Shown here: positions 1 to 64,000 of the stretch, piece by piece | How positions within the stretch are numbered: the first letter of the stretch is position 1 | How the letters are laid out: every line of letters begins with the position of its first letter | The notes under the pieces: model-generated | Told to the model about the DNA's origin: nothing | The model's database searches: none | The model's input: the letters and a program-made list of their open reading frames with translations, nothing else | Program-made: the position numbers and the translations under genes | Assembly (NCBI GenBank): GCA_964603475.1 | Contig: CAZRVG010000002.1 | Coordinates: forward strand, 9,923 to 73,922 | Source of the DNA: an uncultured Candidatus Saccharibacteria bacterium | GTDB taxonomy: Bacteria > Patescibacteriota > Minisyncoccia > Minisyncoccales > UBA5738 | DNA: 64,000 bases | Direction: 5' to 3'

Positions 1-2
1 GC

Positions 3-158
3 ACGGATTTGGAGGGCGGTTCTGATCGGGATATGTCCGCGTCTTTGAAAGTGATTGATAAATTGATCTCCGGCGGCGCAACGGTTTATCCCGGCCACGG
101 AGAAAGTTTTCAATATAAAAAAGGAATGGCGTTGGAGTTTATTGATTATTTGGTATGA
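3..158 (+). CDS. MBL-fold metallo-hydrolase, C-terminal fragment (5' end outside window)
   Basis: Frame 3 is open from the window edge to TGA 156-158. The translation ...DKLISGGATVYPGHGESFQYKKG... has the C-terminal PGHG-type motif of metallo-beta-lactamase-fold proteins. Confidence 0.45.
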   Translation, partial: TDLEGGSDRDMSASLKVIDKLISGGATVYPGHGESFQYKKGMALEFIDYLV

Positions 159-164
159 TGGAAT

Positions 165-386
165 ATGTTTGTTAAAGTTAAAGTGTCGCCCTGCGCCAAA
201 GAGGAGCGGGTGGTTAAAATCGCCGATGGCGCGTTGAGGGTCGCGGTGCGCGAAAAACCGGAAAACGGCGCGGCTAACGCGCGGGTCAGGGAGCTGGTGG
301 CGTTTTATTTTGCCGTACCCGCGGGCAAAGTGCGTATGGTTAAAGGGGCGCATCAATCGCACAAAATATTCAAAATACTAGAATAA
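165..386 (+). CDS. DUF167 (YggU-like) family protein
   Basis: 73-aa ORF. VKVSPCAKEERV...LRVAVREKPENGAANARVRELVA matches the DUF167/UPF0235 pattern. Confidence 0.8.
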   Translation: MFVKVKVSPCAKEERVVKIADGALRVAVREKPENGAANARVRELVAFYFAVPAGKVRMVKGAHQSHKIFKILE

Positions 387-443
387 AAAATATCGAATAT
401 CGAATATCGAAATCCGAAACAATATCAAAAAAATTCCAAGAAC

Positions 444-555
444 CAAATTCCAAGCTCCAAATAATATTCAATATTCAAATCTCAATATTTAAAATTTGAG
501 TTTTGGATATTGAAATTTACTTTGTGATTTGGTGCTTGATGCTTGGAACTTAATT
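444..555. repeat. AT-rich MITE-like inverted-repeat element, copy 1 (copy 2 at 39182-39294)
   Basis: A 32-nt block caaattccaagctccaaataatattcaatatt is identical to 39182-39213. The right end ...atttactttgNgatttggNgcttgatgcttggaaNttaatt is shared, and the ends are partly inverted relative to each other. Confidence 0.6.
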
Positions 556-599
556 TCTTTGTTTCGATATTCGGATTTCAAAATTCGAAATTTATTTCA

Positions 600-1166
600 A
601 TGGATGATATTCTCTTAGTTGATGAAGACAACAATCCGGCGGGTACGGGCGAAAAGATGGATGTTCATCGCCGTGGCGTTTTGCATCGCGCCTTTTCAAT
701 TTTGGTCTACAACTCCAAAAAAGAAATGCTCATTCATCGGCGCGCGATGACGAAATACCATTGCCCGGGGCTGTGGAGCAACGCCTGTTGTTCGCATCCG
801 GCGCCGGGAGTTCATTTGCTGGCGGCGGCCAAAAAGCGCCTAAAAGAAGAAATGGGGATTTTCGTTCCCATTAAGGAAACCGGCGTGGAGTTTATATATA
901 AAGCCAAGGTGGGCGATCTGATTGAATATGAATACGACCATCTGCTTTATGGGCAATTTGACGGCCAGCCTGCGCCCAGCCCCGAGGAAGCCGACGCTTT
1001 CAAATGGATGGCGTTTGCCGATATTCGGGACGATATGAAAAAAAATCCCGAAGCGTATACTCCATGGTTTAGATTGATTATTGGTCAAGGCGATAACGAG
1101 GCCGAGCAAATACCGGTGGCGCGCTTGGAAAAGTACGAAATCAAGAAATTGGCGACATATGGATAA
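600..1166 (+). CDS. idi: isopentenyl-diphosphate delta-isomerase, type 1 (Nudix fold)
   Basis: LHRAFSILVYN, HCPGLWSNACCSHP, EEMGI and YEYDH motifs. ATG at 600 is preferred over the TTG at 543, which lies inside a repeat. Confidence 0.85.
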   Translation: MDDILLVDEDNNPAGTGEKMDVHRRGVLHRAFSILVYNSKKEMLIHRRAMTKYHCPGLWSNACCSHPAPGVHLLAAAKKRLKEEMGIFVPIKETGVEFIYKAKVGDLIEYEYDHLLYGQFDGQPAPSPEEADAFKWMAFADIRDDMKKNPEAYTPWFRLIIGQGDNEAEQIPVARLEKYEIKKLATYG

Positions 1167-1875
1167 AAAGACTGCCGACGAAATCTTGGCGCAAATGCGC
1201 CAAAATTATGATAATTTTGCCGAGTCGTTTTCTCGGACGCGCGGATATGTTCCGGAAAATGTTGCGGCGTTGTTGGGAGATTTTGTAAAAAGAGGGGACA
1301 GAGTGGTGGATATCGGATGCGGTAACGGCCGTTTGTATCCGTTTTTTAAAAATAAAGCGACTGATTATAATGGTATTGATGCCTCAAGAAAATTAATAGA
1401 GATCGCGGCGGATAAATATCCCGGCGGAAATTTTTCAGTTGGCGATGCGTTGCATTTGCCGTTTATCGCCGACGAATTTGATTTGGCGGTTTCGTTGGCG
1501 GTTTTGCACCACATTCCTTCGCGGGAATGTCGTGATAAGTTTTTTCAAGAAGCGCATCGTATTTTAAGAACCGGCGGATATTTTATTGTTTTGGTTTGGG
1601 ATTTGCGCCTGCCCGCAATGATAAGGCAAAGGCAATGGAAACGTCTCAAAAGTTTTTTTAGATCGCAAATTAAAATCGCATTGGAAGCGGAAAAAATGGA
1701 TTTTGGCGATTTTTTCATTCCTTGGCAAAACAAATACCGGCGCTATCATCACGCGTTCTCTTTGGGGGAGCTGAGGGGATTGGCAAAATCCGCCGAGTTT
1801 GAAATTGATAAATTCGGCACAATGGCGCACAGCGACAAGGAAAGCAATCTTTACATAATTGCCAAGAAGATTTAA
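1159..1875 (+). CDS. class I SAM-dependent methyltransferase
   Basis: Motif I VVDIGCGNGR and the LAVLHH motif. ATG 1159 overlaps the idi stop by 8 nt. Confidence 0.8.
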   Translation: MDKKTADEILAQMRQNYDNFAESFSRTRGYVPENVAALLGDFVKRGDRVVDIGCGNGRLYPFFKNKATDYNGIDASRKLIEIAADKYPGGNFSVGDALHLPFIADEFDLAVSLAVLHHIPSRECRDKFFQEAHRILRTGGYFIVLVWDLRLPAMIRQRQWKRLKSFFRSQIKIALEAEKMDFGDFFIPWQNKYRRYHHAFSLGELRGLAKSAEFEIDKFGTMAHSDKESNLYIIAKKI

Positions 1876-1879
1876 AAAA

Positions 1880-1904
1880 ACTCGCGCTTGCCGCGAGTTT
1901 TTTT
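1880..1904 (+). terminator. rho-independent terminator
   Basis: Hairpin actcgcg-cttgc-cgcgagt followed by a T-run. Confidence 0.7.
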
Positions 1905-1917
1905 GATTGGCATAGTG

Positions 1918-1990
1918 TGCGCCCGACTGGAATCGAACCAGTAGTCGCCAGCTCCGGAGGCCGGAATTTTATCCGTTAAACTACGGGCGC
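1918..1990 (-). tRNA. tRNA-Arg (anticodon CCG)
   Basis: The reverse complement folds by hand into a 73-nt cloverleaf: acceptor GCGCCCG/CGGGCGC, anticodon stem CCGGC/GCUGG, loop CUCCGGA, T-loop UUCGAUU. No encoded CCA. Confidence 0.9.
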
Positions 1991-2076
1991 GCCTTGCGTA
2001 ATGCGGGTTGATTATATCACAACCGCTTGTTTTTTCAATCAAAAAATATCACCGAAAGATAATTCTGCGCAAAAAT

Positions 2077-2105
2077 TTGACAAATCGTTTTCAATCGGGT
2101 AAATA
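2077..2105 (+). promoter_or_regulatory. sigma70-like promoter (TTGACA-17-TAAATA)
   Basis: TTGACA at 2077-2082, a 17-nt spacer, then TAAATA at 2100-2105, immediately upstream of the candidate ncRNA. Confidence 0.4.
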
Positions 2106-2109
2106 AAAA

Positions 2110-2271
2110 GCGAGGGGATGAGGGTTTTTACCCAATACAGGCAGAAAGCTTGTCAGCGGAGGAGGTTGACTTGGATCCATGCGGTCTCTGCCAGATTGCA
2201 CTATGTAGTTTGACTGATTTCGCGATGGGCTGTTCCCCTCGCTAAAAGGCACCGATGCATCGGTGTTTTTT
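2110..2271 (+). ncRNA. candidate structured small RNA or leader element, class unknown
   Basis: A 9-bp closing helix pairs GCGAGGGGA (2110-2118) with UCCCCUCGC (2234-2242). Nested helices are GGG-UUUUUA-CCC, GGCAGA/UCUGCC and GUCA/UGAC. The terminal hairpin caccgatgcatcggtg plus T6 (2250-2271) looks like an intrinsic terminator. No ORF. Confidence 0.4.
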
Positions 2272-2496
2272 AGTTGAAAAACCTTGACATTGATGCCCCA
2301 AAAGGCTAACATTTTGAATGTAAAGGTCTTGCATCAATAAACACTTTGGATTGTGATTTTGCGATCCAAGGTTAACTAATTTCAAAAGTTTAAGTGCGCA
2401 TTAAATTTTTGAACAAACAAGACAATGTTTAGATTCGAAGACGAAGAAGAAACTACTGAAGAAAAAACTGAAGAGTAATAGTTTAAAAATATGAAG

Positions 2497-2523
2497 CGGA
2501 CTTCGGAAACGGAGTTCGTTTTT
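2497..2523 (+). terminator. rho-independent terminator (GAAA tetraloop hairpin plus T5)
   Basis: cggacttcg-gaaa-cggagttcg followed by ttttt. Confidence 0.6.
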
Positions 2524-2584
2524 CATTTTGATTCGCTTTTGCTAAAATGGGGTATCGGGTTTTTTTGATTTATCATTAAATTTT

Positions 2585-3136
2585 ATGCAATATAAAATCG
2601 CGGTGTCGGGGGCGGCGGAAATCAGCCATTGTTGCGACAACATTATTTTTTTATCAAAAGAGATTGGCAAGGAAATCGCGCGCAGCCATTGCGTTTTGGT
2701 TTCCGGCGCGACCACGGGCGTGCCTTATTTTTCGGCGCAAGGATGCAAACAGGCGGGGGGATTTAACGTGGGATTTTCTCCGGCCGGCTCCGAAGCCGAC
2801 CACATACGGCACTATCGCTTGCCGGTGGATGTTTTTGACGTGATGGTCTATACCGGCGCGGATTATTCAGGACGGGATATTATTATGACCAAATCCGCGG
2901 ACGCGGTGATTATCGCCTGCGGCCGAATGGGCACCTTGCATGAATTTACCACGGCGGTGGAATGCAAAAAAATTATCGGCATTTTGGAAGGGTCGGGAGG
3001 AACAGCCGACAAAATTCGCGGCTTGGTGAAGGGAACCTATCGGGGCATTAAAAAGATTACTTATGAAAGCGACCCGACGCTTTTGGTGCAAAAAGTGATT
3101 GAGCGGGTGCACCAAGAAAAAAATAAATCAGGATAA
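2585..3136 (+). CDS. TIGR00725/LOG-like (SLOG Rossmann) family protein
   Basis: KIAVSGAA...LVSGATTGVP...VIIACGRMGTLHEF pattern of the LOG/TIGR00725 family. Confidence 0.7.
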   Translation: MQYKIAVSGAAEISHCCDNIIFLSKEIGKEIARSHCVLVSGATTGVPYFSAQGCKQAGGFNVGFSPAGSEADHIRHYRLPVDVFDVMVYTGADYSGRDIIMTKSADAVIIACGRMGTLHEFTTAVECKKIIGILEGSGGTADKIRGLVKGTYRGIKKITYESDPTLLVQKVIERVHQEKNKSG

Positions 3137-3187
3137 TTAACAGGAATTCCAATATTCTTGAAAATGTGAGAATGTTGGTTAACTATT

Positions 3188-3613
3188 ATGGAAAAGATAA
3201 TAGTTGGATTTGGGGAGGTTGAAAAAATGGTTGGGGAGTTTGTTGAGGATAATAGAGAATTTTTGGAAAAGATTGATTTTGTAGTTGGGATGAGCCGGGG
3301 AGGGCTGGTGCCGGCGGCGTTGCTGGCGGCGAGGATTGATAAGCCGCTGGTTGCGGCGTATATCAACAAAAACGATGTGATATTTTTTGATCGCGCCAAA
3401 TGGATAAACGATAAAAATATTTTGGCGGTTGACGATGTTATCCGCTCGGGCAAAACGCTTTGGCTTTTGAAAAATCATTTGCAAAAATATTGCCAACCAA
3501 AAAACATTTCGTTTCTCGCGCTTTATCGGGTGAAATCATTGCAAAATGAGAATTATCGCATTCAATCGTTTGCCTGGGAAATTAACGAAGATGTTGTTTT
3601 CCCGTGGGATTAA
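3188..3613 (+). CDS. type I phosphoribosyltransferase, xanthine-guanine PRT (Gpt)-like
   Basis: GMSRGGLVPAALLAARI plus the PRPP loop ILAVDDVIRSGKT and a C-terminal ...FPWD, as in Gpt. Confidence 0.75.
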   Translation: MEKIIVGFGEVEKMVGEFVEDNREFLEKIDFVVGMSRGGLVPAALLAARIDKPLVAAYINKNDVIFFDRAKWINDKNILAVDDVIRSGKTLWLLKNHLQKYCQPKNISFLALYRVKSLQNENYRIQSFAWEINEDVVFPWD

Positions 3614-3616
3614 AAT

Positions 3617-4207
3617 ATGGTTTATAATTCCGAAATTCATCATCGGAGATCAATAAGGTATGGAAAATATGATTATTCGCGGGACGGGGCTTATTTTATC
3701 ACGGTTTGCGCGCAGAATATGAAATGCGTTTTTGGAGAAATACAAAAAGGAGAAATGAAATTGAGTGGAGCGGGGGAAATGGTTGAATATTGGTGGCGGC
3801 AATTGCCGGAAAAGTTTCAAAATATACGGCTTGACGAATTCGCGGTGATGCCAAACCATTTTCACGGTATTTTGTGGATTGTAAATCGTAAGGGAGGTCT
3901 CCCGCGTTGTAGGGGCGACCTTTATGGTCGCCCGAGTTATGATTGTTCGAACGAGAGGAGGGCGGGTACAAGACCCGCCCCTACGAAAACACTTGGCAAC
4001 ATTGTTGGCGCGTTTAAATCGTTGATGACCAATGAATATATTCGAAATGTAAAGATGGGCAAATTCCCGCCGTTTGAAAAGTCAATTTGGCAGAGAAATT
4101 ATTGGGAGCATATCGTTCGCGATGACAAAGATTTAAACCGGATTCGCGAATATATCATCAACAACCCATTGAATTGGGAGTTGGACGAATTGTACCGCGC
4201 CGTGTAG
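3617..4207 (+). CDS. REP-associated tyrosine transposase (RAYT, IS200/Y1-like) carrying an in-frame REP doublet
   Basis: HUH motif MPNHFHGILWIV and C-terminal SIWQRNYWEHIVRD...IREYIINNP. Residues ~91-125 are encoded by REP hairpins. Confidence 0.85.
   Translation: MVYNSEIHHRRSIRYGKYDYSRDGAYFITVCAQNMKCVFGEIQKGEMKLSGAGEMVEYWWRQLPEKFQNIRLDEFAVMPNHFHGILWIVNRKGGLPRCRGDLYGRPSYDCSNERRAGTRPAPTKTLGNIVGAFKSLMTNEYIRNVKMGKFPPFEKSIWQRNYWEHIVRDDKDLNRIREYIINNPLNWELDELYRAV
3909..3984. repeat. REP doublet (REPIN-like) inside the RAYT coding sequence
   Basis: gtaggggcgacctttatggtcgccc (3909-3933) and gggcgggtacaagacccgcccctac (3960-3984), with GTAG heads pointing outward. Confidence 0.85.
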
Positions 4208-4297
4208 GGGCGACCTTTATGGTCGCCCGAATTTGAGGACGGTTGAAAAATAAAATGCGGGCACCCACAAGGGGTGCCTCTACGAATGTACGGGTGG
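4204..4297. repeat. REP cluster downstream of RAYT
   Basis: gtaggggcgacctttatggtcgccc (4204-4228, identical to 3909-3933), gggcacccacaaggggtgcctctac (4249-4273), and gggtggggtgcccctac (to 4297). Confidence 0.8.
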
Positions 4298-4394
4298 GGT
4301 GCCCCTACAATACAGGGATTGAGGTGCCCTAAGAATATAGAGTGTTGCTCCTATGGGGTTCTGATGTTATGTTTAAGGCAATAATAAAAAACAT

Positions 4395-4688
4395 ATGGCA
4401 ACAAAAAAAGGGCAAAATACAAAAGAAGAAAAAACCGCAAAGTGCGGGGCAAAATGCAAGCGGGAGGAATTCAAGGTTTCGGGAGGGAAGATTTTGGAAA
4501 AAGTTAAGGAGTTAATCAAAGAGGGAAATGTGCGCCGGATAATCATTATCAACGACAAAGGAGATACGCTGATGGAAATTCCTTTAACGTTTGCGGTGGT
4601 GGGCACGGCGCTGGCGCCGGTTTTGGCGGCGGTGGGCGCGCTGGCAGCATTGATCGCCAACTGCACGATTATTGTGGAGAGAAAATAG
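4395..4688 (+). CDS. DUF4342 domain-containing protein
   Basis: KVKELIKEGNVRRIIIINDKGDTLMEIPLTFAVVGTALAPVLAAVGALAALIANCTIIVER matches the DUF4342 signature. Confidence 0.85.
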   Translation: MATKKGQNTKEEKTAKCGAKCKREEFKVSGGKILEKVKELIKEGNVRRIIIINDKGDTLMEIPLTFAVVGTALAPVLAAVGALAALIANCTIIVERK

Positions 4689-4729
4689 TGAATGTATATA
4701 CATCATTTTTTCAATGCAGGATAACATTA

Positions 4730-4803
4730 AGTTTGGGCAAGGTCGCACCTTGCCAATTATCCCTTGCTACGCTTCGGGATAATCGGCAAGGAACGACCTT
4801 GGG
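4730..4803 (+). repeat. 74-nt structured repeat, copy 1 (long form of the AAGGTCG...CGACCTT element)
   Basis: agtttgggcaaggtcgcaccttgccaattatcccttgctacgcttcgggataatcggcaaggaacgaccttggg. It differs from 5319-5392 at one position. Confidence 0.85.
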
Positions 4804-4810
4804 GACGCGA

Positions 4811-5305
4811 ATGCCGATACATTTGAATTATCAGGGGACGATTTGTGAAAAGTGCGGGGCGGAATTTATCGCCTGCGGCAAAAATTGCCAATGTCCGGCG
4901 TGCGGCCAAGCAACGGACGATTTTTGTGATTTTTGCGCCGCGACAATCGCGTCGATGAAAGACCACAAGCGGGTTTATGGCGCCTATTTTCCCGAAACAT
5001 GGTTTTCGGGATCGGTTGCCGACACAATCCAGCAAATCATTTTTGAGCTGTTTGATAATTTTGAGGCCGAAACTCCAAAAGATTTTTACTTGTTTGCCAT
5101 CGAGCATTTGGCGCAAATTAAATGGGAAGAAGGACAAGAGCATTTGGCGCCGCAGGCCGAGCAGATCGCGCTTGAAGTTTTTGAGATTTACAAGAGCGAT
5201 CCGGAGTTTCGCGGCGATAATTTAAAAACCAAACCAATTGATCCGAAACTGAAGGATATGAAAAGGGACCAATTATTTAATGGTTTACCAAATGATGACG
5301 AATGA
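4811..5305 (+). CDS. hypothetical protein with N-terminal zinc ribbon
   Basis: ATG 4811 sits just after the repeat. CEKCG...CQCPACG pairs of cysteines. No family recognised. Confidence 0.55.
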   Translation: MPIHLNYQGTICEKCGAEFIACGKNCQCPACGQATDDFCDFCAATIASMKDHKRVYGAYFPETWFSGSVADTIQQIIFELFDNFEAETPKDFYLFAIEHLAQIKWEEGQEHLAPQAEQIALEVFEIYKSDPEFRGDNLKTKPIDPKLKDMKRDQLFNGLPNDDE

Positions 5306-5318
5306 AAAATCAAAAGGC

Positions 5319-5392
5319 AGTTTGGGCAAGGTCGCACCTTTCCAATTATCCCTTGCTACGCTTCGGGATAATCGGCAAGGAACGACCTTGGG
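5319..5392 (+). repeat. 74-nt structured repeat, copy 2
   Basis: Direct repeat of 4730-4803 with 1 mismatch. Confidence 0.85.
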
Positions 5393-5583
5393 AATGCGAG
5401 GGGGTTGCCTTGAAAAGAGGGGATTTTTTTTATATGATGAGGGAAATAAAATAGTTTTCAATTGCCAGTTTGCATTGAGTTTTCAATGTATCAATGAATC
5501 AAACCAAATGCGGATTTGTATTTTGTTTGAAAATTGGACAATTGGTCATTCAATGAAAATTGAAAACTGAAAATTGAAAATTT

Positions 5584-6090
5584 ATGTTTTCAGCCGAAAA
5601 CATTGTTAAAGGGAAACTGGCGGAGGGTTTGGTGGAGCAGTTGTTAAAGGCAAGCGGTTGCCGGGTTTATCGCTTGGGCGCGGATGCCGCGCTGGAAAAC
5701 ATCGCGCAATTGGAAGACGAGTTTTCCAAAGACAGCGATTTGGGAAAAAAGATGGCGTCAATTCCTGATTTTGCCGTGATGGGATGCCGCGAAAAGCCGG
5801 TATTTGTGGAAGTGAAATTTCGCGCCGAGCCCGAATCGCTGGAAGAAGAATTGCTGTTAGAAAAAGACGCGCAAGAGAATTTTTGGAAGGCAAAAATCGT
5901 TTTGGTGACCACTAAAGAAAAGCCCTATTTTCGCGTGTTGACGCCGCCCTATTTTTCCAAAGAGAAACGCGACGGCTGGCCCATTCCGGTGGCAAACTGG
6001 AAGCCGTTGGAAAAGGATGAAGATTTGGGGTGCGGCAAAGATGTCATTAAAGAGTTTGAAGAATTGGCGGAGAAATACTACAATAAATAA
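5584..6090 (+). CDS. PD-(D/E)xK nuclease-fold protein (YraN/restriction-endonuclease-like)
   Basis: N-terminal GKLAEGLVEQLLKASGCRVYRLG, then IPDFAV ... VFVEVKFR (D...ExK arrangement). Confidence 0.55.
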   Translation: MFSAENIVKGKLAEGLVEQLLKASGCRVYRLGADAALENIAQLEDEFSKDSDLGKKMASIPDFAVMGCREKPVFVEVKFRAEPESLEEELLLEKDAQENFWKAKIVLVTTKEKPYFRVLTPPYFSKEKRDGWPIPVANWKPLEKDEDLGCGKDVIKEFEELAEKYYNK

Positions 6091-6198
6091 TTTTTAATTT
6101 GAAATTTTTAATTTTTAAACAATTTAAAAATTTAGAAATTTTTAAAGATTGAAACATTAAGAATTGTTTAAAAATTAAAAATTTCAAATTAAAAATTA
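6088..6198. repeat. perfect 37-bp inverted repeat with a 37-nt loop (AT-rich intergenic hairpin)
   Basis: Arm 6088-6124 taatttttaatttgaaatttttaatttttaaacaatt is the exact reverse complement of 6162-6198. Confidence 0.9.
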
Positions 6199-6209
6199 GC
6201 ATATCTTTT

Positions 6210-8636
6210 ATGGAACACCAATCGGGCAATAAAAAAGAATATAATCCGGCTGAGATTGAAAAGAAGTGGCAGAAGATTTGGGGGGAAGGCGACTTGTATA
6301 AGGCGGAGGATTTTTCTGATAAACCCAAAACATATCTTTTGGTGGAGTTTCCTTATCCGTCCGGCGAGGGATTGCATGTGGGGCATGTGCGGTCCTATTC
6401 GGCCATGGATTGCGTGGCGCGCAAGCGCCGGATGCAAGGGGAAAATGTTTTGTTTCCCATCGGCTGGGACGCGTTTGGATTGCCTGCGGAAAATTATGCC
6501 ATTAAAACCGGCATTCATCCAAAAATCACCACGCAAAAAAATATTGCCAATTACACGCGCCAGCTAAAAAGCATGGGGCTTTCTTTTGATTGGTCGCGGC
6601 AGGTGGACACCACCGATCCGGATTATTACAAATGGACGCAATGGATTTTTTTGAAGCTCTATGAAAAAGGCTTGGCCTATCAAGCCGAAATTCCGGTGAA
6701 TTGGTGCGATTCCTGCAAAACGGGGCTGGCCAATGAGGAGGTGGTTGCCGGCAATTGTGAGCGGTGCGGCGCGCCGGCGGCGCGAAAAACAATGAAGCAG
6801 TGGATGCTGGCGATTAGCAAATATGCCGATCGCTTAATTGATGATTTGGACAGAGTTGATTTTTGGGAAAAAATAAAAATCCAGCAAAAAGAATGGATTG
6901 GCAAAAGCGCGGGCGCGGAAATTGTATTTCAATTCGCAAACATAAATGTTGGCGGAGTCAAGATATTTACCACGCGGCCGGATACAGTTTTTGGCGTGAC
7001 CGCGTTGGTTTTATCGCCCGAATATCAGGGCTTGGAAAATATTTTGCCGCAGGTGAAAAATAAAAAAGAAGTATTGGATTATATTCAAAAGGCGAAAGAA
7101 AAATCCGAATTTGAACGGGTTAATTTGGAAAAGGAAAGGACGGGCATTTGTTTAGAGGGCGTGTTTGCGATCAATCCGGCAAATAATGAAAAAATTCCCG
7201 TTTGGCTGGGAGATTATGTGATCGGTTCATATGGCGGCGGGGCGGTGATGATGGTGCCCGCGCACGACGCGCGCGACTGGGATTTTGCCAAAAAATACGG
7301 TCTGCCGATAATTGAAGTTATCAAAGGCGGTGATATTGAAAAAGAAGCGTTTACCGATTATGGCGTGCTGATAAATTCGGCGCGGTTTGACGGATTGGAT
7401 TCAAAAGAGGCGATTGGCGCGATTGCAAAATGGCTGGAAAAGGACGGGGCAAAAACCGCGGTGCATTACAAATTGCGCGACTGGATTTTTTCGCGCCAGC
7501 ATTATTGGGGCGAGCCGATTCCCATTATTCATTGCCAAAAGTGCGGCATTGTTCCGGTGCCCGAAAGCGAGTTGCCGGTTAAGCTGCCGCATATTGAAAA
7601 ATACCAGCCCACGGGCACGGGAGAATCGCCATTGGCGGCGATTGCCGAATGGGTGAATATTAAATGTCCAAAATGCGGCGGGGAAGCTAAGCGAGAAACC
7701 GACACCATGCCCAATTGGGCGGGATCAAACTGGTATTACGCGCGCTATTGCGATCCAAAAAATAATGAAGCGATCGGCGCCAAAGAAAAACTGGATTATT
7801 GGCTGCCGGTGGATTGGTATAACGGGGGAATGGAACACACCACCTTACATCTTTTGTACTCGCGCTTCATTTATAAATTTTTGTTTGACATTGGCGCGGT
7901 GCCGTCAAAGGAGCCGTACAAAAAGCGCACTTCGCAGGGAATGGTGCTGGCGGCCAACAATCAAAAAATGTCCAAATCCCGCGGAAATGTGGTGAATCCC
8001 GATGATATTGTCAAAGAATTCGGCGCGGATACTTTGCGGATATACGAGCTGTTTATGGGGCCGTTTGACCAAGCGATCGCGTGGAATACCGACAGTCTGC
8101 GCGGAAGCCGCAAATTTTTGGGACGGGTTTGGAATTTGGTTTTGGAATGTAAAGACAATAAAGAGAGCGGCAAGGAAATTATAACTCGCGCGCACAAACT
8201 CAATCAAAAAATTTCTGGCGACATTGAACAATTAAAGTTCAATACCGCCATCGCCGCCTATATGGAATTTTTAAATTTCGCCGAAGATAACAAGGGGCAG
8301 GTCGGCAAAGACGTTTTGCAAAGAATGGTTTTGCTGCTCGCGCCGTTTACACCCCACATCTGCGAAGAAATGTGGCAAGTTTTGGGCAACCAAGAAAGCG
8401 TTTTTGCGCAACCATGGCCTCAAGCGGACGCAAATCTTACCAAAGAAGAAACAATTGAGTTGATTATCCAAATCAACGGCAAGATGCGCGCCAAAATCTC
8501 CGCTCCCGTTGATATCCAAAAAGAAAAAGCGCTTGAAACCGCGCTGGCATTGCCGGAAATCAAAAAATGGATTGACGGCAGACAAATCGAAAACACAATA
8601 TTCGTTCCCGCTCGCTTGTTAAACATCGTTGTATAA
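6210..8636 (+). CDS. leuS: leucine--tRNA ligase
   Basis: 808 aa with HVGHVRSY (HIGH) and KMSKSRGN (KMSKS) motifs and a CP1 editing-domain layout. Confidence 0.95.
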   Translation: MEHQSGNKKEYNPAEIEKKWQKIWGEGDLYKAEDFSDKPKTYLLVEFPYPSGEGLHVGHVRSYSAMDCVARKRRMQGENVLFPIGWDAFGLPAENYAIKTGIHPKITTQKNIANYTRQLKSMGLSFDWSRQVDTTDPDYYKWTQWIFLKLYEKGLAYQAEIPVNWCDSCKTGLANEEVVAGNCERCGAPAARKTMKQWMLAISKYADRLIDDLDRVDFWEKIKIQQKEWIGKSAGAEIVFQFANINVGGVKIFTTRPDTVFGVTALVLSPEYQGLENILPQVKNKKEVLDYIQKAKEKSEFERVNLEKERTGICLEGVFAINPANNEKIPVWLGDYVIGSYGGGAVMMVPAHDARDWDFAKKYGLPIIEVIKGGDIEKEAFTDYGVLINSARFDGLDSKEAIGAIAKWLEKDGAKTAVHYKLRDWIFSRQHYWGEPIPIIHCQKCGIVPVPESELPVKLPHIEKYQPTGTGESPLAAIAEWVNIKCPKCGGEAKRETDTMPNWAGSNWYYARYCDPKNNEAIGAKEKLDYWLPVDWYNGGMEHTTLHLLYSRFIYKFLFDIGAVPSKEPYKKRTSQGMVLAANNQKMSKSRGNVVNPDDIVKEFGADTLRIYELFMGPFDQAIAWNTDSLRGSRKFLGRVWNLVLECKDNKESGKEIITRAHKLNQKISGDIEQLKFNTAIAAYMEFLNFAEDNKGQVGKDVLQRMVLLLAPFTPHICEEMWQVLGNQESVFAQPWPQADANLTKEETIELIIQINGKMRAKISAPVDIQKEKALETALALPEIKKWIDGRQIENTIFVPARLLNIVV

Positions 8637-8685
8637 AAAAAGAGACAATCGGAACACTTTATGATTTATGGCAGTGTCATCGTAT

Positions 8686-8715
8686 TTGACAAATACTAAA
8701 ATATACTTTAGTATT
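8686..8715 (+). promoter_or_regulatory. promoter-like TTGACA-17-TAGTAT with an embedded 9-bp inverted repeat
   Basis: TTGACA at 8686-8691. The IR aatactaaa-atatac-tttagtatt (8692-8715) covers the spacer and the -10. Confidence 0.35.
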
Positions 8716-8741
8716 TTGGCATAAAACACTAAATTATATTT

Positions 8742-10049
8742 ATGACCAACCATGAGATAATAAGCATATTGAGCCAGTGGAATTTTTGGCAAAAAAAGGT
8801 TGACACGGGATTAGCTAGGCCAAAATATGTCCAAAATCTTTTAAAACAAAAAGATCAGAAAGAGGTGTCTGTGATTACCGGAGTGCGCCGTTGCGGCAAA
8901 TCAACGGCACTTTTGCAAGCATTGGAAGAAATTATAGATAACGGCACACCTTCGCAAAATATTCTATATATTAATTTTGAGGAACCGGCTTTTGCGGCCG
9001 ATCTTGACCTGAAATTTTTGCTGCAAATCTATGACGCTTATCGTGAGAAGTTTCTTCCCAAAGGGAAAATCTATATGGCTTTGGACGAAATACATATGGT
9101 GCCGCAGTGGGAAAGATTTGTACGCGGCGTTTATGACAGAGGGGATAATGTGAAATTCTACATCACCGATTCGTCTTCCCATCTTTTGTCAAAAGAATAC
9201 GGCCATACTCTTACCGGAAGAAGCTATTCAAATGTGATATATCCTTTGAGTTTTCAGGAATTCTTATATTTTAAAAAACAGGACAATTTGCTTGACGAAA
9301 GCAAAATAAACACAAATTCCGTTCAATTGCGCCATGCATTTTTGGAATATCTTGAATTCGGAGGCTTCCCTCAAACAACACTCACCGCAGATAAGCGAAC
9401 AAAAACGCAATTATTAAAAGAATATTATTCGGCGATTATTGAGAAAGATATTGCCGGGCGCTATAAAGTCCGCGATAGCCGGCTTTTAAAAGAATTTTGT
9501 CTTTTGGCGATGACGCAAAACGGCTTGCCGATGTCGGGGTATTCGGCGCAAAAGGCGCAAGATATAGCGCAACCAACCGCCAATAAATTCCTATCCTATC
9601 TTGATGAAGTTTTCTTGATGTTGCCGGCGGGATTTTTTTCCTATTCTTTGTCGCAGCAACAAAAAAGACCCAAGAAACTATACAGCATTGATACGGGTAT
9701 TTACAATGCGGTGTCTTTCAAATTTTCAGAGAATATCGGCCGTGTTTTTGAAAATGCCGTATTTCTGGCGTTGAAAAGAAGCGGAGAGGAAGTTTTTTAC
9801 TGGCAAGGAAAACGCGAGACTGATTTTGTTGTGCGCCAAGGGCGCAGTGTGAAGAAATTAATCAATGCCTGCTGGAATTTGAATGAGGAAAATAAATCAC
9901 GGGAAGTTGAAGGGTTGGTTGAATCAATGGAAAAATTCAAACTAAAAGAAGCACGGATAATAACTTTGGGCTATGAAGACAAAATAATGGTCAAAAGCGG
10001 CATTATCAAAATCAAAAATTTTTTTAATCTGCCGGAAATGGTGCAATGA
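8742..10049 (+). CDS. AAA-family ATPase with C-terminal DUF4143 domain
   Basis: Walker A GVRRCGKST, Walker B ALDEIH, typical AAA_14/DUF4143 architecture and length. Confidence 0.8.
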   Translation: MTNHEIISILSQWNFWQKKVDTGLARPKYVQNLLKQKDQKEVSVITGVRRCGKSTALLQALEEIIDNGTPSQNILYINFEEPAFAADLDLKFLLQIYDAYREKFLPKGKIYMALDEIHMVPQWERFVRGVYDRGDNVKFYITDSSSHLLSKEYGHTLTGRSYSNVIYPLSFQEFLYFKKQDNLLDESKINTNSVQLRHAFLEYLEFGGFPQTTLTADKRTKTQLLKEYYSAIIEKDIAGRYKVRDSRLLKEFCLLAMTQNGLPMSGYSAQKAQDIAQPTANKFLSYLDEVFLMLPAGFFSYSLSQQQKRPKKLYSIDTGIYNAVSFKFSENIGRVFENAVFLALKRSGEEVFYWQGKRETDFVVRQGRSVKKLINACWNLNEENKSREVEGLVESMEKFKLKEARIITLGYEDKIMVKSGIIKIKNFFNLPEMVQ

Positions 10050-10348
10050 ATAGTGGTATTTTTCAATTCCATTCCCATGATCGGGGAAAATCCCATTATA
10101 TTTTCACTGGTATCGTAGAAGAATACCAGTGTTCCTTCGCACCCCGAGTCATCGCATACCCGGTTGCCTCCGTGGGTGCCAAATTCCCCTATTGTAACGG
10201 AAATTGTTCCGTTGCTTACTATGGGGACACAGATGGATGGCGTGTTAAAATCCCATCCGAAAACTTCCTCTGCGGTTGGCACCCTCGCTTCTACCGTGGC
10301 AGTCATGCAAAGCAAAACTGCCAGCAAAGACAAAATTTTGGTGTTCAT
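9971..10348 (-). CDS. hypothetical secreted protein (signal peptide)
   Basis: N-terminus MNTKILSLLAVLLCMTATVEA looks like a cleavable signal peptide. The 3' end overlaps the convergent ATPase gene by 79 nt. Confidence 0.4.
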   Translation of the reverse strand: MNTKILSLLAVLLCMTATVEARVPTAEEVFGWDFNTPSICVPIVSNGTISVTIGEFGTHGGNRVCDDSGCEGTLVFFYDTSENIMGFSPIMGMELKNTTIHCTISGRLKKFLILIMPLLTIILSS

Positions 10349-10554
10349 TTTAATCTCACCTCTGATTTTATTTAAGCATACTTTCTTGATTTTGTCAAGG
10401 GTTGATAAAAAAGAAAGGATGGGGCATTATGAAGCATGAGTTAAGGTCAAATTGATTGATTTTTTTAAAATTAAATGCGGAATTTTATAAATTCATAATT
10501 TTAAATTTTTCATTGTAATTTTTAATTTTGATATTTTAATTTTTCATTTGAAAC

Positions 10555-12366
10555 ATGTGCGGCATAATCGGTTATATCGGCAAAAGGGAGGCGTTTCCGG
10601 TTTTGATTTCCGGATTGAAGCGAATGGAATATCGAGGCTATGACAGCTTTGGTTTTTGCATTCACAATAAAGAAGAAAAACCCTTCACCTTCAAAAAGAT
10701 CGGCAAAATTTCCACGGCGGGGGATGATCTCGGGAAAATGAATGTTAACGGCAATGTCGGCCACGCGCATACTCGCTGGGCCACGCACGGCGGCGTGACG
10801 GAAATCAATGCCCATCCGCACTTGGATTGCAAGGGGACAATTTCGGTGGTGCACAACGGCATTATTGAAAATTACAAAGAGTTAAAAGAAAAATTAGAAG
10901 CCGAGGGACATACTTTTATTTCCCAAACCGACACCGAAGTTTTGGCGCATTTGATTGAAAAATATTTTGACGGCAATCTGGAGCGGGCGGTAAAAAAAGC
11001 GGTGGCCAAAGTGAGGGGGACATATGGCATTGTGGTGATTGCCAAAAGCGATCCCAACAAGATTGTTGCCGCGCGGTCGGGCAGTCCGTTGTTGATCGGC
11101 ATCGGCGATGACGAATTTTTGGTGGCTTCGGATCCGGCCGCGGTGGTGGCTAACACCAAAAAAGTGGTTTATTTAAACGAAGGGGAGATCGCGATTTTGA
11201 CTCCGGAGAATTATTTTATTTATGCCGAACGCGAGCCCCAAGTTATTGAATGGGATGCCAAAGACGTGGAAAAAGGCGACTACCCGCATTTTATGCTCAA
11301 AGAGATAATGGAGCAGCCCGAAAGTTTGGCAAATTCTTTGCGCGGGCGGTTGGTGCCCGACGAAGGCGCGGCCAAATTGGGCGGCTTGATGCCGATTGAG
11401 AAGCGTTTGCGCGAAATTGAAAAATTGCATATTGCCGCTTGCGGCACCGCCCGGCACGCCGGGCTTATCGCGGAGTTAATGCTTGAAGAATATGCCAATT
11501 TGCCCACGGATGTGGACGCGGCCTCGGAGTTTAGATATCGCAAAAATATTTTGGAAAGAAATTCCGCGGTTTTGGCGATTTCCCAATCGGGGGAAACCGC
11601 CGACACTTTGGCGGCGGTTCGCGAAGCCAAATCAAAAGGCGTTCTAACTATTGGCATCACCAACGCGGTGGAATCAACGCAGGCGCGCGAAACCGACGCG
11701 GGAATTTATAATCACGCCGGTCCGGAGATCGGAGTGGCATCATCAAAAGCGTTCACTTCGCAGTTGGCGGTTTTGGCGCTGTTGACTCTTTATTTGGGGC
11801 GGCAACGTCAACTATCGCTGGTTATGGGGCAACGCATTGCCAATGAATTATTAAAAATTCCCGAATTGGTGCAAAAAACTTTAAATTGCAACGATCAAAT
11901 CAAAGAAATCGCGCGAAAATATAAAGATTATACCAGTATGTTTTTTATGGGGCGCAAGTATAATTATCCCATGGCGATGGAGGGCGCGCTCAAAATAAAA
12001 GAGCTGGCCTATATCCATGCCGAAGGAGTTGCTTCGGGCGAACTAAAACACGGACCTTTGGCGTTAATTGACCAAAATTTTCCGACTGTGGCGATTTGCC
12101 CCAGCGATTCGGTTTATGAAAAAAATATCTCCAACATAATGGAAATTAAGGCGCGCCGCGGAAAAGTTTTGGCGATTGCCACCGAAGGCAATAAAGGCAT
12201 TGCCGATATTGCCGATGATGTGGTTTATGTTCCCAAAACGCTGGAGATGCTCACGCCGATAATTGCGGCGATACCTCTGCAATTGTTGGCCTATCACACC
12301 GCCTTGGAGCGGGGGTGCGATATTGACAAGCCGCGAAATTTGGCAAAATCGGTGACCGTGGAATAA
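10555..12366 (+). CDS. glmS: glutamine--fructose-6-phosphate aminotransferase (isomerizing)
   Basis: MCGIIGYIG N-terminal nucleophile, two SIS domains, C-terminal KSVTVE. Confidence 0.95.
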   Translation: MCGIIGYIGKREAFPVLISGLKRMEYRGYDSFGFCIHNKEEKPFTFKKIGKISTAGDDLGKMNVNGNVGHAHTRWATHGGVTEINAHPHLDCKGTISVVHNGIIENYKELKEKLEAEGHTFISQTDTEVLAHLIEKYFDGNLERAVKKAVAKVRGTYGIVVIAKSDPNKIVAARSGSPLLIGIGDDEFLVASDPAAVVANTKKVVYLNEGEIAILTPENYFIYAEREPQVIEWDAKDVEKGDYPHFMLKEIMEQPESLANSLRGRLVPDEGAAKLGGLMPIEKRLREIEKLHIAACGTARHAGLIAELMLEEYANLPTDVDAASEFRYRKNILERNSAVLAISQSGETADTLAAVREAKSKGVLTIGITNAVESTQARETDAGIYNHAGPEIGVASSKAFTSQLAVLALLTLYLGRQRQLSLVMGQRIANELLKIPELVQKTLNCNDQIKEIARKYKDYTSMFFMGRKYNYPMAMEGALKIKELAYIHAEGVASGELKHGPLALIDQNFPTVAICPSDSVYEKNISNIMEIKARRGKVLAIATEGNKGIADIADDVVYVPKTLEMLTPIIAAIPLQLLAYHTALERGCDIDKPRNLAKSVTVE

Positions 12367-12420
12367 GCAAGAAAGTCGATAAGCGAGAAAGCGAGAAAGT
12401 TAAAAAGTTGCAAGGTGGAA

Positions 12421-12458
12421 AACGGCAATTCAAAATGCTACAATTGAATTGCCGTTTT
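12421..12458 (+). terminator. rho-independent terminator after glmS
   Basis: aacggcaattcaa ... ttgaattgccgtt stem followed by T's. Confidence 0.6.
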
Positions 12459-12486
12459 AATTTAACAGTTAATTTTTAAAAATATT

Positions 12487-14148
12487 ATGCACAAATTATT
12501 AAAAAATCAAAAAGGGGAGAGGGCGATGCTTTTGGGGAATGAGGCGATCGTGCGCGGCGCGCTGGAAGCGGGCGTGCGGTTTGTTTCCACCTATCCGGGA
12601 ACGCCGGCATCGGAGATCGGCAACAATTTTTATTTTTTGCAAAATGAATTAAAAGACGATCCCAAATTCTTGTTTGAATTTTCCACCAACGAGAAAACCG
12701 CCATGGAAGCGGCAATCGGCGCGAATTTTTCGGGGCTAAAAACTTTGGTGGCGATGAAGAATTTTGGCTTGAATGTCGCGTTGGAACCGCTTTTACCCTT
12801 AGCGTATACGGGCACGGTGGTGCCGATGGTAATTTTTATCGCCGACGATCCCTCGTGCCACAGTTCGGCACAGTCAGAAGAAAATTCGCGCCTGTTTTCG
12901 GTTTTGGGGCATTTGCCGATGTTGGAGCCTTCCGACGCGCAGGAATGCAAAGATTTTATTATTGAAGCGTTTGCCATCTCGGAAAAACTTGGCTTGCCGG
13001 TGATTGTGCGCGCGACCACGCGCATCGCGCATCAGCGCGCGCGAGTGGTTTTGGGCGAGCTTGATTTGAGCAAAAAAGTTGATTTGAAGGGAAAGTTTGT
13101 TAAAAACAAAGAAAAATTCGTTACGATGATGCCGCGCTTGCACGAAATGAAAAAAGAAATGCTGCTGCGCGAGCAAAAAGCACAGGCCTATTTTGAAAAG
13201 AGCAATCTAAGCCGTATTGAAAACAGCGCTGGAGGTAAAAAACAAACCATAGGCGTTATCACTTCGGGTATTTCATATTTGAATGTTAAAGAAGCAATGC
13301 GCGATTTGGGAGTTGATTTGCCGATCTTAAAGCTGGGAGTGTTTAATCCCTTGCCTGAGAAAAAAATTGCCGGGTTTATTAAAAACTTGAAAAAAGTTTT
13401 GGTGGTTGAAGAAATGGAGCCCTATTTGGAAAGAATAGTGCGAATGTTGGCAAAAGACGCCAACTGCAAATTGCAAATTCACGGCCTTGACTTGAGAACG
13501 CAAATCGGCGAAATGAAGCCCGAAATCGCCACGGCGATGGTGGCAAAATTTGCGGGCAAAAAATACACAATGCCCAAATTCGCGCCAAAATTTGAATTAC
13601 CCAATCGATCCCCGCAATTGTGCCCCGGATGCCCGTATTGGCTGGCGTTTGCCGCGGTAAAAAAAGCGGTGGATGAGAAAAAAGTGATTTTTGGCGGCGA
13701 TATCGGCTGTTATATGATCGGGGCCTTGCCGCCGCATAATTTGTATGACTATATGTTTTGCATGGGAAGCTCCATTGGTATTGCCCACGGCATCAAAAAA
13801 TCCACGGATCAAAAAGTGATCGCGTTTATCGGCGACGGCACATTTTTCCATAGCGGCATTGAGGGATTGCTAAACGCCGTTTATAACGGTTCCAATCCGC
13901 TGGTGATCATCATGAACAACGAGATCACGGCAATGACCGGCCATCAGCCGCACCCGGACTCCGCGGGCATTCAAAATCATATTCCGATTGAAAAAATGGT
14001 TTTGGCCTGCGGAGTTAAAGAGCAAAATTTAAAAATTATTGACCAAGGTCAAAGCGAAGAATTTATCGCCGCGGTGCAAGAATTTGTGGAAAAACCGGAA
14101 GTGAGCGTGATTATCGCGCGCCGCCCATGCAAATTTGTTGCCCGTTAA
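12487..14148 (+). CDS. iorA: indolepyruvate/2-oxoacid:ferredoxin oxidoreductase, alpha (TPP-binding) subunit
   Basis: LLGNEAIVRGALEAGV, GDIGCY, and GDGTFFHSG (TPP motif). Start could be ATG 12525. Confidence 0.8.
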   Translation: MHKLLKNQKGERAMLLGNEAIVRGALEAGVRFVSTYPGTPASEIGNNFYFLQNELKDDPKFLFEFSTNEKTAMEAAIGANFSGLKTLVAMKNFGLNVALEPLLPLAYTGTVVPMVIFIADDPSCHSSAQSEENSRLFSVLGHLPMLEPSDAQECKDFIIEAFAISEKLGLPVIVRATTRIAHQRARVVLGELDLSKKVDLKGKFVKNKEKFVTMMPRLHEMKKEMLLREQKAQAYFEKSNLSRIENSAGGKKQTIGVITSGISYLNVKEAMRDLGVDLPILKLGVFNPLPEKKIAGFIKNLKKVLVVEEMEPYLERIVRMLAKDANCKLQIHGLDLRTQIGEMKPEIATAMVAKFAGKKYTMPKFAPKFELPNRSPQLCPGCPYWLAFAAVKKAVDEKKVIFGGDIGCYMIGALPPHNLYDYMFCMGSSIGIAHGIKKSTDQKVIAFIGDGTFFHSGIEGLLNAVYNGSNPLVIIMNNEITAMTGHQPHPDSAGIQNHIPIEKMVLACGVKEQNLKIIDQGQSEEFIAAVQEFVEKPEVSVIIARRPCKFVAR

Positions 14149-14155
14149 TTCCCCT

Positions 14156-14193
14156 AAGGTCGTTCCTCGGTGTAATCGCCGAGGTGCGACCTT
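14156..14193 (-). repeat. short form of the AAGGTCG...CGACCTT structured element
   Basis: aaggtcg-ttcc-tcgg-tgtaatc-gccga-ggtg-cgacctt. The outer stem and internal loop match the reverse complement of 4730-4803. Confidence 0.8.
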
Positions 14194-14221
14194 GTCGAAC
14201 TTTAAACCTTGACAAAAACGC

Positions 14222-14286
14222 GTAGGGGCGAATGATTATTCGCCCTTTCGCGTTGAAATGCAGGCGGGTACAAGACCCGCCCCTAC
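14222..14286. repeat. REP doublet (REPIN-like)
   Basis: gtaggggcgaatgattattcgccc (14222-14245) and ggcgggtacaagacccgcccctac (14263-14286). Confidence 0.85.
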
Positions 14287-14589
14287 AAATACCTCGCCCT
14301 TTACAATTATTATAAAATCGTTAAGATTAATACTAATGAGGCCAAAAGAAAAATCCGGCCAAAGGAGAAAACGCACAGGGAGAGATAGAACTTTGAAAAA
14401 AAATAAAGATGGAATCTACGAAGATACATCCACGGGAACAATTTTCTATGGGATTGTTCCGCATAATTGAGATGTCATTTTTTGTTTTTTGGCACTAAAT
14501 ATTTTTTGATTTAGTGCTTTTGTGTTTTTTAAAAGCGTTTTTATTTGATAAATTGCGAAATTTTTAATAGAATGAATTCAGGGATGCAG

Positions 14590-14639
14590 GTTTGGCAAGG
14601 CGCGTTCTGTGAAGCTTTGGCAAAACAGAGGTGCGCCTT
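14590..14639. repeat. divergent member of the structured-hairpin family
   Basis: gtttggcaaggcgcg-ttctgt...acagag-gtgcgcctta has the same architecture, with AAGGCGC/GCGCCTT replacing AAGGTCG/CGACCTT. Confidence 0.5.
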
Positions 14640-14690
14640 AAAATCTTAAATCATAAATCTTAAATCATAAATCAAAGATTTGGCAAAAAT

Positions 14691-15314
14691 ATGATAAAAG
14701 TTAAAAAAACAAATAATAGTGGGGAGGATAACAACAAGGTTTTTAATTGCGTGATTGTGGGTACTGGCGGGCAGGGGTTGATCACTTTGCTGGAAGTCTT
14801 GGCCGACGCGGCGGATAAGCAGGGGCTGGATGTCAAAACCAGCGAATTGCACGGGTTGTCGCAAAGGGGAGGATCGGTGGAGGTGCACATTAAATTCGGC
14901 AAGCAGGTTTTTTCGCCCATGGTGGCGGCAAAAAAGGCGGATTTGATCGTGGGGCTGGAAATGCAGGAATGTTTGAAAGCCGCCTATTTTGCCAATAAAG
15001 AAACGCAATACTTAATCAGTGAAACAATTGTGCCCATTCCCGGGAAATCGCCTTTGGCAAAAGAGGAGATAGTGAAAAATTTGCAAAAATTAACCAAAAA
15101 AATAGAGGTGGTCAATGCCGCGGAAATTTGCGAAAAAGAATTGGGAAACGCGGCGGTTGCCGGAGTTTATTTGCTTTGCCGCGCGGCGTTTGAAAAAATG
15201 GTGCCGCTTGAACCCGAAATAATGCTGGAAGCGATCAAGTCATCGGTGGCGCCCAAACATCTTGAGCTGAATGTAAGGGCGTGGGAATTGGCAAAAAAAT
15301 TTGCGAAGTCGTGA
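14691..15314 (+). CDS. iorB: indolepyruvate/2-oxoacid:ferredoxin oxidoreductase, beta/gamma-type subunit
   Basis: VIVGTGGQGLITLLEVLADAA and SELHGLSQRGGSV motifs. Confidence 0.8.
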   Translation: MIKVKKTNNSGEDNNKVFNCVIVGTGGQGLITLLEVLADAADKQGLDVKTSELHGLSQRGGSVEVHIKFGKQVFSPMVAAKKADLIVGLEMQECLKAAYFANKETQYLISETIVPIPGKSPLAKEEIVKNLQKLTKKIEVVNAAEICEKELGNAAVAGVYLLCRAAFEKMVPLEPEIMLEAIKSSVAPKHLELNVRAWELAKKFAKS

Positions 15315-15319
15315 ATCTT

Positions 15320-15379
15320 GTAGGGGCGGGTCTTGTACCCGCCCTTTCCAATTCGGGCAACCACAAGGGCTGCTCCTAC
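15320..15379. repeat. REP doublet (REPIN-like)
   Basis: gtaggggcgggtcttgtacccgccc (15320-15344) and gggcaaccacaagggctgctcctac (15355-15379). Confidence 0.85.
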
Positions 15380-15390
15380 GAACAAAAACC

Positions 15391-15418
15391 AAAATCCGGC
15401 TTTTGCCGGATTTTTTGT
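15391..15418. terminator. bidirectional terminator between iorB and murA
   Basis: aaaatccggc-tttt-gccggatttt, flanked by A-runs and T-runs on both sides. Confidence 0.6.
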
Positions 15419-15470
15419 TTGATAAATGAACATTGAAAATTCAATGAAAACTGAAAACTGAAAAATTCAT

Positions 15471-16742
15471 TTATATGCGTTTGATGTCCGCTCCCAAACC
15501 GCGGAGTTTGCCGCCAAAATCTTCGTAGCCGCGCTCGATTTGCGAGATGTTGCTGATTATGGTTTCGCCTTTGGCGGCGAGTCCCGCGAGAATCAATGCC
15601 GCGCCGGCGCGGATATCGGAGGCGTCCACTTTTGTGCCGATTAAATCGGTTTTGCCAAAGATTAACGCGCGGTGGGGATCGGTGATTTCAATATCGGCGC
15701 CCATTTTGCGCAATTCCTGCAAGTGCTGGAAGCGATTTTCATAAAGCGGCTCGTGAATCAAACTCTTGCCTTTGGCTTGAGTGAGCAGAACCGCGGTTTG
15801 CGGCTGGAGGTCGGTGGGAAATCCCGGATAGGGAAGAACCTGTATTTTTGCCGCTTTGAAATTTCCCGACGGATTAACGATAATTTCGCGATCATTGACC
15901 CGGAAATCAATGCCGATATCGCGCATCCTTTCAAAAAAGTATATCAAGTGCGAAGGATTGGTGTTTTTTATTTTGCCTTTGCCGCCGGTGAGCGCCAGCG
16001 CGATCATAAATGTGCCGGCTTCCAAAAGATCGGGGCAAATCGAATGGTTTGTGCCCGAAAGCTTTTGAACTCCTTTAATTTTAATCGTATGCGTTCCCGC
16101 TCCTTCAATTACCACTCCCATATTTTGCAGCATCAGCGCCAAGTCTTGCACTTGCGGTTCGGCCGCGGCGATTTCAATCACGGTTTCGCCTTTTGCCGTT
16201 GCCGCGGCCATCATTACGACTTCGGTGGCGGTAACGGAAAACTCGCGCAGTATTATGCGCGTTCCCTCAATTTTGCCAGGAACGTCAAAATGGTAAAAGC
16301 CGTTCTCTTCGGTAATGCCGATACCCATTTGCTTTAACGCTTCCAAATGGATGCCAATCGACCGCAGGCCGATTTTATCGCCGCCGGGATGGGGAACTTT
16401 AAATTTTTTAAACCGGGCGGCAAGCGGCCCGATGAGCAAGGCCGAAACCCGCATTTTTTCAAAAAGAGCGCAAGGAATTTTTTCCGGGTCAATGTTTTTC
16501 GCGTTGACTTGGATTTTTCTTTTATCAAGCCATTGCACTTCGGCGCCCATTTGCCCGATGATGTCAATTTGGTCCAAAACATCGCTGCACAGAGATAAGT
16601 TATCAATTACGCACGGTTCTTCGGTGAGAAGCGCGGCGGATAAAATCGCGCCTGCGCTGTTCTTGTAGCCAAAAATATCAACTTCGCCGCTTAATTGATT
16701 CTGCCCTTTGATTAAAAATTTTTCCGCCATAATTTGTGCCAT
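15471..16742 (-). CDS. murA: UDP-N-acetylglucosamine 1-carboxyvinyltransferase
   Basis: 423 aa. KNSAGAILSAALL, GGDKIGLRSI and RALIFG...RAGAALILAGL motifs. Start may be the ATG at 16730. Confidence 0.95.
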   Translation of the reverse strand: MAQIMAEKFLIKGQNQLSGEVDIFGYKNSAGAILSAALLTEEPCVIDNLSLCSDVLDQIDIIGQMGAEVQWLDKRKIQVNAKNIDPEKIPCALFEKMRVSALLIGPLAARFKKFKVPHPGGDKIGLRSIGIHLEALKQMGIGITEENGFYHFDVPGKIEGTRIILREFSVTATEVVMMAAATAKGETVIEIAAAEPQVQDLALMLQNMGVVIEGAGTHTIKIKGVQKLSGTNHSICPDLLEAGTFMIALALTGGKGKIKNTNPSHLIYFFERMRDIGIDFRVNDREIIVNPSGNFKAAKIQVLPYPGFPTDLQPQTAVLLTQAKGKSLIHEPLYENRFQHLQELRKMGADIEITDPHRALIFGKTDLIGTKVDASDIRAGAALILAGLAAKGETIISNISQIERGYEDFGGKLRGLGADIKRI

Positions 16743-16807
16743 AATAAGTTGAAAATAAGATTATTTTAAGTTATCATTCAGTTTAAGGAATAAACGGCCT
16801 TTTGTCT

Positions 16808-17818
16808 ATGATTACCAAAGAAAATAATAAAAATACAAAGTTAAAAATTGTTTGCTTGGGTGGGGGAAATTTGGTGCCCAAGGTGCTCTTGGAGCCGCTT
16901 AAAAAATATCCGTTTCAGTTAGCGGGTATTACTTCAATGGTGGATAGCGGCGGCGCGGCGGGCGCGTTGCGCAAGCAATTCGGCGTGCTTCCCCCCGGAG
17001 ATATAAGGCGTCATATTTTGGCACTATCCAATGCTCCAAAATGGAAGAAGGACCTTTGGAAGTTTCGTTTCGGTGATGAATTTTTCGGTGCTTGGCATAA
17101 GGGGCAATCTTTTGCCAATGCGTTTATCGCTGGATTGGAGTGGAATTTAAAAAGCCACAAAAAAGCCATGGTAATCATTTCCGAATTTATGGAAATTGGT
17201 AAAAACCGCGTTTTGCCCATGGTCATTGATAAAACACATATTATTGCCGAATTGGAAGACGGAAGCGAAATTATTGGCGAGGAAGAAATCGAGCTTGCCG
17301 GCAACCACGATACGAATTTAAAAATTAATAAAGTTTTCCAAAAACCAGAATCAAAAATGTTTTCCGAAGCCAAGAAGGCGATTTTGGAAGCGGACATAAT
17401 AACTATCGGTCCGGGTGATTTATATTCCAGCACAATTCCGTGCTTTTTGCCCAAGGATGCTCCGGCGATTTTCAAAAAATCCAAGGCAAAGAAAATTTTG
17501 ATCAGCAACACAGTTTCGCGCAAAGGGGAAACGCATGGATTTTCAATCAAAAGCTTTGCCGCGGAAGTGGAAAAATATATGGGGCATTCCCTGGACTATG
17601 TTATCTACAATAACGCCCCGATCGATACGGATTTGCTGAAAGAATACGAAAAAGAAGAATCTATGATCTGCGAACCGTTTAAAATTGATGTTGATTTACC
17701 CAAAGACAAATTTGTCGGCGCGGATTTATTGAAAAAAAAGGAATTTGCCTATGATCCAAAAAAAGTCATAAAGCAAATTTTTAAATTAATAAATTATCAA
17801 AATGGCAAAGGGAAATAA
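16808..17818 (+). CDS. YvcK/CofD-family (UPF0052) protein
   Basis: IVCLGGGN...[33 protein letters not shown]. Confidence 0.8.
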
Positions 17819-19127
17819 TCAACCATTGCAGGCGGTTATTTTGGCCGCCGGGGAATCATCAAGATTTTGGCCGCTGAACGGGAGGCATAAAAGTTTGTTG
17901 CAGGTTATGGGCAAGCCGCTGGTTTGGTATACCATTAACGGATTGCGCCAAATTGGAGTCGGCGAAATTGTGGTGGTACAAAGCCCGAAGTGTGAGATTG
18001 AAAAAGAGTTAAAAAACTTTTCTGAAATCAAAAATATCAGTTATGTTATTCAGCCGGAAGTAAACGGAATGAGCGGGGCGATGGTTGCGGCGCGAGATCA
18101 TATCAAGGGGCAATTTTTTGTGGTGCATGCCCACAGTATTGATTGCGGTGAGATTTGCGCCAAAATGGCGGAAAAATCGCGGCAAACCGGAACAAAAATA
18201 ATATTGGCGGGTCAAATTACAAAAACTCCTTGGCTCTATGGAATTGTCGGTCTTGATGAAGACAAGGTGACAGGAATGATTGAAAAGCCGGTCGAAGGCA
18301 AAGAGCCGTCAAATGTTAAAGTTAGAGGAATATATCTTTTTGATAAAAAATATTTGGATTGTCTGGATAAAGTTTTGGGAAAAGTGCATTTTAACCAAGA
18401 ATTTGAAGCTGCGATTGACGCTTATGCCAAGGAAAATGACGCGCGCGTTGTAATGTTGGATGAAAACTATACGGGAATATCTTTGAAATATTCGTGGCAT
18501 TTGTTTGGCGTGCAAAAATATCTTTTTGACAAATTTCTAACAAAACAAAAAATTGCCAATTCCGCGAAAATTGCCAAAAACGCGATCATTGAGGGCAATG
18601 TGGTTATCGGCGAAAATGTCAAAATTTACGAGGGGGCGGTGATTAAAGGACCGTGTTATATCGGCGATAATGCCGTGATTGGCAACAACAGCGTGGTGCG
18701 CGATTATTGCGATTTGGAGGATGGTGCGATAGTGGGTGCGTTTTGCGAAGCGGCGCGTTGCATATTCCAGCCGGATGTTCATGTTCATTCGGGATATTTC
18801 GGCGACTCAATTCTGGATCGGGGAGCGCGCGTCGGCGCGGGCGCGATCACCACAAATGTGCGCGTTGACCGAAAAGAAATTTCGGTTCTGATAAAAAAAG
18901 AAAAAAACGGCGAGAAAGTTTTGGCAAAAATTGCCACCGGATTGAAATCTTTGGGAGTTATCATCGGTCAAAATTCAAAAATCGGCGCGCGCGCCACCTT
19001 TATGCCCGGCCGATTTATCGGCAAAAACTGTTTGGTTGACTCCAACCAATTGGTAATGCGCAATATTGAAGATGACAGCAGTCTGGATGCGTTGAAGTCA
19101 AACTTCAACAAGCATATTGAAGTTTGA
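17802..19127 (+). CDS. bifunctional sugar-1-phosphate nucleotidyltransferase/acyltransferase (archaeal-type GlmU-like)
   Basis: N-terminal [18 protein letters not shown]-transferase fold plus C-terminal left-handed beta-helix hexapeptide repeats. Overlaps the upstream gene by 17 nt. Confidence 0.75.
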
Positions 19128-19134
19128 CTTCAAC
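19091..19134. repeat. palindrome with perfect 18-bp arms (copy 1; copy 2 at 22313-22356)
   Basis: gttgaagtcaaacttcaa ... ttgaagtttgacttcaac. It contains the stop codon at 19125-19127. Confidence 0.85.
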
Positions 19135-19293
19135 GCCTTCAATACTCGTAAAGATTATGTGAGTAGCAAACCTTGACGGATTGGAAATTGTTTGGTAGAG
19201 TAAAGCCAGCACCGGCTTTGCTTCGCGCAAGGCGTGAAGCAAAAATGACCGCGGAATAATTCCGCGGAATATGTTTTTTTGGAGAGAATTTGC

Positions 19294-19542
19294 ATGGAAG
19301 CGATATTAATGATTAACGATAAGGATAGCTTGAATGCTATCAACGAGGCATCGAGCAAGTCGGGGAAATTCGGTTTTTTAATTATTAAAACCATGGAAGA
19401 GATAGAGGGGAAGTTATTGCAACTTGGGGTAATGCTTCTCCAGCCGATTAGCGAGATTGCTGACAAGATCAGGAAGATAATGTCTTCCCAGAATTCTCCG
19501 AAATGCGGAGTGGCTGTTATCTATAAGCGGCCGACTCCTTGA
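19294..19542 (+). CDS. hypothetical protein (82 aa)
   Basis: ATG preceded by GGAGAG 8 nt upstream. No recognisable family. Lies in an AT-rich region. Confidence 0.35.
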   Translation: MEAILMINDKDSLNAINEASSKSGKFGFLIIKTMEEIEGKLLQLGVMLLQPISEIADKIRKIMSSQNSPKCGVAVIYKRPTP

Positions 19543-19686
19543 AATGGGTAGTTTGCACTTGCAGATTGCCCTTCTTTTTTTATATGGATGCGCGTGATAT
19601 GTTAGAATGGAAGTGCGGGCGAATGCCTCTTTCGCTAGAGCTATGGAGGCCAAGAATTATTCGTCTCCACGGATTAAATTTGCATT

Positions 19687-20634
19687 ATGGTTAAGAGTAA
19701 AAAGTTAAAAGTTAATAGTCGGGAGTTTGTCATCGGTGTTGATGGCGGGGGAACAAAGACGGCGGCGGCGTTGGCTGATATGAATGGCAAAATTATTGCC
19801 CGGGTAGTTTCGGGCGGTTCAAACGTGCGCAATGCGGGAATAAAATTGGCGGCCGAAAATGTGGCGAAAGCGATATATGACTTGATAAAAAGGAGGAAGA
19901 GTGCCAAAATTATTTCCACGTTTATCGGCTTGCCGGCAATGGAGGAGGAATATAAAGACAAAAAATCGCGGATTTTAAAAGAACTAAAAAAACAAAAAAA
20001 GATTGCCGGAATTTTTTCCGGCAAGGTAATAATCGGTTCGGACCAATTGGCGGCGTTTCGCAGCGGGGCGATGTGCCCGGAAGGAATTGTGGCGATTGCG
20101 GGCACCGGAAGCGCCACTCACGGGTGGAACGGCAAAAAAGAATTTTTAGCCAACAATAAGGGCTGGCTGGCATCAAAGGGTTCGGGGGTTTGGATCGGCG
20201 CGCAAGTCGCGCAAGCGATTGCCGAGGATATGGAAGAGCGCGGTCCAAAAACAATTTTGGGCCAAATGACGGCCAAAAAACTTAAATTCAAAAGCATCAA
20301 TGAATTTTTGAAATTCATCTATCAAAATCCAACCGCCAATTTATCACAGCTGGCGCCGATTTGCGATCACGCGGCGAACCGGAAAGATAAAATCGCGCAG
20401 GAGATTTTGATTGCCGCGGGAAAGGAGATAGCCAAGTCTGTTTGCGCCGCGGCAAAAAAACTTGATTTTGAAGGGCAAGTGCCGCTGGTTTTGGCGGGCG
20501 GAACGTATAAGTCGCGCCGGGTGGCCGATAGCGCGGCAAACGAGATTGAACGCCGCTATCCGGGCAAATTTGATTTTGTGTTTATCGGTGATCCGGTTGT
20601 CGGGGCAATAAACCTCGCTTTGGAAGTGGTATAG
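19687..20634 (+). CDS. BadF/BadG/BcrA/BcrD-type ATPase (N-acetylglucosamine kinase-like)
   Basis: VIGVDGGGTKTAAALADMNGKII and IAGTGSATHG motifs. Confidence 0.8.
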   Translation: MVKSKKLKVNSREFVIGVDGGGTKTAAALADMNGKIIARVVSGGSNVRNAGIKLAAENVAKAIYDLIKRRKSAKIISTFIGLPAMEEEYKDKKSRILKELKKQKKIAGIFSGKVIIGSDQLAAFRSGAMCPEGIVAIAGTGSATHGWNGKKEFLANNKGWLASKGSGVWIGAQVAQAIAEDMEERGPKTILGQMTAKKLKFKSINEFLKFIYQNPTANLSQLAPICDHAANRKDKIAQEILIAAGKEIAKSVCAAAKKLDFEGQVPLVLAGGTYKSRRVADSAANEIERRYPGKFDFVFIGDPVVGAINLALEVV

Positions 20635-20635
20635 T

Positions 20636-20707
20636 ACTGTGCAAAAATTGTGCAAGGTTTCACCTTGCAAGCTTGCAAGGTGAAACCTTGCACAATTTTT
20701 GCACAGT
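20636..20707. repeat. 72-bp perfect palindrome containing the CAAGGT-TTC-ACCTTG core
   Basis: Hand-checked: 20636-20671 is the exact reverse complement of 20672-20707. Confidence 0.9.
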
Positions 20708-20717
20708 TTATCAATTT

Positions 20718-21830
20718 ATGGAAGAAATATTTTTTTTGGCGATTGAAACTTCTTGCGATGATACCGCTATCGCGGTGATGCGTGCCGAAGAAGGGGGAGG
20801 CAAACTCAAAAAAATTGAGGCGGTTTCCAATATTGTTTCGTCGCAAGTCAAATTGCATGCCGAATATGGCGGAGTGTATCCTTCTTTGGCAAAGCGGGAG
20901 CATCAAAAAAATCTGCCCGTGGTTTTTGAAGACGCGGTCAAAGGTTTTGATTTGTCAAAATTAAAATTTATCGCGGTTACCCATGGCCCGGGGTTGGATC
21001 CGTGTTTGTGGACAGGGATTAATTTTGCCCAAGATTTGGCAAAAAAATATAATTTGCCGCTGGCGGGCGCCAATCATTTGGAAGCGCATTTTTTGGCGAA
21101 CCTGATAACTCTGGGAATCGGAGAAAAAGAATTTGAAAAAAATTATTTGCCGGCAATTTGCCTGGTGGTTTCGGGTGGCCACACGCTGTTATTTTTGGCA
21201 AACGCTATCGGCGGCTATCGGTTGTTGGGGCAAACCGTGGACGACGCGGCGGGCGAGTGCTTTGACAAATCCGCGCGCATTTTGGGCTTGAGCTATCCGG
21301 GCGGACCGGAAATCGCCAAACTCGCTTCTGCGCGGGTTAGACCCACGCAAACTTACAGGGGTCCAACCCCTGTCAAACTTACAGGGGTCCAACCCCTGCG
21401 GATTGAGCTTCCGCGGCCGATGATAAATCAGAAGAATTATAATTTCAGCTTTTCAGGATTGAAAACCGCGGTACTCTATGAAGTCCAAAAACGCGAACCA
21501 AAAGTTGCTCAATCCGATGAATACAAAATCGCGATGAGTTATGAAATCCAGCAGGCGATTGTTGATGTGCTGGTGAAAAAAACCGCGCGCGCGGCAAAAG
21601 AATTTGCCGGCAAGGCAATCATTATCGGCGGCGGCGTGAGCGCCAATTTGGCATTGCGCGAGGCGATGCAAAAGATGGCCGAGGAATTAGGAATTCAATT
21701 TTTGGCGCCGTCGGGGGATTTGTCAATGGATAACGCGGCGATGGCCGGAGTCGCCGGCTATTTTGCCTTTCGCCGCGGCGAAATCATCAAACCCGAAGAT
21801 CTCAAATCCCAGCCCAATTTAAGTTTGTAG
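20718..21830 (+). CDS. tsaD: tRNA N6-adenosine threonylcarbamoyltransferase
   Basis: LAIETSCDDTAIAV, GANHLEAH and SFSGLKTA motifs. ATG 20718 is preferred because the upstream ORF extension is palindrome-encoded. Confidence 0.9.
   Translation: MEEIFFLAIETSCDDTAIAVMRAEEGGGKLKKIEAVSNIVSSQVKLHAEYGGVYPSLAKREHQKNLPVVFEDAVKGFDLSKLKFIAVTHGPGLDPCLWTGINFAQDLAKKYNLPLAGANHLEAHFLANLITLGIGEKEFEKNYLPAICLVVSGGHTLLFLANAIGGYRLLGQTVDDAAGECFDKSARILGLSYPGGPEIAKLASARVRPTQTYRGPTPVKLTGVQPLRIELPRPMINQKNYNFSFSGLKTAVLYEVQKREPKVAQSDEYKIAMSYEIQQAIVDVLVKKTARAAKEFAGKAIIIGGGVSANLALREAMQKMAEELGIQFLAPSGDLSMDNAAMAGVAGYFAFRRGEIIKPEDLKSQPNLSL
21329..21399 (+). repeat. intragenic in-frame palindromic repeat block in tsaD
   Basis: tgcgcgggttagacccacgca plus two 26-nt tandem units caaacttacaggggtccaacccctg. 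Confidence 0.85.
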
Positions 21831-21850
21831 GGGCGAATGATTATTCGCCC
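21827..21850 (+). repeat. REP unit overlapping the tsaD stop codon
   Basis: gtaggggcgaatgattattcgccc. The TAG of the GTAG head is the tsaD stop (21828-21830). Confidence 0.85.
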
Positions 21851-21878
21851 CTGCAAATGCGAACGAAAACACGCGGGC

Positions 21879-21912
21879 TTGACAAGATGTTGTTATGAAT
21901 ATATATTCATAA
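21879..21912 (+). promoter_or_regulatory. promoter TTGACA-17-TATATT overlapped by a 20-bp perfect palindrome (candidate operator)
   Basis: TTGACA at 21879-21884 and TATATT at 21902-21907. The palindrome ttatgaatatatattcataa spans 21893-21912. Confidence 0.4.
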
Positions 21913-21971
21913 TATAAAGGTCAAAATATTAATTGGTTTGGAATTTCCAATAAAAATTTCAAATAAAAATT

Positions 21972-22217
21972 ATGCCGAGATTTGATGGAACCGGCCCGAT
22001 GGGCCGAGGACCGCGCACCGGCAGGGGAATGGGTCCTTGCGGCGGCGGTTATGGCTGGGGCGGCGGTTATGGATTTGGTTGCGGATTGGGATATGGGCGC
22101 CGGAGATTTATTTCTCCCCGAAACGAAATGACCGCGTTAGAAGACGAAGCCGCGGTGCTTGAAGAGGAATTGAAGGCGATTAAAGAGGAAATTGCCGCGC
22201 TGAAAAGCGAAAAATGA
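21972..22217 (+). CDS. DUF5320 domain-containing protein
   Basis: MPRFDGTGPMGRGPRTGRGMGPCGGG... Gly-rich N-terminus plus a C-terminal coiled coil. Confidence 0.8.
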   Translation: MPRFDGTGPMGRGPRTGRGMGPCGGGYGWGGGYGFGCGLGYGRRRFISPRNEMTALEDEAAVLEEELKAIKEEIAALKSEK

Positions 22218-22235
22218 TTGCCGTGGCTGGAATGG

Positions 22236-22275
22236 GCAAGGTTTCACCTTGCAATCTTGCAAGGTGAAACCTTGC
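22236..22275. repeat. CAAGGT-TTC-ACCTTG family palindrome
   Basis: gcaaggtttcaccttgcaa-tc-ttgcaaggtgaaaccttgc. Confidence 0.85.
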
Positions 22276-22312
22276 GTTTTGTTTGATTAAAGCCGATTTT
22301 TGCGGTAAAATT

Positions 22313-22356
22313 GTTGAAGTCAAACTTCAATGCGCTTGTTGAAGTTTGACTTCAAC
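22313..22356. repeat. palindrome with perfect 18-bp arms (copy 2)
   Basis: Arms are identical to 19091-19134. Only the spacer differs. Confidence 0.85.
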
Positions 22357-22383
22357 ACTTCAACAAGGTTTATTAATTCATAT

Positions 22384-23124
22384 ATGGCGGCGATATTGGC
22401 GATTTTATTTTCCACTTTTTTAATCAGTTTGTGCGTTTGGGCGGCGGTGTTTTTTTTGTATTTCAAAAAAGAAACACTGCAAAAAATCACGATATTTTTG
22501 GTGGCGCTTTCCGCCGGCGCGCTAACCGGCGGGGCGTTTTTGCATTTATTGCCCGAGGCGGCGAATGAAATTTCCGGCGACGGCCTTTATTTGATCGCTT
22601 TGGGGGCGTTTGTTTTTTTCTTTTTTATGGAAAAAATGCTTTTTTGGCGTCATTGCCACAAAGAAAATTGCGAAATTCACACTTTTGGCTATATGAATTT
22701 ATTCGGCGACGCTCTGCACAACTTTATTGATGGCTTGGTGATCGCGGCGGCATTTTTAACCGATGCAGGGTTGGGGATTGTTACCACGTTGGCAATCGCC
22801 TTGCATGAAATTCCGCAGGAGATTGGCGATTTTGGGGTTTTAATCCACGCGGGCTTTGATAAAACAAAAGCGCTGATGATAAACTATGCCGTTGCCCTTA
22901 TGGTGGTCGCCGGAGGAATTGCGGGTTATTTTCTCTCTTTTGCGGTGGAGGGCATGATTCCATATCTTTTGCCGTTTGCCGCTGGCGGATTTATTTATAT
23001 CGCCGCGTCGGATTTGATGCCCGAGATCCGCAAAGAAAAAGTTTTGAAAAAATCCGTGGGTGCGTTTTTGGTGTTTTTGTTGGGAATCGCGTTAATGTTT
23101 GCGGTTAAACTCATCGGCGAATAA
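22384..23124 (+). CDS. ZIP family metal transporter (ZupT-like)
   Basis: HNFIDGL and LHEIPQEIGDFGVL motifs with multiple TM segments. ATG 22384 is chosen because the upstream extension is palindrome-encoded. Confidence 0.85.
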   Translation: MAAILAILFSTFLISLCVWAAVFFLYFKKETLQKITIFLVALSAGALTGGAFLHLLPEAANEISGDGLYLIALGAFVFFFFMEKMLFWRHCHKENCEIHTFGYMNLFGDALHNFIDGLVIAAAFLTDAGLGIVTTLAIALHEIPQEIGDFGVLIHAGFDKTKALMINYAVALMVVAGGIAGYFLSFAVEGMIPYLLPFAAGGFIYIAASDLMPEIRKEKVLKKSVGAFLVFLLGIALMFAVKLIGE

Positions 23125-23134
23125 TAAAATTTTA

Positions 23135-24193
23135 ATGAAGGAAAAAATCGCGCTAATTTCGGTGGCGGCCAATGTTTTGTTGGCGGCAATGAAAATTATT
23201 GTCGGCGCGCTTTCGGGTTCGGCGGCGGTTTTGGCCGATGGCTTTCATTCGTTAGTGGATGTTTTTTCTTCGGCAATCGCGTTTTTTGGCATCAAAATTT
23301 CACAAAAGCCGGTGGATGAAAAGCATCCCTATGGCTATTACAAATTTGAGGTGCTGTCGGGAACGGTAATCACTCTGATTTTATTCGCCACGGGTGCGGG
23401 AATTATGTATGAATCTTGGGGGCAAATATGGTCGCCGGAAAAAATCAGTTTGGGGTGGATCGCGTTGGCGGCGATGGCAATATCCGCGGCGGTTAATGAA
23501 ACAATGGCGCGATTGAAAATTAACACCGGCAAAAAGGAAAATTCAATCAGCTTGATCACCGATGGCGTCCATTCGCGGGTGGATGTTTATTCGTCGCTGG
23601 GGGTGTTTGCCGGACTTTTGCTGGCCAATGTTTGGCCGCAAGCCGATCCGATTTTGGCGATTTCAATCGGTTTGTACATTATCAAAGAATCATTTTCGCT
23701 GGGGCGCGAAGCGGTTGACTCTTTGCTGGATGTTTCCGCCGGCGAGAAAATTGAAAAACAAATTCAAGCGATCGCGGCGCAAAAAAATATTAAAATAGAA
23801 ACGTTAAAAACCCAAAAAAAGGGATCAGCGATTACCGCGGATTTGGATATTATCTTACCCGCGCAGGCAAGCGTTGAGCAGGCAGCAAAAATTTCGGATG
23901 ATTTGCGGCAAAACTTGATGAATGAAATTGCCAATCTTGCCTATGTTTCCATTGAAATTAAAAGCCACGAATTGGAAAGCGGATTCTACAAGCCCGAGTT
24001 TGGCAAGGGTTTTGGCTGGCAAAGACAGGGGAGATTCAAAACGGACGACGGCGAACAAGGCCGCGGCCCCGGGGGAGAATGCGTTTGTCCAAAATGCGGT
24101 TATCGCGCCGCGCACCAAAGCGGCATTCCTTGCTCAACAATTAAATGCCCGAACTGCAATGTGTATTTGGAAAGGGAAAACGGCAAGTTATAA
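23135..24193 (+). CDS. cation diffusion facilitator (CDF) transporter with C-terminal zinc-ribbon extension
   Basis: LADGFHSLVDV and DGVHSRVDV motifs. C-terminus GECVCPKCGYRAAHQSGIPCSTIKCPNCN. Confidence 0.85.
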   Translation: MKEKIALISVAANVLLAAMKIIVGALSGSAAVLADGFHSLVDVFSSAIAFFGIKISQKPVDEKHPYGYYKFEVLSGTVITLILFATGAGIMYESWGQIWSPEKISLGWIALAAMAISAAVNETMARLKINTGKKENSISLITDGVHSRVDVYSSLGVFAGLLLANVWPQADPILAISIGLYIIKESFSLGREAVDSLLDVSAGEKIEKQIQAIAAQKNIKIETLKTQKKGSAITADLDIILPAQASVEQAAKISDDLRQNLMNEIANLAYVSIEIKSHELESGFYKPEFGKGFGWQRQGRFKTDDGEQGRGPGGECVCPKCGYRAAHQSGIPCSTIKCPNCNVYLERENGKL

Positions 24194-24219
24194 ATAATAA
24201 ATTATAAATTATAAATGAT

Positions 24220-24513
24220 ATGGTCAGACCCAGATTGTGCCGAAACATCAAATTTGATCCGCAGGTGAATTATTTCAAGCCGCAGGGGATACCCGTGCGG
24301 TGCTTGGAGGTGGTTGGCATGTCGTTGGAGGAAATGGAGGCGCTGCGCTTGAAAAATTTGGAAGGGCTGGAGCAAACCGAGGCGGCCAAAAAAATGAATA
24401 CCTCGCAAAGCACTTTCGCGCGGATTTTATCCTCGGCCAACCAAAAAACCGCCGACGCCCTCATCAACGGCAAAGCGATCAGGATTGAATCGGGAATCAA
24501 GAATCAGGAATAA
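24220..24513 (+). CDS. DUF134 (UPF0251) putative DNA-binding protein
   Basis: FKPQGIP...LSLEEMEALRLKNLEGLEQTEAAKKMNTSQSTFARIL (sigma-70 region-4-like HTH). Confidence 0.85.
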   Translation: MVRPRLCRNIKFDPQVNYFKPQGIPVRCLEVVGMSLEEMEALRLKNLEGLEQTEAAKKMNTSQSTFARILSSANQKTADALINGKAIRIESGIKNQE

Positions 24514-24662
24514 TGAATCAAGAATTTGAAACACGGAATAATGAATCAGCTTGCCCTGAGTATGCCGGAGGGTTGAATCGTTGAAGTTTTGTAATTTGTG
24601 TGAGTAATTTGTAGTTGGGGGGCACAAATTTAAAAAGCGCATAAATGCGCTTTTTAAATTTG

Positions 24663-24746
24663 TGCCGAAGGTGGGAGTTGAACCCACACGAGGTTGCCCT
24701 CACAGCATTTTGAGTGCTGCGTGTATGCCAGTTTCACCACTTCGGC
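24663..24746 (-). tRNA. tRNA-Leu (anticodon CAA), class II with long variable arm
   Basis: The reverse complement is GCCGAAG...; anticodon stem CAGCA/UGCUG, loop CUCAAAA, T-loop GGTTCAACTCC. 84 nt. Confidence 0.9.
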
Positions 24747-24755
24747 AAAAATGGG

Positions 24756-25047
24756 TTAGGTGTGCTCCGACTTCGAGTATTTGGCTAAATAAATTGCCCC
24801 CCCATCCTCTCGATAAATTTTGTTGAAGCCGGCAAAAAATAATTTTTTCTGGTTTTGCAATATACTAATTGCCTTCATTACCGCAAACTCATCTGTTGCT
24901 TTAAGCAAGCTGCATAACTCTGGTATGTCTAATTCTTCTTTATCAGAAGCAGAGAATATATCCAGAATCTTTTGCGATAACTGTTTGGTTGCGGGGGGTT
25001 GCTATCTTTGCTATAGATACTTTGTATCCAAAAATCGTAAAATCCAT
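24756..25047 (-). pseudogene. small hypothetical gene interrupted by a +1 frameshift at a C6 tract
   Basis: AGGAGG lies 7 nt upstream of ATG 25047. Frame A stops after 34 codons (TGA at 24943-24945). A second frame stays open to TAA 24756-24758. The 292-nt span (3n+1) and the C6 run (plus-strand G6 at 24993-24998) are consistent with a 1-nt indel. Confidence 0.5.
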
Positions 25048-25128
25048 TTTTTGCCTCCTAACTTGTGCAATTTGCTGATTGTAAGTTAGCGCAAAAATCG
25101 GGAAAAATCAAGGGAAATCCTTGCGTTT

Positions 25129-25211
25129 GTAGGGGCGGGCTTTATGCCCGCCCGTATTTATCGGGCACAATAGGGCAACTACAATAGGACAACCACAAGG
25201 GTTGCCCCTGC
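25129..25211. repeat. REP doublet/cluster
   Basis: gtaggggcgggctttatgcccgccc (25129-25153) and ggacaaccacaagggttgcccctgc (25187-25211). Confidence 0.8.
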
Positions 25212-25234
25212 GAGTTTTTGTCAATGTTCAATGT

Positions 25235-27379
25235 TTATTTGCATTCTTTGTTGGAGCACCTTACAAGCTTGCGCTTGGTTTCAACCATTAAACTGCCGCA
25301 TTTTTCGCATTTTTCGCCGGTGGGTTTGTCCCAGAGGGCGAAGTCGCAATCGGGGTAGGCCGAACAACCGTAGAAAATTTTGCGTTTCTTGGTGCGCTTT
25401 TCCACGATGTGGCCAGTGCCGCATTTGGGGCAGGGGATCTCCTTTTCAAACGCGGGCTTTTGGGGTTCCAGCGGTTCGGCGTGTTTGCATTCGGGGAATT
25501 TGGGGCAGGCCAAAAATTTGCCGAAGCGTCCCATTTTGATCACCAGATTGGCGCCGCACTTGGGGCAGATTTTGTCGGTGGCGATCGCGGTTTTGTTGGC
25601 CTTTTCAACTTCTTGGTATTTTTCTTCTAAATTTTTCGCGAACGGCTCATAAAATTCGCGCAAAACTTTTGTCCACTCGGCTTGTCCCTCGGCGATATCG
25701 TCAAATTCTTCCTCCATTTTGGCGGTAAAATCAATATCCACGATTTTTGGGAAATGTGCCACGAGCAAGTCATTGACCATTAGTCCGATCTCGGTGGGTT
25801 TTAGCGATTTTTTTTCGTCTTTTTCAATATAATTTCGCGTTTGAATGGTGGAGATAATCGGCGCGTAAGTGGAGGGGCGGCCGATGCCGTGGGCTTCCAT
25901 TGCTTTGATGAGCGTGGCTTCGTTGTAGCGCGCCGGCGGCTTGGTGAAATGCTGGTTGGCGTCAAGTTTGATAAATTCCAGCGGTTCGCCATCTTCCATT
26001 TTTGGCAAATCAAGCTCTTCAAATTTGGAGGGATAAACTTTTAAATAGCCGTCAAATTTCAATGTCTGGCCTGAAGCTCGAAATCCATAATTTGCGGGGG
26101 TTGCGCGGGTTAGACCCATGCAAGCTTGCGTGGGTCTAACCCGCGCAATATCTTCTGCGGCACATTGCGCGGAAATGTCCGCACTGATTGAATCAAAAAG
26201 CGCCGGGTTCATTTGGCTGGCGATAAATCTTTGCCAAATGAGTTCATAAAGTTTTGCTTGCGGCCGGGTGAGGTTTTTGTCGGTCAGCGCCATTTCGGGA
26301 GTTTGATCCGCGTATGCCGGGCGGATCGCCTCGTGAGCTTCTTGCGCGCCTTTGGATTTGGTTTTATAGGTTTTGAAATTCCCTGAATGATATTGGGCGC
26401 CATAAGTCTTGGTGATGAAATCCTTTGCCGCGGTTAAAGATTGAACCGACAAATTGAGCGAGTCGGTGCGGTGGTAAGTTATCAACCCCATTTCATATAG
26501 TTGTTGAGCGGTCATCATCGCGGCCTTGCCGGTCATTTTAAATCTTTGCCAGGCGGTTTGCTGCAAGGTTGAGGTGGTGAACGGCGGCAGGGGATTTTTG
26601 CGGGTTTCTTTTCTATCAATTTTTGCCACCGAATAAGCGGCGTTTTTTAAATTTTCTTCAATGGCGATGGCTTGATTTTCATCTTTTATTTCCAACTTAT
26701 CCAGCGTTTTGCCGTTGATTTTTGCCAGTCGCGCGGCAAATTCTTTTTTGGGGCCGTTTTTGGTGTTTTTTAGGTTTGCCAAAATTTCCCAATATTCTTC
26801 GGGATTGAAGGCCTCAATTTCCCGTTCGCGTTCGGCGATCAGGCGCACGGCCACGGATTGCACCCGTCCCGCTGATAATCCCTTAACGATCTTTTTCCAC
26901 AAAAACGGAGATAGCTTATAGCCCACAATGCGGTCCAAAATCCGCCGTGCCTGTTGAGCGTTAACCAAATCAATGTTGATTTCCCGCGGATTTTTCAGGG
27001 CTTCATCAATCGCGGTTTTGGTGATCTCATGAAATTCAATCCGCCGATAGAGCCTGCCTTCAACTTTTTTGGTCTTTGGCTTGCCCAGTTTCAACGCTTC
27101 AATTAAATGCCAAGCGATGGCTTCGCCCTCGCGATCCGGATCGGTGGAGATCAAAACCTCATCGGCCTTTTTGGTTTGCGCCTTCAACTCTTTTATCGTG
27201 CTTTTGCCTTTGGTCGTGATGGCGTATTTGGGAGCAAAATTATTTTCAATGTCCACGCCAAAAACAGTTCTGGGCAAGTCGCGCACATGGCCGTATGATG
27301 ATAAAATTTTATAATCGCTCCCTAAAAATTTTTGCAAAGTTTTCGCCTTGGTGGGCGATTCAACAATAATCAGCTTCAT
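25235..27379 (-). CDS. topA: DNA topoisomerase I (type IA)
   Basis: Toprim LIIVESPTKAKT, ITYHRTDS active-site region, three C-terminal CPKCG-type zinc ribbons. Confidence 0.95.
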   Translation of the reverse strand: MKLIIVESPTKAKTLQKFLGSDYKILSSYGHVRDLPRTVFGVDIENNFAPKYAITTKGKSTIKELKAQTKKADEVLISTDPDREGEAIAWHLIEALKLGKPKTKKVEGRLYRRIEFHEITKTAIDEALKNPREINIDLVNAQQARRILDRIVGYKLSPFLWKKIVKGLSAGRVQSVAVRLIAEREREIEAFNPEEYWEILANLKNTKNGPKKEFAARLAKINGKTLDKLEIKDENQAIAIEENLKNAAYSVAKIDRKETRKNPLPPFTTSTLQQTAWQRFKMTGKAAMMTAQQLYEMGLITYHRTDSLNLSVQSLTAAKDFITKTYGAQYHSGNFKTYKTKSKGAQEAHEAIRPAYADQTPEMALTDKNLTRPQAKLYELIWQRFIASQMNPALFDSISADISAQCAAEDIARVRPTQACMGLTRATPANYGFRASGQTLKFDGYLKVYPSKFEELDLPKMEDGEPLEFIKLDANQHFTKPPARYNEATLIKAMEAHGIGRPSTYAPIISTIQTRNYIEKDEKKSLKPTEIGLMVNDLLVAHFPKIVDIDFTAKMEEEFDDIAEGQAEWTKVLREFYEPFAKNLEEKYQEVEKANKTAIATDKICPKCGANLVIKMGRFGKFLACPKFPECKHAEPLEPQKPAFEKEIPCPKCGTGHIVEKRTKKRKIFYGCSAYPDCDFALWDKPTGEKCEKCGSLMVETKRKLVRCSNKECK
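26103..26146. repeat. intragenic 44-bp palindrome in topA (GCGCGGGTTAGACCC family)
   Basis: gcgcgggttagacccatgcaag|cttgcgtgggtctaacccgcgc, with one mismatch between the arms. Confidence 0.9.
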
Positions 27380-27481
27380 AAATTTCTAAATTTCTAATTT
27401 CTAATGCCAAAATAAATTCCAAAATTTTGAAATTTTAAATTTATTAATTTATTCAAAAATTAGAAATTAGTAATTTCGGAA

Positions 27482-28345
27482 TTAATTCAAACAGTATTCT
27501 CCGTTGCCCAGATTGCGCACGAGGTTGTTTATCTCCATCACGGGGATCGCGCTCATCACGATTTGCGCGGGGAGTTTTGTCGCCAAAATTATTTTATCAA
27601 TATTTAACGCGCCGTCTTTTAAAATGTCCAAAATTTTTTGCTCTTCGGGGGAAACATTTCGCGCGGCAATTTTTGCCGGCGCGGCGGCCAATCCCAATTC
27701 ATCCAAAATATCTTGAGCCGCGGTTGCGGGCTTGCCGCCGTTTTTTAACAGCCAATTGCAGCCGGCCGAGTTTGCCGCGTAAATTGATCCGGGAACCGCG
27801 AAAACCGGCTTGTGCTGTTTTCTGCCCCATTCGGCGGTGATTAGCGATCCGGACTTTTCCTTGGCTTCAATGACCGCCACGGCCAAAGATAATCCGGCGA
27901 TAATGCGGTTTCGCTGGGGAAAAGAATAATAGGTGGATTTAAATCCCGGCTCGTATTCGCTAATCAAACAACCGCCAGTATCAACTATATTTTGCGCCAA
28001 GTCAAGATTTGCTTGCGGGAAAAACGATTCCTTGTCAAGCCCGGCGCCGATGACGCCGCAAGTCAATCCGCCGCATTCAAGGGCGGTTTGGTGGGCGATA
28101 GTGTCAATGCCGGGCGCCATTCCCGAAATAATGCAAACGCCGGCGCGGAACAGTCCCGCGGCGATGTCATGCGCGGCTTGCTTGCCATAAGTTGACGGCA
28201 CCCGCGCCCCGACGATCGCCACGCATGGCGCGGCAATATTTATGTTGCCGCGGTAATATATTTGCTTGGGCCGTGAGGGGATGGTGCGCAAACAATTGGG
28301 AAATTCAATATCTCCTTCAACAATTTTTTGGATTTCGTATTCCAT
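27482..28345 (-). CDS. dprA: DNA-processing protein DprA
   Basis: VAIVGARVPSTYG and GMAPGIDTIAHQ motifs. Confidence 0.9.
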   Translation of the reverse strand: MEYEIQKIVEGDIEFPNCLRTIPSRPKQIYYRGNINIAAPCVAIVGARVPSTYGKQAAHDIAAGLFRAGVCIISGMAPGIDTIAHQTALECGGLTCGVIGAGLDKESFFPQANLDLAQNIVDTGGCLISEYEPGFKSTYYSFPQRNRIIAGLSLAVAVIEAKEKSGSLITAEWGRKQHKPVFAVPGSIYAANSAGCNWLLKNGGKPATAAQDILDELGLAAAPAKIAARNVSPEEQKILDILKDGALNIDKIILATKLPAQIVMSAIPVMEINNLVRNLGNGEYCLN

Positions 28346-28414
28346 ATATATGGCATAATCCTGACTTTACCACTATACCATTTTTTGCGCCCTTGCAAAA
28401 AATCTGCTTTATAT

Positions 28415-28460
28415 TCCAAAAAAGGTCTAACTTTTCAGATGCCCGTAAGGTTAGACCTTT
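28415..28460 (-). terminator. terminator hairpin after pth, with a GGTCTAAC/GTTAGACC stem
   Basis: aaaggtctaac (28421-28431) pairs with gttagaccttt (28450-28460). On the minus strand it is followed by a T-run. Confidence 0.55.
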
Positions 28461-28500
28461 TCAAACTTCGGATGTATGCACATTAACGATTGACGATTAT

Positions 28501-29115
28501 TTATTGGTTATATTCGGTCATTGATTTTTCAATCCCTTTGGCAAGCGCGATCTCTATGGCAGAGATTGTTGACTCAATGGATTTTTCAAATTCGGCTTTA
28601 TCGCCGGCAGTGATTTTTTTGAGCACATATTTTTCCGCCGGGATTTTTTTTTCCGCCGCGGTTTTGGGGGCGATGCCCGCGCGGAAACGGACGAAGTTTT
28701 TGGTTTTTAAATGGTCGATAATGGATTGCACGCCTTTGTGCCCGGCCGCGCCGCGGTTTTGGCAAATTTTTATTTTTCCTAAGGGAATATCCATATCGTC
28801 GTTTATCACCCAAAGATTGGGATGGGATTTTTTTTGCCGGATTTTTCTGTAATTAAACAATTTTGCCAATGCTTTACCGGAATTGTTCATCAACATCTGC
28901 GGTTTTGCCAAAATCACGCTTTTGCCCAAAATTTCTTTTTGCGCGACCAAAATCCCGTCGGGCTCCATTTTGAAATCCCCGAATTCAAACCGCCGCGCGA
29001 ATTCATCAACCGCAAGAAACCCCGCGTTGTGCGGCGTGTTTTGATGTCTTTCCCCCGGATTTCCCAGCCCCGCGATAAAAACTATCGGTAATTTTTTTAC
29101 AGTTTTCTTTTCCAT
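28501..29115 (-). CDS. pth: aminoacyl-tRNA hydrolase (peptidyl-tRNA hydrolase)
   Basis: IAGLGNPGERHQNTPHNAGF and GHKGVQSI motifs. Confidence 0.9.
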   Translation of the reverse strand: MEKKTVKKLPIVFIAGLGNPGERHQNTPHNAGFLAVDEFARRFEFGDFKMEPDGILVAQKEILGKSVILAKPQMLMNNSGKALAKLFNYRKIRQKKSHPNLWVINDDMDIPLGKIKICQNRGAAGHKGVQSIIDHLKTKNFVRFRAGIAPKTAAEKKIPAEKYVLKKITAGDKAEFEKSIESTISAIEIALAKGIEKSMTEYNQ

Positions 29116-29146
29116 AATAAAGCCATTATAGCATAATTCTCATTAG

Positions 29147-29177
29147 AATTTGGTCAAGGTTTCACCTTGACCAAATT
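29147..29177. repeat. CAAGGT-TTC-ACCTTG family hairpin (14-bp stem, 3-nt loop)
   Basis: aatttggtcaaggt-ttc-accttgaccaaatt. Confidence 0.85.
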
Positions 29178-29197
29178 TGCGGTTGGGGAAAACTTGT

Positions 29198-29228
29198 TTG
29201 ACACGGGGGATTGGGGGGGGGGTAATAT
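29198..29228 (+). promoter_or_regulatory. promoter-like TTGACA ... TAATAT with a G10 tract in the 19-nt spacer
   Basis: TTGACA at 29198-29203, G10 at 29213-29222, TAATAT at 29223-29228. Confidence 0.35.
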
Positions 29229-29316
29229 AAAGAAAATTAAAAATTTCAAATTAAAAATTAAAAATTTTTGAGAAATAACTGTCAAAAATCGAAAAAATAA
29301 GATTTTTGAGAAATTT

Positions 29317-29916
29317 ATGGAAAAAGGACCGAAAATGGGAGGAGAAAATTTCCCCAGAGTGGAGGATATAATTGAAGCGGAAGAAGGTGTAGAACAAACT
29401 GATGCAGAGTCTGTTGTTAATCCGGATCCGGATATAGTTGAGGAGGATGAGAAACGGGCGGAAGAAAATATAAACCGTGTTAAGGAAGCCATAAAAACAA
29501 GCGGAGAAGAGGCGCGCGCTACCATTGAAAACGATCCGAATTTGTCTGAAGAGGAAAAAACAGCTCGGCTGGAGATGCTCGGTCAAGCCGTGGCGCAAAT
29601 TATAAATTTGGCAAAGCGCGCACAGGAGCATCCCGTAATTTGTTATGGGATTATTGCGATGGTAAGCTGTGTTATAACTAATCAGATGTGGTTACTTGTA
29701 GTGAATAGTGAAGGGCCTTTAAGCTATGGTCTTGCAGCTTTAACATCGATACCCGTGTCGGCTGTGTTCGTATCGTCCGTTTTAGGTGTATGTGAAATTA
29801 TTTTCGGAATTGCAGATAATAAAACGGTGCAAAATAAATATACTTGGATGCGAGATAAGGTTCAAGCTAGCAAAGATAGTTTCCAGACAGGATATAAAGA
29901 AAAAAGAAATGGTTGA
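29317..29916 (+). CDS. hypothetical membrane protein (acidic N-terminal region, C-terminal TM segments)
   Basis: 199-aa ORF with hydrophobic stretches ICYGIIAMVSCVI and LAALTSIPVSAVFVSSVLGV. No family recognised. Confidence 0.55.
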   Translation: MEKGPKMGGENFPRVEDIIEAEEGVEQTDAESVVNPDPDIVEEDEKRAEENINRVKEAIKTSGEEARATIENDPNLSEEEKTARLEMLGQAVAQIINLAKRAQEHPVICYGIIAMVSCVITNQMWLLVVNSEGPLSYGLAALTSIPVSAVFVSSVLGVCEIIFGIADNKTVQNKYTWMRDKVQASKDSFQTGYKEKRNG

Positions 29917-29972
29917 ATCATTTTTTGAGGCGACTTGATAAGCAAATATATTTAAATTAATATTCTAAAAAT

Positions 29973-30344
29973 ATGACCGATGCCAATCAAAATATTTTCG
30001 ATACACTATCTCGCGTTTATCAAATTTTGGAGTTTTCTCCGGAAATGATAAAAACGACGCTCGGTGAATTAGGTGCAATGCAACAAATCGCGATATTTAC
30101 CGAATTAGTTGGTGTGTTAACTGAAAAAGAAGCTGATGAGTTAAACGCGGCGGCGGAGAAGTCCGATGAGGAGAAAAAGGCGGTGATGGAAAAGATCGCC
30201 AAAGCGCGCGCCAATGACGAGGGTTTCAAAAACGCGGCGCGGGCGGCGGCAAAAAAGGTGATTGACGAGCATATCGCGTATTTGAAAACTCGGGGCGATG
30301 AGGCGCAAAAGGCGGAGATTGCCAAAATTTTGGGGGGGGATTGA
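29973..30344 (+). CDS. hypothetical helical protein
   Basis: 123-aa ORF with coding-like composition. No family recognised. Confidence 0.55.
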   Translation: MTDANQNIFDTLSRVYQILEFSPEMIKTTLGELGAMQQIAIFTELVGVLTEKEADELNAAAEKSDEEKKAVMEKIAKARANDEGFKNAARAAAKKVIDEHIAYLKTRGDEAQKAEIAKILGGD

Positions 30345-30367
30345 GTGATTTTATTTTTAGTGTTTGC

Positions 30368-30444
30368 GTAGGGGCGGGCTTTATGCCCGCCCTTTTGGGT
30401 CAAAATGCGGATGGGACGCGGGCGGGCATAAAGCCCGCCCCTAC
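30368..30444. repeat. REP doublet (REPIN-like)
   Basis: gtaggggcgggctttatgcccgccc (30368-30392) and gggcgggcataaagcccgcccctac (30420-30444). Confidence 0.85.
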
Positions 30445-30494
30445 AAACGCGGTGCGCGGGCAAACGCGGTGCGCGGGCAAACGCGGTGCGCGGG
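30444..30494 (+). repeat. 17-bp tandem repeat x3
   Basis: caaacgcggtgcgcggg repeated three times, immediately abutting the REP doublet. Confidence 0.9.
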
Positions 30495-30590
30495 CAAATA
30501 ATCCTTGCTATTGCGGAGGGGGGATTTTTTTGGTATGATGGGGGCATAGCAAAGATAATTTTGGGTAAGTTTTAATAATAATTTCATTCT

Positions 30591-31148
30591 ATGTCGATTT
30601 CTTTTCAAAGCGCGGGCGAGTTTGTTTGGGAGGTGGCCAAGATTGTGATTTTGGCGTTCGCGATCGTGGTTCCGATTCGCTGGTTTTTGTTCCAGCCTTT
30701 TGTGATTCAAGGGTCGTCAATGGAGCCGAATTTTCACGAAACCGATTATTTGATTGTTGACGAGCTTTCCTATCGCTTGCGCGAGCCCGAGCGGGGAGAA
30801 GTAATTGTTTTTAAATATCCGCTGGACGCTTCCAAAAGGTTTATTAAAAGAATTATCGGCTTGCCCGGGGAAACCGTGGAAATCAAAAACGGGCAGGTGA
30901 TTATTGTCGGCACCGATGGCATTGCCAAAAATTTGGATGAATCCTATATTCCGCAAGGATCATATGCGCCGGATATGCTTGCCACCACGCTTGCCGATGA
31001 CGAATATTTTGTTTTGGGCGATAACCGTCCATATTCTTCGGATTCGCAGGATTGGGGAGAGTTGCCGCGCAAAAACATTATCGGCCGGGTGGAGTTGCGC
31101 TTGTGGCCGTTAGACAAAATCACCAGAATGGGACTGCCAACCTATTAA
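30591..31148 (+). CDS. lepB: signal peptidase I
   Basis: GSSMEPN (catalytic Ser), KRIIGLPGE (catalytic Lys) and GDNRPYSSDS motifs. Confidence 0.9.
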   Translation: MSISFQSAGEFVWEVAKIVILAFAIVVPIRWFLFQPFVIQGSSMEPNFHETDYLIVDELSYRLREPERGEVIVFKYPLDASKRFIKRIIGLPGETVEIKNGQVIIVGTDGIAKNLDESYIPQGSYAPDMLATTLADDEYFVLGDNRPYSSDSQDWGELPRKNIIGRVELRLWPLDKITRMGLPTY

Positions 31149-31296
31149 AATTAGAAATTCTAAATTCCAAATCCTAAATTCTAAATAAATCCAAAATCTA
31201 AAATTCAAAACAAATTTATTTTTTGTTTTGGTCTTTAAAATTTGAGTTTTGGATTTGTTTGGGATTTAGATATTAGAATTTAGGATTTGGGAAAAT

Positions 31297-32574
31297 ATGA
31301 GGTCCAAATTCCAAACCGTTACCGGGATGCATGATATTTTGCCCGAAGATCAGAAATATTATGAAAAGATATATGAAACCGCCAAAGATGTCGCGGGATT
31401 TTATAATTTTGAACGGCTTGAAACGCCGATTTTGGAAAACAGCGAATTATTCGTGAAGGGCACCGGAGCGACAACCGAAATTGTGCAAAAGCAGATGTAT
31501 TCTTTCAAAACCAGAGGCGGCGACAGTCTTACGCTGCGGCCGGAGGGGACGCCGTCGATTGTGCGTGCTTATTTGCAAAATGGAATGGCCAATTGGCCTC
31601 AGCCGGTCAAGCTTTGGTATTGGGGGTCATTTTTTCGCCACGAAAAACCGCAGGCCGGAAGATATCGGCAGTTTTGGCAATTGGGCTTTGAAGCGATCGG
31701 TCAAGCGGGTGCCATTGTCGACGCTCAGGTCATTCAGGTTTGCACGAATATTCTAAAAGAGCTGGGATTGCGGGATATGATTATTGAAGTCAACAGCATT
31801 GGCGACGCGCTTTGCCGGCCGCAATACCGCAAAACGCTGGCAAGCTATTTGCGCAGCCGCGCCGCGGTGCTTTGTGCCGATTGCAAGCGCCGCATAAAGG
31901 AAAACCCCTTGCGGGTGCTTGATTGCAAGGAGGAAAAATGCCAGACGCAAAAAGCGCAAGCGCCGCAAGCGATTGATTATTTGTGCAATGAATGCAAGGC
32001 GCACTTTAAAGAAGTTTTGGAATACTTGGAAGAATTGAAAGCGCCTTATCGGCTGAATCCTTACTTGGCGCGCGGATTGGATTATTATACGCGCACGGTG
32101 TTTGAAATTTACCAAGGCGAAGACCATGACAAAGCGCAATCGGCTTTGGGGGGAGGCGGGAGATATGACGCGCTGATCAAGATGCTGGGGGGCAAGGAAA
32201 CTCCGGCAATGGGCGGGGCGCTGGGAGTTGACAGGATCGTGCGCGAAATGAAAGCCGCGAACGTTAAAATCAGCGAGTCCGGGAAAGTAAAAGTTTTTCT
32301 GGCGCAATTGGGCGGGCTGGGGAAGAAAAAGGCGATCAAGCTTTTTGAAGATTTGCGCTGTGCCGGAATTTCGACTGCTGAATCGTTTGATCGCGATTCG
32401 TTAAAGTCTCAATTGAAAGTTGCCGATAAATACGGCGCGCGTTATACTTTGCTTTTAGGGCAAAAGGAAGCGATTGGGAACAAGGTGATTCTGCGCGATA
32501 TGGAGTCGGGTAAGCAGGAAATTTTGGATTTGGATACCGCCGTCGCTGACGTGAAAAAACGATTGAGAAAGTAG
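31297..32574 (+). CDS. hisS: histidine--tRNA ligase
   Basis: Class II motifs LRPEGT, FRHEKPQAGRYRQF and GGGRYD. Confidence 0.95.
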   Translation: MRSKFQTVTGMHDILPEDQKYYEKIYETAKDVAGFYNFERLETPILENSELFVKGTGATTEIVQKQMYSFKTRGGDSLTLRPEGTPSIVRAYLQNGMANWPQPVKLWYWGSFFRHEKPQAGRYRQFWQLGFEAIGQAGAIVDAQVIQVCTNILKELGLRDMIIEVNSIGDALCRPQYRKTLASYLRSRAAVLCADCKRRIKENPLRVLDCKEEKCQTQKAQAPQAIDYLCNECKAHFKEVLEYLEELKAPYRLNPYLARGLDYYTRTVFEIYQGEDHDKAQSALGGGGRYDALIKMLGGKETPAMGGALGVDRIVREMKAANVKISESGKVKVFLAQLGGLGKKKAIKLFEDLRCAGISTAESFDRDSLKSQLKVADKYGARYTLLLGQKEAIGNKVILRDMESGKQEILDLDTAVADVKKRLRK

Positions 32575-32656
32575 ATAAACATTGAATATTAAATTTTGGC
32601 AGAATATAAAGTTTGTTTTGTCAAGGTTGACGATAGTGATAAATTAAGGTAAATAT

Positions 32657-32998
32657 ATGGAGTGCGTGTTTTGCAAAATAATCAATAAGGAAATACCGGC
32701 AAAAGTGGTTTGGGAAAACGATTGGGGGCTGGCGTTTGAGAATATCAAGCCGGTGCATCCGGTGCATATTTTAATTATTCCCAAAAAGCATATTGCCAAT
32801 ATTCAAGAGGCAAAGCCGGAAGATAAAGAGTATCTGGCGCAAATTCTGCTGGCGATCCCCGAAATCGCCAAGATTAAGGGCGTGGGTGAAAGCGGCTATC
32901 GCTTGACGATAAATTGCGGCAAGCATTCGGGGCAGTCGGTGGATCATTTGCATATCCATTTACTCGGCGGAGAGGAACTTCCGTTTGCCACTGGTTAA
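32657..32998 (+). CDS. HIT family (histidine triad) protein
   Basis: CVFCKI... and HLHIHLLGG. Confidence 0.9.
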   Translation: MECVFCKIINKEIPAKVVWENDWGLAFENIKPVHPVHILIIPKKHIANIQEAKPEDKEYLAQILLAIPEIAKIKGVGESGYRLTINCGKHSGQSVDHLHIHLLGGEELPFATG

Positions 32999-33021
32999 GA
33001 ACATATAAACATATAAACATT

Positions 33022-33237
33022 ATGAGCTTGTTAATCAGAAGAAAACAAAGAGAAAACGTGCAGACGATGATGCGCCGCTTTCAAAAGGCGGTTCAGCAAA
33101 GCGGAATTTTGTTGGAGAAGCGCCGCCGCCAATTTTGCAAGCGGACAAAATCGGACAATATGCAAAAAAAATCCGCTCTGCGCAAGTTGGCGACCAAGAA
33201 AAAATACGAAATTATCAAAAAAATGCGCAAAGTCTAA
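33022..33237 (+). CDS. rpsU: 30S ribosomal protein S21
   Basis: 71-aa basic protein, ...ENVQTMMRRFQKAVQQSGILLEKRRRQF..KRTKSD. ATG 33022 lies in frame within track ORF 32914-33237. Confidence 0.85.
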   Translation: MSLLIRRKQRENVQTMMRRFQKAVQQSGILLEKRRRQFCKRTKSDNMQKKSALRKLATKKKYEIIKKMRKV

Positions 33238-33398
33238 CCGCTGGCGCACAAATCCGAAGCACGAAATCCGAATATCGAAACAAATTCAAATTTTCGAAAT
33301 CAAAATCTTCAAAACGGATTTAATTTTGAAAGTTTAAAGATTTAATATTAGAAAATTGTTTTGGATTTCGATATTCGATATTTGAATTTTAATCAATC

Positions 33399-33872
33399 AT
33401 GTTAAAAGATAAAATCAACGAGGATTTCAAAATCGCCTTTAAAGAAAAAAAGGAAGTTGAGCTCTCGGTTTTGAAGATGATTAAGGCCGCTTTGGCCAAT
33501 AAGGAAAAAGACAAGGAGTATCAAGCCAAACAGGCGGGCGATTCGGCGGCGGCGGAGTTTGGCGACGAGGATGTGATTGACGTTATTGTTTCCGAAACAA
33601 AAAAGCTGCGCGACTCCGTGGCGCTGTTTGAAAAAGGCGGTCGGATTGATTTGGCCGATAGCGCCAAAAAAGAAATTGAAATTTTGTCGCGCTATTTGCC
33701 CGAGCAGTTGGACGAACAAGAATTGAAAAAAATTGTTGCCGAGGCGATTGCCGCGGCAGGGGCGGAAACCATCAAAGATATGGGCAAGGTGATGGCGCGA
33801 TTGATGCCCAAGATAAAGGGACGCGCCGACAGCGGTTTGGTCGGGAAGATGGTCAAAGAAACGTTGCAGTAA
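33399..33872 (+). CDS. GatB/YqeY domain-containing protein
   Basis: KEKKEVELSVLKMIKAALANKE...YLPEQLDEQELKKIV pattern. Confidence 0.9.
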   Translation: MLKDKINEDFKIAFKEKKEVELSVLKMIKAALANKEKDKEYQAKQAGDSAAAEFGDEDVIDVIVSETKKLRDSVALFEKGGRIDLADSAKKEIEILSRYLPEQLDEQELKKIVAEAIAAAGAETIKDMGKVMARLMPKIKGRADSGLVGKMVKETLQ

Positions 33873-33931
33873 AAAGCGGGTTTGATTCTCTCTCCCGTTT
33901 TTTTGTTTTAAATTCGCGTTGTGTTAAAATG

Positions 33932-34066
33932 ATGAGTATGATTAAAGGTTTACCCCGAAATGATTGCCCGCGATGCCAAAATTGCAAAAAGACGTTGGTT
34001 GCTTTCGGTGTGTTTTTGGTTTTGGTTATTATCGCGGTCGTCTTGATTGCCGGACAATTGATTTAG
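33932..34066 (+). CDS. possible small membrane protein (44 aa, CxxCxxC plus one TM)
   Basis: Hand-translated MSMIKGLPRNDCPRCQNCKKTLVAFGVFLVLVIIAVVLIAGQLI. Below the ORF-track size cutoff. Confidence 0.3.
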   Translation: MSMIKGLPRNDCPRCQNCKKTLVAFGVFLVLVIIAVVLIAGQLI

Positions 34067-34112
34067 GGCGATTGCGGAATAAGGGATCGCGTTATTTATA
34101 AGAAGCATCATT

Positions 34113-34709
34113 ATGGTTTTCGCGCGAAAGAAAACATTTTCAATTTTGGCGTCTTTAACCGTTTTTGTCGCGGCCGGTTTTTGGCTTTTAAACCATTGCG
34201 GGCTGTTGCAAGCGCAAAACGACGGCGGCAAATGGAAAAATTTTACCGAAGGCGTTTATGGTTTTTCTGTTGATTATCCGGCTGATTGGGGAATTGATGC
34301 CAATTACGATCAATACGCGCCCGGGATTATCAGCGCGGAAATGCATAATAAAGAATGCGGCGGGCAAAATCAATGCGGCTTTGATTGCGTTGATATTAGA
34401 ATTTTGGCCGCCAAAAAAGAAATTGGCGGTAAAAGCCACGGCTTGCTCCTGCAATTATACGAGGATTTTATGATGGTGCGTGATTTTGCCGACGCGTCTT
34501 TGGTCAAAGAAGTTGATTTGGCGGGCAAAAAAGCGTTTGAATTAGTTGATAATCAAGCCACGCTGGCGTTAAACGGGCGCTGCGGCGGCCCTTTTTACGT
34601 TTTTGAGACCGAAAAACATTTTGTTTATATTTTCACCGGCTACGGCGCCGACATCGCCGAAATATCCGGCGAAGCCAAAAAAATAATCGAATCGGTGAAA
34701 GTGGATTAA
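34113..34709 (+). CDS. hypothetical membrane-anchored/secreted protein (paralogue 1)
   Basis: N-terminal TM ILASLTVFVAAGFWLL. Motif YGFSVDYPADW is shared with the two following genes. Confidence 0.6.
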   Translation: MVFARKKTFSILASLTVFVAAGFWLLNHCGLLQAQNDGGKWKNFTEGVYGFSVDYPADWGIDANYDQYAPGIISAEMHNKECGGQNQCGFDCVDIRILAAKKEIGGKSHGLLLQLYEDFMMVRDFADASLVKEVDLAGKKAFELVDNQATLALNGRCGGPFYVFETEKHFVYIFTGYGADIAEISGEAKKIIESVKVD

Positions 34710-34780
34710 CATATAATCATTTAAGCATTGAAACATATAAACATATAATCATTGGAACATATAATCATTTAATCAGGGAA

Positions 34781-34802
34781 ACAGGGGGTGCCCTGTTTTT
34801 TG
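34781..34802 (+). terminator. rho-independent terminator
   Basis: acaggg-ggtg-ccctgt followed by T6. Confidence 0.6.
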
Positions 34803-34850
34803 GTGTCTATGTCTGGTAAAATAAAATTGAAAATATAAATCAAATTATTT

Positions 34851-35462
34851 ATGAGATCAATTTCAATTTTATTGGCGGTTTTAATATTTGTGGCGGTTAT
34901 TCTGGCCGGTGCCGGAGTTTGGGTTTATGTCTCCCAAATCGCGCCAACTCCCGCGCCGATGGTCGCGCAAAACAGCCAAAAGATACAGAAAATAACACAA
35001 CCGTCTGTGGCAGAAAATAATGAAGCAAGAAATGAAACCGCGGATTGGGAAACCTACCGCAACGAGGAATATGGGTTTGAGTTTAGATATCCGGCGGGGG
35101 TTTTGTGGCAGGATGGAGTTGAAAGCGTTGATGTTGGAAATTGCGATGCGGAGAATTTTGCCCAAAAGCCGCCTTGTCCAGAATTGGCGAAATATTCAAG
35201 CTCAAAAATAATTCTTAATGGCAAGGAATATTGGCTATGCCGTGACTCCGAGGGCGCGGCGGGCAGCAGATATGAAAATTATTGGTATTTCGGCTTAGCG
35301 AACAATGAATGCTTTTCGTTTAAATTCACGGTAAAATATGTGATGAGTTGCGGGGTTTACGGATCGCCCGATGAGCCGGCCTACCGGCAATGCGAAATTG
35401 ACAATCGGCAAAAGGATGAAACGATAAAATTGATTGAATCAACATTTGAATTGATTGATTAA
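34851..35462 (+). CDS. hypothetical membrane-anchored/secreted protein (paralogue 2)
   Basis: N-terminal TM ILLAVLIFVAVILAGAGVWVYV and motif YGFEFRYPAG. Confidence 0.6.
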   Translation: MRSISILLAVLIFVAVILAGAGVWVYVSQIAPTPAPMVAQNSQKIQKITQPSVAENNEARNETADWETYRNEEYGFEFRYPAGVLWQDGVESVDVGNCDAENFAQKPPCPELAKYSSSKIILNGKEYWLCRDSEGAAGSRYENYWYFGLANNECFSFKFTVKYVMSCGVYGSPDEPAYRQCEIDNRQKDETIKLIESTFELID

Positions 35463-35517
35463 ATAAAAAAGCGAAGATGCCGGAGAGGTATCTTTGCCAT
35501 AGCGGCGTTATTTTGAA

Positions 35518-35551
35518 TGTATATACATATGTATATACACGTGTATATACA
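35518..35551. promoter_or_regulatory. three phased copies of the 10-bp palindrome TGTATATACA (12-bp period)
   Basis: Copies at 35518-35527, 35530-35539 and 35542-35551, 17 nt upstream of ATG 35568. Confidence 0.35.
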
Positions 35552-35567
35552 TTGTTTCAATAAATTT

Positions 35568-36209
35568 ATGGGTAGGAAGAAAAAGAAAAAGAATAATTTT
35601 GGCTGGATAATCGTGGCGCTGGCGGCGGGGGTTTTTGGATGGATTGGTATGGATTTTTATTTTAATTTTTATCGGCAGGCGCAAAAGGAAACCGATGTTG
35701 AAATTGTTGAGGTTCAAGAGTCGGAATCGATTAAGCAAGTCCGGCCGGCGCGGGAAAATATCGCGCCCGAACCGGAGAACGGATTCAGTTTGGCGGTATA
35801 TCGCGACGATCGCTATGGAATTGAATTTCAGTATCCCACGATTGCCGATGACGCGCGGTGTCCCGCCCCGCAAAAAAACGACGATGGTTTTTCTTTGGGG
35901 CAATGCTATTTTTTTGCCGGACGAGCGGGCGAAGCGATGGAAGATTTTATGGCGCGGCAACTACAGGGTATGGAAATTGAAAATCAGGAGATTATCGCGG
36001 TTGGGGGCAATCAAATACCGGCGATTAAGGCCGATTATCAAACGTCGGGAATGGGCTGGTTTGGCAGTTCGGTTTTTATTGATTGCGAGCGCGGAGTTTT
36101 TGAGTTTGGTATTTTGGCCAACGAAATCGCCGAAAACTGCGGCGGGGCGCGCGATTATGACGACCGAGTTTACCAATCGGCGATCGCTACGTTAAAGCTT
36201 GCCGATTGA
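35568..36209 (+). CDS. hypothetical membrane-anchored/secreted protein (paralogue 3)
   Basis: MGRKKKKKNNFGWIIVALAAGVFGWIG anchor and motif YGIEFQYPT. Confidence 0.6.
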   Translation: MGRKKKKKNNFGWIIVALAAGVFGWIGMDFYFNFYRQAQKETDVEIVEVQESESIKQVRPARENIAPEPENGFSLAVYRDDRYGIEFQYPTIADDARCPAPQKNDDGFSLGQCYFFAGRAGEAMEDFMARQLQGMEIENQEIIAVGGNQIPAIKADYQTSGMGWFGSSVFIDCERGVFEFGILANEIAENCGGARDYDDRVYQSAIATLKLAD

Positions 36210-36276
36210 TATGTGATATGAGGGGCAGCCTTAAGCAAAACGCGCGGGTTTGCGTTCATGGAATTTGTTTGGTAAA

Positions 36277-36756
36277 ATGAATATGAAAATCAATATTGAG
36301 ATTAACAATTTAAGCGAAGAAGAGATTGACTCGCGGCTGGCCAAAATTGCGGCCGCGTTGGTTATTGAAAACGAGACAAAAGAAACGGATTATCTCGGGG
36401 CTGAAGCCTCGATTGCTTTTGTGGGAGAACGAGAGATGATTCAGGTGAATAAAAAATATCGCGGCAAGGATGAGGCTACTGATGTCCTATCATTTGCTTA
36501 TGGCGATAACGCCGCCGGATTTACGGTCTCGGGCGGCATAAGGATGCTTGGCGAATTGGTGGTTTGTTCCAAACGAGTGAGAAAAGATGCCAAGGATAGG
36601 GGAAAATCTTTTGAAGAAGAAATGATATGGGCGGTCATCCACGGCATATTGCATTTGCTGGGATATAATCATGAAAAAGGCGGGGAAGAAAGCAAGACAA
36701 TGAGGGGAAAAGAGAAAGACTACCTGGATAAATTAAAAATTGAAAAATCAAAATGA
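36277..36756 (+). CDS. ybeY: rRNA maturation RNase YbeY
   Basis: ATDVLSF and HGILHLLGYNHE zinc-binding motifs. Confidence 0.9.
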   Translation: MNMKINIEINNLSEEEIDSRLAKIAAALVIENETKETDYLGAEASIAFVGEREMIQVNKKYRGKDEATDVLSFAYGDNAAGFTVSGGIRMLGELVVCSKRVRKDAKDRGKSFEEEMIWAVIHGILHLLGYNHEKGGEESKTMRGKEKDYLDKLKIEKSK

Positions 36757-36858
36757 AAAATGACAATGTAAAATTTAAAATTAAAAACGCAATTATATTT
36801 TTTAATTTTTATCTGTCATTTTGATTTTTGATATTTACATTTTACATTTTTAGGCTTT

Positions 36859-38085
36859 ATGGCAAAATCTTTACCGTTGTTTGTTGGTTTGGATATTGGT
36901 ACCGGGTTCATCAAAATTGCGGCCGGCCAAAAAAAATCCGGCGATGATTTGGAAATCATTTATGCCGGGCAAACGCCTTCGCGCGGTGTTAGGCGCGGAG
37001 TTGTCTTTGATGTTGAGGCTGCGGCCAAATGTATTGCCGAGGCCGTTGAAAAGGCGGAGATGTCATTGGGACATAATGTGGAGGGCGTTTATATCAGTGT
37101 TAACGGCAGCCACATTTTTTGCGCCAGTTCGCGCGGCTTGGTTTCCGTTTCGCGCGCCGACGGTAAAATTTCGATTGAAGATGTTGACAGGGTGTTGCAG
37201 GCTTCAAGAACGGTTTCCTTATCTTCGAGCAACAAGGAAATCATCGACGTTTATCCGCGCGAATTTATCGTTGACAGCGAAACAGGAGTGAAAGACGCCA
37301 TTGGGATGAAAGGGGTGCGTCTCGAAGCCGAGGTGCTCATCGTGGCAGGATTTACTCCATATCTTAAGAATTCCGACAAGGCGGTTTTGCGCGCCGAATT
37401 GGAGGTGTTAAACCGCGCGCCGGCGGCGGCGGCGTCTTCTTCGGCTGTGCTTTCCGAGCAGCAAAAAGAACTGGGCGCGGCCGTTTTGGATATCGGATCG
37501 GGGACGACCAATATGGCGGTTTATGAGGAGGGGGACTTGCTGCATTTGGCCGTTTTGCCGATGGGATCGGCAAATATTACCAACGATATCGCGATTGGCG
37601 CGAAAACTGACGTGGTAACGGCCGAGCGGATAAAAATTGAAAAAGGAACATGTTTTTTCAAAGGGGCCGATAAGAAGATTAAATTGACCGGAGATGCCGG
37701 CGGCGCGCCGGAAAAAGTTTTTTCGCAAAGATTGGTTTCCAAAATTATTCAGGAAAGAGTGGGCGAGATCTTTGAATTGGCCAATAAGGAATTAAAAAAA
37801 ATCGGCCGCGAAAAAAAACTGCCGGCGGGAATCGTTCTTTGCGGCGGGGGAGTGAAGCTGGGACACATTGAAGAGACGGCGAAAAAGATATTTCAGCTTA
37901 CGGTGAGTGTGGGTGTTCCCCGGGGGTCCGAAAATATCGACTCGGATCCGGCGATGGCGGCGGCTTGCGGATTGGCGAATTTGGGCTTCAAAGAGCAAGA
38001 AGAAGAAGCCTCCGGCGGCGCGAAGTTTTCTTCGCAAGGCGGCTGGGAAAAGGTGAAAAAATTTTTCAAGATATTCGTCCCCTAG
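36859..38085 (+). CDS. ftsA: cell division protein FtsA
   Basis: VGLDIGTGFIKIA and LDIGSGTTNMAVY motifs, with a C-terminal amphipathic WEKVKKFFKIFVP. Confidence 0.9.
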   Translation: MAKSLPLFVGLDIGTGFIKIAAGQKKSGDDLEIIYAGQTPSRGVRRGVVFDVEAAAKCIAEAVEKAEMSLGHNVEGVYISVNGSHIFCASSRGLVSVSRADGKISIEDVDRVLQASRTVSLSSSNKEIIDVYPREFIVDSETGVKDAIGMKGVRLEAEVLIVAGFTPYLKNSDKAVLRAELEVLNRAPAAAASSSAVLSEQQKELGAAVLDIGSGTTNMAVYEEGDLLHLAVLPMGSANITNDIAIGAKTDVVTAERIKIEKGTCFFKGADKKIKLTGDAGGAPEKVFSQRLVSKIIQERVGEIFELANKELKKIGREKKLPAGIVLCGGGVKLGHIEETAKKIFQLTVSVGVPRGSENIDSDPAMAAACGLANLGFKEQEEEASGGAKFSSQGGWEKVKKFFKIFVP

Positions 38086-38233
38086 ATTTAAAAATCAAAA
38101 TCAAATGATAAATGATAAAAAAAATCAAAATTAAAAATCAAATTTTAAAACGGAATTCTTGATATTTAGTTTGATTTTAAATTTTAAATTTTGATTTTGT
38201 TTATCATTGGATTTTAAAATTTGATTTAATAGA

Positions 38234-39163
38234 ATGCTACATCCAATAAATATAAAAGTTTTGGGAGTGGGGGGGTCCGGGTGCAACGCGGTTGGCAGAA
38301 TGGAAAAAGATCGTATTCGCGGCGTGGAGCTGATTGCCTTAAATTCCGATTATCAAGATTTGAAAAAGACAAAAGCCGATATCAAAATCCAAATCGGCCG
38401 CAAGCTAACCCAAGGACTGGGTACGGGGATGAACCCGGAAATGGGGCGAAAGGCCGCCGAAGAACAACAGCAGGAAATTCAAAAAGCGATAGACGGCGCG
38501 GGCATGGTTTTTGTGGCTTGCGGTTTGGGAGGAGGCACGGGATCGGGTGCCGCGCCCGTAATTGCCGAAATTGCCAAAAAATCCGGAGCACTCACGGTGG
38601 CCGTGGTTACCCGGCCGTTTTCTTTTGAGGGATCCTATCGCCAGCGAATCGCCCAAGAAAGCGTTAATTTGATTAAAAGCAAAGTTGATTCCCTAATATC
38701 AATCTCTAACGATAAATTACTGGCGGCACTCAATCCCAACACTACTTTAGCCAATGCTTTTTGGATATGCGATGAAATTTTGCGCCAGGCGGTGCAAAGC
38801 ATTTCGGACTTGGTTTTGTCGCCCGGGATTATCAATGTTGATTTTGCCGACGTGCGCTCAATTCTCAAAAATTCGGGACGCGCGATATTCGGCATTGGCC
38901 GCGCCAAAGGCGAAAAGCGCGCCGAGGCCGCGGCGCGCGCCGCGATTGACTCGCCGCTGTTTGACGCTCCGGCGCACGGTGCCAAGGGCGTGCTTTTCAA
39001 TGTTTCGGGGGGGCTGGATATCAGCTTGTCCGAAGTTGAAGAAGCGGCCAAAATTATCACTTCCGAAATCAATTCCCAAGCAAGAGTGATATTCGGCGCG
39101 GTGCACGACCAGTCTCTGCCAAAAGGCGAGATCAAAATCACGGTGGTGGCGACAGGCTTTTAA
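38234..39163 (+). CDS. ftsZ: cell division protein FtsZ (globular core only, no C-terminal linker or tail)
   Basis: [31 protein letters not shown] and NVDFADV motifs. Ends ...KITVVATGF then the stop. Confidence 0.9.
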
Positions 39164-39181
39164 TAAAAAAGCTCCAATAAT

Positions 39182-39294
39182 CAAATTCCAAGCTCCAAAT
39201 AATATTCAATATTAAAAATTATAATATTTAAAAATTAGATTTTGATTATTGGAATTTACTTTGGGATTTGGGGCTTGATGCTTGGAATTTAATT
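39182..39294. repeat. AT-rich MITE-like inverted-repeat element, copy 2
   Basis: Shares both termini and a 32-nt identical block with 444-555. Confidence 0.6.
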
Positions 39295-39300
39295 GCAGAT

Positions 39301-39328
39301 TTGACGGATTTTGTGGGCGGGGTAGAAT
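39301..39328 (+). promoter_or_regulatory. promoter TTGACG-16-TAGAAT upstream of nrdD
   Basis: TTGACG at 39301-39306 and TAGAAT at 39323-39328. Confidence 0.4.
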
Positions 39329-39434
39329 GAATAATTATCTTTAATAAAACCTCTTATCACATCGGTTTATCGGTCATAAACTGATTTTAAAATCGCGGTA
39401 ATTTGCCGTTTGGCGTGAATAACCACAAAAAATT

Positions 39435-41552
39435 ATGGAGAAAAAAATCACCAAAGTACAAAAAAGGGACGGGCGCGTTGTGGATTTTGATTTTGAAAGA
39501 ATAATTAACGCGATATTCAAAGCGGTGACCGCGACCGGCGAAGGCGATGAAGCGGCGGCAAAGAGAATTGCCAACGATGCCCTAAAAATTTTTAACCGGC
39601 GTTTTAAAAAAGGAGAAATTCCGGGAGTGGAGCAAGTTCAAGACATCGTTGAAGAAGTTTTGATATTGGACGGACTGACCGTTACGGCAAAGTCCTATAT
39701 TTTGTATCGGGAACAGCGGCGGCGCATCCGCGAAGCTTCGTTGGTGAGCGAGGAGGCGGTGGAGCGCGTGGACCAATATTTGGAAAAATTGGATTGGGAA
39801 GTGCAGGAAAACGCGAATATGGCCTTTTCTTTGCAAGGGTTAAACCACTACGGAGTTTCTTATATCGTGAAAAAATATTGGTTAAACAAAATCTACCCCA
39901 AAGAGATCCGCGAAGCCAACGAATCGGGGGATTTTCATTTGCACAATTTGGATACTCTGGCGCCCTATTGTTCGGGTTGGGATCTTTATGATTTTTTGAA
40001 GCGCGGGTTTGGCGGTACGCCCGGAAAGCTTGAGTCAAAGCCACCCAAGCATTTTCGCACTGTTTTGGGGCAGATTGTCAATTTCATTTACACTTTGGCC
40101 GGAGAGGTTGCCGGCGCGGTGAGTTTTTCAAATTTTGACACTTTGATCGCGCCGTTTATATATTATGACAATTTGAATTATCACCAAGTCAAGCAGGCGA
40201 TGCAGGAATTTCTGTTCAATATGGCCACGCCCACCAGAGTGGGATTTCAGTGCCCGTTTTCCAATGTCACGCTTGATTTGACGCCCGCGCCCTCGTTTGC
40301 CAAACAGCCGGTGATTATCGGCGGCAAGGCGCAAGACAAAACCTACGGCGAATTCCAGGAAGAAATGAACACCTTCAATAAAGCCTTCTATGAAGTGATG
40401 CTGGAGGGCGACAAAAACCAGCGAGTGTTCACTTTTCCCATTCCCACGGTGAGCATTACCAAAGATTTTGATTGGGAAAATCCCGCTTTGGAGCCGATGT
40501 GGGAAGCTACGGCCAAATACGGCGTTAACTACTTTACCAATTATATCAATTCGGATATGAACCCCCAAGACGTGCGCTCGATGTGTTGCCGCTTGCGATT
40601 GGATTTGACCGAATTGCACAACCGCGGCGGCGGCGGGCTTTTCGGCGCCGGCGCGTTAACGGGTTCAATCGGCGTGGTGACCATGAATATGCCGCGCATC
40701 GGATATCTTTCCAAAACCAAAAAAGAATTTTTTGATCGCTTGGGCAAAACTATGGATTTGGCCAAGGAAAGCTTGGAGCTGAAGCGCAAGACCATTGAAA
40801 ATTACGTTGAAAAGGGATTATATCCCTACACGAGGTATTATTTATCCAACATTAAAAAAGCCCGCGGATCGTATTTTAGCAATCATTTTTCCACCATCGG
40901 CCTTGTGGGGATGAACGAAATGCTGGTGAATTTTTTGGGAGAAAATATCGCGTCAAAAAAGGGCCGCCGGTTCGCGCTTGAAGTGATGAACTTTATGCGC
41001 AAGCGGATGGTGGAGTATCAAGATGAAACCAAGAATGTTTATAATTTGGAAGCCACGCCGGGAGAGTCCACCGCCTATCGCCTGTGTTTGAAAGACAAAG
41101 CCAAATATCCCGATATTGCCGCGGCAGGCACCAAAAAGAGCCCCTATTACACCAATTCCAGCCAATTGCCGGTGAATTTCACCGATGATGTGTTTGAAGC
41201 GTTGAAACTGCAAGATGATATCCAATGCCGGTATAACGGCGGCACGGTGCAGCATCTATTTTTGGGGGAGCGGTTGAGCGATACCAAAAGCGTTAAAGCC
41301 TTGGTGAAAAAGATTTTTGGAAAATTCCATCTGCCCTATATTACCCTCACGCCCACTTTCTCCATTTGTCCCACGCACGGATACATTGCCGGCGAACACT
41401 TCACTTGTCCCAAATGCGCCATCAAACAGCCCTGCGAAGTCTACACGCGCGTGGTGGGTTATCTGCGCCCGGTGACCCAATTTAACGCCGGCAAACAGCA
41501 AGAATACAAAGACCGCAAAGAATACCGCGTCAAAAAAGAAACCCTCGCCTAA
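39435..41552 (+). CDS. nrdD: anaerobic ribonucleoside-triphosphate reductase (class III)
   Basis: N-terminal ATP-cone (VQKRDGRVVDFDFERI), C-terminal zinc site CPTHG...CPKC, and glycyl-radical motif RVVGYLRPV. Confidence 0.95.
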   Translation: MEKKITKVQKRDGRVVDFDFERIINAIFKAVTATGEGDEAAAKRIANDALKIFNRRFKKGEIPGVEQVQDIVEEVLILDGLTVTAKSYILYREQRRRIREASLVSEEAVERVDQYLEKLDWEVQENANMAFSLQGLNHYGVSYIVKKYWLNKIYPKEIREANESGDFHLHNLDTLAPYCSGWDLYDFLKRGFGGTPGKLESKPPKHFRTVLGQIVNFIYTLAGEVAGAVSFSNFDTLIAPFIYYDNLNYHQVKQAMQEFLFNMATPTRVGFQCPFSNVTLDLTPAPSFAKQPVIIGGKAQDKTYGEFQEEMNTFNKAFYEVMLEGDKNQRVFTFPIPTVSITKDFDWENPALEPMWEATAKYGVNYFTNYINSDMNPQDVRSMCCRLRLDLTELHNRGGGGLFGAGALTGSIGVVTMNMPRIGYLSKTKKEFFDRLGKTMDLAKESLELKRKTIENYVEKGLYPYTRYYLSNIKKARGSYFSNHFSTIGLVGMNEMLVNFLGENIASKKGRRFALEVMNFMRKRMVEYQDETKNVYNLEATPGESTAYRLCLKDKAKYPDIAAAGTKKSPYYTNSSQLPVNFTDDVFEALKLQDDIQCRYNGGTVQHLFLGERLSDTKSVKALVKKIFGKFHLPYITLTPTFSICPTHGYIAGEHFTCPKCAIKQPCEVYTRVVGYLRPVTQFNAGKQQEYKDRKEYRVKKETLA

Positions 41553-41560
41553 GTATTTAC

Positions 41561-41598
41561 AAGGTCGTTCCTCGCTGTAATCGGCGAGGTGCGACCTT
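41561..41598 (-). repeat. short form of the AAGGTCG...CGACCTT structured element
   Basis: aaggtcg-ttcc-tcgc-tgtaatc-ggcga-ggtg-cgacctt. It differs from 14156-14193 by a compensatory pair. Confidence 0.8.
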
Positions 41599-41853
41599 GC
41601 CAAAACTTGCATTTTACCCGTATTTTACCCTTGGCTACCCGCCGAAGCTTGTTTTTGTTTGCGAGTTGTGCGGCAAGAATAAATGCCAAATTACCGCTTG
41701 CGTTAAATGCGGGAAGAATAAAAGTTCGGGAATTTTGCCGTGCGTTTTGCGCATGCGGCAGGGGATAGTTGATCCGGCCGGATTTTATGAAATCAAATAA
41801 CCGCTATTAATTTCCCACAAATTTTGCGGTCGCAAAAAATGTGGGAAAATCAG

Positions 41854-41876
41854 CCGCGCCAATTGGCGCGGTTTTT
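41854..41876 (+). terminator. rho-independent terminator
   Basis: ccgcgcc-aatt-ggcgcgg followed by T5. Confidence 0.6.
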
Positions 41877-42042
41877 GGTTAAACGGGGCGGGCGGGGTAT
41901 AATGGAGGAGGAGCGAGAGTTAAAGACAAGAATTATTCTTATCTTTGGATGACGGGGAAAATACAATAATGTGAAATGGAAGCAAGATAAATTATCACTT
42001 GGATTTCACAAAGCAAAATGGCTTTGCGCAATTTTGATTTTT

Positions 42043-42089
42043 TGATATAATTGAACCACACATTAGTTTTAAGCTAATGTATGGTTCAA
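42043..42089 (+). promoter_or_regulatory. extended -10 (TGaTATAAT) followed by a 16-bp-arm inverted repeat (candidate AbiEi operator)
   Basis: TATAAT at 42046-42051. IR ttgaaccacacattag (42051-42066) / ctaatgtatggttcaa (42074-42089), with one mismatch. Confidence 0.4.
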
Positions 42090-42093
42090 ATTG

Positions 42094-42693
42094 ATGAAAA
42101 AAGTGGCGCAAAAAGGTGATTTTTTGGATATTTTATTGAGATCAAAGAAAACCGTTTTTTCCGTAAAAGACGTCGTTTTGCTTTGGGGCGATTCCAATAT
42201 CAGCGCGGTCCAGGTGAGATTGCATTACTATGTTAGGAACAAAAAGCTTATTCATCTGCGGCGCGGAATTTATGCCAAGGATCCAAATTATAACAAATAC
42301 GAACTGGCAAACCATATTTTGCGGCCTTCATACGTGAGTTTTGAAACCGTGTTGGCGGCGGCGGGAATAAATTTTCAATATTCTTCCCATATTTTTTCCG
42401 CGTCCCACGCAAAAAGAGAAATAGTTTGCGATGGAACGACCTATGTGTTTGCAACGATAAAAAAGGGAATTTTGACCAATCCCGCGGGCATCGATCAAAG
42501 CGGGGAATATTCCATTGCGGTTCCGGAGCGCGCGTTTTTGGACACGATATACCGGAGCAAAGATTATCATTTTGACAATTTGGAGCCGTTAAATTGGGAA
42601 AAAGTTTTTGACATTTTATCAATCTACGAAAATAAAAAAATGAGCCGGAAGGTGGGACAATACCACAAATGGTTTCAATCCGGCCGCCTGTAA
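42094..42693 (+). CDS. abiEi: type IV toxin-antitoxin/abortive-infection AbiEi-family antitoxin
   Basis: N-terminal wHTH-like region, LIHLRRGIYAK and SYVSFETVLAAAGI, typical of AbiEi. Lies directly upstream of the AbiEii gene. Confidence 0.7.
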   Translation: MKKVAQKGDFLDILLRSKKTVFSVKDVVLLWGDSNISAVQVRLHYYVRNKKLIHLRRGIYAKDPNYNKYELANHILRPSYVSFETVLAAAGINFQYSSHIFSASHAKREIVCDGTTYVFATIKKGILTNPAGIDQSGEYSIAVPERAFLDTIYRSKDYHFDNLEPLNWEKVFDILSIYENKKMSRKVGQYHKWFQSGRL

Positions 42694-42695
42694 AT

Positions 42696-43397
42696 ATGTT
42701 AAACATTGCCGTTCATAAAGAAATTTTGTTACGAATTCTGCGCGATATCTATTCCGATGAATCAATAGGTCCGCTTTTGGGTTTTAAAGGAGGCACGGCC
42801 GCTTATCTGTTCTATGGTCTTGATCGTTTTTCCGTGGATTTGGATTTTGATCTTTTGGGCGCGGCCAAAGAGGAATATGTTTTTAACCGAGTGAAAAAGA
42901 TTATTAGCGAGTACGGAACGATCAAAGATGCGCGCATCAAAAGATTCAATTTGTTTTTCTTGCTTTCTTATAGCGACAAAAAAGAGGGGGCGCAGAATAT
43001 TAAAATTGAAATAAACCGGCGCGGATTCGATTCCTGCTATAAAATAAAATCGTTTATGGGCATTCCCATGAATGTGGCGGTGCAAGAGGATATGTTCGCT
43101 TGCAAATTAATGGCGATGTATGAGCGGTTGGGAAGAACAAACCGCGATATTTACGATGTTTGGTTTTTTGGAAAAAATATGTGGCCGATAAATCGGAAAA
43201 TCGTGGAAAAAAAATCAAAGATGGCTTATGGCGAATTTTTGGATAAAATCCTCAAAAAACTGGAAAAATTCAACAATAAAAGAATTTTGGACGGATTGGG
43301 CGAATTGCTGAATGAAAAACAAAAAGATTGGGTGCGAAAAAATCTGCTAAAAGACGTTATTTTTAATATTAAGTTAATGGCACAACAAAAACTCTAA
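42696..43397 (+). CDS. abiEii: nucleotidyltransferase AbiEii/AbiGii toxin family protein (DUF1814)
   Basis: GFKGGTAAYLFYGLDRFSVDLDFD NTase motif. ATG is 3 nt after the abiEi stop. Confidence 0.8.
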   Translation: MLNIAVHKEILLRILRDIYSDESIGPLLGFKGGTAAYLFYGLDRFSVDLDFDLLGAAKEEYVFNRVKKIISEYGTIKDARIKRFNLFFLLSYSDKKEGAQNIKIEINRRGFDSCYKIKSFMGIPMNVAVQEDMFACKLMAMYERLGRTNRDIYDVWFFGKNMWPINRKIVEKKSKMAYGEFLDKILKKLEKFNNKRILDGLGELLNEKQKDWVRKNLLKDVIFNIKLMAQQKL

Positions 43398-43513
43398 AAA
43401 TTATAAAAATGAGAGCGTTGAATAATTGACAAAATTATCAAATTTGAAAAAATTTAAGCTCAAATAATTATTAAATTGGCAAAATTCAGCAATTATTCAA
43501 CACTCTAAAAATT

Positions 43514-44296
43514 ATGAAAATATGCGGATTGCAAAAAACAACGTTGATTGATTATCCGGGGAAGGTGGCGTGCACGGTGTTTACCGCGGGGTGTAATTTT
43601 CGGTGTCCATGGTGCTATTCCAAGGAATTGGTTTTGCCCGAATTGATCGCTCAACAGCCCGAAATCCCCGAAAGCGAGATTTTGGAATTTTTAAAAGAAA
43701 AGCAAGGTCTTTTGGAGGGCGTGGTTTTGTGCGGGGGAGAGCCCACGCTGCATCCTGATTTGCCCCAATTTTGCAAAAAGATAAAAGATTTGGGGTTTGA
43801 GGTGAAATTGGATTCCAACGGCTCCAATCCAAAAATGCTAAAAGAATTGATTGACCAAAAATTGATTGACTATGTGGCAATGGACATCAAACTTCCCAAA
43901 GAAAGATACGCCACTCTCTTTTGCGCGGGTCAGACCCACGCAAATTCAGCGCGGGTCAGACCCGCGCAATCTGCACAATCTGCGCGGGTTCGGGGGATAA
44001 GTGTTGATGATATAGAGGAAAGCATTAAAATTTTGAAAAATTCCGACATCGGCTTTGAATTTCGCACCACCTGCGCGCCGACGGTTCACACGCCCGAAGA
44101 TTTTGAAATTATGGCCAAATGGATCGGGCAAGACATTCCCGGCCGATCGCCAAAATACTTTTTGCAGAATTTCAAACCCGGACGAAACATCGACCCCAAG
44201 TTTGAAGACCTAAAACCCTTTGACAACGAATTTTTCACCGCCGCCCTTGCCAAAATCAAACCCTACGTTCCCGACTGCCACTTGCGCGACCTGTGA
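43514..44296 (+). CDS. nrdG: anaerobic ribonucleoside-triphosphate reductase activating protein (radical SAM)
   Basis: TLIDYPGKVACTVFTAGCNFRCPWCYS (CxxxCxxC) and GVVLCGGEPT. Confidence 0.9.
   Translation: MKICGLQKTTLIDYPGKVACTVFTAGCNFRCPWCYSKELVLPELIAQQPEIPESEILEFLKEKQGLLEGVVLCGGEPTLHPDLPQFCKKIKDLGFEVKLDSNGSNPKMLKELIDQKLIDYVAMDIKLPKERYATLFCAGQTHANSARVRPAQSAQSARVRGISVDDIEESIKILKNSDIGFEFRTTCAPTVHTPEDFEIMAKWIGQDIPGRSPKYFLQNFKPGRNIDPKFEDLKPFDNEFFTAALAKIKPYVPDCHLRDL
43923..43995 (+). repeat. intragenic in-frame repeat block in nrdG (GCGCGGGTCAGACCC family, about three degenerate copies)
   Basis: gcgcgggtcagacccacgca ... gcgcgggtcagacccgcgca ... tgcgcgggttcgggg. Confidence 0.85.
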
Positions 44297-44447
44297 TAAT
44301 AACCGATAACTAACGAACATTCCAACATACTTGAGAATGTGAGAATGTTCACAGGGTTTTATGATTTTGCGTTTTATGCTTATATGCTTAAATGATTATA
44401 TGATTAGCGAAGCGTATGCTTAAATGTTTCTATGATTAAATGATTTT

Positions 44448-45191
44448 ATGATTCCGCAATATGATTTGGAGAAAATTAAGTTCGGAGTGGGCGAAAAGAC
44501 TTGGGAGCGGGCGGTGGGGCTTTATGAAGCCGGGAAGATAAGCGAGGTGGAGGAAGGTTATTTTGGCTTTACCGCGCGGGTTTTGGGTACCCAGCCCTAT
44601 GATGTGGCAGTTTCCCAAACACATTATGATCGCGGCGATTGCAATTGTTTTGTGGGGCAACGCGATATGCTTTGCAAGCATATGGTGGCGTTGGCGATAT
44701 GGGCGGTTTTGCGCGGCGCGCCGTTGTCCGAAGACGATAAAAAACAAAAAAACGAGGTGGAATTTTGCGGCAAAACCGGCGAGTTGAGCGGCGAAGAATT
44801 GGCGCGGGCTAAAGAAAAAATCCGCGAGGCGCAAAAATATATCAAAGCCTGGCGCGGACCGTCAAAAAAATGGTTTGCCTATCAAAACTCTTTGTCCGAA
44901 GGTTGTAATCGCTTGTCCGCCGTTATCAGCGAATTGCCGGCTAGTCCGCAAACCGCTAAACTGATGATTGATTTGCTTTTGCGGCTGGATAAAAAACTAT
45001 GCACCGGCGGGGTGGATGATTCCGACGGCACCGTGGGCGGCTTTATTGAAAGTTGCGTGGCTTTATTGTTGGAATTTGTCCAAGCCGATAAAAACTGCGC
45101 CAAGGCGTTCAAAAAACTGGCAAAAGTTGAAACCAGTTTTGGCTGGGAAGAACCCCTAATGCGCCATTACGACGACGAATACTGCAAATGA
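44448..45191 (+). CDS. SWIM zinc-finger domain protein
   Basis: CNCFVGQRDMLCKHMVALAIW is a CxC...CxH SWIM signature. Confidence 0.7.
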   Translation: MIPQYDLEKIKFGVGEKTWERAVGLYEAGKISEVEEGYFGFTARVLGTQPYDVAVSQTHYDRGDCNCFVGQRDMLCKHMVALAIWAVLRGAPLSEDDKKQKNEVEFCGKTGELSGEELARAKEKIREAQKYIKAWRGPSKKWFAYQNSLSEGCNRLSAVISELPASPQTAKLMIDLLLRLDKKLCTGGVDDSDGTVGGFIESCVALLLEFVQADKNCAKAFKKLAKVETSFGWEEPLMRHYDDEYCK

Positions 45192-45205
45192 TAATTTGTG
45201 GCAAT

Positions 45206-45235
45206 AATCCCCGGCGATACCCCCGGGGATTTTTG
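45206..45235 (+). terminator. rho-independent terminator
   Basis: aatccccgg ... ccggggatt followed by T-run. Confidence 0.6.
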
Positions 45236-45525
45236 GGTTTAATTTGAGTTTATTGTAATTATTCACTGGGGTAGCGCATTATTCTCCCTTTTTTAAAGGG
45301 AAGCTTGTCCTGAGGTATTTTGCTGAATGGATGCCCGTAGGGCGAGGGATTTGGATTTAAAAATCCTCCGGCGCGATTACGCGCCACCTCCTTTATGAAA
45401 GGAGGAATAAATGTGAAATGCAATCCCCATTGAATGGTTATGTAAAAGCAAGTTGACTTTGGGGGTGTTTGTGTTAGTTTTTGTTGTGCGCTAATATAAA
45501 ATCAATAGTGGCGATAAATAAAAAT

Positions 45526-45870
45526 ATGAACAAAATAACGCGCGGACAAATAAAATTTCTTATTTTTAAAAAGAAAGGCGATAAACTTTTCACTGGCGTG
45601 TGTTTGGATTTTGGAATGGTGATTCAAGGGAAGACGATAGATGAAGTTAAGAATGAGTTAAGCGCGGTTTCGCTGGGTTATCTCAAAACCGTAAAAAAAG
45701 AGAAATTAAGCGAAGATTTGCTTAATAATCAAGCGGAAAAAAAATATTTTGATTTGTACAAGGCGTTTTTAAAATCGGCGAAAGAGGAAAAACCGCTAAA
45801 ATCTGCGATAAAAAGCATTGATGAATGTTGTGTGAGTCTCAATAATCTCAAAAATTATTGTTATGCCTAA
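45526..45870 (+). CDS. hicB: HicB-like antitoxin (putative)
   Basis: FTGVCLDFGMVIQGKTIDEVKNELSAVSLGYL resembles the HicB N-terminal fold. Overlaps hicA by 8 nt. Confidence 0.55.
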   Translation: MNKITRGQIKFLIFKKKGDKLFTGVCLDFGMVIQGKTIDEVKNELSAVSLGYLKTVKKEKLSEDLLNNQAEKKYFDLYKAFLKSAKEEKPLKSAIKSIDECCVSLNNLKNYCYA

Positions 45871-46144
45871 TGGATTGCTCAATTGGAAGTTTAAAGATAT
45901 TGAGCGTTTTTTGAGGAAGCATTATTTTAAGCATGTGAATACCGAAGGGTCGCATTTTTATTATCGCGGATGCGTGGATGGTCAAGAAAGATTAACATTT
46001 GTTCCGTGGCACAGGGGGAAAAGCATCCCGCCGAAAACCCTTGAGTCAATTATTTACAAATCCGGAATTCCCAAAAACTTTTGGAAAAAATGGGGGAGTG
46101 GAGACAAGAACACTCATTATGAAGGAGCGCAGATATGGGAGTGA
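45863..46144 (+). CDS. hicA: type II toxin-antitoxin system HicA family toxin
   Basis: FKDIERFLRKHYFKHVNTEGSHFYY...FVPWHRGKSIPPKTLESIIYKSGIP. Confidence 0.7.
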   Translation: MPNGLLNWKFKDIERFLRKHYFKHVNTEGSHFYYRGCVDGQERLTFVPWHRGKSIPPKTLESIIYKSGIPKNFWKKWGSGDKNTHYEGAQIWE

Positions 46145-46173
46145 TCTTGCCGCGTTAAGAGAATTGCAAATAA

Positions 46174-47637
46174 ATGGTTTATCCGCAGATTTTTTTGTGG
46201 GGGTGGGTGGCGTTTGTGGCGGGAGTTGGGGCGGCGTCAATGGTGTTGGTTTCGCAATTTTTGCTTTTATGTTTGGCGGCGGGTGCCGTTTTTTTGTTTT
46301 TCGGGGGGCTGATGGCAAAAAACCATAAAATCGCGGTGGCGGGAATTTTGTTTGCCGGGTTCGCTTTGGGCTTCTGGCAGTTTGATGTTGCGTGGCAGAA
46401 AACTATTGATAACTATTTGGCGAAATTAAACGGCCAAACCGCGAAGATTGAAGGCGTTATTGACAACGATCCGATTCTAAAAGATTCAAGCCAGCAGATA
46501 ATTTTTCGGCCTGACGATATGCAAGGAAAAATTTTAATCATCACCGATCGCTATCCCGAATATCGCTATGGCGACCGGATAAAATTTATTGCCAGATTGG
46601 AAGAGCCGCGGCCGTTTGAAGGGTTTGACTATAAAAATTATTTGGCAAAAGACGGCATCTATTCAATGGCACGCTGGCCGGAGATTGAATTGTTGTCCGA
46701 GGGCAATGGCAATTTGATTTTTTCCGGACTGTTGTGGATTAAGCATCAATTAAAGCAAGGAGTGGCGCAAAGTTTGCCCAGTCCGCACGATTCGCTTTTG
46801 ATCGCGATTTTGCTGGGAGATCAAAGCGGATTGTCTGATGCCTTGAAGGAGAAATTGAATGTTTCCGGATTGCGGCACTTGTCGGCGGTTTCGGGGGCGC
46901 ATGTGGCGATAATGGCGCAAATTATCGCGCCATTCTTGATCTGGCTGGGGTGGTGGCGGCAAAAGGCGCTTTGGGCGACGATTATTTTTGTGTGGCTGTT
47001 TGTGTTAATGATCGGCTTGCCGGCGTCGGCGGTGCGCGCGGCGGTGATGGGGACTTTGGCGATTGCGGCGCAAATTATCGGCCGCCCGGGCGACACTTTG
47101 CGCGTTGTTTGCCTTGCCGCGGCGTTTATGGTTTGCCAAAATCCGCTGATTTTGCGTTTTGACGTGGGTTTTCAGTTATCGTTTTTGGCGGTTTTGGGGA
47201 TGATCTTTTTTGCGCGCCCGATTGAGAAAAAGTTGAAATTTATTCCGGCCAATCCGGATTTTATCCGGCAAGGGCTGGCGGTGGCGATTTCGGCGCAGAT
47301 ATTTACCCTGCCGATTTTGATTTATAATTTCGGCTATGTTTCAACCTACGGGCTATTTGCCAATGTTTTGGTTGAACCGACGGTTCCGTTTATCACCATC
47401 TATGGATTTGTTTTGGCGATTTGCGCCGCGGCAAGTTCAGCAATAGGGTGGCTGTTATTTTTTCCCATATGGCTGGCGCTTTCCTATTTGTTGGTAATGA
47501 CCAATTTATTCTCGGAATTGCCCGGCGCCAAAATGGAATTTGAAATCGGCATTTTCTGGCTGGCGCTTTCGTACCTTGTTTTGGGAGTTATCGCCCGGCG
47601 CGTCCAAGAAAACGAAAAACTAGATTTTTTGCGCTAA
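46174..47637 (+). CDS. comEC: ComEC/Rec2 family competence channel protein (no MBL domain)
   Basis: Polytopic membrane protein. LLGDQSGLSDALKEKLNVSGLRHLSAVSGAHVA signature. Confidence 0.85.
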   Translation: MVYPQIFLWGWVAFVAGVGAASMVLVSQFLLLCLAAGAVFLFFGGLMAKNHKIAVAGILFAGFALGFWQFDVAWQKTIDNYLAKLNGQTAKIEGVIDNDPILKDSSQQIIFRPDDMQGKILIITDRYPEYRYGDRIKFIARLEEPRPFEGFDYKNYLAKDGIYSMARWPEIELLSEGNGNLIFSGLLWIKHQLKQGVAQSLPSPHDSLLIAILLGDQSGLSDALKEKLNVSGLRHLSAVSGAHVAIMAQIIAPFLIWLGWWRQKALWATIIFVWLFVLMIGLPASAVRAAVMGTLAIAAQIIGRPGDTLRVVCLAAAFMVCQNPLILRFDVGFQLSFLAVLGMIFFARPIEKKLKFIPANPDFIRQGLAVAISAQIFTLPILIYNFGYVSTYGLFANVLVEPTVPFITIYGFVLAICAAASSAIGWLLFFPIWLALSYLLVMTNLFSELPGAKMEFEIGIFWLALSYLVLGVIARRVQENEKLDFLR

Positions 47638-47691
47638 ATTGGGCAAGGTTTCACCTTGACCAAATTGGTCAAGGTGAAACTTTGCCCAATT
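47637..47691. repeat. CAAGGT-TTC-ACCTTG family palindrome (55 bp, 1 mismatch)
   Basis: aattgggcaaggtttcaccttgaccaa|ttggtcaaggtgaaactttgcccaatt. Confidence 0.85.
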
Positions 47692-47728
47692 TTTTGTGAG
47701 AAGGAAATTTTTTTGGTATGATGGAATA

Positions 47729-49156
47729 ATGGAAAAAATTAAAAACAAAAAAAACAACAAGGACGAGATAGCGGGAAAAAAAATAAAACGAAAGAGCGCC
47801 GCAAAAAAAGGCGCTACGAGAAAGATTGAGCGAACGAAAATCAAATCCTTGCCAAAAATTGATAAGGCGTGGGTGGTGGCGGTGAATATGGGCTACGGGC
47901 ATCAGCGCACCGCGCATCCGTTGCGGTCTTTTGCGTATAAGAGAGAAATCATCAATGCCAATGATTATGACGGTATTCCCGAACAGGACAAAAAAATTTG
48001 GAAAGACAGCCGCAGATTCTATGAAGCGATTTCCCGCTTCAAGCGCATTCCGTTAATCGGCAAGTCAATGTTTTCTCTATATGACAATTTTTTCCAGAAA
48101 ATAGTTGAGTTTTATCCTAAAAAAGATTTATCCCGGGCGCCGCTCTTAACTCGGCAAACTTACGCGTTGATAAAAAGCGGTTGGGGCAGGCATTTCGTGG
48201 AAAAATTGAAAACCAAGAATTTGCCGCTGATAACCACTTTTTTTATTCCGGCATTTATGGCCGAAGAATTCGATTATCCGGGAAAAATTTATCTAGTTGT
48301 TTGCGATGCCGATGTTTCGCGACAATGGGCGCCCGAATATCCAATATCTACGCGCATCAATTATTGCGCCCCCAATAAGCGCGTGGCGGAAAGATTGAAG
48401 CTCTACGGCGTGCCCAAAAAACAGATATTTTTAACCGGCTACCCTTTGCCGGAAAGCAATATCGCAACAACTCGAAACGGCGGCATTAAGGAGATGAACG
48501 CGGTCAAAGCGGATTTGGGGCGGCGTTTGACGAACTTGGATCCGGTTGGCGCCTATTCGGAAAAGTATTGCAGTTTTGTTAAAAGCGCATTGTGCGCTTT
48601 GCCCAAGAAATCCCGTCGTGTGCTGACTTTGATGTTTTCCGTCGGCGGCGCGGGCGCGCAAAAAGAGATCGGTATGGAGATTATGCGCCAAATGTCGCCA
48701 CGCGTAAAAAACGGTAGAATAAAAGTTATTATTTCGGTGGGTACCAATCGGACGATGAAGGATTTTTACCAAAGAGAAGCGCAGTTTTTGGGTCTTGGAC
48801 GAAATCAAAATCTGGAAATTTTATTTGAAAAAGATATTAAAAATTATTTTAATTCTTTTAATAAAGCCTTGCGCCAAACCGATATTCTATGGACCAAGCC
48901 CAGCGAGCTTTCTTTTTATTCAGCATTGGGGTTGCCGATTATTGTGGCTCCGCCCATCGGATCGCAGGAAGATTTCAACAAAAGCTGGCTTTTGCGTTCC
49001 GGTTTTGGCATTGAACAGGGGAATTTGTGCTGTATCAACGAATGGCTTGATGATTGGCTGGATAACGGCTATTTAGCCGAAGCGGCGATGGAAGGATTTA
49101 TCGAGGGCGAAAAATTGGGCACAACCAACATCAAAAACCTCGTCTTTAATAAATGA
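47729..49156 (+). CDS. putative GT-B glycosyltransferase (MGDG synthase/UgtP-like)
   Basis: N-terminal VNMGYGHQRTA and C-terminal LWTKPSELSFYSALGLPIIVAPPIGSQEDFN resemble GT28-type enzymes. Assignment is tentative. Confidence 0.45.
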   Translation: MEKIKNKKNNKDEIAGKKIKRKSAAKKGATRKIERTKIKSLPKIDKAWVVAVNMGYGHQRTAHPLRSFAYKREIINANDYDGIPEQDKKIWKDSRRFYEAISRFKRIPLIGKSMFSLYDNFFQKIVEFYPKKDLSRAPLLTRQTYALIKSGWGRHFVEKLKTKNLPLITTFFIPAFMAEEFDYPGKIYLVVCDADVSRQWAPEYPISTRINYCAPNKRVAERLKLYGVPKKQIFLTGYPLPESNIATTRNGGIKEMNAVKADLGRRLTNLDPVGAYSEKYCSFVKSALCALPKKSRRVLTLMFSVGGAGAQKEIGMEIMRQMSPRVKNGRIKVIISVGTNRTMKDFYQREAQFLGLGRNQNLEILFEKDIKNYFNSFNKALRQTDILWTKPSELSFYSALGLPIIVAPPIGSQEDFNKSWLLRSGFGIEQGNLCCINEWLDDWLDNGYLAEAAMEGFIEGEKLGTTNIKNLVFNK

Positions 49157-49272
49157 CCAAATTTCCAATTACCAATTTCCAATAAATGACCGAATGCCAA
49201 AATTTTAAAATTATGAAATTTTTGAATTTTGGAATTTATTCTGAAATTGGAAATTGGGAATTCTGAAATTTT
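49152..49272. repeat. 121-nt AT-rich element, copy 1 (copy 2 at 52642-52762)
   Basis: aatgaccaaatttccaattaccaatttccaataaatgac...ggaatttatt...attggaaattgg...gaaatttt is shared nearly base-for-base. Confidence 0.75.
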
Positions 49273-49276
49273 TATT

Positions 49277-50185
49277 ATGGTTTGGCTTTTTGTAGCGCTA
49301 GGCGCCTATTTTTTATTGGCGGGCGCCGCGCTGATTGATAAATTTTTATTGGCGGGAAAGCTGGATGATCCCAAAATATACGCCTTTTATGTGGGTATAT
49401 TGAGTTCGGCGGCGTTTTTGCTTTTGCCGTTTGGTTTTTGGGGCGATCCGCCGCCTTTGGTTTTTGTTTTCGGTATTGCCGCGGGGGCGAGCCAAATTTT
49501 TGGCTGCTATTTTTATTTTTCGGCGCTCAAAAAAATGGAGGCGGCGCGGGCGGTGCCGGCGGTGGGCAGCTTGGTGCCGATTGCCGCGTTTTTTTTGACC
49601 GCTTTGGCTTCCGGCGGGGAGGCGGTGCTCACCCAAAATGAGCTGGCCGGATTTTTTTTGCTGATTGCCGGCGGCTGGATGATTACGGCCAAGGGGTTTT
49701 TGCCGTCTAAAATCGGCTTGCGCTCCATTTTCTTGGCGGCATTTTTGTTTGCTTCAAACGTGGTTTTGGCAAAGTTGGTTTATTTGCAAATGCCGTTTTT
49801 GAAAGGGTTTTTGCTGATGGCTTTTGGATCCACCACCGCGGCGATGGGTTTTCTTTTTTTCAAATCGGTGCGCCGGGCGGTGTTTTCCCTCAAAGGGGGG
49901 CACAAACAAGGGCAGCCGAACCTTTTGTTTTTTTTCGGGCAGACAATGGGAGGAAGCGCGTTTTTACTGCAAAGCTTGGCGGTGTCTTTGGCGCCGCAGG
50001 CAAATGTGCCGGTGATTAACGCGCTGGCCGGCGCGCAATATGTCTTCATCTTCATTTTCTCGCTTTTCTTGGCAAAACACTTTCCTAAAGTTTTTATCCG
50101 AAAAAAATCGCCGACGGTGCTGGCGCAAAAAATCATCGCCATTCTGCTTATTATCATCGGTTTGGTGATTTTTGCGGCGGATTAA
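49277..50185 (+). CDS. DMT/EamA-like transporter
   Basis: About ten TM segments in a two-fold repeat arrangement. Confidence 0.65.
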   Translation: MVWLFVALGAYFLLAGAALIDKFLLAGKLDDPKIYAFYVGILSSAAFLLLPFGFWGDPPPLVFVFGIAAGASQIFGCYFYFSALKKMEAARAVPAVGSLVPIAAFFLTALASGGEAVLTQNELAGFFLLIAGGWMITAKGFLPSKIGLRSIFLAAFLFASNVVLAKLVYLQMPFLKGFLLMAFGSTTAAMGFLFFKSVRRAVFSLKGGHKQGQPNLLFFFGQTMGGSAFLLQSLAVSLAPQANVPVINALAGAQYVFIFIFSLFLAKHFPKVFIRKKSPTVLAQKIIAILLIIIGLVIFAAD

Positions 50186-50226
50186 GGTTATTTTTAGGTT
50201 GGGGAATTTGGGGTATAATAGAAAAT

Positions 50227-51213
50227 ATGCGAAAGAAAATGGCAATTTGGGGGGTAGTAATAATATTCATGTTGGTGATGGGATTTTTTTATTGGTATAA
50301 AGCGCCGGAGGCGGAGGATATTGTTTGGGGGGTTTCGTTTTCGCAAAAGCACAGCCAAAATATGGAGCTGGATTGGCGCCAAGCTTATTTGGCGTTGCTG
50401 GATGACTTGGGGGCAAAAAACATCAAGCTGGCGGCGCACTGGGATTTAATTGAGCCGCAAGAGGGGGTTTATGATTTTTCCGATCTGGACTGGCAAATGA
50501 ATGAGGCGGCAAAAAGGGGAGCGAAAGTGATGCTGACAATCGGGATGAAAACGCCGCGCTGGCCAGAATGCCACTTGCCCGAGTGGGCAAAAGGCGTCGG
50601 CAGAGAAAAACAGCAAGAAGTCATTTTGCAAATGTTGGAGCAAATTGTTTCGCGCTATCGCGATCATCCGGCGCTGGCGCTGTGGCAGGTGGAAAACGAG
50701 CCGCTGTTTCCGTTTGGCGAATGTCCGTGGATTGACAAGGAATTTTTAAAAAAGGAGGCGGCGCGGGTAAAATCTCTTGACAGAGGCAGCAAACGGGTTG
50801 TAATATCTGATAGCGGGGAGGGTTCTTGGTGGTTTGAAGCCGCGCGTATTGGCGATGTTGTTGGGATTACTATGTATAGAAAGGCCTATTTTGATGAACT
50901 CAATATCTATGTTAATTATCCGATTCCGCCGGCATTTTACGCGGTAAAGGTCAAAATTGTTGATTTGGCTTTTAAAAAGCGCGTTATCTGCGGGGAATTG
51001 CAAGCCGAGCCGTGGGTGCCCGGCCAAATTTATGACGGCGCCGGCGGCGACGGAAAAACAATGAGCCTCGCGCAGTTTCGCAAGAATATCGCCTTTGCCA
51101 AAAACACCGGGCTGGGAACATTTTATTTGTGGGGATCGGAATGGTGGTATTGGATGAAAACAGAACATAACCGCCCCGAATTTTGGCAGGAAGCTAAAAC
51201 CCTCTTTCAATAA
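50227..51213 (+). CDS. membrane-anchored glycoside hydrolase, clan GH-A TIM barrel (GH5/GH42-like)
   Basis: WDLIEPQEGVYDFSDLD and catalytic-type WQVENEP motifs, with an N-terminal TM. Confidence 0.55.
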   Translation: MRKKMAIWGVVIIFMLVMGFFYWYKAPEAEDIVWGVSFSQKHSQNMELDWRQAYLALLDDLGAKNIKLAAHWDLIEPQEGVYDFSDLDWQMNEAAKRGAKVMLTIGMKTPRWPECHLPEWAKGVGREKQQEVILQMLEQIVSRYRDHPALALWQVENEPLFPFGECPWIDKEFLKKEAARVKSLDRGSKRVVISDSGEGSWWFEAARIGDVVGITMYRKAYFDELNIYVNYPIPPAFYAVKVKIVDLAFKKRVICGELQAEPWVPGQIYDGAGGDGKTMSLAQFRKNIAFAKNTGLGTFYLWGSEWWYWMKTEHNRPEFWQEAKTLFQ

Positions 51214-51318
51214 TTCAAAATTCAAAGGGCAAAATTCAAAAGTATAAGCTAAAAATTAAAAAGTTTTAACTTTCACTTTTAACTTTTGAATTTTAACTTT
51301 TGACTTAATTTTGTGTCT

Positions 51319-52638
51319 ATGTATAATCTTGATTCAAATTCAAACAAAGAAGAAAAGCAAAAATTAACTTCTAATGGCGGCAAACAATCAAAAAATATTT
51401 TAATCGCGATTTTGGCGCTGGCGGTCGGTTTTGGTATTGGGGCGCTGTCTTTCAATCAGAATTTTGACAGCTTGTTTGATCAATTGGAATTATCCGCGAT
51501 AAATTTGAGGCAAAAAACGGATGAACCGCAAAAAATTATTGAAACAAAGATCATAGAATATGTGCCGCAGACTTCGCAGGAAGACGCGGTGATTCAAGTG
51601 GTGAAAGATTATTCTTCGGCGGTGGCCTCCATTGTGATCACCAAAAATATGCCGATTTACGAGCAATATTATGTTTCTCCGTTTCGCGGATTTTTCGGCG
51701 AAGAATTTCAAATCCCGCAAGTGAGGCAAAAGGGCACCGAGGAGCAGGAAGTGGGCGCGGGCACCGGATTTATCGTTTCCGAGGACGGGTTGATGATCAC
51801 CAATAAGCACGTGGTGATCGACGAGGAAGCGCAATACACGGTAACCACTGTTGATGGCAAGAAATATCCGGCCAAAGTGATGGCGCTGGATCCCGTCCAG
51901 GATGTCGCGATTGTTAAAATCGATGCCGATGAAGGGCAAAAATTCCCTGCCGTGGTTTTGGGCGATTCGGATAATTTGCAAATTGGCCAATCGGTCATTG
52001 CCATTGGCAACACTTTGGGAGAATTTGACAACACGGTTTCGGTGGGCGTGATATCGGGCTTGCAGCGCACGATTGTCGCCGGCGGCGCAGGGGTGCAAAG
52101 CGAGACTTTGGATAATTTGATTCAAACCGACGCGGCGATTAACGAAGGCAACTCCGGCGGCCCCTTGCTGAATTTAAAGGGCGAGGTCATTGGATTGAAC
52201 ACCGCCATTGCCAGCAACGCTCAAAACGTGGGGTTTGTGATTCCCATCAATCTGGCTAAACGCGATTTGGAGCAAGTGAAAACTTTGGGCAAAATCGCCT
52301 ATCCCTATTTGGGCATTTATTACACGATGATTGACAACGATATTCAAAAAGAAAACCAACTGCCGATAAATTACGGCGCGTGGATCGCGCCTCCGGGAAT
52401 GTCTGCCCAAGGGCGGCGGATCGCGCCGGTGATTGCCGAATCTCCCGCGTTTAACGCGGGATTGAAAGAGGGCGATATAATCTTGGAAATTAATGGCCAA
52501 AAATTAGATAAAGATAATTCTCTGTCAAGGGTTGTTGCAAAATATAATCCTGGTGATAAGGTGGAACTGAAAGTGCTAAGGGGCGATGAGCGGATTGATC
52601 TGGAAGCCGTGCTGGGGGATAGAAACGAAGAAAAATAA
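51319..52638 (+). CDS. htrA: HtrA/DegP-family serine protease with PDZ domain
   Basis: ITNKHVV, DVAIVKI and GNSGGPLLN catalytic-triad motifs, with a C-terminal PDZ. Confidence 0.9.
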   Translation: MYNLDSNSNKEEKQKLTSNGGKQSKNILIAILALAVGFGIGALSFNQNFDSLFDQLELSAINLRQKTDEPQKIIETKIIEYVPQTSQEDAVIQVVKDYSSAVASIVITKNMPIYEQYYVSPFRGFFGEEFQIPQVRQKGTEEQEVGAGTGFIVSEDGLMITNKHVVIDEEAQYTVTTVDGKKYPAKVMALDPVQDVAIVKIDADEGQKFPAVVLGDSDNLQIGQSVIAIGNTLGEFDNTVSVGVISGLQRTIVAGGAGVQSETLDNLIQTDAAINEGNSGGPLLNLKGEVIGLNTAIASNAQNVGFVIPINLAKRDLEQVKTLGKIAYPYLGIYYTMIDNDIQKENQLPINYGAWIAPPGMSAQGRRIAPVIAESPAFNAGLKEGDIILEINGQKLDKDNSLSRVVAKYNPGDKVELKVLRGDERIDLEAVLGDRNEEK

Positions 52639-52641
52639 AAT

Positions 52642-52762
52642 AATGACCAAATTTCCAATTACCAATTTCCAATAAATGACAAAATGTTAAAATTTTAAAA
52701 TTATGGAATTTTTTAATTCTGGAATTTATTTTGACATTGGAAATTGGAAATTTTGAAATTTT
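52642..52762. repeat. 121-nt AT-rich element, copy 2
   Basis: See 49152-49272. Confidence 0.75.
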
Positions 52763-52766
52763 ATCT

Positions 52767-55481
52767 ATGATGAATCAACCTCCTAATTTTACTCACAAGG
52801 CACAGGAAGCGATAATCTATGCCCAAGACCTGGCGCGCGAAAAAGGCCAACAGCAGATAGACGCCTTGCATTTGCTGGCGGCGCTTTTGGGGCAGGAAAA
52901 AAGCTTGATTGCCAATTTGCTCGAACGTTTGGGCGTGGATTTGGAAAATCTGAAAAAACGGGCGCTGGCGGCCTTGAATCGATTGCCGGTGATTGCCGCG
53001 CCGCAAGCTTTCGGCCAGTTTTATCTAACTCAAGATATGGCCAAGATATTGGAAAGGGCGCGCGAGGAAGCCAACAAATTCGGCGATGAATTTATTTCCG
53101 TGGAGCATCTTTTTTTGGCGCTTTTGGGCATGGGCACCAAGGCCCGGGAGATTTTGGACAAAGCTGAATTTATCCGTTCGGACGGGGCTTTTGCCACGCC
53201 GGAAACCGGCGCGCTTGATTATGAGGCGGTGCTCAAAGAATTGATGAAAATTCGCGGCGGCCAGCGCATCACCGATCCCGAGCCGGAGTCAAAATATCAA
53301 GTGATTGAAAAATATACCCGCAACCTTACGCTGATGGCGCGCCAAGGCAAAATGGATCCGGTCATCGGGCGCGAAAACGAAATCCGGCGCTTGATGCAAG
53401 TTTTGAGCCGGCGCACCAAAAACAATCCGGTTTTGATCGGCGAGGCCGGCGTGGGCAAAACCGCGATTGTTGAAGGATTGGTGCAGCGCATCGCGGCGGG
53501 AAACGCGCCGGAAAGCTTGCGGGATAAAGAAATCATTTCGCTTGATCTGGGGGCGCTGATTGCCGGCACCAAATACCGCGGCGAATTTGAAGACCGCATT
53601 AAGGCGCTTTTGCGCGAAATGGACAGTGCTGCGGGAAGATATGTTTTCTTCATTGACGAATTGCACACTTTGGTGGGCGCGGGTGCCGCCGACGGCACCA
53701 TTGATGCGTCAAACTTGTTGAAGCCGGCATTGGCGCGCGGAGAATTGAAAGCCATCGGCGCCACAACTTTGAAAGAATATCAAAAATACATTGAAAAGGA
53801 TCCGGCCTTGGAACGCCGCTTCCAGCCGGTGTTTGTTTCCGAACCGTCGATAGGGGACGCTAAATTGATTTTGATGGGATTAAAAGAAAAATATGAACTG
53901 CATCACGGCGTAAAAATTGATGAAAAAGGCTTGGAAGCGTGCGTGGAATTGTCCTCGCGTTACATTCCCGACAGATTTTTGCCCGACAAGGCGGTTGATT
54001 TAATGGATGAGGCGATGAGCTCTCTGCGTTTGGATATTGAATCCGAACCTTCGGAGGTGGAAAAATTGCGCAAGGAATTTCAAAAATTACAGGTCGAATA
54101 TGAAGCGATCAAAAACGATAAGGATGAAAATAGCATCAGACGATTGAAAGCTATCAGCCGCGAATTGGCCGATATCGGCGAAAAGTTAAAATCCGTGGAA
54201 GCCAAATGGCATTCGGAAAGGGATACCATTACGAAAATCAAAACCCTGAAGAAACAACTGGAAGATTACCGCTTTGAGGTTGAACAGGAAGAAGCGCGCG
54301 CCAATTTGCAGCGGGTGGCGGAATTGAAATACGGCAAAATTCCCGAACTTGTCAAAGAACTGAAAGCCGCGGAAAGAAAGCTGGCGCGCTTTCAAAAAAC
54401 CCGGCCGATCCTCAAAGAAAAAGTGACCGAAGAAGATGTTGCCAATGTTGTTTCGCGCTGGACGGGCATTCCGGTGACGCGCTTAATGGAGGAGGAGGCG
54501 CGCAAACTGCGCGCGTTGGAAGATATTTTAAACCGCCGCGTTATCGGGCAGGAAGCGGCGATCGTGGCAATTGCCAACGCGATTCGGCGCGCGCGCGCCG
54601 GCATTGCCGAAGAAAATCGGCCGCTGGGATCGTTTATGTTTTTGGGACCCACGGGCGTGGGCAAAACCGAAACCGCCAAAGCGCTGGCCGAGTTTTTGTT
54701 CAATGATGAAAACGCGCTGGTGCGCTTGGATATGTCCGAATATATGGAAAAGCACACGGTGTCGCGGATATTGGGATCGCCTCCCGGCTATGTGGGATAT
54801 GAAGAAGGGGGACAGCTCACCGAGAAGATCCGCCGCCGCCCATATTCGGTGATCTTGCTTGATGAGATTGAAAAAGCGCATCCGGAAGTGTTCAATATCC
54901 TATTGCAGATTTTGGAGGATGGGAGGTTGACGGACGCCAAGGGACGCACGGCTTCTTTTAAAAACGCGATTTTGATTATGACTTCCAATATTGGATCAGA
55001 CATTATTGCCAAAGAAACGGCCTTGGGATTTTCGCCCAAAAACGGGCAAGAGGCCGATAAAGAAAAAACGCATGATAAAGTGATGGCGGTGTTGAAAGAA
55101 TCTTTCCGCCCCGAGTTTTTAAACCGCGTGGACGAGATTGTAATCTTTAACTATTTGAGCAGTCTGCAGATCAAAAAGATTGTTGATTTGGAATTGCAGA
55201 AAGTCGACAAGCGTCTGCGAGCCAAAGACATTCGAATTTGCGTGACCGATGCCGCCAAGGAAATTATCGCCCAGCGGGGATTTGACGCCAATTTGGGCGC
55301 CCGTCCTCTGCGCCGCGTGATCCAAAAGTTGGTTTTGGACGCTTTGGCCTTGCAAATCGTTTCCGGCGAGGTTAAAGAAGGTGATCGTGTTTTGGTTGAT
55401 GTTGAAGGCGGCGAGATTGCCGTTAAGCCGCCGGTTAAAGTTATTGCCAAATCGCGCAAAGCGGCAAAAACCCGAGTATGA
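52767..55481 (+). CDS. clpB: ATP-dependent chaperone ClpB
   Basis: Clp N domain, two AAA modules ([16 protein letters not shown]), and a long coiled-coil M-domain. Confidence 0.95.
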
Positions 55482-56176
55482 AAACAGACCGCCTGCCGGT
55501 ATTGGTTTTGATCGCCTTGTTTTGCGGCGGATTTTCCGGCGCCGGCGTTTTTTTGTTTTTAAACAGCAATATGTCCGGCGCCGCCGCGATGACCGCCGCG
55601 CCGGTTTATTTGGCCGAAACGAAAGAAACGATTATCCAAGAAAACACCGCGTTAAAAAACGCGGTTGCCGCGGCGAACGGCACGGTTGCCGCGCTGGCGA
55701 TTGCGTCAAAAACGGGCGAATTGATTTACGGATGCGGCGCGGCGCTTACTTCCGACGGCATTATCGCGACTCCGCATTCTTTGTTTGAGCCGGGCGCGGC
55801 GGCGCAAATGAGCGTTGCCGGCGAAAAAACATCCTTTGAAGTTTTGAAAAGAGATAAGGATCTCAATTTGGCGATTATAAAACTGGAAACCGCCGATTTG
55901 TCCACCGCCGGATTTTATCCGCTCGAAGAATTGCGGCTGGGAGAAAGAATATTTTTGGTTGGAGTTTCGTCCGCCGGCAAATCTTTTGCCAACGAAGGCA
56001 TCGTGCGCGATTTTGACGGCGAAACAATTACCACCAGCATCAGCGAAAAAAATGAGGCGCTGGGCGCGCCGGTGTTTGACATTGAAGGCAGAATTTTAGG
56101 AATTGCCGACATTGACAAAAACGGACTGGTGCGCGTGATTCCCATCTGGAAAATCAAAGAAGCCAGCGGCTTATAG
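55478..56176 (+). CDS. membrane-anchored trypsin-fold protein lacking the catalytic serine motif
   Basis: His and Asp contexts (IIATPHS, DLNLAIIKL) are present, but GNSGGP is replaced by NEALGAP. ATGA overlap with clpB. Confidence 0.55.
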   Translation: MKTDRLPVLVLIALFCGGFSGAGVFLFLNSNMSGAAAMTAAPVYLAETKETIIQENTALKNAVAAANGTVAALAIASKTGELIYGCGAALTSDGIIATPHSLFEPGAAAQMSVAGEKTSFEVLKRDKDLNLAIIKLETADLSTAGFYPLEELRLGERIFLVGVSSAGKSFANEGIVRDFDGETITTSISEKNEALGAPVFDIEGRILGIADIDKNGLVRVIPIWKIKEASGL

Positions 56177-56213
56177 CGGCTTATAGCGGCTTGTCAAGGC
56201 AAAAAAATTTCAA

Positions 56214-56234
56214 GCGGGGAATAACCCCGCTTTT
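56214..56234 (+). terminator. rho-independent terminator
   Basis: gcgggg-aataa-ccccgc followed by tttt. Confidence 0.6.
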
Positions 56235-56300
56235 GCATTGCTTGCAAAGTTTGCATAGGTGCCACCTATGCAAGTTCAGCCCCCCGCCAAACTTATAGGA

Positions 56301-56392
56301 TGTTTCGCCCCGCAGTAGAAATTCGGCGCGCCATGGCGCAACCAAGAAAGCCGAATTTACACTGCGGGGCATACCCGAAAGGTGCAATGGAT
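56301..56392 (+). repeat. 92-bp direct repeat, left copy (flanks the R-M island)
   Basis: Identical to 61347-61438 except at one base. Contains a 20-bp-stem hairpin ccccgcagtagaaattcggc/gccgaatttacactgcgggg. Confidence 0.9.
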
Positions 56393-56407
56393 CTTGCGCG
56401 ATAGGTT

Positions 56408-56450
56408 TCAGAGGGTTAGACCCTCTGAATTTTTGACCCTCTGAATTTTT
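56408..56450. repeat. intergenic member of the GGTTAGACC hairpin family with a partial tandem duplication
   Basis: tcagagggt-tag-accctctga, then accctctgaattttt duplicated. Confidence 0.7.
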
Positions 56451-56606
56451 GAATCTTTAATGTTGAGATTGCGGATGAACAATGGGCGGTTGATGGAATC
56501 TTTCGCCCGAAAGGTGCAATAGATTGCGGGGATATCGGTTGAAAATGAGGGGGAAGGGTGGTAAAATTGCCCATTGGGGCAAATTTTTAAATAAATTTTT
56601 TATTGT

Positions 56607-58547
56607 ATGGAAAACAAATTAAAGGACAGGTTTTATAAGTTGCTTAAAAAAGACGAGCGGCTTTGGGGTAAAGAAACAAAAGAATTAAACCAAACGCTGT
56701 TGAAACATTTGATTGATCAGCTTGACGAAAATTTGCTGGCGCTGTTTTTGGCGGATAAAAAAATCAAAGAAAAATTTTTTGCAAAAATCGGCGATGTTTT
56801 TGTTTTGAAACAAAATGATTTGAAATTTTTTATTGACGAAAACAAGTTGGACAATTCTTATACCCGATATCAAAACAAAATCGGCTTGCGCGCGGGCGAT
56901 AAATTATTGAGCGAGCGCGACGAGGTGGTTTTGGATTGGCCGTTCAAGGATTGTGTTTTGGAAGGCGGAATGACCAAGGAAGACCAAAGGCGCGATGAGA
57001 TATTTTTCAATGAAATTTTAGCCCAAGACGAAATTGACCGGCTTTATGACCCCAAAGCGTTCACCGGCTGGGCGCGCCACACCGCCAAAGGCAAAGAAAA
57101 AGTGAAAGAATTGAAGCGAGACAAAGACGGCACCATCCGCGAAAACCTAATTATCAAGGGCAACAACCTGCTGGTGCTTCATTCCCTCAAAAAACAATTC
57201 GCCGGCAAAATCAAACTCATCTACATCGACCCGCCGTACAACACCGGCGGTGAGGCAAATATTTTTTCCTATAACAATAATTTTAACCACTCTACATGGC
57301 TTACTTTTATTAAAAATCGGCTTGAAATTGCTAAAGATTTGATTAGGGAAGATGGATTTATTGCGATTACAATTGATCACGCGGAATTATTTTATTTGGG
57401 AACAATGATTGATGAAATTTTTGATAAAAAAAATCGATTGGGAATAATTAGTATAGTTATAAAACCAGAAGGAAGGCAATTTTCTAAATTTTTTTCAACT
57501 TCTAATGAATTTATGATTGTGTATGCGAAGAATATTGCAGTTGCGTATTTCCAAAATGTTATACTTGACCAAAAGAATAAAGAAAAATTTGATAGATTTG
57601 ACGAGCTTGGCAATTACAAGGTAAGAAGATATTTGAATTATAATAATACCGAAATATCCGGAAGAGAAAATAATCCGGAAGGTTGGTATGCATTCTATGT
57701 TAATGAAAATATGGTAGTTTCGTTAGAAAAGAGTCCAAAATCAATTGAAATTTGGCCTGTGGATAAGGGAATAGAAAAATCTTGGCAAACAAATAGAGCT
57801 ACGGCGCAGGGAAGAATAGATAACAATGATATAATTTGCGAAAAAAACAACAAAGGTCAGTTAGAAATATATCTTAAAGTACGCGAAAGTCAAAGATATT
57901 TAACACACTGGTTTGATAGCAAATATAATGCTACGCATCATGGAACTAAATTATTAGAGAAGATTATTGATAAAAATGATTTTAGTTATCCGAAATCTTT
58001 ATTTTCTGTTTTGGATACATTAAAAATCATGACAGACAAAAATGATTTGGTATTAGATTTCTTTGCGGGAAGCGGAACAACGGGGCATGCGGTGTTGGAA
58101 TTAAATAAAGAGGACGGCGGGAGTAGGCGAGTTATTCTTGTTGAGCAATTAGATGATCATATTAAAATTTGTAACGAAAGATTGCAAAAAGTTTTATCAA
58201 AAGAAAATATTGAAGATAATTTTGTTTATTGTGAGATGGCGAAGTTGAATGAGCGGGCGAAGGAGAGGATTTTGGCGGCAAAGAGTTTGGCGGAGTTGGA
58301 AGAGTTGTTTGATGAGCTGTATGAGCGGTATTTTTTGGATTACAATGTTGAGGTGAAAAATTTCAGGGAAAAAATTATCAAAGAGGAAGAGTTTAAAAAG
58401 TTGAAATTGAGGGAGCAGAAAAAATTGTTTGTGGAAATGCTGGATGCCAATCAGATGTATGTTAATTTCAGCGAGCGGGGGGATCAAAAATTCGGCTTGG
58501 CAAAAGATGACATCGCGTTGAGCGAAGAATTTTATCAAACAAAATGA
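56607..58547 (+). CDS. mod: type III R-M system methyltransferase (Mod), N6-adenine beta class
   Basis: Motif IV IYIDPPYNTG precedes motif I DFFAGSGTTGHAV, with a variable region between them. Confidence 0.9.
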   Translation: MENKLKDRFYKLLKKDERLWGKETKELNQTLLKHLIDQLDENLLALFLADKKIKEKFFAKIGDVFVLKQNDLKFFIDENKLDNSYTRYQNKIGLRAGDKLLSERDEVVLDWPFKDCVLEGGMTKEDQRRDEIFFNEILAQDEIDRLYDPKAFTGWARHTAKGKEKVKELKRDKDGTIRENLIIKGNNLLVLHSLKKQFAGKIKLIYIDPPYNTGGEANIFSYNNNFNHSTWLTFIKNRLEIAKDLIREDGFIAITIDHAELFYLGTMIDEIFDKKNRLGIISIVIKPEGRQFSKFFSTSNEFMIVYAKNIAVAYFQNVILDQKNKEKFDRFDELGNYKVRRYLNYNNTEISGRENNPEGWYAFYVNENMVVSLEKSPKSIEIWPVDKGIEKSWQTNRATAQGRIDNNDIICEKNNKGQLEIYLKVRESQRYLTHWFDSKYNATHHGTKLLEKIIDKNDFSYPKSLFSVLDTLKIMTDKNDLVLDFFAGSGTTGHAVLELNKEDGGSRRVILVEQLDDHIKICNERLQKVLSKENIEDNFVYCEMAKLNERAKERILAAKSLAELEELFDELYERYFLDYNVEVKNFREKIIKEEEFKKLKLREQKKLFVEMLDANQMYVNFSERGDQKFGLAKDDIALSEEFYQTK

Positions 58548-61315
58548 ACTATCAACCCGCCGGAAAAAATTTGGAATTGCAGGTCAAGGAAAAGGCCTAT
58601 AACCACGGCATTGCCAAACCGCCGATTCCGGATTATATCGCGCAAAATTTGAAATATGATCTTTGGCCGTGGCAAAAAGAAGCTTTAGAGCTTTTTTTGA
58701 CCAATGAGTTGGTGAGGCAAAAAGAAGGGCGGGCCGGCACCGGCCATTTTATGTTTAATATGGCCACTGGAAGCGGCAAAACCTTGCTGATGGCCGCGCT
58801 GATTTTGCATTGCTATAAAAGCGGATACCGGAATTTCATATTTTTTGTCAATCAAAACATTATTTTGGGCAAGGCCGGCGAGAATTTCGTCAACAAAAAT
58901 CATCCCAAATATCTTTTTCGCCAAAATATCATTATAGGCGATAAAATCGTCAATATCCGCGAAGTGGAAAATTTTGACCGTGGCGGGGATATTCAAATAA
59001 AATTCACCTCCATTCACAAATTGCACAACGCGGTTTATCGGGCAAGGGAAAATTCAACCACTTTGGACGATTTGCAAAAGCGCGATTTGGTTTTGATCGG
59101 CGATGAGGCGCATCATTTAAACGCCGCCACCATCAGGCGCGGGCAAACTCGGCTTGACTTGCCGCAAGAATTGAAAGAAAACGCCCGCGCGCAGGATGTT
59201 GAAAAAAGCTGGGAGGACACTGTGGTTAACAAAATTTTAAACCGAGAAAACAAAAATTCGGGCGCCAACAAAAATATTTTGCTGGAATTCACCGCCACAA
59301 TTCCGCAAAACGAAGAAGTTTTGAGAAAGTATGAAAATAAAGTCATTTATGAATTCAATCTGGCGGATTTTTTAAACGCTGGCTACACCAAAGAAATCAA
59401 TTTGGTTTCCACTTCGTTGGCAAAGAAAGAAAAAATTTTGCTGGCATTGCTTTTTAATTGGTATCGCCACCAAATCGCGTTGAAAAACAGCATTGCCAAC
59501 TTCAAGCCGGTGATTTTGTTTCGGAGCAAGTTTATTGAAGATTCAAAAAACGATTACCGCGAATTTTTGGAAACGGTTGGCAAGATTTCGCCGGCAGATT
59601 TTGGATTTTTAAAAAAAATCAACGATAAAATAAAAACCGACCGCGGGGAAGAGATTAAAATTTACGAACAGGGCAACAGCCGGATTTTGCAAATGCTGGC
59701 ACACATCAAAAGCGAAAAAATAAATTTTGGCAAAATAATCAAATATATTAAAGATGAATTTTGCCAACGGAACTGCATTATCACGAATTCAAAGAATAAC
59801 CAGGCGTTAAACAAGGAAAAAACCGACGAAGATCAAGAGCGATTGTTAAATAGCTTGGAAGACAAAAACAATCATATTCGCGCGATTTTTACGGTGAAGC
59901 GGCTCACCGAAGGGTGGGATGTGCTTAATTTGTTTGATATTGTGCGGCTTTATTCCGGACGCGACGAGAGCGGCCAGAGCGGCAAAAGGACTGCGGGGCA
60001 GGCGACCATTCAAGAAGTGCAGTTAATCGGGCGGGGAGTCCGCTATTTTCCGTTTTCTTTGGACGGACGCGAAAAAAACCGGCGTAAATTTGACGACGAT
60101 CTTGCCAACCCGTTGCGGGTTTTGGAGGAATTTTATTACCACAGCGATGACGACGCGCGCTATTTGGACGAATTAAAGCGGGAATTGAAAAATAAAGGAT
60201 ATATTCGGGATAATCATATTTTGAAAATTTTTTCGCTTAAAAATGAATTCAAAAAAACCGAATTTTTTAAAGAAGTGAAAATTTGGAAAAATGAAAAAAT
60301 TGACAATCCCCGGAAGCGCAAGCAGAGTTTAGCGGATTTGAGAAAAGATTTTATTTTGGAATACAAGATCAAGGAATTAACGATGAGAGAGCAAAAAGTT
60401 TTATTGGATAAGAGTGACGATGAAATTTTGTCGCAAACATCCTATGGCGATAAAAAAACAATAAGTAAAACTCTCAAAGATTTTGAAAAACACATCATTG
60501 CCAAGGCGATTAACATAAAAGGCGCCAAAGATTTGTCGCTTTTGCGCTTTTGTAATTTGCGCGAGGAGTTAAATATTAGCGGGGTTGATGAATTGGCAAG
60601 CTCGCAATTTGCCGGAGATTTTAGAATAGACATCATTACCCCATCCGAGATGAATGGACTGAATGATATTTCCAGCAGAGAAAAATTAGAAATAATGCTG
60701 GAATTTTTTGATAAATTTATTGCTGGTTTGAAAGAGATTATTAATCCTTACTTGGGCGCGCAAGAGTTTAAGCCTTTTTCATTTGCGGAATTATTTGGCG
60801 CACCGAAAGAAAAGAGCGTAATTATCAACACGGAAAGCCAGAGCTTGGAGGCGGAGCTTTTAAAAAATGAATGGTATGTGTTGGACGCTTTTAACGGAAC
60901 TGGCGAGGAAAGGGAGTTGCTGGAATTCTTGAAAAACAAAATCGGCAATTTAAAGCAAAAATATAATGAGGTTTATTTATTGCGCAACGAAGAAGTTTAT
61001 AAAATTTACGATTTTAAGCAAGGTCGCGGGTTTGAACCGGATTTTATCCTATTTTTAAAGGGTAAAACCGGCAATCTATACTACCAAATTTTTATTGAGC
61101 CGAAAGGTGATCAATTCGTTTCTGAAAATGGTGGTTTTGACGGAGGTAAAGAGGGGTGGAAGGAGGAATTTTTAAAAGAAATTAGTAAAAAATATGGCAG
61201 TGGCGATTTGTTGAAAGCGGAAAATAAAAAATACAAATTGATTGGCCTGCCGCTGTTTAACCGTGGAATTTTAGAAAATTTTGATAAAGTTTTTGGTGAA
61301 AGTTTATTACAATAA
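58544..61315 (+). CDS. res: type III R-M system restriction subunit (Res), SF2 helicase plus C-terminal PD-(D/E)xK nuclease
   Basis: MATGSGKT (Walker A), GDEAHH (DEAH box), and C-terminal EPDFILF...IFIEPKG. ATGA overlap with mod. Confidence 0.9.
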   Translation: MNYQPAGKNLELQVKEKAYNHGIAKPPIPDYIAQNLKYDLWPWQKEALELFLTNELVRQKEGRAGTGHFMFNMATGSGKTLLMAALILHCYKSGYRNFIFFVNQNIILGKAGENFVNKNHPKYLFRQNIIIGDKIVNIREVENFDRGGDIQIKFTSIHKLHNAVYRARENSTTLDDLQKRDLVLIGDEAHHLNAATIRRGQTRLDLPQELKENARAQDVEKSWEDTVVNKILNRENKNSGANKNILLEFTATIPQNEEVLRKYENKVIYEFNLADFLNAGYTKEINLVSTSLAKKEKILLALLFNWYRHQIALKNSIANFKPVILFRSKFIEDSKNDYREFLETVGKISPADFGFLKKINDKIKTDRGEEIKIYEQGNSRILQMLAHIKSEKINFGKIIKYIKDEFCQRNCIITNSKNNQALNKEKTDEDQERLLNSLEDKNNHIRAIFTVKRLTEGWDVLNLFDIVRLYSGRDESGQSGKRTAGQATIQEVQLIGRGVRYFPFSLDGREKNRRKFDDDLANPLRVLEEFYYHSDDDARYLDELKRELKNKGYIRDNHILKIFSLKNEFKKTEFFKEVKIWKNEKIDNPRKRKQSLADLRKDFILEYKIKELTMREQKVLLDKSDDEILSQTSYGDKKTISKTLKDFEKHIIAKAINIKGAKDLSLLRFCNLREELNISGVDELASSQFAGDFRIDIITPSEMNGLNDISSREKLEIMLEFFDKFIAGLKEIINPYLGAQEFKPFSFAELFGAPKEKSVIINTESQSLEAELLKNEWYVLDAFNGTGEERELLEFLKNKIGNLKQKYNEVYLLRNEEVYKIYDFKQGRGFEPDFILFLKGKTGNLYYQIFIEPKGDQFVSENGGFDGGKEGWKEEFLKEISKKYGSGDLLKAENKKYKLIGLPLFNRGILENFDKVFGESLLQ

Positions 61316-61346
61316 TTTTAAAGCGAAAGCGGATTATTGATGGGGT

Positions 61347-61438
61347 GTTTCGCCCCGCAGTAGAAATTCGGCGCGCCATGGCGCAACCAAGAAAGCCGAA
61401 TTTACACTGCGGGGCATACCCGAAAGGTGGAATGGATT
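61347..61438 (+). repeat. 92-bp direct repeat, right copy
   Basis: See 56301-56392. Confidence 0.9.
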
Positions 61439-61627
61439 TTGAGCTTATGGGGCGTAAAGGTTGGAATTTTTTCAAAAGTTTGCATAGGTGACACCTATGC
61501 AAACTTTTTTTGGCGGGCGGGCGGGGTTTTGGCGGGGGCATATTTTGATTGCGCGTGCTTTGTGATTTATAATGAATTTGCGGCGGGTGAAACCTTGAAA
61601 TTAAATAAATTGCGGTAAGGCGGAAAT

Positions 61628-61677
61628 ATGGCAAGGTTTTGCCTTGACCTAGTTTGGTCAAGGTGAAACCTTGCCAT
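61628..61677. repeat. CAAGGT...ACCTTG family palindrome (degenerate)
   Basis: atggcaaggttttgccttgacc...ggtcaaggtgaaaccttgccat. Confidence 0.75.
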
Positions 61678-61759
61678 GTTGAGTTTTAATTTGGGGGTGA
61701 TAAAAGGGGCGGGATGTGGTAGAATGGATAATCGGGGAAATGACCAATAAATTTTGTTT

Positions 61760-62968
61760 ATGAAAACTTTAAAGGAGGGGAATTTTAAAAATAAAATTGT
61801 GCTGGTGCGATGCGATTTCAATGTTGCCATTGATAATCATGGCGAGATTGCCGATGATTTTCGCATTGTCAAAGCACTGCCCACGATCAAATTTTTGCGC
61901 GAGAATAAAGCGGCTGTGGTGCTGATGAGCCATTTGGAAAAAGACGGCAAGCCAATGAGCTTGGCGCCGGTTGCCAAGCGTCTGGAAAAATTGCTGGCCC
62001 AAAAAATAAAATTTTTCGGCGATTGGCCGGGGAAAAAATTTGACAAGGAAATCAAAAAATTGAAATTCGGCGAAATCGCTTTGTTGGAAAATTTACGTTT
62101 CAACGCTGGAGAAAAGAAAAACAGCGCGGAATTTGCCAAACAGATTGCGGCAATGGGGGATTGCTATGTCAACGAGGCGTTTTCGGCTTCCCATCGCGAA
62201 CACGCGTCAATTGCCGGCGTCCCGCGATATTTGCCTTCTTTTGCCGGACTGCTTTTCGCGCAGGAGATTGACAATTTGCAAAAAATTTTGAAAAACCCAA
62301 AACGGCCGTTCACCGTGATTATCGGCGGGGCGAAAGCCGATGCCAAATGCCGGGCGCTGGCCAATATCGAAAAAATCGCGGATCATATTTTAATCGGTTC
62401 AAAAATCGGCGCAATGCTTCTGGCTCACAAGCGCCAGCTGGCCGGCTGTGTTCCGCTATCCGATGATTCGATAATCCGCGCGATTGATCTAACCAGCTCC
62501 AAACTGCATCTTCCGATAGACGGAGTTTTGGCGTTAAAAGACATTTCCGAAGGATATTTGCGCACCGCGGCAATCGGCGCAATGCGCTGCGAGGAAAATA
62601 TTTACGATATCGGTCCGGAAACCGCCAAATTTTTTGCCGAAATTATCAAAGATTCCAAAACGATATTTTTTGCCGGGCCGATGGGGATGTTTGAAAAAGA
62701 AAAATTTTCACATGGAACATACGCGATGCTGGAAGCGATTTCGCGGGCGCACGGCGCCTATTGCGTTGCCGGAGGCGGGCAGACGCTGGAAGCGATCCGC
62801 CGGCGCAACGCGCAAAAATATTTTAACTTTTTATCCACCGGGGGCAGCGCTTTGTTGGAATATCTGGCCGGAAACATTTTGCCCGGGGTCGCGGCTTTGA
62901 ATGAAAGTGAAAATTCGGCGAAAAAATCTTCAATAATCGCGCCGCCAAAACCAAAAAGAAATGAATAA
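61760..62968 (+). CDS. pgk: phosphoglycerate kinase
   Basis: VLVRCDFNV, MSHLEKDGKP, IIGGAKADAK and STGGSALLEYL motifs. Confidence 0.95.
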   Translation: MKTLKEGNFKNKIVLVRCDFNVAIDNHGEIADDFRIVKALPTIKFLRENKAAVVLMSHLEKDGKPMSLAPVAKRLEKLLAQKIKFFGDWPGKKFDKEIKKLKFGEIALLENLRFNAGEKKNSAEFAKQIAAMGDCYVNEAFSASHREHASIAGVPRYLPSFAGLLFAQEIDNLQKILKNPKRPFTVIIGGAKADAKCRALANIEKIADHILIGSKIGAMLLAHKRQLAGCVPLSDDSIIRAIDLTSSKLHLPIDGVLALKDISEGYLRTAAIGAMRCEENIYDIGPETAKFFAEIIKDSKTIFFAGPMGMFEKEKFSHGTYAMLEAISRAHGAYCVAGGGQTLEAIRRRNAQKYFNFLSTGGSALLEYLAGNILPGVAALNESENSAKKSSIIAPPKPKRNE

Positions 62969-64000
62969 CGCAAAAATTAAAAATCTAAAACAAGCCGCCG
63001 AAAGAATCAAAAAAGCGGTTGAAAATAAAGAAAAAATTATTGTTTACGGCGATGCGGATTTGGATGGAGTGAGCGCGTCCATTATGCTGGGTGAAATCAT
63101 CAAAAACGCCGGCGGTAATCCGGCGGCGTATTATTTTCCCAATCGCGAAAAAGAAGGCTATGGAATAACGCCGGCGGCAATCAAAAAACTCGCGCCTTTT
63201 TCGCCGGCGCTTTTAATTGCCGTTGATTTGGGCATTGGCAATTTCAAAGAAGTTAAATTGGCGCGCGCGGCGGGATTTGGCACCGTTATCATCGATCATC
63301 ACGAAATTTTGGGCGGCGTACCGGAAGCCGATATTGTCGTTGATCCCAAACAGCCGGGCGACGAATATCCCTTTAAATTTTTTTCCGCGGCGGGATTGGT
63401 TTTTAAGCTGGCCGAGGAATTTTTCGGCAGTGGCTTTTATGGCAATTTGCGCCAGAGCTTTGCCGAATTGGCGGCGCTGGCGACAATCGCCGATATGATG
63501 CCGCGCGAAAGCGACAATGTTGATATCATTAGCGAAGGCTTGTCGGCGTTAAAGCAAACTTTTCGGCCGGGATTGCGCGCTTTTTTTGATACCGACGCTT
63601 TTTTTGAGAATGATTCGCGCAATTTCAACAGCCGCCTCAACAAAATTATCGCGGTTTTGAACGTGCGCGATTTTCGCGATAACGCGCCGGCGTCGTTTAA
63701 GCTTTTAACCACCGATTCTTTGAATGAGGCGCATCAACTAATTCGCGAGTTTTTGGAAATCAACAGATTGCGGCGGGCAAAAATCGGCGGAATTGTGGAC
63801 GAAATCAAAACCCGCGTCGCGCGAAAGAGCGAGTCGCTGATTTTTGAAGGCGATAAAAATTGGGAAACAAACCTTTTGGGCACGGCGGCATCAATTTTGA
63901 GCGTTGAACAAAAAAAACCCACATTTCTTTACAAAGAATTGAACGGAGAAAGCTTAGGCGCGGTGCGCAGCATCGACGGCGTTGACAGCGTGGCGCTGAT
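62961..64000 (+). CDS. recJ: single-stranded-DNA-specific exonuclease RecJ (DHH family), 3' end outside window
   Basis: Hand-translated open frame from ATG 62961 to the window edge. IVYGDADLDGVSAS, VDLGIG and IIDHHE (DHH) motifs. Overlaps the pgk stop by 8 nt. Confidence 0.8.
   Translation, partial: MNNAKIKNLKQAAERIKKAVENKEKIIVYGDADLDGVSASIMLGEIIKNAGGNPAAYYFPNREKEGYGITPAAIKKLAPFSPALLIAVDLGIGNFKEVKLARAAGFGTVIIDHHEILGGVPEADIVVDPKQPGDEYPFKFFSAAGLVFKLAEEFFGSGFYGNLRQSFAELAALATIADMMPRESDNVDIISEGLSALKQTFRPGLRAFFDTDAFFENDSRNFNSRLNKIIAVLNVRDFRDNAPASFKLLTTDSLNEAHQLIREFLEINRLRRAKIGGIVDEIKTRVARKSESLIFEGDKNWETNLLGTAASILSVEQKKPTFLYKELNGESLGAVRSIDGVDSVAL

Follow-up and report, generated by a model that had tools for sequence, protein, structure and literature searches.

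A RAYT gene in the window, as we call the entire stretch of 64 kb of DNA that was analysed, carries a pair of cognate REP hairpins within its reading frame. We consider it most probable that this pair encodes a tolerated surface loop of the enzyme that exchanges sequence with the REP pool of the genome. The first-pass annotation had placed such hairpins in frame inside an intact RAYT, between its HUH and tyrosine motifs, and its coordinates, copies and motifs are confirmed by our analysis, but it overstated the novelty of the observation, since in-gene REPs were published in 2018 for the same subfamily (PMC6006769). The in-gene pair is real but already known in kind, and the locus is a typical representative of a subfamily that has been described before.

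Architecture of the in-gene hairpin pair

The two hairpins are GTAG-footed, face outward and span positions 3909–3984, where they are translated in frame as residues C98 to T123. The wider segment that had been ascribed to a doublet with outward-facing GTAG feet, residues 91–125, corresponds to nucleotides 3887–3991 and indeed contains the two hairpins at 3909–3933 and 3960–3984. In the left intragenic REP (plus strand, whole 25-mer GTAGGGGCGACCTTTATGGTCGCCC at 3909–3933), the foot GTAG (3909–3912) precedes a stem formed by 3913–3920 and 3926–3933, which encloses the loop TTTAT in the layout GTAG-GGGCGACC-TTTAT-GGTCGCCC, and its translation in the 'xGT AGG' phase gives the peptide C98-R99-G100-D-L-Y-G-R-P106. 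It is followed by a spacer of 26 nucleotides (3934–3959, plus strand), which in alignment A2 is unlike the spacers of the other doublets of the window. The right intragenic REP (minus strand, whole 25-mer GGGCGGGTACAAGACCCGCCCCTAC at 3960–3984) contains a stem formed by 3960–3967 and 3973–3980, the loop ACAAG and the foot CTAC (3981–3984) in the layout GGGCGGGT-ACAAG-ACCCGCCC-CTAC, and is read as R-A-G-T-R-P-A-P-T123. Both stems are perfect, G+C-rich helices of 8 bp with loops of five nucleotides. Folding predictions for the segment are dominated by the two hairpins, at –22.4 kcal/mol for single-stranded DNA (z = –3.2) and at –43.4 kcal/mol for RNA (z = –3.4), where the GUAG and CUAC feet additionally pair with each other.

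The doublet had been labelled a REPIN, a term that denotes two inverted REPs with a short spacer, which replicate as a unit and whose arms are inverted copies of each other (Bertels and Rainey, 2011). The segment fits this layout in its succession of a plus-strand hairpin (3909–3933), a 26-nt spacer and a CTAC-footed hairpin (3960–3984), but as a name for a replicating unit the label is doubtful: the arms are of different REP types (GCGACC vs GCGGGT), and no second copy of the whole intragenic doublet was found in the 64 kb, where the hairpin modules recur and the spacers do not align (alignment A2), although the doublet of the orthologue L086 does recur as a whole outside of its gene.

On the protein level, the pair resides in an insert in the β3-αC loop comprising residues 94–123 (3896–3985, plus strand), as defined by an AlphaFold2 model and an alignment of homologues (A1). 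In the model, these residues have pLDDT values below 50, are without secondary structure and connect the HUH strand (81–88) with a helix (126–146); in the alignment they fall into the part of hypervariable length. The model predicts a disordered insert and supports the earlier proposal of an insertion that is tolerated as a loop. A consensus scan for terminators and promoters gave no match at 3909–3984 and returned terminator-like matches only at the REP following the gene, on the minus strand. Likewise, the context of the intragenic hairpins showed neither terminator-like nor RBS-occluding features, and no Rfam family matches them, with the window yielding two tRNAs only.

Motifs and fold of the RAYT protein

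The gene (3617–4207, plus strand) codes for a RAYT or TnpAREP protein of 196 residues of the subclass 2.4 type, as judged from the list of open reading frames, HMM matches, a fold match, homologues and dN/dS. Its start codon is located 3 nt past the stop of an upstream phosphoribosyltransferase gene (3188–3613), and the reading frame is uninterrupted, with the HUH, WQ..EH..R and YIINNP motifs all intact. The HUH motif is found where it had been reported, at 3857–3865 (plus strand), as the codons of H81-F82-H83 within MPNHFHGI (residues 78–85). Both histidines are invariant in alignment A1, the sequence N80-H81-F82-H83 conforms to NH[IFV]H, the signature that characterizes subclass 2.4, and PNHFHGI aligns with PEH59MH61CI of E. 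coli TnpAREP (PDB 4ER8) in a profile of 37 homologues. The profile alignment to 4ER8 also positions the motif WQRNYWEH (W158–H165; 4088–4111, plus strand) and the succeeding R168, with W158, Q159, E164, H165 and R168 matching W94, Q95, E100, H101 and R104. Latter are the residues by which E. coli TnpAREP recognizes GTAG (PMC6006769), and these contacting positions are conserved in the RAYT of the window.

The YWEH segment had previously been designated as the tyrosine region of the protein. The motif is present, but the catalytic tyrosine is predicted to be located further downstream, in the YIxNNP motif Y179-I-I-N-N-P184 (4151–4168, plus strand) within REYIINNP. In the profile alignment, WQRNYWEHIVRDDKDLNRIREY179IINNP superimposes on WQPRFWEHAIRNTKDYRHHVDY115IYINP of 4ER8, and Y179 is invariant in alignment A1. 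Since Y179 aligns with Y115, the predicted nucleophile is Y179, the equivalent of Y115 of E. coli TnpAREP, and not the tyrosine of YWEH. The protein ends 12 residues past NNP.

The insert affects the recognition of the protein by family profiles. Both NCBIfam NF047646 (REP_Tyr_transpos) and Pfam PF01797 (Y1_Tnp) match the native sequence in pieces and under their cut-offs, with 63.3 bits for a cut-off of 80 and 21.9 bits for a cut-off of 23, respectively. Upon removal of residues 94–123 in silico, the Pfam score increases to 26.8 bits, which is above the cut-off, and the NCBIfam score to 75.6 bits, which is still under it, and the split matches fuse into one once these 30 insert residues are deleted. 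The low native scores are thus a consequence of the insert, which splits the domain. The AlphaFold2 model (mean pLDDT 76, pTM 0.73) has its best fold match in the PDB in E. coli TnpAREP (4er8_A, Foldseek E = 8e-6), followed by the TnpA proteins of ISDra2 and IS608.

A protein search identified 1372 homologues. The identical protein is found on 7 contigs from independent assemblies, the best match among GTDB representatives is 50% identical, and the window itself contains a single RAYT copy. The protein is an intact TnpAREP enzyme of subclass 2.4 (Bertels group 4) that is probably vertically inherited and presumably binds GTAG hairpins via WQ...EH...R and cuts with Y179, as E. coli TnpAREP does.

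REPs in other parts of the window

A hairpin scan detected about 11 GTAG-footed hairpins with four or five different stem sequences in the 64 kb, including extragenic, outward-facing doublets at 4204–4283, 14222–14286 and 30368–30444. For the left intragenic hairpin there is a single other exact copy in the window, at 4204–4228, as had been noted before. The right intragenic hairpin shares its sequence with 14263–14286, again as previously described, where the full copy (14262–14286) contains one mismatch; an exact copy that had not been listed is located on the opposite strand at 15320–15344. The number of such exact copies expected from shuffled versions of the window is 0.00 for either hairpin.

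The closest of these REPs are directly connected to the RAYT gene. The flanking REP at 4204–4228 (plus strand), identical to the left intragenic REP, contributes the TAG of its foot (4205–4207) as the RAYT stop codon; the orthologue P0002 shows GCAG at the equivalent foot and has an ORF that is 18 codons longer. Together with their surroundings, the two copies form a direct repeat of 36 nt (3903–3938 and 4198–4233), which is 92% similar at a distance of 295 bp. The right arm of this post-gene doublet (4260–4283, minus strand), which was recognized in the hairpin scan and in a doublet alignment, has a third stem type, GAGGCACCC. Beyond it, two tandem half-REP remnants (4295–4340, plus strand; direct repeat D2), each with a 3' stem half, a CTAC-like foot and an AATA tail, extend the REP cluster.

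At larger distance, the extragenic doublet at 14222–14286 contains a right arm (14263–14286) whose type is that of the right intragenic REP, and latter recurs in opposite orientation as a single extragenic REP (15320–15344, plus strand) 6 nt past the end of the ORF 14691–15314. A single REP of the GCGAAT type (21827–21852, plus strand) supplies with its GTAG foot the stop codon of the ORF 20673–21830, another single REP, of the GCGGGC type, is intergenic (25129–25153, plus strand), and the doublet at 30368–30444, both arms of which are of the GCGGGC type, lies between the ORFs 29973–30344 and 30591–31148. All copies outside of the RAYT gene are extragenic and located directly 3' of genes, with only the GTAG foot overlapping a stop codon in two cases, which leaves the RAYT as the sole gene of the window with internal REPs. 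Minus-strand ORFs over 30368–30444, which were considered as further candidates for genes with in-frame REPs, are spurious antisense frames across this intergenic doublet.

A family-wide slot for REP hairpins

In the alignment of 37 homologues (A1), the N- and C-terminal parts of the protein are well conserved, and the slot following HFHGI ranges from 0 to about 80 residues. The slot is typically bounded by VGAxLVxA-like and by RAGTRPAPT- or GQPQGxAPT-like peptides, which are the translated GTAGGGGC... and ...GCCCCTAC hairpins. We extended the comparison to 80 genomic loci from many phyla, 74 of which contain the HUH and WQ motifs in a single open frame, with the two motifs being 50–125 residues apart. 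At least one GTAG hairpin is found in the slot of 60 of these 74 genes, most commonly as one outward-facing pair (36 genes), and some slots hold single 'double-foot' hairpins, such as those read as CRGGSRTAPT or VGATRRVAPT. The distribution is highly uneven along the gene: the slot accounts for 108 GTAG hairpins, as against a single one within the first 77 codons and none in the C-terminal portion. Within the slot, the number of hairpins ranges from 0 to 4, and offset, frame and spacer are variable.

The codon phases of the feet are unequally used. Left feet are read as VG in 48 cases and as xR in 9, and 0 of 57 are in the TAG stop phase, whereas right feet are read as PT in 32 cases, as L in 19 and as Y in 0, although the Y phase creates no stop; in either case the counts ignore shared ancestry. 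The geometry of the REPs tracks the clade of the RAYT, with a stem of 8 bp and a loop of 5 nt in the A[FYW]KS group, a combination of 8 and 6 in the RFK[ST] and W[FL]KT groups, and double-foot hairpins of 10 and 4 in others. Empty slots are rare (L045, L078, L006 and P0066), and a check of nearest neighbours, which found the slots of their closest relatives to be occupied, suggests that they have arisen by patchy loss.

Intragenic hairpins follow the REPs of their own genome

The first-pass annotation had suggested asking whether the position of the insert is conserved in homologues while its sequence tracks each genome's own REPs, and this is what we observe. The comparison covered 98 intragenic hairpins, all from loci with additional hairpins in their flanks. 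For 49 of them, an extragenic copy with at most 2 mismatches in 24 positions is present in the own locus, which extends over no more than 20 kb, while intragenic hairpins differ from the REPs of other loci by a median of 10 mismatches. Close matches in the own locus are lacking for about half of the set; in most of these cases there are one or two flanking hairpins, or the flanking hairpins are not true REPs, and the missing matches may reflect the short flanks of at most 20 kb. The content of the slot follows the genome's own REPs. The occurrence of the same REP types in the RAYT slots of distant phyla indicates that the REP type travels with the enzyme lineage and not with host taxonomy. The encoded peptide varies among homologues, as opposed to an ordinary conserved stretch of protein that happens to resemble REPs.

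Two orthologues, P0002 (70% identical) and P0003 (about 60–65% identical), share the neighbourhood of the RAYT gene of the window, with the order phosphoribosyltransferase, RAYT, DUF4342 and, farther on, LeuRS being conserved in these two other genomes. All three syntenic genes hold an outward-facing doublet in the slot, and the stems differ in each: GCGACC on the left and GCGGGT on the right in the window, GCAACC and a GCGGAC-like stem in P0002, and GCGATT and GCGAAA in P0003. The offsets within the slot and the phases of the left foot differ as well. In the genome of P0003, both intragenic hairpins have exact extragenic copies, and the intragenic doublet of P0003 (L086) can be aligned as a whole, with its spacer and a AAATACAAAA tail, to an extragenic doublet 2 kb upstream that runs in the opposite orientation. 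Outside of the slot, the comparison of the window RAYT with the two syntenic orthologues gives a dN/dS of 0.08–0.22 at a dS of about 0.9–2, which places the enzyme under purifying selection. The content of the slot, in contrast, has been renewed far more recently than the lineages of the orthologues split.

Relationship to described systems

Quentin, Siguier, Chandler and Fichant (2018, BMC Genomics 19:475, PMC6006769) have split the HUH/Y1 superfamily into subclasses, among which subclass 2.4 is equivalent to RAYT group 4 of Bertels et al., 2017 (PMC6006769). Proteins of this subclass contain the motifs NH[IFV]H, WQ and YIxNNP, have a median length of 194 residues and lack a tail domain (PMC6006769, Table 1). 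They carry an insert between β3 and αC that varies in length and sequence and has been modelled as a peripheral extension, and in-gene REPs that preserve the reading frame were described as a hallmark of the subfamily (PMC6006769). Canonical REPs of the subclass, with a 5' GT[AG]G and G-C pairs at the base of the stem, are located within about 1 kb of the gene, and further traits include an 8-residue insertion at the end of αB and the grouping in the HMM/MCL clustering of the authors (PMC6006769).

The RAYT of the window matches subclass 2.4, or group 4, in its sequence features, namely the motifs NHFH, WQ and YIINNP, a length of 196 residues without C-terminal tail, the insert 94–123 between β3 and αC with its in-frame REPs at 3909–3984, and nearby REPs at 4204–4228 and 4260–4283 with stems of the form GGG...CCC. 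These gene-adjacent REPs are confined to the 3' side, and the 5' side of the RAYT abuts the upstream gene. We find no difference in kind, but the window originates from an uncultivated genome that was not part of the 2018 study, whose sample consisted mainly of Cyanobacteria and Bacteroidetes (PMC6006769). What the 2018 study does not contain, and is given here, are the turnover among orthologues, the tracking of the own genome's REPs and the counts of codon phases and of slot exclusivity. Beyond Quentin et al., 2018, our search of later literature found no work on intragenic REPs in RAYTs or on the function of the insert, and the biochemistry it located concerns enzymes of groups 2 and 3 only (a 2021 study), with no enzyme of subclass 2.4 or group 4 among them.

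The structurally characterized relative, TnpAREP (YafM) of the E. coli REPtron (4ER8; subclass 2.2 or group 2), has the HUH/Y1 fold, the HUH and WQ..EH..R motifs and the catalytic tyrosine in common with the RAYT of the window, and both consist of a single gene with flanking GTAG REPs. Their sequences are only about 18% identical, and the E. coli enzyme contains a short loop (LPEGDDDFSS) in place of the 30-residue REP-encoded insert, has a C-terminal extension and is associated with REPs with long, bulged stems. Insertions of REPs or RPEs that are tolerated in frame are also known from unrelated genes, usually in loops or termini (Di Nocera et al., 2013, BMC Genomics 14:522, and Rickettsia RPEs cited there). 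Whereas those insertions are scattered over host genes at varying sites, the host in the present case is the cognate transposase and the slot is shared throughout the family. With the TnpA proteins of the IS200/IS605 family (IS608, ISDra2) the RAYT shares the HUH/Y1 fold and the logic of a hairpin with a guide tetranucleotide, but the hairpins of those elements constitute their ends, whereas the hairpins of the window are dispersed REPs. An IS200/IS605 element was rejected as an identity for the locus in view of the single gene copy at a conserved syntenic position, with a dS of about 1–2 and no tnpB neighbour.

Origin and significance of the intragenic REPs

The β3-αC surface loop is filled by a GTAG-footed REP pair of the enzyme's own genome, which is read in frame as some 30 residues predicted to be unstructured. 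In the mechanism that we favour, the loop would act as a permissive site tolerating REP DNA, and the intragenic copies would be kept current by exchange with extragenic REPs, either from gene to genome or from genome to gene. Such exchange might proceed by the RAYT cutting single-stranded DNA at GTAG hairpins and rejoining it, a reaction demonstrated for the E. coli and group 3 enzymes, or by gene conversion between nearby copies, as exemplified by the 36-nt repeat found 295 bp downstream. Selection would only filter for an open frame, which is why the GTAG foot would never be found in the TAG phase. This account of a tolerated loop is essentially the one offered in 2018. Passive tolerance alone leaves three features unexplained: the filling of about 80% of the slots across phyla, the skew of the foot phases (48:9 on the left, 32:19:0 on the right) and the persistence of perfect hairpins despite saturated synonymous sites.

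It is on such features that a functional role of the pair would be built. The hairpins might be a selected cis element, either as site for self-sensing or repression on lagging-strand single-stranded DNA or mRNA, or as a protected, linked 'master copy', a view that we regard as unlikely. It draws on the nearly exclusive occupation of the slot (60 of 74 genes from many phyla; 108 hairpins vs 1), on hairpins that are perfect and identical to extragenic copies at an orthologue dS of about 1–2, on a phase skew exceeding what is needed to avoid stop codons, on a REP geometry that tracks the RAYT clade and on the strong fold of the mRNA segment (–43 kcal/mol, z = –3.4). However, intact family members with an empty slot (L045, L078, L006, P0066) or with decayed remnants indicate that the enzyme can do without the element; even among syntenic orthologues, the hairpins vary freely in number (0 to 4), offset, frame and spacer; a terminator-like or RBS-occluding context was not found; the phase counts ignore shared ancestry; and neutral turnover combined with a filter for tolerance yields all the same evidence. 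A related idea, to which we assign a similarly low probability, is that the pair would be an anciently acquired and actively maintained component of subclass 2.4, serving as linked template or self-recognition site that is homogenised with the REPs of the genome. If true, it would explain the filling of about 80% of the slots, the REP types and phases that follow the clade, and the perfect hairpins at saturated synonymous sites.

The remaining alternatives concern the integrity of the gene and of its sequence, and pseudogene, chance resemblance and assembly artefact are all effectively excluded. A decaying pseudogene or dead REPtron that collects REPs might be suspected from Pfam and NCBIfam scores under the curated cut-offs, from the REP debris directly 3' of the gene and from a stop codon supplied by a REP foot. 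This is nevertheless very improbable and already largely refuted by an uninterrupted ORF with intact HUH, WQ..EH..R and YIINNP motifs and by a dN/dS of 0.08–0.22 relative to the two syntenic orthologues, while the low HMM scores originate from the insert and rise once it is removed and the identical protein occurs on 7 contigs of independent assemblies. The possibility of a pseudogene raised with the first-pass annotation is thus answered in favour of a gene with preserved catalytic motifs. Even less probable is a coding sequence that resembles REPs by chance, as there is an exact second copy of each of the two distinct 25-mers where shuffling predicts 0.00, and the peptide is variable among homologues while the hairpin architecture is conserved. 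The same low probability applies to a chimera created at a repeat during assembly, for which there is only the general risk of mis-joins by assemblers at such sites, while the halves of the protein on either side of the insert align collinearly with full-length homologues and the same sequence is found in independent assemblies.

The window and its two syntenic orthologues provide a clean natural experiment, in which the same enzyme at the same chromosomal site holds three different sets of REPs in its slot, and this comparison of three genomes can be used to study the co-evolution of REPs and RAYTs and whether the exchange between intragenic and extragenic copies is driven by the enzyme. There are also consequences for annotation: the insert drops proteins of subclass 2.4 under the cut-offs of Pfam and NCBIfam, so that they are widely left unannotated, and the translated hairpins VGAxLVxA, RAGTRPAPT and GQPQGxAPT can mislead the clustering of proteins.

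REP content of the RAYT slot

Among the homologues of the RAYT encoded in the window, the slot corresponding to residues 94-123 (nt 3896-3985), which here holds two in-frame REP hairpins, can contain short tandem duplications. In the loci L046, L065, L009, L058 and L050 and in the homologous protein P0054, these include GPCAVPK and GQPHPI in four copies each, DSISAPNT and GQPREINN in three copies each and repeats of LRRAPT, in agreement with the short repeats displayed in Figure S6 of Quentin et al., 2018 (PMC6006769). The duplications point to either slippage or repeated partial REP insertion as their origin. Identical REPs, such as GTAGGGGCAACCCCCTGTGGTTGC (found in the loci L002, L014, L023, L050, L065 and others), are shared between the slots of RAYTs from genomes of different phyla, so that the REP type goes with the RAYT clade rather than with host taxonomy.

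REP feet as part of the reading frame

The feet of the in-slot hairpins occupy restricted codon phases. Of 51 right feet (CTAC) counted in 74 homologous genes (loci L001-L080 plus the window), none uses codon phase 2, and the left foot prefers the phase encoding VG by 48 to 9, both being raw counts that ignore kinship. Phase 2 of CTAC would not introduce a stop codon, yet it is unused. A REP foot also terminates the window gene (3617-4207), whose TAG stop codon (4205-4207) falls within the GTAG foot (4204-4207) of the flanking REP. In the syntenic orthologue P0002 (locus L083), the corresponding foot reads GCAG and the open reading frame is 18 codons longer. A second gene of the window (20673-21830), encoding a protein of 385 residues, likewise ends on a REP, whose GTAG foot (21827-21830) contributes the stop codon.

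Probable REP remnants and a direct repeat in and next to the RAYT gene

On the 3' side of the post-gene doublet, the interval 4295-4340 carries a tandem pair of half-REP remnants, TGGGGTGCCCCTACAATACAG and TGAGGTGCCCTAAGAATATAG, which look as if they were left behind by recurrent cleavage and rejoining at the CTAC foot. Immediately 5' of the intragenic REP, the sequence GTAA followed by the palindrome GGGAGGTCTCCC (3888-3903) may constitute a decayed older REP within the loop-coding region. A direct repeat of 36 nt (3903-3938 vs 4198-4233, 92% identity, 295 bp spacing) flanks the C-terminal half of the RAYT including its catalytic tyrosine, and is a potential substrate for gene conversion or deletion.

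Genomic context and annotation

The gene order phosphoribosyltransferase, RAYT, DUF4342 and, further on, LeuRS is common to three genomes (window 3188-4688; L086 9560-11037; L083). This conserved synteny despite saturated synonymous sites, together with a RAYT start located 3 nt past the end of the upstream gene, suggests co-transcription and long-term vertical inheritance. Elsewhere in the window, an Rfam search matched two tRNA genes on the minus strand (1918-1990 and 24663-24746) and nothing else. The REP-encoded insert brings the window RAYT under the Pfam and NCBIfam cut-offs, and its removal in silico restores one contiguous match; many homologues lack a Pfam label.

Follow-up and report, generated by a model that had tools for sequence, protein, structure and literature searches.

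In-frame palindromic repeats resembling REPs in tsaD and other housekeeping genes of a Candidatus Saccharibacteria genome

The hairpin block in tsaD and other hairpins of the window

In this study, we analysed a 64-kb stretch of genomic DNA from an uncultured Candidatus Saccharibacteria bacterium (hereafter, the window), in which tsaD contains a block of short palindromes within its reading frame. The features at this locus are as follows.

20636–20707, unstranded: 72-nt perfect palindrome made of two inverted TGCAAGGT-TTC-ACCTTGCA hairpins flanking AGCT (fold, repeat search)
20718–21830, + strand: tsaD coding sequence (370 aa), host of the insert (TIGR03723, PDB matches, ORF)
21329–21350, + strand: unit A hairpin in tsaD, TGCGCGGGT-TAG-ACCCACGCAA, read as ARVRPTQ (sequence, repeat search, fold)
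21348–21399, + strand: two identical 26-nt units B in tsaD, CAAACTTACAGGGGT-CCA-ACCCCTG (motif search, codon alignment)
21827–21852, + strand: GTAG-tagged REP, GTAGGGGCGAATGATTATTCGCCCCT, whose GTAG provides the TAG stop codon of tsaD (sequence)

The gene was identified by its match to TIGR03723 (331 bits; cut-off 296) and by the similarity of its product to TsaD entries in the PDB (E = 8e-66), and the ATG at 20718 agrees with the starts of the orthologues. The hairpin block is 71 nt long (21329–21399) and consists of one 22-nt unit A, TGCGCGGGTTAGACCCACGCAA, followed by the two B units, which were recovered as CAAACTTACAGGGGTCCAACCCCTG at 21348–21372 and 21374–21398 (two matches versus zero expected) and are translated in two frames, QTYRGPTPV and KLTGVQPL. 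As single-stranded DNA, the block folds into three hairpins (-21.9 kcal/mol, z = -5.4). This is the arrangement, a hairpin followed by two tandem 26-nt hairpin units, that a preliminary description of this DNA had claimed. The same description took TsaD to be collinear with characterised homologues except in one loop, and the solved structures agree: between GGPxIxxxAK and PRPM there is a short turn of about 8 residues in 8iey and 6n9a versus 27 in the window TsaD, and the proteins are collinear elsewhere. In an AlphaFold2 model of TsaD with a mean pLDDT of 90.4, residues 207–240 are predicted as coil and residues 209–221 fall below 50, which places the insert in a low-confidence coil of an otherwise confident model; low pLDDT may stem from disorder but also from an alignment that is shallow or variable.

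The window contains 14 perfect hairpins with a GGT apex and a 3-nt loop, whereas 0.12 are expected and none of 100 simulations gave more than 2, and the folding z-scores of the window hairpin elements range from -5 to -14. Among the GC-rich 3-nt-loop hairpins of the window and 12 related loci, 25 of 45 have a GGT-ACC apex. The palindrome directly 5' of tsaD (20636–20707; -42.6 kcal/mol, z = -14.5) belongs to the TGCAAGGT-TTC-ACCTTGCA family, the commonest intergenic hairpin family in the window; intergenic doublets in inverted order are found there and at 22236–22275. The GTAG REPs of the window, about 12 in number, form a family separate from units A and B. The most frequent GC-containing 12-mer, CAAGGTTTCACC, has 8 copies in 64 kb. 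A DNA uptake sequence, that is, one 9–12-mer at about one copy per kb, was rejected because of this low count and the variation of the stems.

Copies of unit A in other genes and their reading frames

A search of the window with the unit A query GCGGGTYAGACCCRC, allowing up to two mismatches, returned 8 matches versus 0.15 expected, a number reached in none of 100 shuffles. The matches are located in tsaD, topA, nrdG and one intergenic relative. The copies claimed earlier for topA and nrdG were thus recovered, as were the related intergenic hairpins claimed alongside them.

25235–27379, - strand: topA coding sequence (714 aa), second host (Pfam Topoisom_bac, Toprim and Zn ribbon domains)
26101–26148, unstranded: 48-nt near-perfect palindrome in topA made of two inverted A units flanking AAGCTT (repeat search, fold)
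28418–28462, unstranded: intergenic inverted pair AAAAGGTCTAACTTTT ... AAGGTTAGACCTTTT in the dprA/pth gap (sequence)
43514–44296, + strand: nrdG (class III ribonucleotide reductase activase), third host (TIGR02495, 200.9 bits; cut-off 131)
43921–43996, + strand: nrdG insert made of two direct A units with CAG loops and a truncated third unit (repeat search)
56407–56429, unstranded: intergenic relative of unit A, TTCAGAGGGT-TAG-ACCCTCTGAA (repeat search)

The topA palindrome (-28.2 kcal/mol, z = -9.8) is translated as ARVRPTQACMGLTRA and belongs to a stretch of 24 residues standing in place of about 5 (+19 aa net). The insert peptide includes ARVRPTQACMGLTR, and its position in an alignment to a solved structure corresponds to a short turn. 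The nrdG gene comes after the NrdD gene (relatives have an NRDD domain in that position), and its insert is translated as CAGQTHANSARVRPAQSAQSARVR (+21 aa net). Every complete copy of units A and B in the window falls within tsaD, topA or nrdG. On another metagenome contig (L052), unit A is present as an in-frame inverted doublet in a uvrC-like gene, and the related locus L003 has AAAGGTCTAACCTTT at 19324, similar to the unit at 28418–28462 and followed by an identical cagatgcc flank. The units measure 17–26 nt and the whole intragenic inserts 21–76 nt. Only 4 contigs were matched in a metagenome scan for unit A, so this unit is lineage-restricted.

It is very improbable that these palindromes arose locally and are immobile, as products of slippage or template switching in loop-coding DNA whose likeness between genes is convergent. 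Such an origin would account for the exact 26-nt tandem duplication of unit B, for the direct tandem units and truncated third unit in nrdG, and for the concerted change of both arms, which fits template switching. However, near-identical 22-mers are present in three unrelated genes as well as in uvrC and intergenic DNA of other contigs, although 0.15 unit A matches are expected by chance, and the B doublet is common to both TsaD and NrdG of relatives.

Two further identities were tried for unit A and rejected. GTTAGAC/GTCTAAC fit the GTTRRRY/RYYYAAC consensus of an integron attC-like site, but the order is wrong and the loops of other family members are unrelated. A type III restriction site does not fit because loops differ between hairpin families. 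A type III restriction system is encoded at 56607–61315, and the A loop contains AGACC.

The preliminary description stated that three of three intragenic copies are open and read in one frame. The absence of stops was borne out: all four intragenic blocks, a sample of four sites and one 64-kb window, are open in the frame used and have net lengths that are multiples of three. The single frame was not, because the first nrdG copy reads CAGQTHA (the second reads ARVRPAQ) and the uvrC-like copy in L052 also uses another frame; the second A copy in topA, in inverted orientation, gives CMGLTRA. On each strand, one of three frames is open through the topA palindrome, compared with two of three through the tsaD block. 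The TAG loop of unit A shuts one frame per strand, and the copies read in the third frame have CAG in its place. Frame usage can therefore be explained by the fact that only some frames avoid the TAG stop in the loop; it is solely the CAG loop that leaves the third frame open in the nrdG copies. In yeast mitochondria, short GC-rich hairpins (mobile GC clusters and 'byp' elements) spread in an AT-rich compact genome and also enter protein-coding genes; byp elements interrupt the reading frame, and the ribosome skips them. Unlike byp elements, the inserts in the window all keep the frame without stops, so that ordinary translation is a simpler reading than byp-like skipping. Translational bypass was rejected on the same evidence.

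Insertion history, reuse of sites and conservation of stems

Comparison with close orthologues supported the claim of insertion. The TopA insert is absent from L003, L004, L007 and L008 (77–82% identity) and also from P0243–P0245 (85% identity), while the NrdG site is empty in P0123/L055 (84% identity) and the insert is missing from most of the 70 homologues in the alignment shown. In the tsaD codon alignment of L001, L002, L007 and L008, the B doublet is present and unit A is absent; unit A was gained recently and cleanly beside the B doublet, the net gain being 21 nt (7 codons). The alignment indicates that the tsaD block results from two events, an older B doublet common to relatives and a later unit A. 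The topA segment (26103–26146) was rejected as a clean insertion because its flanks also differ (CAAEDI...TPA versus GNSGT in relatives), suggesting that part of the old loop was replaced or diverged. MITEs are recognised by terminal inverted repeats of 15–30 bp and target-site duplications. At the empty/filled junctions of tsaD, topA and nrdG, where the flanks are much diverged, no target-site duplication was readable, and no transposition event or terminal inverted repeat was definable.

It is scarcely conceivable that assembly created the segment or that it is simply ancestral protein sequence, and for TopA and NrdG this explanation is already refuted. The exact TsaD product is recorded once only, with no second record in other assemblies, as an artefact would be. 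On the other hand, orthologues lack the segments, the DNA is palindromic and repeated, and the identical NrdG product is found on 5 contigs (those inspected came from JGI, ENA and Logan assemblies) and the identical TopA product in a Logan contig. Related inserts are present in dozens of independent assemblies, and the B doublet in tsaD in many independent assemblies of relatives. These records argue that the intragenic inserts are no assembly artefact.

The inserts turn over quickly, and the tsaD, topA and nrdG sites are occupied by other hairpin families in related lineages. A TsaD loop of at least 19 residues is present in 40 of 54 close homologues, compared with 6 of 60 distant homologues, and the loop DNA in relatives consists of hairpin doublets with lineage-specific stems; those of L004 and L005 are inverted doublets, and hairpins are found in this loop even in distant CPR lineages such as L011. 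Variants with covarying stems are present at the topA site of P0242, P0246, P0254 and P0266. The nrdG site contains a variant of unit A in L053 and the B doublet in L057, and the two nrdG units show concerted change between the window and L053. P0009 and P0023 are 97% identical outside the TsaD loop and have different cassettes, and unrelated cassettes are found in two tsaD alleles of about 99% identity; the C allele of tsaD retains a 3' remnant of a B unit. Mismatches between tsaD alleles are concentrated next to the loop, and the loci form a mosaic with identities of 91–99%, suggesting that recombination between alleles explains part of the interleaving of cassettes better than new insertions do.

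Of the third codon positions within the stems of the tsaD B units, 8 of 8 are identical in five genomes (effectively four, since L002 and L007 do not differ here), whereas 86 of 220 are identical elsewhere (p = 7e-4). In a set of 20 unit-A-like hairpins, 19 cells were changed on both sides of the pair, compared with 6.0 ± 1.9 after shuffling, and none of 500 shuffles reached 19. The perfect conservation of stems in the five genomes could mean selection for function rather than selfish persistence. We consider it unlikely, however, that the hairpins are functional nucleic-acid signals under selection, that is, protein-binding sites or RNA structures that keep the mRNA stable or set the speed of translation, and that the loops merely accommodate them. 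E. coli REPs bind gyrase and IHF. A signal of this kind would explain why the stems do not change even at synonymous positions although the bases of loops and spacers, and the amino acids they encode, do, why complementarity is kept across lineages by covariation, why hairpins occupy the same loops in distant CPR lineages such as L011, and why the GGT-N3-ACC apex is conserved among families. It is not easily reconciled with the many close relatives that lack a hairpin at the TopA and NrdG sites, and in some cases at TsaD, with the replacement of one family by another at the same site, or with decayed copies such as ARVKSAQ in P0002. Furthermore, an Rfam search of the whole window at gathering thresholds returned two tRNAs only and matched no hairpin, and template switching within hairpins or conversion to a master copy could keep palindromes perfect without selection. 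Of the 'selfish palindromic element' proposed in the preliminary description, the repeat, the in-frame insertion and the tolerance of the loop are supported; selfishness is unproven. The conservation of stems at the nucleotide level allows function or active homogenisation.

Relation to REPs and RPEs, and the RAYT-like gene

GTAG/CGTC REPs are described by Di Nocera, De Gregorio and Rocco (2013, PMC3733652) as GC-rich hairpins of 20–40 bp that are mostly intergenic and often dimers. According to the parts of that account used here, a minority lie wholly inside ORFs, often in replication and repair genes (uvrA/B/C, polA), and encode 20–30 residues, and the GTAG ends of REPs provide TAG stop codons. 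The same holds for the GTAG stop at the end of tsaD, and the in-frame dimers in topA and in L052 uvrC correspond to these intragenic REPs. Like a REP, unit A is a short GC-rich palindrome in many dispersed copies, and frequent inverted doublets with a short spacer, as in REPs and REPINs, are found in topA, the TsaD loops of L004 and L005, and L052 uvrC. Unlike tagged REPs, units A and B (flanks TTCT/CAAA and CTTA/TCAA) have no GTAG or CGTC; their loop is 3 nt long, the GGT...ACC apex is conserved and the outer stems vary. Their full copies in the window are intragenic, unlike the extragenic majority of REPs, although such exceptions are documented in PMC3733652, and the host differs in being a Patescibacteria/CPR genome. 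Reuse of one loop by different families and exchange of cassettes between near-identical alleles are seen here and not in the parts of PMC3733652 used.

RPEs (Ogata et al. 2000, as excerpted in PMC10969869) comprise ten Rickettsia-specific families of about 100–150 bp, and the peptides they encode are judged compatible with the protein fold. The tsaD, topA and nrdG inserts are likewise palindromic repeats carried in frame by unrelated housekeeping genes of a reduced genome, and the core of the preliminary description, an RPE-like repeat accepted in tolerated surface loops, is thereby supported. At 17–26 nt, the units are set apart from RPEs by the size given in the excerpt and are closer to REPs and REPINs in size and shape; they also lack the CGTC tag of the shorter RPE-4 and RPE-6, which the passages used from PMC3733652 class as CGTC-tagged REPs. 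Similarity to the REPIN-RAYT system (Bertels and Rainey; bioRxiv 10.1101/2021.07.10.451892), in which typical REPINs are about 100 bp, lies in the inverted doublets of short hairpins, in persistent master sequences, specific to a lineage, whose changes are concerted, and in a single RAYT-type gene with its own REPs in the window. Units A and B are an untagged variant of a described kind of repeat (intragenic REPs, RPEs) in a new phylum; literature searches for palindromic insertions in CPR/Patescibacteria gave nothing relevant.

We propose that the tsaD block probably represents two generations of a REP/REPIN-like palindromic repeat carried in frame in a disordered surface loop. The repeat unit would be a 17–23-nt hairpin whose GGT...ACC apex encloses a 3-nt loop, usually arranged as a 44–52-nt doublet in direct or inverted order, and several sequence families of this design would populate the genome, most copies being intergenic. 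We infer that units A and B are mobilised by copy-and-paste or gene conversion acting on hairpin DNA; the leading candidate for the enzyme is an HUH/Y1 RAYT-like protein that would act in trans on single-stranded hairpins. Intragenic copies would persist only where the frame is kept, no stop is introduced and the extra 7–24 residues fall in a spare loop, and the inserts are presumably translated and harmless. In tsaD, the older B doublet, shared with sister genomes, would have been followed by addition of the A unit in the window lineage. Existing hairpin sites may attract more hairpins, and homologous recombination may swap hairpin alleles between strains, and through both processes a handful of loops would become recurrent hot spots.

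Few known genomes are as small and streamlined as those of CPR/Patescibacteria. The continued proliferation of repeats in their essential genes shows that streamlining does not exclude such DNA. The inserts provide a natural tolerance map, with loops of TsaD, TopA, NrdG and UvrC accepting 7–40 extra residues. They inflate apparent protein divergence, can mislead alignments and structure models, and could act as strain markers. With their reused sites and swaps between near-identical alleles, they lend themselves to the study of REP-type turnover and recombination in bacteria that are uncultured and naturally competent, and the GGT-N3-ACC family widens the question of how untagged (GTAG-less) REPs are mobilised.

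The window also contains the following RAYT-like features.

3617–4207, + strand: RAYT-like (REP-associated tyrosine transposase-like) gene (NF047646, Pfam Y1_Tnp)
3909–3984, + strand: GTAG REP doublet, in frame in the RAYT-like gene (CRGDLYGRP...RAGTRPAPT; sequence, fold)

This gene is the only transposase-type gene among the window ORFs scanned against Pfam. Its NF047646 score of 63.3 bits is below the cut-off of 80; when the internal REP doublet is removed, the protein scores 72.9 bits with NF047646 and 25.9 with Pfam Y1_Tnp (cut-off 23). No RAYT-like gene was found in the fetched relative loci (1–21 kb each). RAYTs use a GTAG tag, and units A and B lack it, so the RAYT-like gene may serve the GTAG family only. 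A wider reading, possible though doubtful, is that the hairpins are not just tolerated debris and that a REPIN-like system is actively held matched to a lineage master at a few fixed hot spots in essential genes, with cassettes exchanged and the RAYT-like family following the same pattern. As part of this wider reading, strains whose flanking gene is about 99% identical would trade whole cassettes, and thousands of RAYT-like proteins appear to carry their own in-frame GTAG REPs in the loop that follows the HUH motif, suggesting that the enzyme recognises or regulates its own gene. In the 64 kb of genome seen, the repeats that flank and interrupt the RAYT-like gene are GTAG REPs and not units A or B, and the first REP of the doublet inside the gene is identical to the copy at 4204–4228, just 3' of the gene (family D8).

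Palindromic units inside tsaD, topA and nrdG

The segment at 21329–21399 in tsaD, located as the preliminary description had it, consists of TGCGCGGGTTAGACCCACGCAA and then CAAACTTACAGGGGTCCAACCCCTG in two exact copies whose starts lie 26 nt from each other. We refer to the 22-nt hairpin with a TAG loop (21329–21350) as unit A and to the two 26-nt hairpin units (21348–21399) as the B doublet. Folded as single-stranded DNA, the three hairpins reach −21.9 kcal/mol (z = −5.4). Unit A (GCGGGTYAGACCCRC) has eight matches in the window at up to two mismatches (0.15 expected; 0 of 100 shuffles reached eight), placed in tsaD, topA, nrdG and one intergenic relative. The repeat is therefore real and multi-copy, and the assignments of TopA and NrdG as host genes are secure. 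The intergenic pair reported earlier was also found, at 28418–28462.

Unit A, its host genes and neighbouring palindromes
20636–20707: 72-nt perfect palindrome, an inverted doublet of TGCAAGGT-TTC-ACCTTGCA, just upstream of tsaD
20718–21830, + strand: tsaD (TIGR03723, 331 bits against a cut-off of 296)
25235–27379, − strand: topA (Pfam), host of a 48-nt palindrome at 26101–26148
43514–44296, + strand: nrdG (TIGR02495, 200.9 bits, and position after the NrdD gene)
43921–43996: two direct copies of unit A and a truncated third, in nrdG
56407–56429: intergenic relative of unit A

The window contains 69 perfect hairpins whose loop is 3 nt and whose stem is 6 bp or longer, against about 33 expected, and 14 of these have the apex GGT-NNN-ACC (0.12 expected). 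When 12 related loci are included, this apex occurs in 25 of 45 GC-rich 3-nt-loop hairpins, with variable loops. The commonest family, TGCAAGGT-TTC-ACCTTGCA, lies between genes, frequently as inverted doublets; further families are TTGCATAGGT-GNC-ACCTATGCAA and AAAGGT-CTA-ACCTTT. An AGT...ACT variant overlaps gene ends at 19091–19134 and 22313–22357, which are two 89%-identical copies of the inverted doublet GTTGAAGTCAAACTTCAAC ... TTGAAGTTTGACTTCAAC. The former provides the final 11 codons and the stop of an NTP-transferase/hexapeptide gene (17802–19127), and the latter spans the predicted start of a ZIP transporter ORF at 22330.

Insertion, reading frames and conservation of the stems

The segments in TopA, NrdG and TsaD are insertions rather than old protein sequence. 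Comparison with orthologues, proposed for TsaD in the preliminary description, yielded TopA and NrdG relatives without inserts and TsaD relatives without unit A. At the TopA site, the 24 residues of the window correspond to a 5-residue turn in the related loci L003, L004, L007 and L008 (77–82% identity) and likewise in the homologues P0243–P0245 (85%); the alignment with a solved topoisomerase I shows a gap at this position. In NrdG, LFANDGISADDIE is uninterrupted in homologue P0123 (84% identity), as it is in the majority of the 70 aligned homologues shown. In TsaD, the spacing from GGPxIxxxAK to PRPM is 27 residues, compared with about 8 in solved structures. Codon alignment showed that the B doublet is common to L001, L002, L007 and L008, and that all four lack unit A, which adds a net 21 nt (7 codons) directly 5' of the doublet; an older and a younger event are therefore preserved in the tsaD block. 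AlphaFold2 predicts TsaD with high overall confidence (mean pLDDT 90.4, pTM 0.87); residues 207–240 are modelled as coil, and 209–221 are below pLDDT 50. An identical NrdG product occurs on five contigs, those read being JGI, ENA and Logan assemblies, and an identical TopA product also in one Logan contig. There is no second record on file for the exact TsaD product; the species representatives closest to this Patescibacteria MAG have 69–79% identity in TsaD.

The claim that the repeat is read in one frame in all three genes was partly borne out: an ARVRP-type reading recurs (ARVRPAQ in the second nrdG copy), but the first nrdG copy (CAGQTHA) and the inverted topA copy (CMGLTRA) differ. The two B copies in tsaD, QTYRGPTPV and KLTGVQPL, lie in different frames because their 26-nt period is one short of 27. 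A doublet in the uvrC-like gene of L052 is translated as CAGQTHAKKMRGSDPR. Six-frame translation accounts for this pattern, since the TAG loop shuts one frame on each strand. Only a single frame per strand is open in the topA palindrome, and two of three are open in the tsaD block. In the nrdG copies, all three forward frames are open solely because the loops have CAG instead of TAG. The frame pattern is one of survivorship and would argue for translation of the inserts over skipping.

Across five genomes, 8 of 8 third codon positions in the B-doublet stems are invariant, compared with 86 of 220 at residues conserved elsewhere in tsaD (Fisher p = 7e-4); L002 and L007 do not differ here, which leaves effectively four independent sequences. 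The loop and spacer bases vary, as do the encoded residues. Twenty unit-A-like hairpins are 94% paired and carry 19 two-sided pair changes against 6.0 ± 1.9 in shuffled sets (0 of 500 reached 19); the pattern with which they were gathered prescribed the outer GC and inner GGT/ACC pairs and left the middle pairs unconstrained. The two nrdG units have changed jointly between the window and L053 (CAG to CGG in the loop, GCGCGGG to GCGTGGG in the stem). These data are compatible with homogenisation to a lineage-specific master copy, with correction within the hairpin and with selection alike.

Reuse and exchange of the insertion sites

Of 114 parsed TsaD homologues, 54 are close relatives, 40 of which have a loop of at least 19 residues; such a loop occurs in 6 of the 60 distant homologues. 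At the DNA level, the loop contains doublets of hairpins whose stems are specific to the lineage (ACAGGGGT, AAAAGGGT, GCGAAGGT, GCGGAGGT), all with the GGT...ACC apex; the loop of L006 has no doublet, and a Berkelbacteria relative has its own hairpin pair. Insert types are interleaved on the TsaD tree. P0009 and P0023 carry different cassettes despite 97% identity outside the loop; their genes are about 99% identical on either side of it, with mismatches concentrated beside the loop, and the loci are mosaic (91–99% identity). The C-type allele retains the last 9 nt of a B unit. From these alignments, we read the pattern as probable nested insertion followed by allele exchange through recombination. 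The competence genes for ComEC and DprA fit recombination tracts flanking the loop. Besides these two proteins, the window encodes the toxin-antitoxin components AbiEii and HicA (the four genes jointly at 27482–28345, 46174–47637, 42669–43397 and 45863–46144).

At the NrdG site, unit A is present in the window and in L053, and unit B in L057 and others; most homologues have no insert there. Covarying hairpin variants occupy the TopA site in P0242, P0246, P0254 and P0266. A second variable TopA site follows KKVEG (about residue 108 in L003/L008; also P0248, P0274 and P0275); there some relatives, but not the window, have an additional 10–15 residues (GKPPSAKAMA, GNPASARAMA, APSLAKTAKGKKAAA, RQGRGSPKAA), with no clear palindrome in the DNA. 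The uvrC-like gene of L052 (5339–6538) has an in-frame inverted unit-A doublet, GCAGQTHAKKMRGSDPRK, and a second possible hairpin-coded segment, SGSKSGEVKPHQ, further upstream.

Relation to tagged REPs and other repeats in the window

A second, classical family comprises GTAG-tagged REPs (short palindromic repeats), GTAGGGGCG...CGCCC with 4–5-nt loops, of which the window has about 12. The copy at 21827–21852 begins within the last tsaD codons, and its GTAG provides the stop TAG. A GTAG REP doublet also lies in frame in a gene resembling RAYTs (REP-associated tyrosine transposases):

3617–4207, + strand: RAYT-like gene (NF047646, 63 bits, below the cut-off of 80)

Without the doublet, the protein aligns in a single stretch (72.9 bits) and clears the Pfam Y1_Tnp threshold. 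The family has 26,629 representatives at E ≤ 1e-3. In the 55 parsable sequences among the best 150 of these, the gap between MPNHxH (HUH motif) and LGxIVGAFK spans 6–131 residues and often holds peptides resembling translated GTAG REPs (VGAPLVGAQ, RAGTRPAPT, GDHKGRPY, VGADLRVCP). In-frame REPs within the enzyme's own gene may be a family-wide feature; no description of them was found in the parts of the REP/RAYT literature consulted. Beside this gene, 81-nt direct repeats (4730–4810 and 5319–5399, 96% identical), each with GGCAAGGTCGCACCTTGCC and a second stem-loop, bracket a cysteine-rich ORF (about 4817–5305) without a Pfam match.

The kind of repeat seen here is already described. Di Nocera et al. 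(2013; PMC3733652) report GTAG- and CGTC-tagged REPs within genes of several species, many in replication or repair genes, with dimers encoding 20–30 residues and GTAG ends supplying TAG stops, and equate RPE-4 and RPE-6 (Rickettsia palindromic elements) with CGTC REPs. REPINs are reportedly almost exclusively extragenic (bioRxiv 10.1101/2021.07.10.451892). Units A and B behave like intragenic REPs and RPEs, but they lack the tag of either REP superfamily and are not of the size of RPEs proper, given as about 100–150 bp in PMC10969869. The original observation is confirmed and its RPE-like interpretation largely right. What is new is the untagged GGT-N3-ACC family and its host phylum, the reuse and swapping of the same loops, and the conservation of stems at the nucleotide level; we found no paper in the literature that describes inserts of this sort in CPR bacteria. 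The mechanism of copying is inferred, as is any role for the RAYT-like protein.

Other repeats are also present. Direct repeats of 105 nt (56295–56399 and 61340–61444, 95% identical), which contain a long inverted repeat, CCCCGCAGTAGAAATTCGGC...GCCGAATTTACACTGCGGGG, enclose a type III restriction-modification pair (mod 56607–58547, res 58544–61315), which suggests a mobile cassette. AT-rich repeats of about 128 nt (49152–49279 and 52642–52769, 89% identical; 427–555 and 39165–39294, 78–84%) lie upstream of unrelated genes, including ORF 49229, a Clp-type ATPase gene (52731) and nrdD (39435); they might represent promoter or leader regions in common. AT-rich arrays that repeat every 8 nt, such as ATGCTTATATGCTTAAATGATTATATGATT, occupy intergenic DNA at 34705–34784, 44368–44453, 6090–6190 and 27384–27481.

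Follow-up and report, generated by a model that had tools for sequence, protein, structure and literature searches.

The near-perfect palindrome inside the topoisomerase I gene (topA) of a Patescibacteria (CPR) genome is a fresh case of a known oddity, selfish palindromic DNA that is read as protein, and is not a topoisomerase-specific device. With a probability that we put at roughly 0.7, it is best explained as a REPIN-like dimer from a dispersed population of hairpins, which is translated within a permissive loop and spreads by way of its folded hairpin. The analysis covers 64 kb of genome, the whole stretch of DNA that we refer to as the window, together with fragments of related genomes.

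Anatomy of the palindrome and its translation within topA

The original prediction described a 44-bp near-perfect palindrome with one mismatch between its arms, and our check of the sequence bears this out. The letters at positions 26103-26146 match those quoted earlier exactly, the two arms of 22 nt each occupy positions 26103-26124 and 26125-26146, and T26119 versus G26130 is the single mismatch. Self-complementarity runs 2 bp further on each side (TT...AA), which extends the palindrome to 48 bp (Table 1). The 23-nt hairpin unit from which it is built reads TTG-CGCG-GGT-TAG-ACC-CGCG-CAA. Pairing between the two units leaves one mismatch whereas pairing within them leaves three, and the dimer is therefore the better-kept structure when compared with the single units. 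The palindrome is far beyond chance expectation; at up to 3 mismatches the 22-mer arm has four matches in the window against 0.00 expected from 100 shuffles. When folded as single-stranded DNA, a 60-nt stretch gave -28.2 kcal/mol (z = -9.4) on one strand and -26.4 kcal/mol (z = -9.2) on the other, and as sense-strand RNA it gave -40.3 kcal/mol (z = -9.3). The dimer folds into one hairpin of ~22 bp.

Table 1. Coordinates of the topA palindrome and of related features in the window.
Feature	Position	Strand	Remarks
48-bp palindrome	26101-26148		Inverted dimer of the hairpin unit; centre AAGCTT; the 44 bp are its core
Unit A of topA palindrome, TTGCGCGGGTTAGACCCATGCAA	26101-26123		Two internal stem mismatches when folded alone
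Unit B of topA palindrome, TTGCGTGGGTCTAACCCGCGCAA	26126-26148		Opposite orientation; GC joins unit B to unit A
topA	25235-27379	-	714 aa, intact; Toprim, Topoisom_bac and Zn_ribbon_Top1 domains
TopA residues 405-429 (QCAAEDIARVRPTQACMGLTRATPA)	26093-26167	-	In place of the 6-aa xGNDxT loop of insert-free orthologues
tsaD	20718-21830	+	370 aa from MEEIFF; ORF intact
Three tandem hairpin units in tsaD	21329-21401	+	In frame, read as SARVRPTQTYRGPTPVKLTGVQPLR
Individual tsaD units	21329-21351; 21353-21377; 21379-21401	+	GCGC-type (first); ACAG-type (second and third)
nrdG-like radical-SAM activase	43514-44296	+	260 aa; ORF intact
nrdG-like units	43921-43996	+	Full 43921-43943 and 43947-43969, truncated 43982-43996; in frame, read as CAGQTHANSARVRPAQSAQSARVRG
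Perfect 72-bp intergenic palindrome	20636-20707		Inverted dimer of sister unit TTGCAAGGT-NNN-ACCTTGCAA
Intergenic member of topA-unit core family, CAGA-GGGT-TAG-ACCC-TCTG	56403-56433	+	T-run follows; terminator-like
REP-associated tyrosine transposase (RAYT, TnpA_REP)	3617-4207	+	HUH motif (NHFHG), YWEH tyrosine motif
Inverted pair of GTAG-tagged REPs inside RAYT gene	3909-3984		In frame; 3909-3933 (+), 3960-3984 (-)
GTAG-tagged REP GTAGGGGCGGGCTTTATGCCCGCCC	25129-25153	+	82 nt downstream of topA stop

That the palindrome is translated through on the minus strand had also been proposed, and its reading as ...AAEDIARVRPTQACMGLTRATPANY..., in frame within an intact gene, agrees with ours. The translated stretch across the insert includes ...DIARVRPTQACMGLTR..., and the net gain is 19 aa (25 aa in the window versus a loop of 6 aa). 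Invariant alignment columns hold the acidic residues of Toprim as well as the active-site Tyr302 of this TopA. An intron or intein was ruled out, as the segment is too short for either, in frame and free of stop codons, with flanks that align directly to orthologues. In the AlphaFold model of TopA (mean pLDDT 81.8) the insert is flanked by strands 393-406 and 430-442, and pLDDT falls below 50 for residues 410-425. This model thus predicts the insert to be a disordered beta-hairpin tip in domain II, in line with the earlier guess of a loop in domain II/III. In the alignment with E. coli TopA the insert falls between A419 and G420, a position in domain II according to published domain boundaries, and solved TopA structures have zero residues at the insert position. 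The insert is probably neutral for TopA activity.

A dispersed family of hairpins in genes and between them

The original prediction regarded the palindrome as one member of a dispersed family of palindromic repeats, inserted into topA, and the same units do occur in other genes and between genes. The core of the topA unit is present in 8 copies in the 64 kb, where 0.16 are expected, and hairpins topped by GGT-N3-ACC with a stem of at least 8 bp number 20 in the window and 0.74 in shuffles. Seven of these 20 are intragenic and in frame, while the extragenic ones lie mostly 2-80 nt after a stop codon. T-runs accompany the extragenic relatives at 20674, 22258, 47665 and 56403. The sense strand of the intragenic copies has no T-run (the topA sense-strand tail is CCCCCGCAAATT), and the antisense strand of the topA palindrome gives only a weak match to a terminator pattern. 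The 72-bp intergenic palindrome has the same CAA-GC-TTG junction as the topA dimer and is flanked by A/T runs. Elsewhere, inverted dimers were found at loci L008, L020-L022, L021 and L027, and direct pairs in tsaD, nrdG, L007 and L026.

Alignment of 33 units shows paired TTG...CAA feet, a constant GGGT/ACCC top, stems that covary, and neither GTAG nor CGTC. In this alignment 90.6% of cells are paired, and two-sided stem changes account for 55 cells compared with 17.9 +/- 3.5 in shuffles, a value reached in 0 of 500.

The units in topA, tsaD and nrdG are closely alike even though these genes share no sequence relationship and are 5-22 kb apart. On the sense strand, the topA unit matches a tsaD unit at all of 22 nt, a shared stem mismatch (ACGC) among them, and the nrdG unit has the same mismatch and differs at one loop base (TCAGA versus TTAGA). 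The arrays of two or three units in tsaD and nrdG have a 25-26 nt period, and most nrdG-like orthologues, of 236-239 aa, are without the insert. Related low-GC metagenome contigs contain the topA-type unit in frame in miaB-like and uvrC-like ORFs, as well as single intergenic copies after stop codons. Each genome reuses its own hairpin subfamily at several loci.

The claim that topA uses the same frame as the copies in tsaD and nrdG is correct for tsaD and the second nrdG unit (ARVRPAQ) but not for the first, which is read as CAGQTHA. At least four reading frames are used by the units (ARVRPTQ, RGSDPR, AGQTHA, GLTRA), which argues that no particular peptide is selected, and a peptide-level function of the insert was rejected on these grounds. 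Copies read in frame 3 always have the loop variant TCAGA, by which the TAG stop is avoided.

When the 21-mer GCGCGGGTYAGACCCRYGCAA was compared with GTDB representative genomes, only six matches were obtained, in GC-rich Proteobacteria and not in the window's own lineage, most of them at the 3' ends of genes in a single gammaproteobacterial lineage. Viral contigs scanned with two unit patterns gave zero matches and so no sign of a phage vector for the hairpin units. An Rfam search of the whole window returned two tRNAs only, with no match for the palindrome at the gathering score of any family.

The window also encodes a RAYT, which matches NCBIfam NF047646 at 63 bits (74 bits with its own insert removed) and PDB 4ER8 at E = 5e-3. 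There are 11 GTAG-REPs in the 64-kb window, and the stem of one (GCGGGT...ACCCGC) is nearly identical to that of the topA unit. However, the repeats that flank the RAYT gene or lie inside it are of the GTAG type and not the topA type, and tblastn found no RAYT adjoining topA-type units in the loci examined. The translated GTAG-REP pair within the RAYT gene indicates that this lineage tolerates translated REPs. REPs embedded in frame in tnpA_REP genes have already been published for subclass 2.4 (PMC6006769), and the pair is thus not new in kind.

Filled and empty sites and the origin of the insert

A presence/absence polymorphism had been predicted among TopA orthologues, and the alignment reveals it as a 6-aa loop in relatives versus 25 aa in the window. 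The closest insert-free TopAs (P0003-P0005 and P0007-P0013) are 80-85% identical and have a 6-aa xGNDxT loop; a segment of the same length in all related TopAs, which would have spoken against the original prediction, is thus not observed. Related hairpin dimers occupy the same site in P0002, P0006, P0014 and P0026. The dimers in orthologues have compensating stems (GCGCGGG/CCCGCGC, GCGGGGG/CCCCCGC, GCGGAGG/CCTCCGC), and one orthologue has its two units as a direct instead of an inverted pair. Orthologous TopA sites in relatives are either empty or occupied by a different hairpin subfamily, and the orthologous tsaD and nrdG sites are likewise occupied by different subfamilies. Insert-bearing TopAs were monophyletic in 0 of 200 bootstraps, while P0005 and P0006 group together in 100%, with the insert present in just one of them. 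Homologous recombination of alleles among related, probably competent lineages, instead of repeated insertion, could account for this patchiness at a single identical site. Insert-free topA alleles within the species were not found, the 90% clusters having 1-2 members that all carry the insert. Neither a transposition event nor an excision footprint was seen, and polymorphism within the species was likewise absent from the two strains compared, which both carry the insert. Filled versus empty topA and nrdG sites revealed no target-site duplication or target motif; a missing duplication is what is expected for Y1 transposases.

The palindrome could be thought of as a functional cis-element of topA, either a cruciform or hairpin that senses negative supercoiling or an mRNA structure that tunes translation or decay, so that the enzyme would feed back on its own gene. 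In favour of such an element are the very high stability of the fold (-28 kcal/mol for DNA and -40 kcal/mol for sense RNA), the other hairpins encoded at this TopA loop in the more distant lineages L012, L013 and L014, and the reported role of E. coli REPs as gyrase targets (cited in PMC3733652). We nevertheless consider a cis-element very unlikely, given that identical units exist in tsaD, nrdG, miaB-like and uvrC-like genes and in intergenic DNA, that the direct-oriented pair in one orthologue abolishes the long cruciform, and that in lineage L015 the loop contains AT-rich non-hairpin repeats. A link between cruciform potential and topoisomerase function, whose juxtaposition had been called curious, is unsupported, because the units occur in unrelated genes and the nearest TopA relatives, at 80-85% identity, manage without any insert. 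A topA-specific cruciform sensor was rejected as the main explanation. An origin of the palindrome in faulty assembly or sequencing, for example through a chimeric inverted junction, is vanishingly improbable. Amplification or assembly errors can create palindromes, but an independent Logan assembly (P0001) yields the same 714-aa TopA with two substitutions, both outside the insert, no fewer than four further assemblies of different origin contain related inserts, and the topA reading frame is intact.

Alternatively, the hairpins may be immobile and of local origin, generated where loops vary in length, through duplication, inversion and template switching, with their likeness due to a shared mutational process and base composition. 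In many lineages these sites are hypervariable loops, the 25-26 nt period of the two- or three-unit arrays suggests local duplication, and template switching in quasi-palindromes can give compensated stems without selection. What makes a local origin improbable is that the topA and tsaD units share 22 nt down to the ACGC mismatch with the nrdG unit one loop base off, that the same 21-mer is found in other genes of other low-GC contigs, and that 8 to 20 hairpins are observed against 0 to 0.7 in shuffles. We also think it unlikely that the unit is a selected genome-wide signal, be it a hairpin that binds protein or RNA and serves in termination or processing, or a signal of the DNA-uptake type in naturally competent Patescibacteria, with intragenic copies kept as useful and not as selfish DNA. 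Conservation of the GGGT/ACCC top and the TTG/CAA foot around a covarying middle does suggest recognition of a folded motif, extragenic copies stand directly past stop codons, several with T-runs, and comEC and dprA are located in this region. Yet the intragenic copies are missing the sense-strand T-run, close relatives dispense with these copies, and they are thinly spread, with 7 of the 20 hairpins lying in ~57 kb of coding DNA. Moreover, uptake sequences are fixed, highly over-represented words of ~9-12 nt that are independent of a hairpin, whereas here only GGGT/ACCC is constant and the stems differ among subfamilies.

According to the reading that we prefer, the palindrome is an inverted, REPIN-like dimer of a 23-nt REP-type unit, TTG-N4-GGGT-N3-ACCC-N4-CAA, that belongs to a dispersed hairpin population of this Paceibacterota lineage. 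Extragenic members are placed a few to a few tens of bases past stop codons, where those with a T-run resemble intrinsic terminators or 3'-end stabilisers and may well act as terminators. Intragenic copies would survive only if the frame is kept, stop codons are avoided and a permissive surface loop is hit. The topA dimer is simply translated in the disordered tip of the domain II beta-hairpin, its peptide being a by-product. Spread and within-genome exchange of copies would depend on the folded hairpin, and the likeliest process would be single-strand cut-and-paste or copying by a RAYT-type Y1/HUH transposase, with gene conversion or template switching between copies as an alternative or additional process. 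Hairpin-dependent single-strand transposition appears most plausible because the window encodes a RAYT with its own GTAG-tagged REPs, and we infer that a RAYT is the enzyme that mobilises the topA-type units.

Relation to known elements and meaning for streamlined genomes

Published intragenic REP monomers and dimers, which are GTAG- or CGTC-tagged, lie mostly just downstream of genes with a minority in frame; the dimers encode ~20-30 aa, often in genes for replication, repair or RNA modification (Di Nocera et al. 2013, PMC3733652). Like the topA unit, these are hairpins of 20-40 nt and often inverted dimers, and the 23-nt topA unit, with further copies in other contigs, is a short palindrome in many dispersed copies as REPs are. 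It differs in having a GGGT-N3-ACCC top and a TTG/CAA foot in place of the unpaired GTAG/CGTC tag at the hairpin foot that defines the published REP superfamilies, in being hosted by a Patescibacteria (CPR) genome, outside the Di Nocera survey (PMC3733652), and in that different subfamilies have reoccupied identical codon-level sites across related genomes. As in REPIN-RAYT systems (Bertels and Rainey 2011, PMC3116915; PDB 4ER8), the evolving entity is an inverted REP doublet that forms one long hairpin, although direct pairs occur too; a RAYT is present in the host genome, the population has a dominant sequence, and target-site duplications are absent. In contrast to these systems, the window RAYT is tied to another (GTAG) hairpin family and the doublet spacer is only 2 nt. 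REPs and REPINs are described as extragenic, with published exceptions (PMC3733652), whereas the topA copy and six others lie in frame within genes.

Rickettsia palindromic elements (RPEs; Ogata et al. 2000, 2002) are translated, palindromic selfish DNA that has inserted in frame into housekeeping genes, predicted to be fold-compatible at the protein surface (PMC10969869, PMC3733652). The topA, tsaD and nrdG copies resemble them in lying within intact ORFs and, for TopA, at a predicted loop tip. The main RPE families are nonetheless set apart by length, at ~100-150 bp (~30-50 aa) compared with 23-nt units, a 48-bp dimer and 19 aa net, and they come from a different phylum. RPE-4 and RPE-6 are CGTC-type REPs (PMC3733652), unlike the topA element. 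Subclass 2.4 REPs (Quentin et al. 2018, PMC6006769) reside in the transposase gene, tnpA_REP, while topA-type units are untagged hairpins in housekeeping genes. MITEs have terminal inverted repeats and a target-site duplication whereas the topA element consists of hairpins alone, and an intrinsic (Rho-independent) terminator combines its hairpin with a U-run that the sense strand of the topA palindrome lacks. Fungal mitochondria carry GC clusters, or double-hairpin elements. Both these clusters and SPRITE of pneumococcus, a mobile terminator-like hairpin (PMC10969869), are likewise small GC-rich hairpins in AT-rich genomes, mostly after genes and occasionally in coding or rRNA sequence, a likeness that is one of resemblance only.

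The topA palindrome offers no new regulatory principle for topoisomerase I. It does indicate that Patescibacteria genomes, at ~1 Mb and 90% coding, still carry REP-type hairpin populations and a RAYT, and with scarce intergenic room the hairpins persist in essential genes (topA, tsaD, nrdG, miaB, uvrC) by means of disordered loops. For annotators this explains odd low-complexity inserts in CPR proteins (ARVRPTQ, RGSDPR, GLTRA, RGSTPV and others), which should not be taken as functional motifs. We raise, tentatively and with more doubt than belief, the idea that the hairpins are a living, structure-defined population that re-targets identical codon-level sites in essential CPR genes, such that disordered loops would be heritable landing pads or 'safe havens' whose occupants are swapped by RAYT-type transposition or hairpin-templated conversion and are not fossil insertions. 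If this is true, REPIN-like replicators would extend from extragenic DNA to coding sequence as a habitat that they regularly use in streamlined genomes. Subfamilies that replace one another at fixed orthologous sites make up a tractable natural system, in which one can ask whether hairpin elements are directed to hairpins already present or to particular sites.

The translated hairpin dimer of topA

The original prediction of a 44-bp near-perfect palindrome translated within topA was borne out: its two 22-nt arms, gcgcgggttagacccatgcaag|cttgcgtgggtctaacccgcgc, differ only at T26119 versus G26130 and are read through as ...DIARVRPTQACMGLTRATPA.... With two more base pairs (TT/AA) the palindrome spans 26101-26148. 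Four arm matches were observed in the window versus none in shuffled sequence. A 60-nt stretch at the palindrome folds into a single long hairpin, with folding energies of -28.2 and -26.4 kcal/mol for the two DNA strands (z ~ -9.4) and -40.3 kcal/mol for the sense RNA, and no T-run lies 3' of this hairpin on the sense strand. We excluded an assembly artefact since TopA from an independent Logan assembly is the same protein apart from two substitutions, neither of them in the insert. Each arm is also a hairpin in its own right, so that the palindrome is made of two oppositely oriented 23-nt units (TTG-CGCG-GGT-TAG-ACC-CGCG-CAA) with a GC joint that gives the central AAGCTT. Read from the sequence, one mismatch falls in the pairing between units and three in the pairing within units, indicating that the dimer is the better-kept structure, as it is in REPINs, the inverted doublets of short palindromic REP elements.

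Source names on homologues, e.g. Candidatus Paceibacterota, mark the organism as one of the Patescibacteria. We aligned 60 TopA homologues. The closest insert-free proteins are 80-85% identical and have a 6-residue loop (xGNDxT) in place of the 25 residues in the window, and thus the insert is a presence/absence difference among orthologues. On E. coli TopA its site maps between residues A419 and G420, a position that we take from published domain boundaries to be in domain II, and solved TopA structures have no residues there. In an AlphaFold2 model (mean pLDDT 81.8; residues 410-425 below 50) the insert forms the tip of a beta-hairpin whose strands are 393-406 and 430-442, in keeping with the loop that had been suggested. 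The TopA catalytic residues are in invariant alignment columns.

Hairpin families and other repeats in the window

The tsaD gene carries a unit identical to that of topA over 22 nt, followed by two sister units (ACAG-GGGT-CCA-ACCC-CTGT), while the nrdG-like activase gene has two units with a TCAGA loop variant and a truncated third. The core GGGTYMRACCC occurs 8 times versus 0.16 expected, and a looser class, with GGT-N3-ACC at the top and no fewer than 8 bp of stem, 20 times versus 0.74 in shuffles. Extragenic members (n = 13) mostly lie 2-80 nt past a stop codon, and T-runs come after several extragenic dimers. One of them is a perfect 72-bp palindrome, made of two inverted TTGCAAGGT-NNN-ACCTTGCAA units, and its flanking A/T runs suggest that it is probably a bidirectional terminator. 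An Rfam search of the window returned tRNAs only and no hairpin family.

Positions of the genes and repeats discussed
Feature	Position	Strand	Remarks
topA ORF	25235..27379	minus	714-aa type IA topoisomerase; Toprim, Topoisom_bac, zinc-ribbon domains
TopA insert segment	26093-26167		residues 405-429; net gain 19 aa
topA palindrome	26103-26146		
tsaD unit	21329-21351		
nrdG-like units	43921-43943, 43947-43969		
72-bp palindrome	20636-20707		between BcrAD/BadFG-type ATPase gene and tsaD; CAA-GC-TTG dimer junction, same as topA
Its sister copies	22236-22276, 29146-29178, 47639-47689, 61632-61675		
Intergenic family member	56403-56433		with T-run
RAYT ORF	3617-4207		HUH and YWEH motifs
Inverted GTAG-REP pair within RAYT gene	3909-3933, 3960-3984		in frame; between HUH and Tyr motifs
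GTAG-REP at RAYT stop codon	4204-4228		
GTAG-REPs	3909, 3984, 4204, 4308, 14222, 14286, 15320, 21827, 25129, 30368, 30444		
17-nt tandem repeat	30441-30500		adjoins REP pair 30368-30444
105-nt direct repeats	56295-56399, 61340-61444		
Type III Mod; Res	56607-58547; 58544-61315		
81-nt direct repeats	4730-4810, 5319-5399		
Cys-rich ORF	4811-5305		164 aa
tRNA gene	24663-24746		between DUF134 and topA
AT-rich inverted repeats	27378-27486, 31155-31288, 38092-38227, 36730-36842, 49167-49262, 51219-51306, 6088-6198		
AT-rich repeat pairs	49152-49279 / 52642-52769; 427-555 / 39165-39294		

The window also holds a RAYT (REP-associated tyrosine transposase) gene, whose product scores 63 bits against NCBIfam NF047646 (74 bits without its own insert; cut-off 80) and matches PDB 4ER8 (TnpA_REP) at E = 5e-3; JGI names its homologues RayT. 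Among 54 aligned homologues drawn from several phyla, most carry the peptide signature of the REP pair embedded in this gene (VGAPLVGA...RAGTRPAPT), and the pair was confirmed in the DNA of one Thermodesulfovibrionia contig. Such an in-frame pair has been described before as a trait of tnpA_REP subclass 2.4 (PMC6006769). There are 11 GTAG-REPs in the 64 kb, of the form GTAG-GGGCGNNN-loop-NNNCGCCC, several of them in REPIN-like inverted pairs, e.g. 30368/30444. Every unpaired copy is on the + strand, 1-80 nt past a stop codon, one directly after the tsaD stop; one GTAG-REP lies 82 nt beyond the topA stop. One variant stem (GCGGGT...ACCCGC) is nearly the same as that of the topA unit. The topA unit has no GTAG tag, however, and topA-type units in the fetched loci had no RAYT beside them, so that mobilisation by a RAYT is inferred. 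A 17-nt unit (AAACGCGGTGCGCGGGC) in three tandem copies adjoins one REP pair.

Several further repeats were observed. Direct repeats of 105 nt (95% identical) bracket the Type III restriction-modification pair, a region that looks like an inserted island; each repeat forms a long stem of its own (CCCCGCAGT...ACTGCGGGG) and has an adjoining hairpin, GCATAGGTG-N-CACCTATGC. Direct repeats of 81 nt (96% identical), each opening with a GGCAAGGT-CGC-ACCTTGCC hairpin, surround a Cys-rich ORF with no Pfam match. Most intergenic regions, including that immediately upstream of topA, are long AT-rich inverted repeats (arms 37-58 nt) with motifs of ~8 nt period (AAATTCCA, AAATCCTA...), which could represent either promoter regions or a separate class of repeat. 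AT-rich intergenic repeat pairs kilobases apart (80-128 nt, 78-89% identical) point to at least one further dispersed repeat class. The tRNA gene near topA has 98-100% nucleotide identity to relatives over 78-90 bp, with flanking protein genes only ~80% identical to the same relatives.

Filled and empty sites in relatives

In orthologous topA DNA, the site is likewise filled by hairpin dimers, whose stems differ by compensating changes: GCGCGGG/CCCGCGC in the window, GCGGGGG/CCCCCGC in locus L008 and GCGGAGG/CCTCCGC in L007, where the units are direct, not inverted. The site is empty in L009 and L010 (protein 85% identical). Within the 90% protein clusters, of one or two members each, no insert-free topA alleles were found. 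In L009 tsaD, AAAA-GGGT-CSG-ACCC-TTTT units stand at the exact site of the window's GCGC- and ACAG-type units, and the AAAA variant is also intergenic in that contig. The nrdG orthologues are mostly 236-239 aa with the site empty; it is filled in L026 (direct pair, GCGT-type) and L027 (inverted pair, ACAG-type). No target-site duplication was seen at filled versus empty topA sites or at the empty nrdG site of L029.

In metagenomes, a 21-mer of the topA unit recurs in low-GC contigs, as in-frame inverted dimers in a miaB-like ORF (SCAGLTRAKLRGSDPR) and a uvrC-like ORF (CAGQTHAKKMRGSDPR) and as single copies past stop codons. The window's own lineage was not found among GTDB representative genomes scanned with the 21-mer, and viral scans with topA-type unit patterns gave no matches. 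An identical 21-mer hairpin (CC-GCGCGGGTCAGACCCACGCAA-nTATTGA) is present at gene 3' ends, overlapping e.g. the last dxs codons, in loci of a gammaproteobacterial lineage of ~56% GC (L001, L003-L006, L023, L025); this match could be convergent, stem from a REP family common to both or result from horizontal spread.

A bootstrapped neighbour-joining TopA tree (200 replicates, insert columns left out) recovered insert-bearing proteins as monophyletic in 0/200 replicates. P0005 (empty) and P0006 (filled) were sisters in 100% of replicates, and P0001, P0002 and P0003 (two filled, one empty) clustered in 87.5%. Since empty alleles of both major clades share the xGNDxT loop, precise loss cannot recreate them, and a minimum of three events, acquisitions or allelic transfers, is needed.

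Among 33 aligned units, where the way of collecting predetermined the four top pairs in all but the L007 units, 90.6% of cells are paired and four stem positions alternate among GC, AU, CG and UA. Double-sided stem changes number 55 versus 17.9 +/- 3.5 in shuffles (0/500 reach 55). Each genome reuses its own hairpin variant at several loci and orthologous sites across genomes carry different variants, a pattern of concerted evolution or replacement rather than of passive vertical decay. At least four reading frames are in use across genes, and copies in the frame where a TTAGA loop would give TAG all have TCAGA instead, which points to open-frame filtering, not peptide selection.

Proposed origin and affinities of the genic copies

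We propose that the main home of the units is 3' of genes, where their position and T-runs make them probable terminators or 3'-end structures. They would be copied or exchanged by a process requiring a folded single strand, such as Y1/HUH transposition, which leaves no duplication, or conversion or template switching between copies. Genic copies would survive only if in frame, stop-free and in a permissive loop, and would then be translated as meaningless loop extensions. Recurrence at the same sites may arise because permissive sites are rare, because an existing hairpin is targeted, or through recombination of alleles.

A supercoil sensor or mRNA regulator specific to topA is unlikely, as the same unit is present in unrelated genes, the nearest TopA relatives have no insert, and the direct units of one orthologue cannot form a long cruciform. 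A purely local origin of the hairpins is contradicted by the identity over 22 nt of the topA and tsaD units, with nrdG one loop base off, in unrelated genes. The extragenic copies may be a selected genome-wide signal, although this leaves the dispensable intragenic copies unexplained.

REP monomers or dimers inside genes encode 20-30 aa, often in replication/repair genes (Di Nocera et al. 2013, PMC3733652), and Rickettsia palindromic elements (RPEs) are the classic translated selfish palindromes (PMC10969869). The topA element behaves like both, but departs from REP superfamilies in having no tag and in not being extragenic, and from RPEs in size; full-text literature searches gave no account of REP-type elements from Patescibacteria. 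In other Patescibacteria lineages, AT-rich periodic repeats, not GC hairpins, occupy the TopA loop (L015:5001-7151) and the TsaD loop (L012:10600-11637), reading as NPKSEIRNPKQIQNSKSQIPN and TKIKNQKLKIKNIK. These resemble the intergenic AT-rich repeats, so both intergenic repeat classes end up translated in these loops. The swapping of subfamilies at fixed orthologous sites is a noteworthy addition to what is known of translated palindromes.
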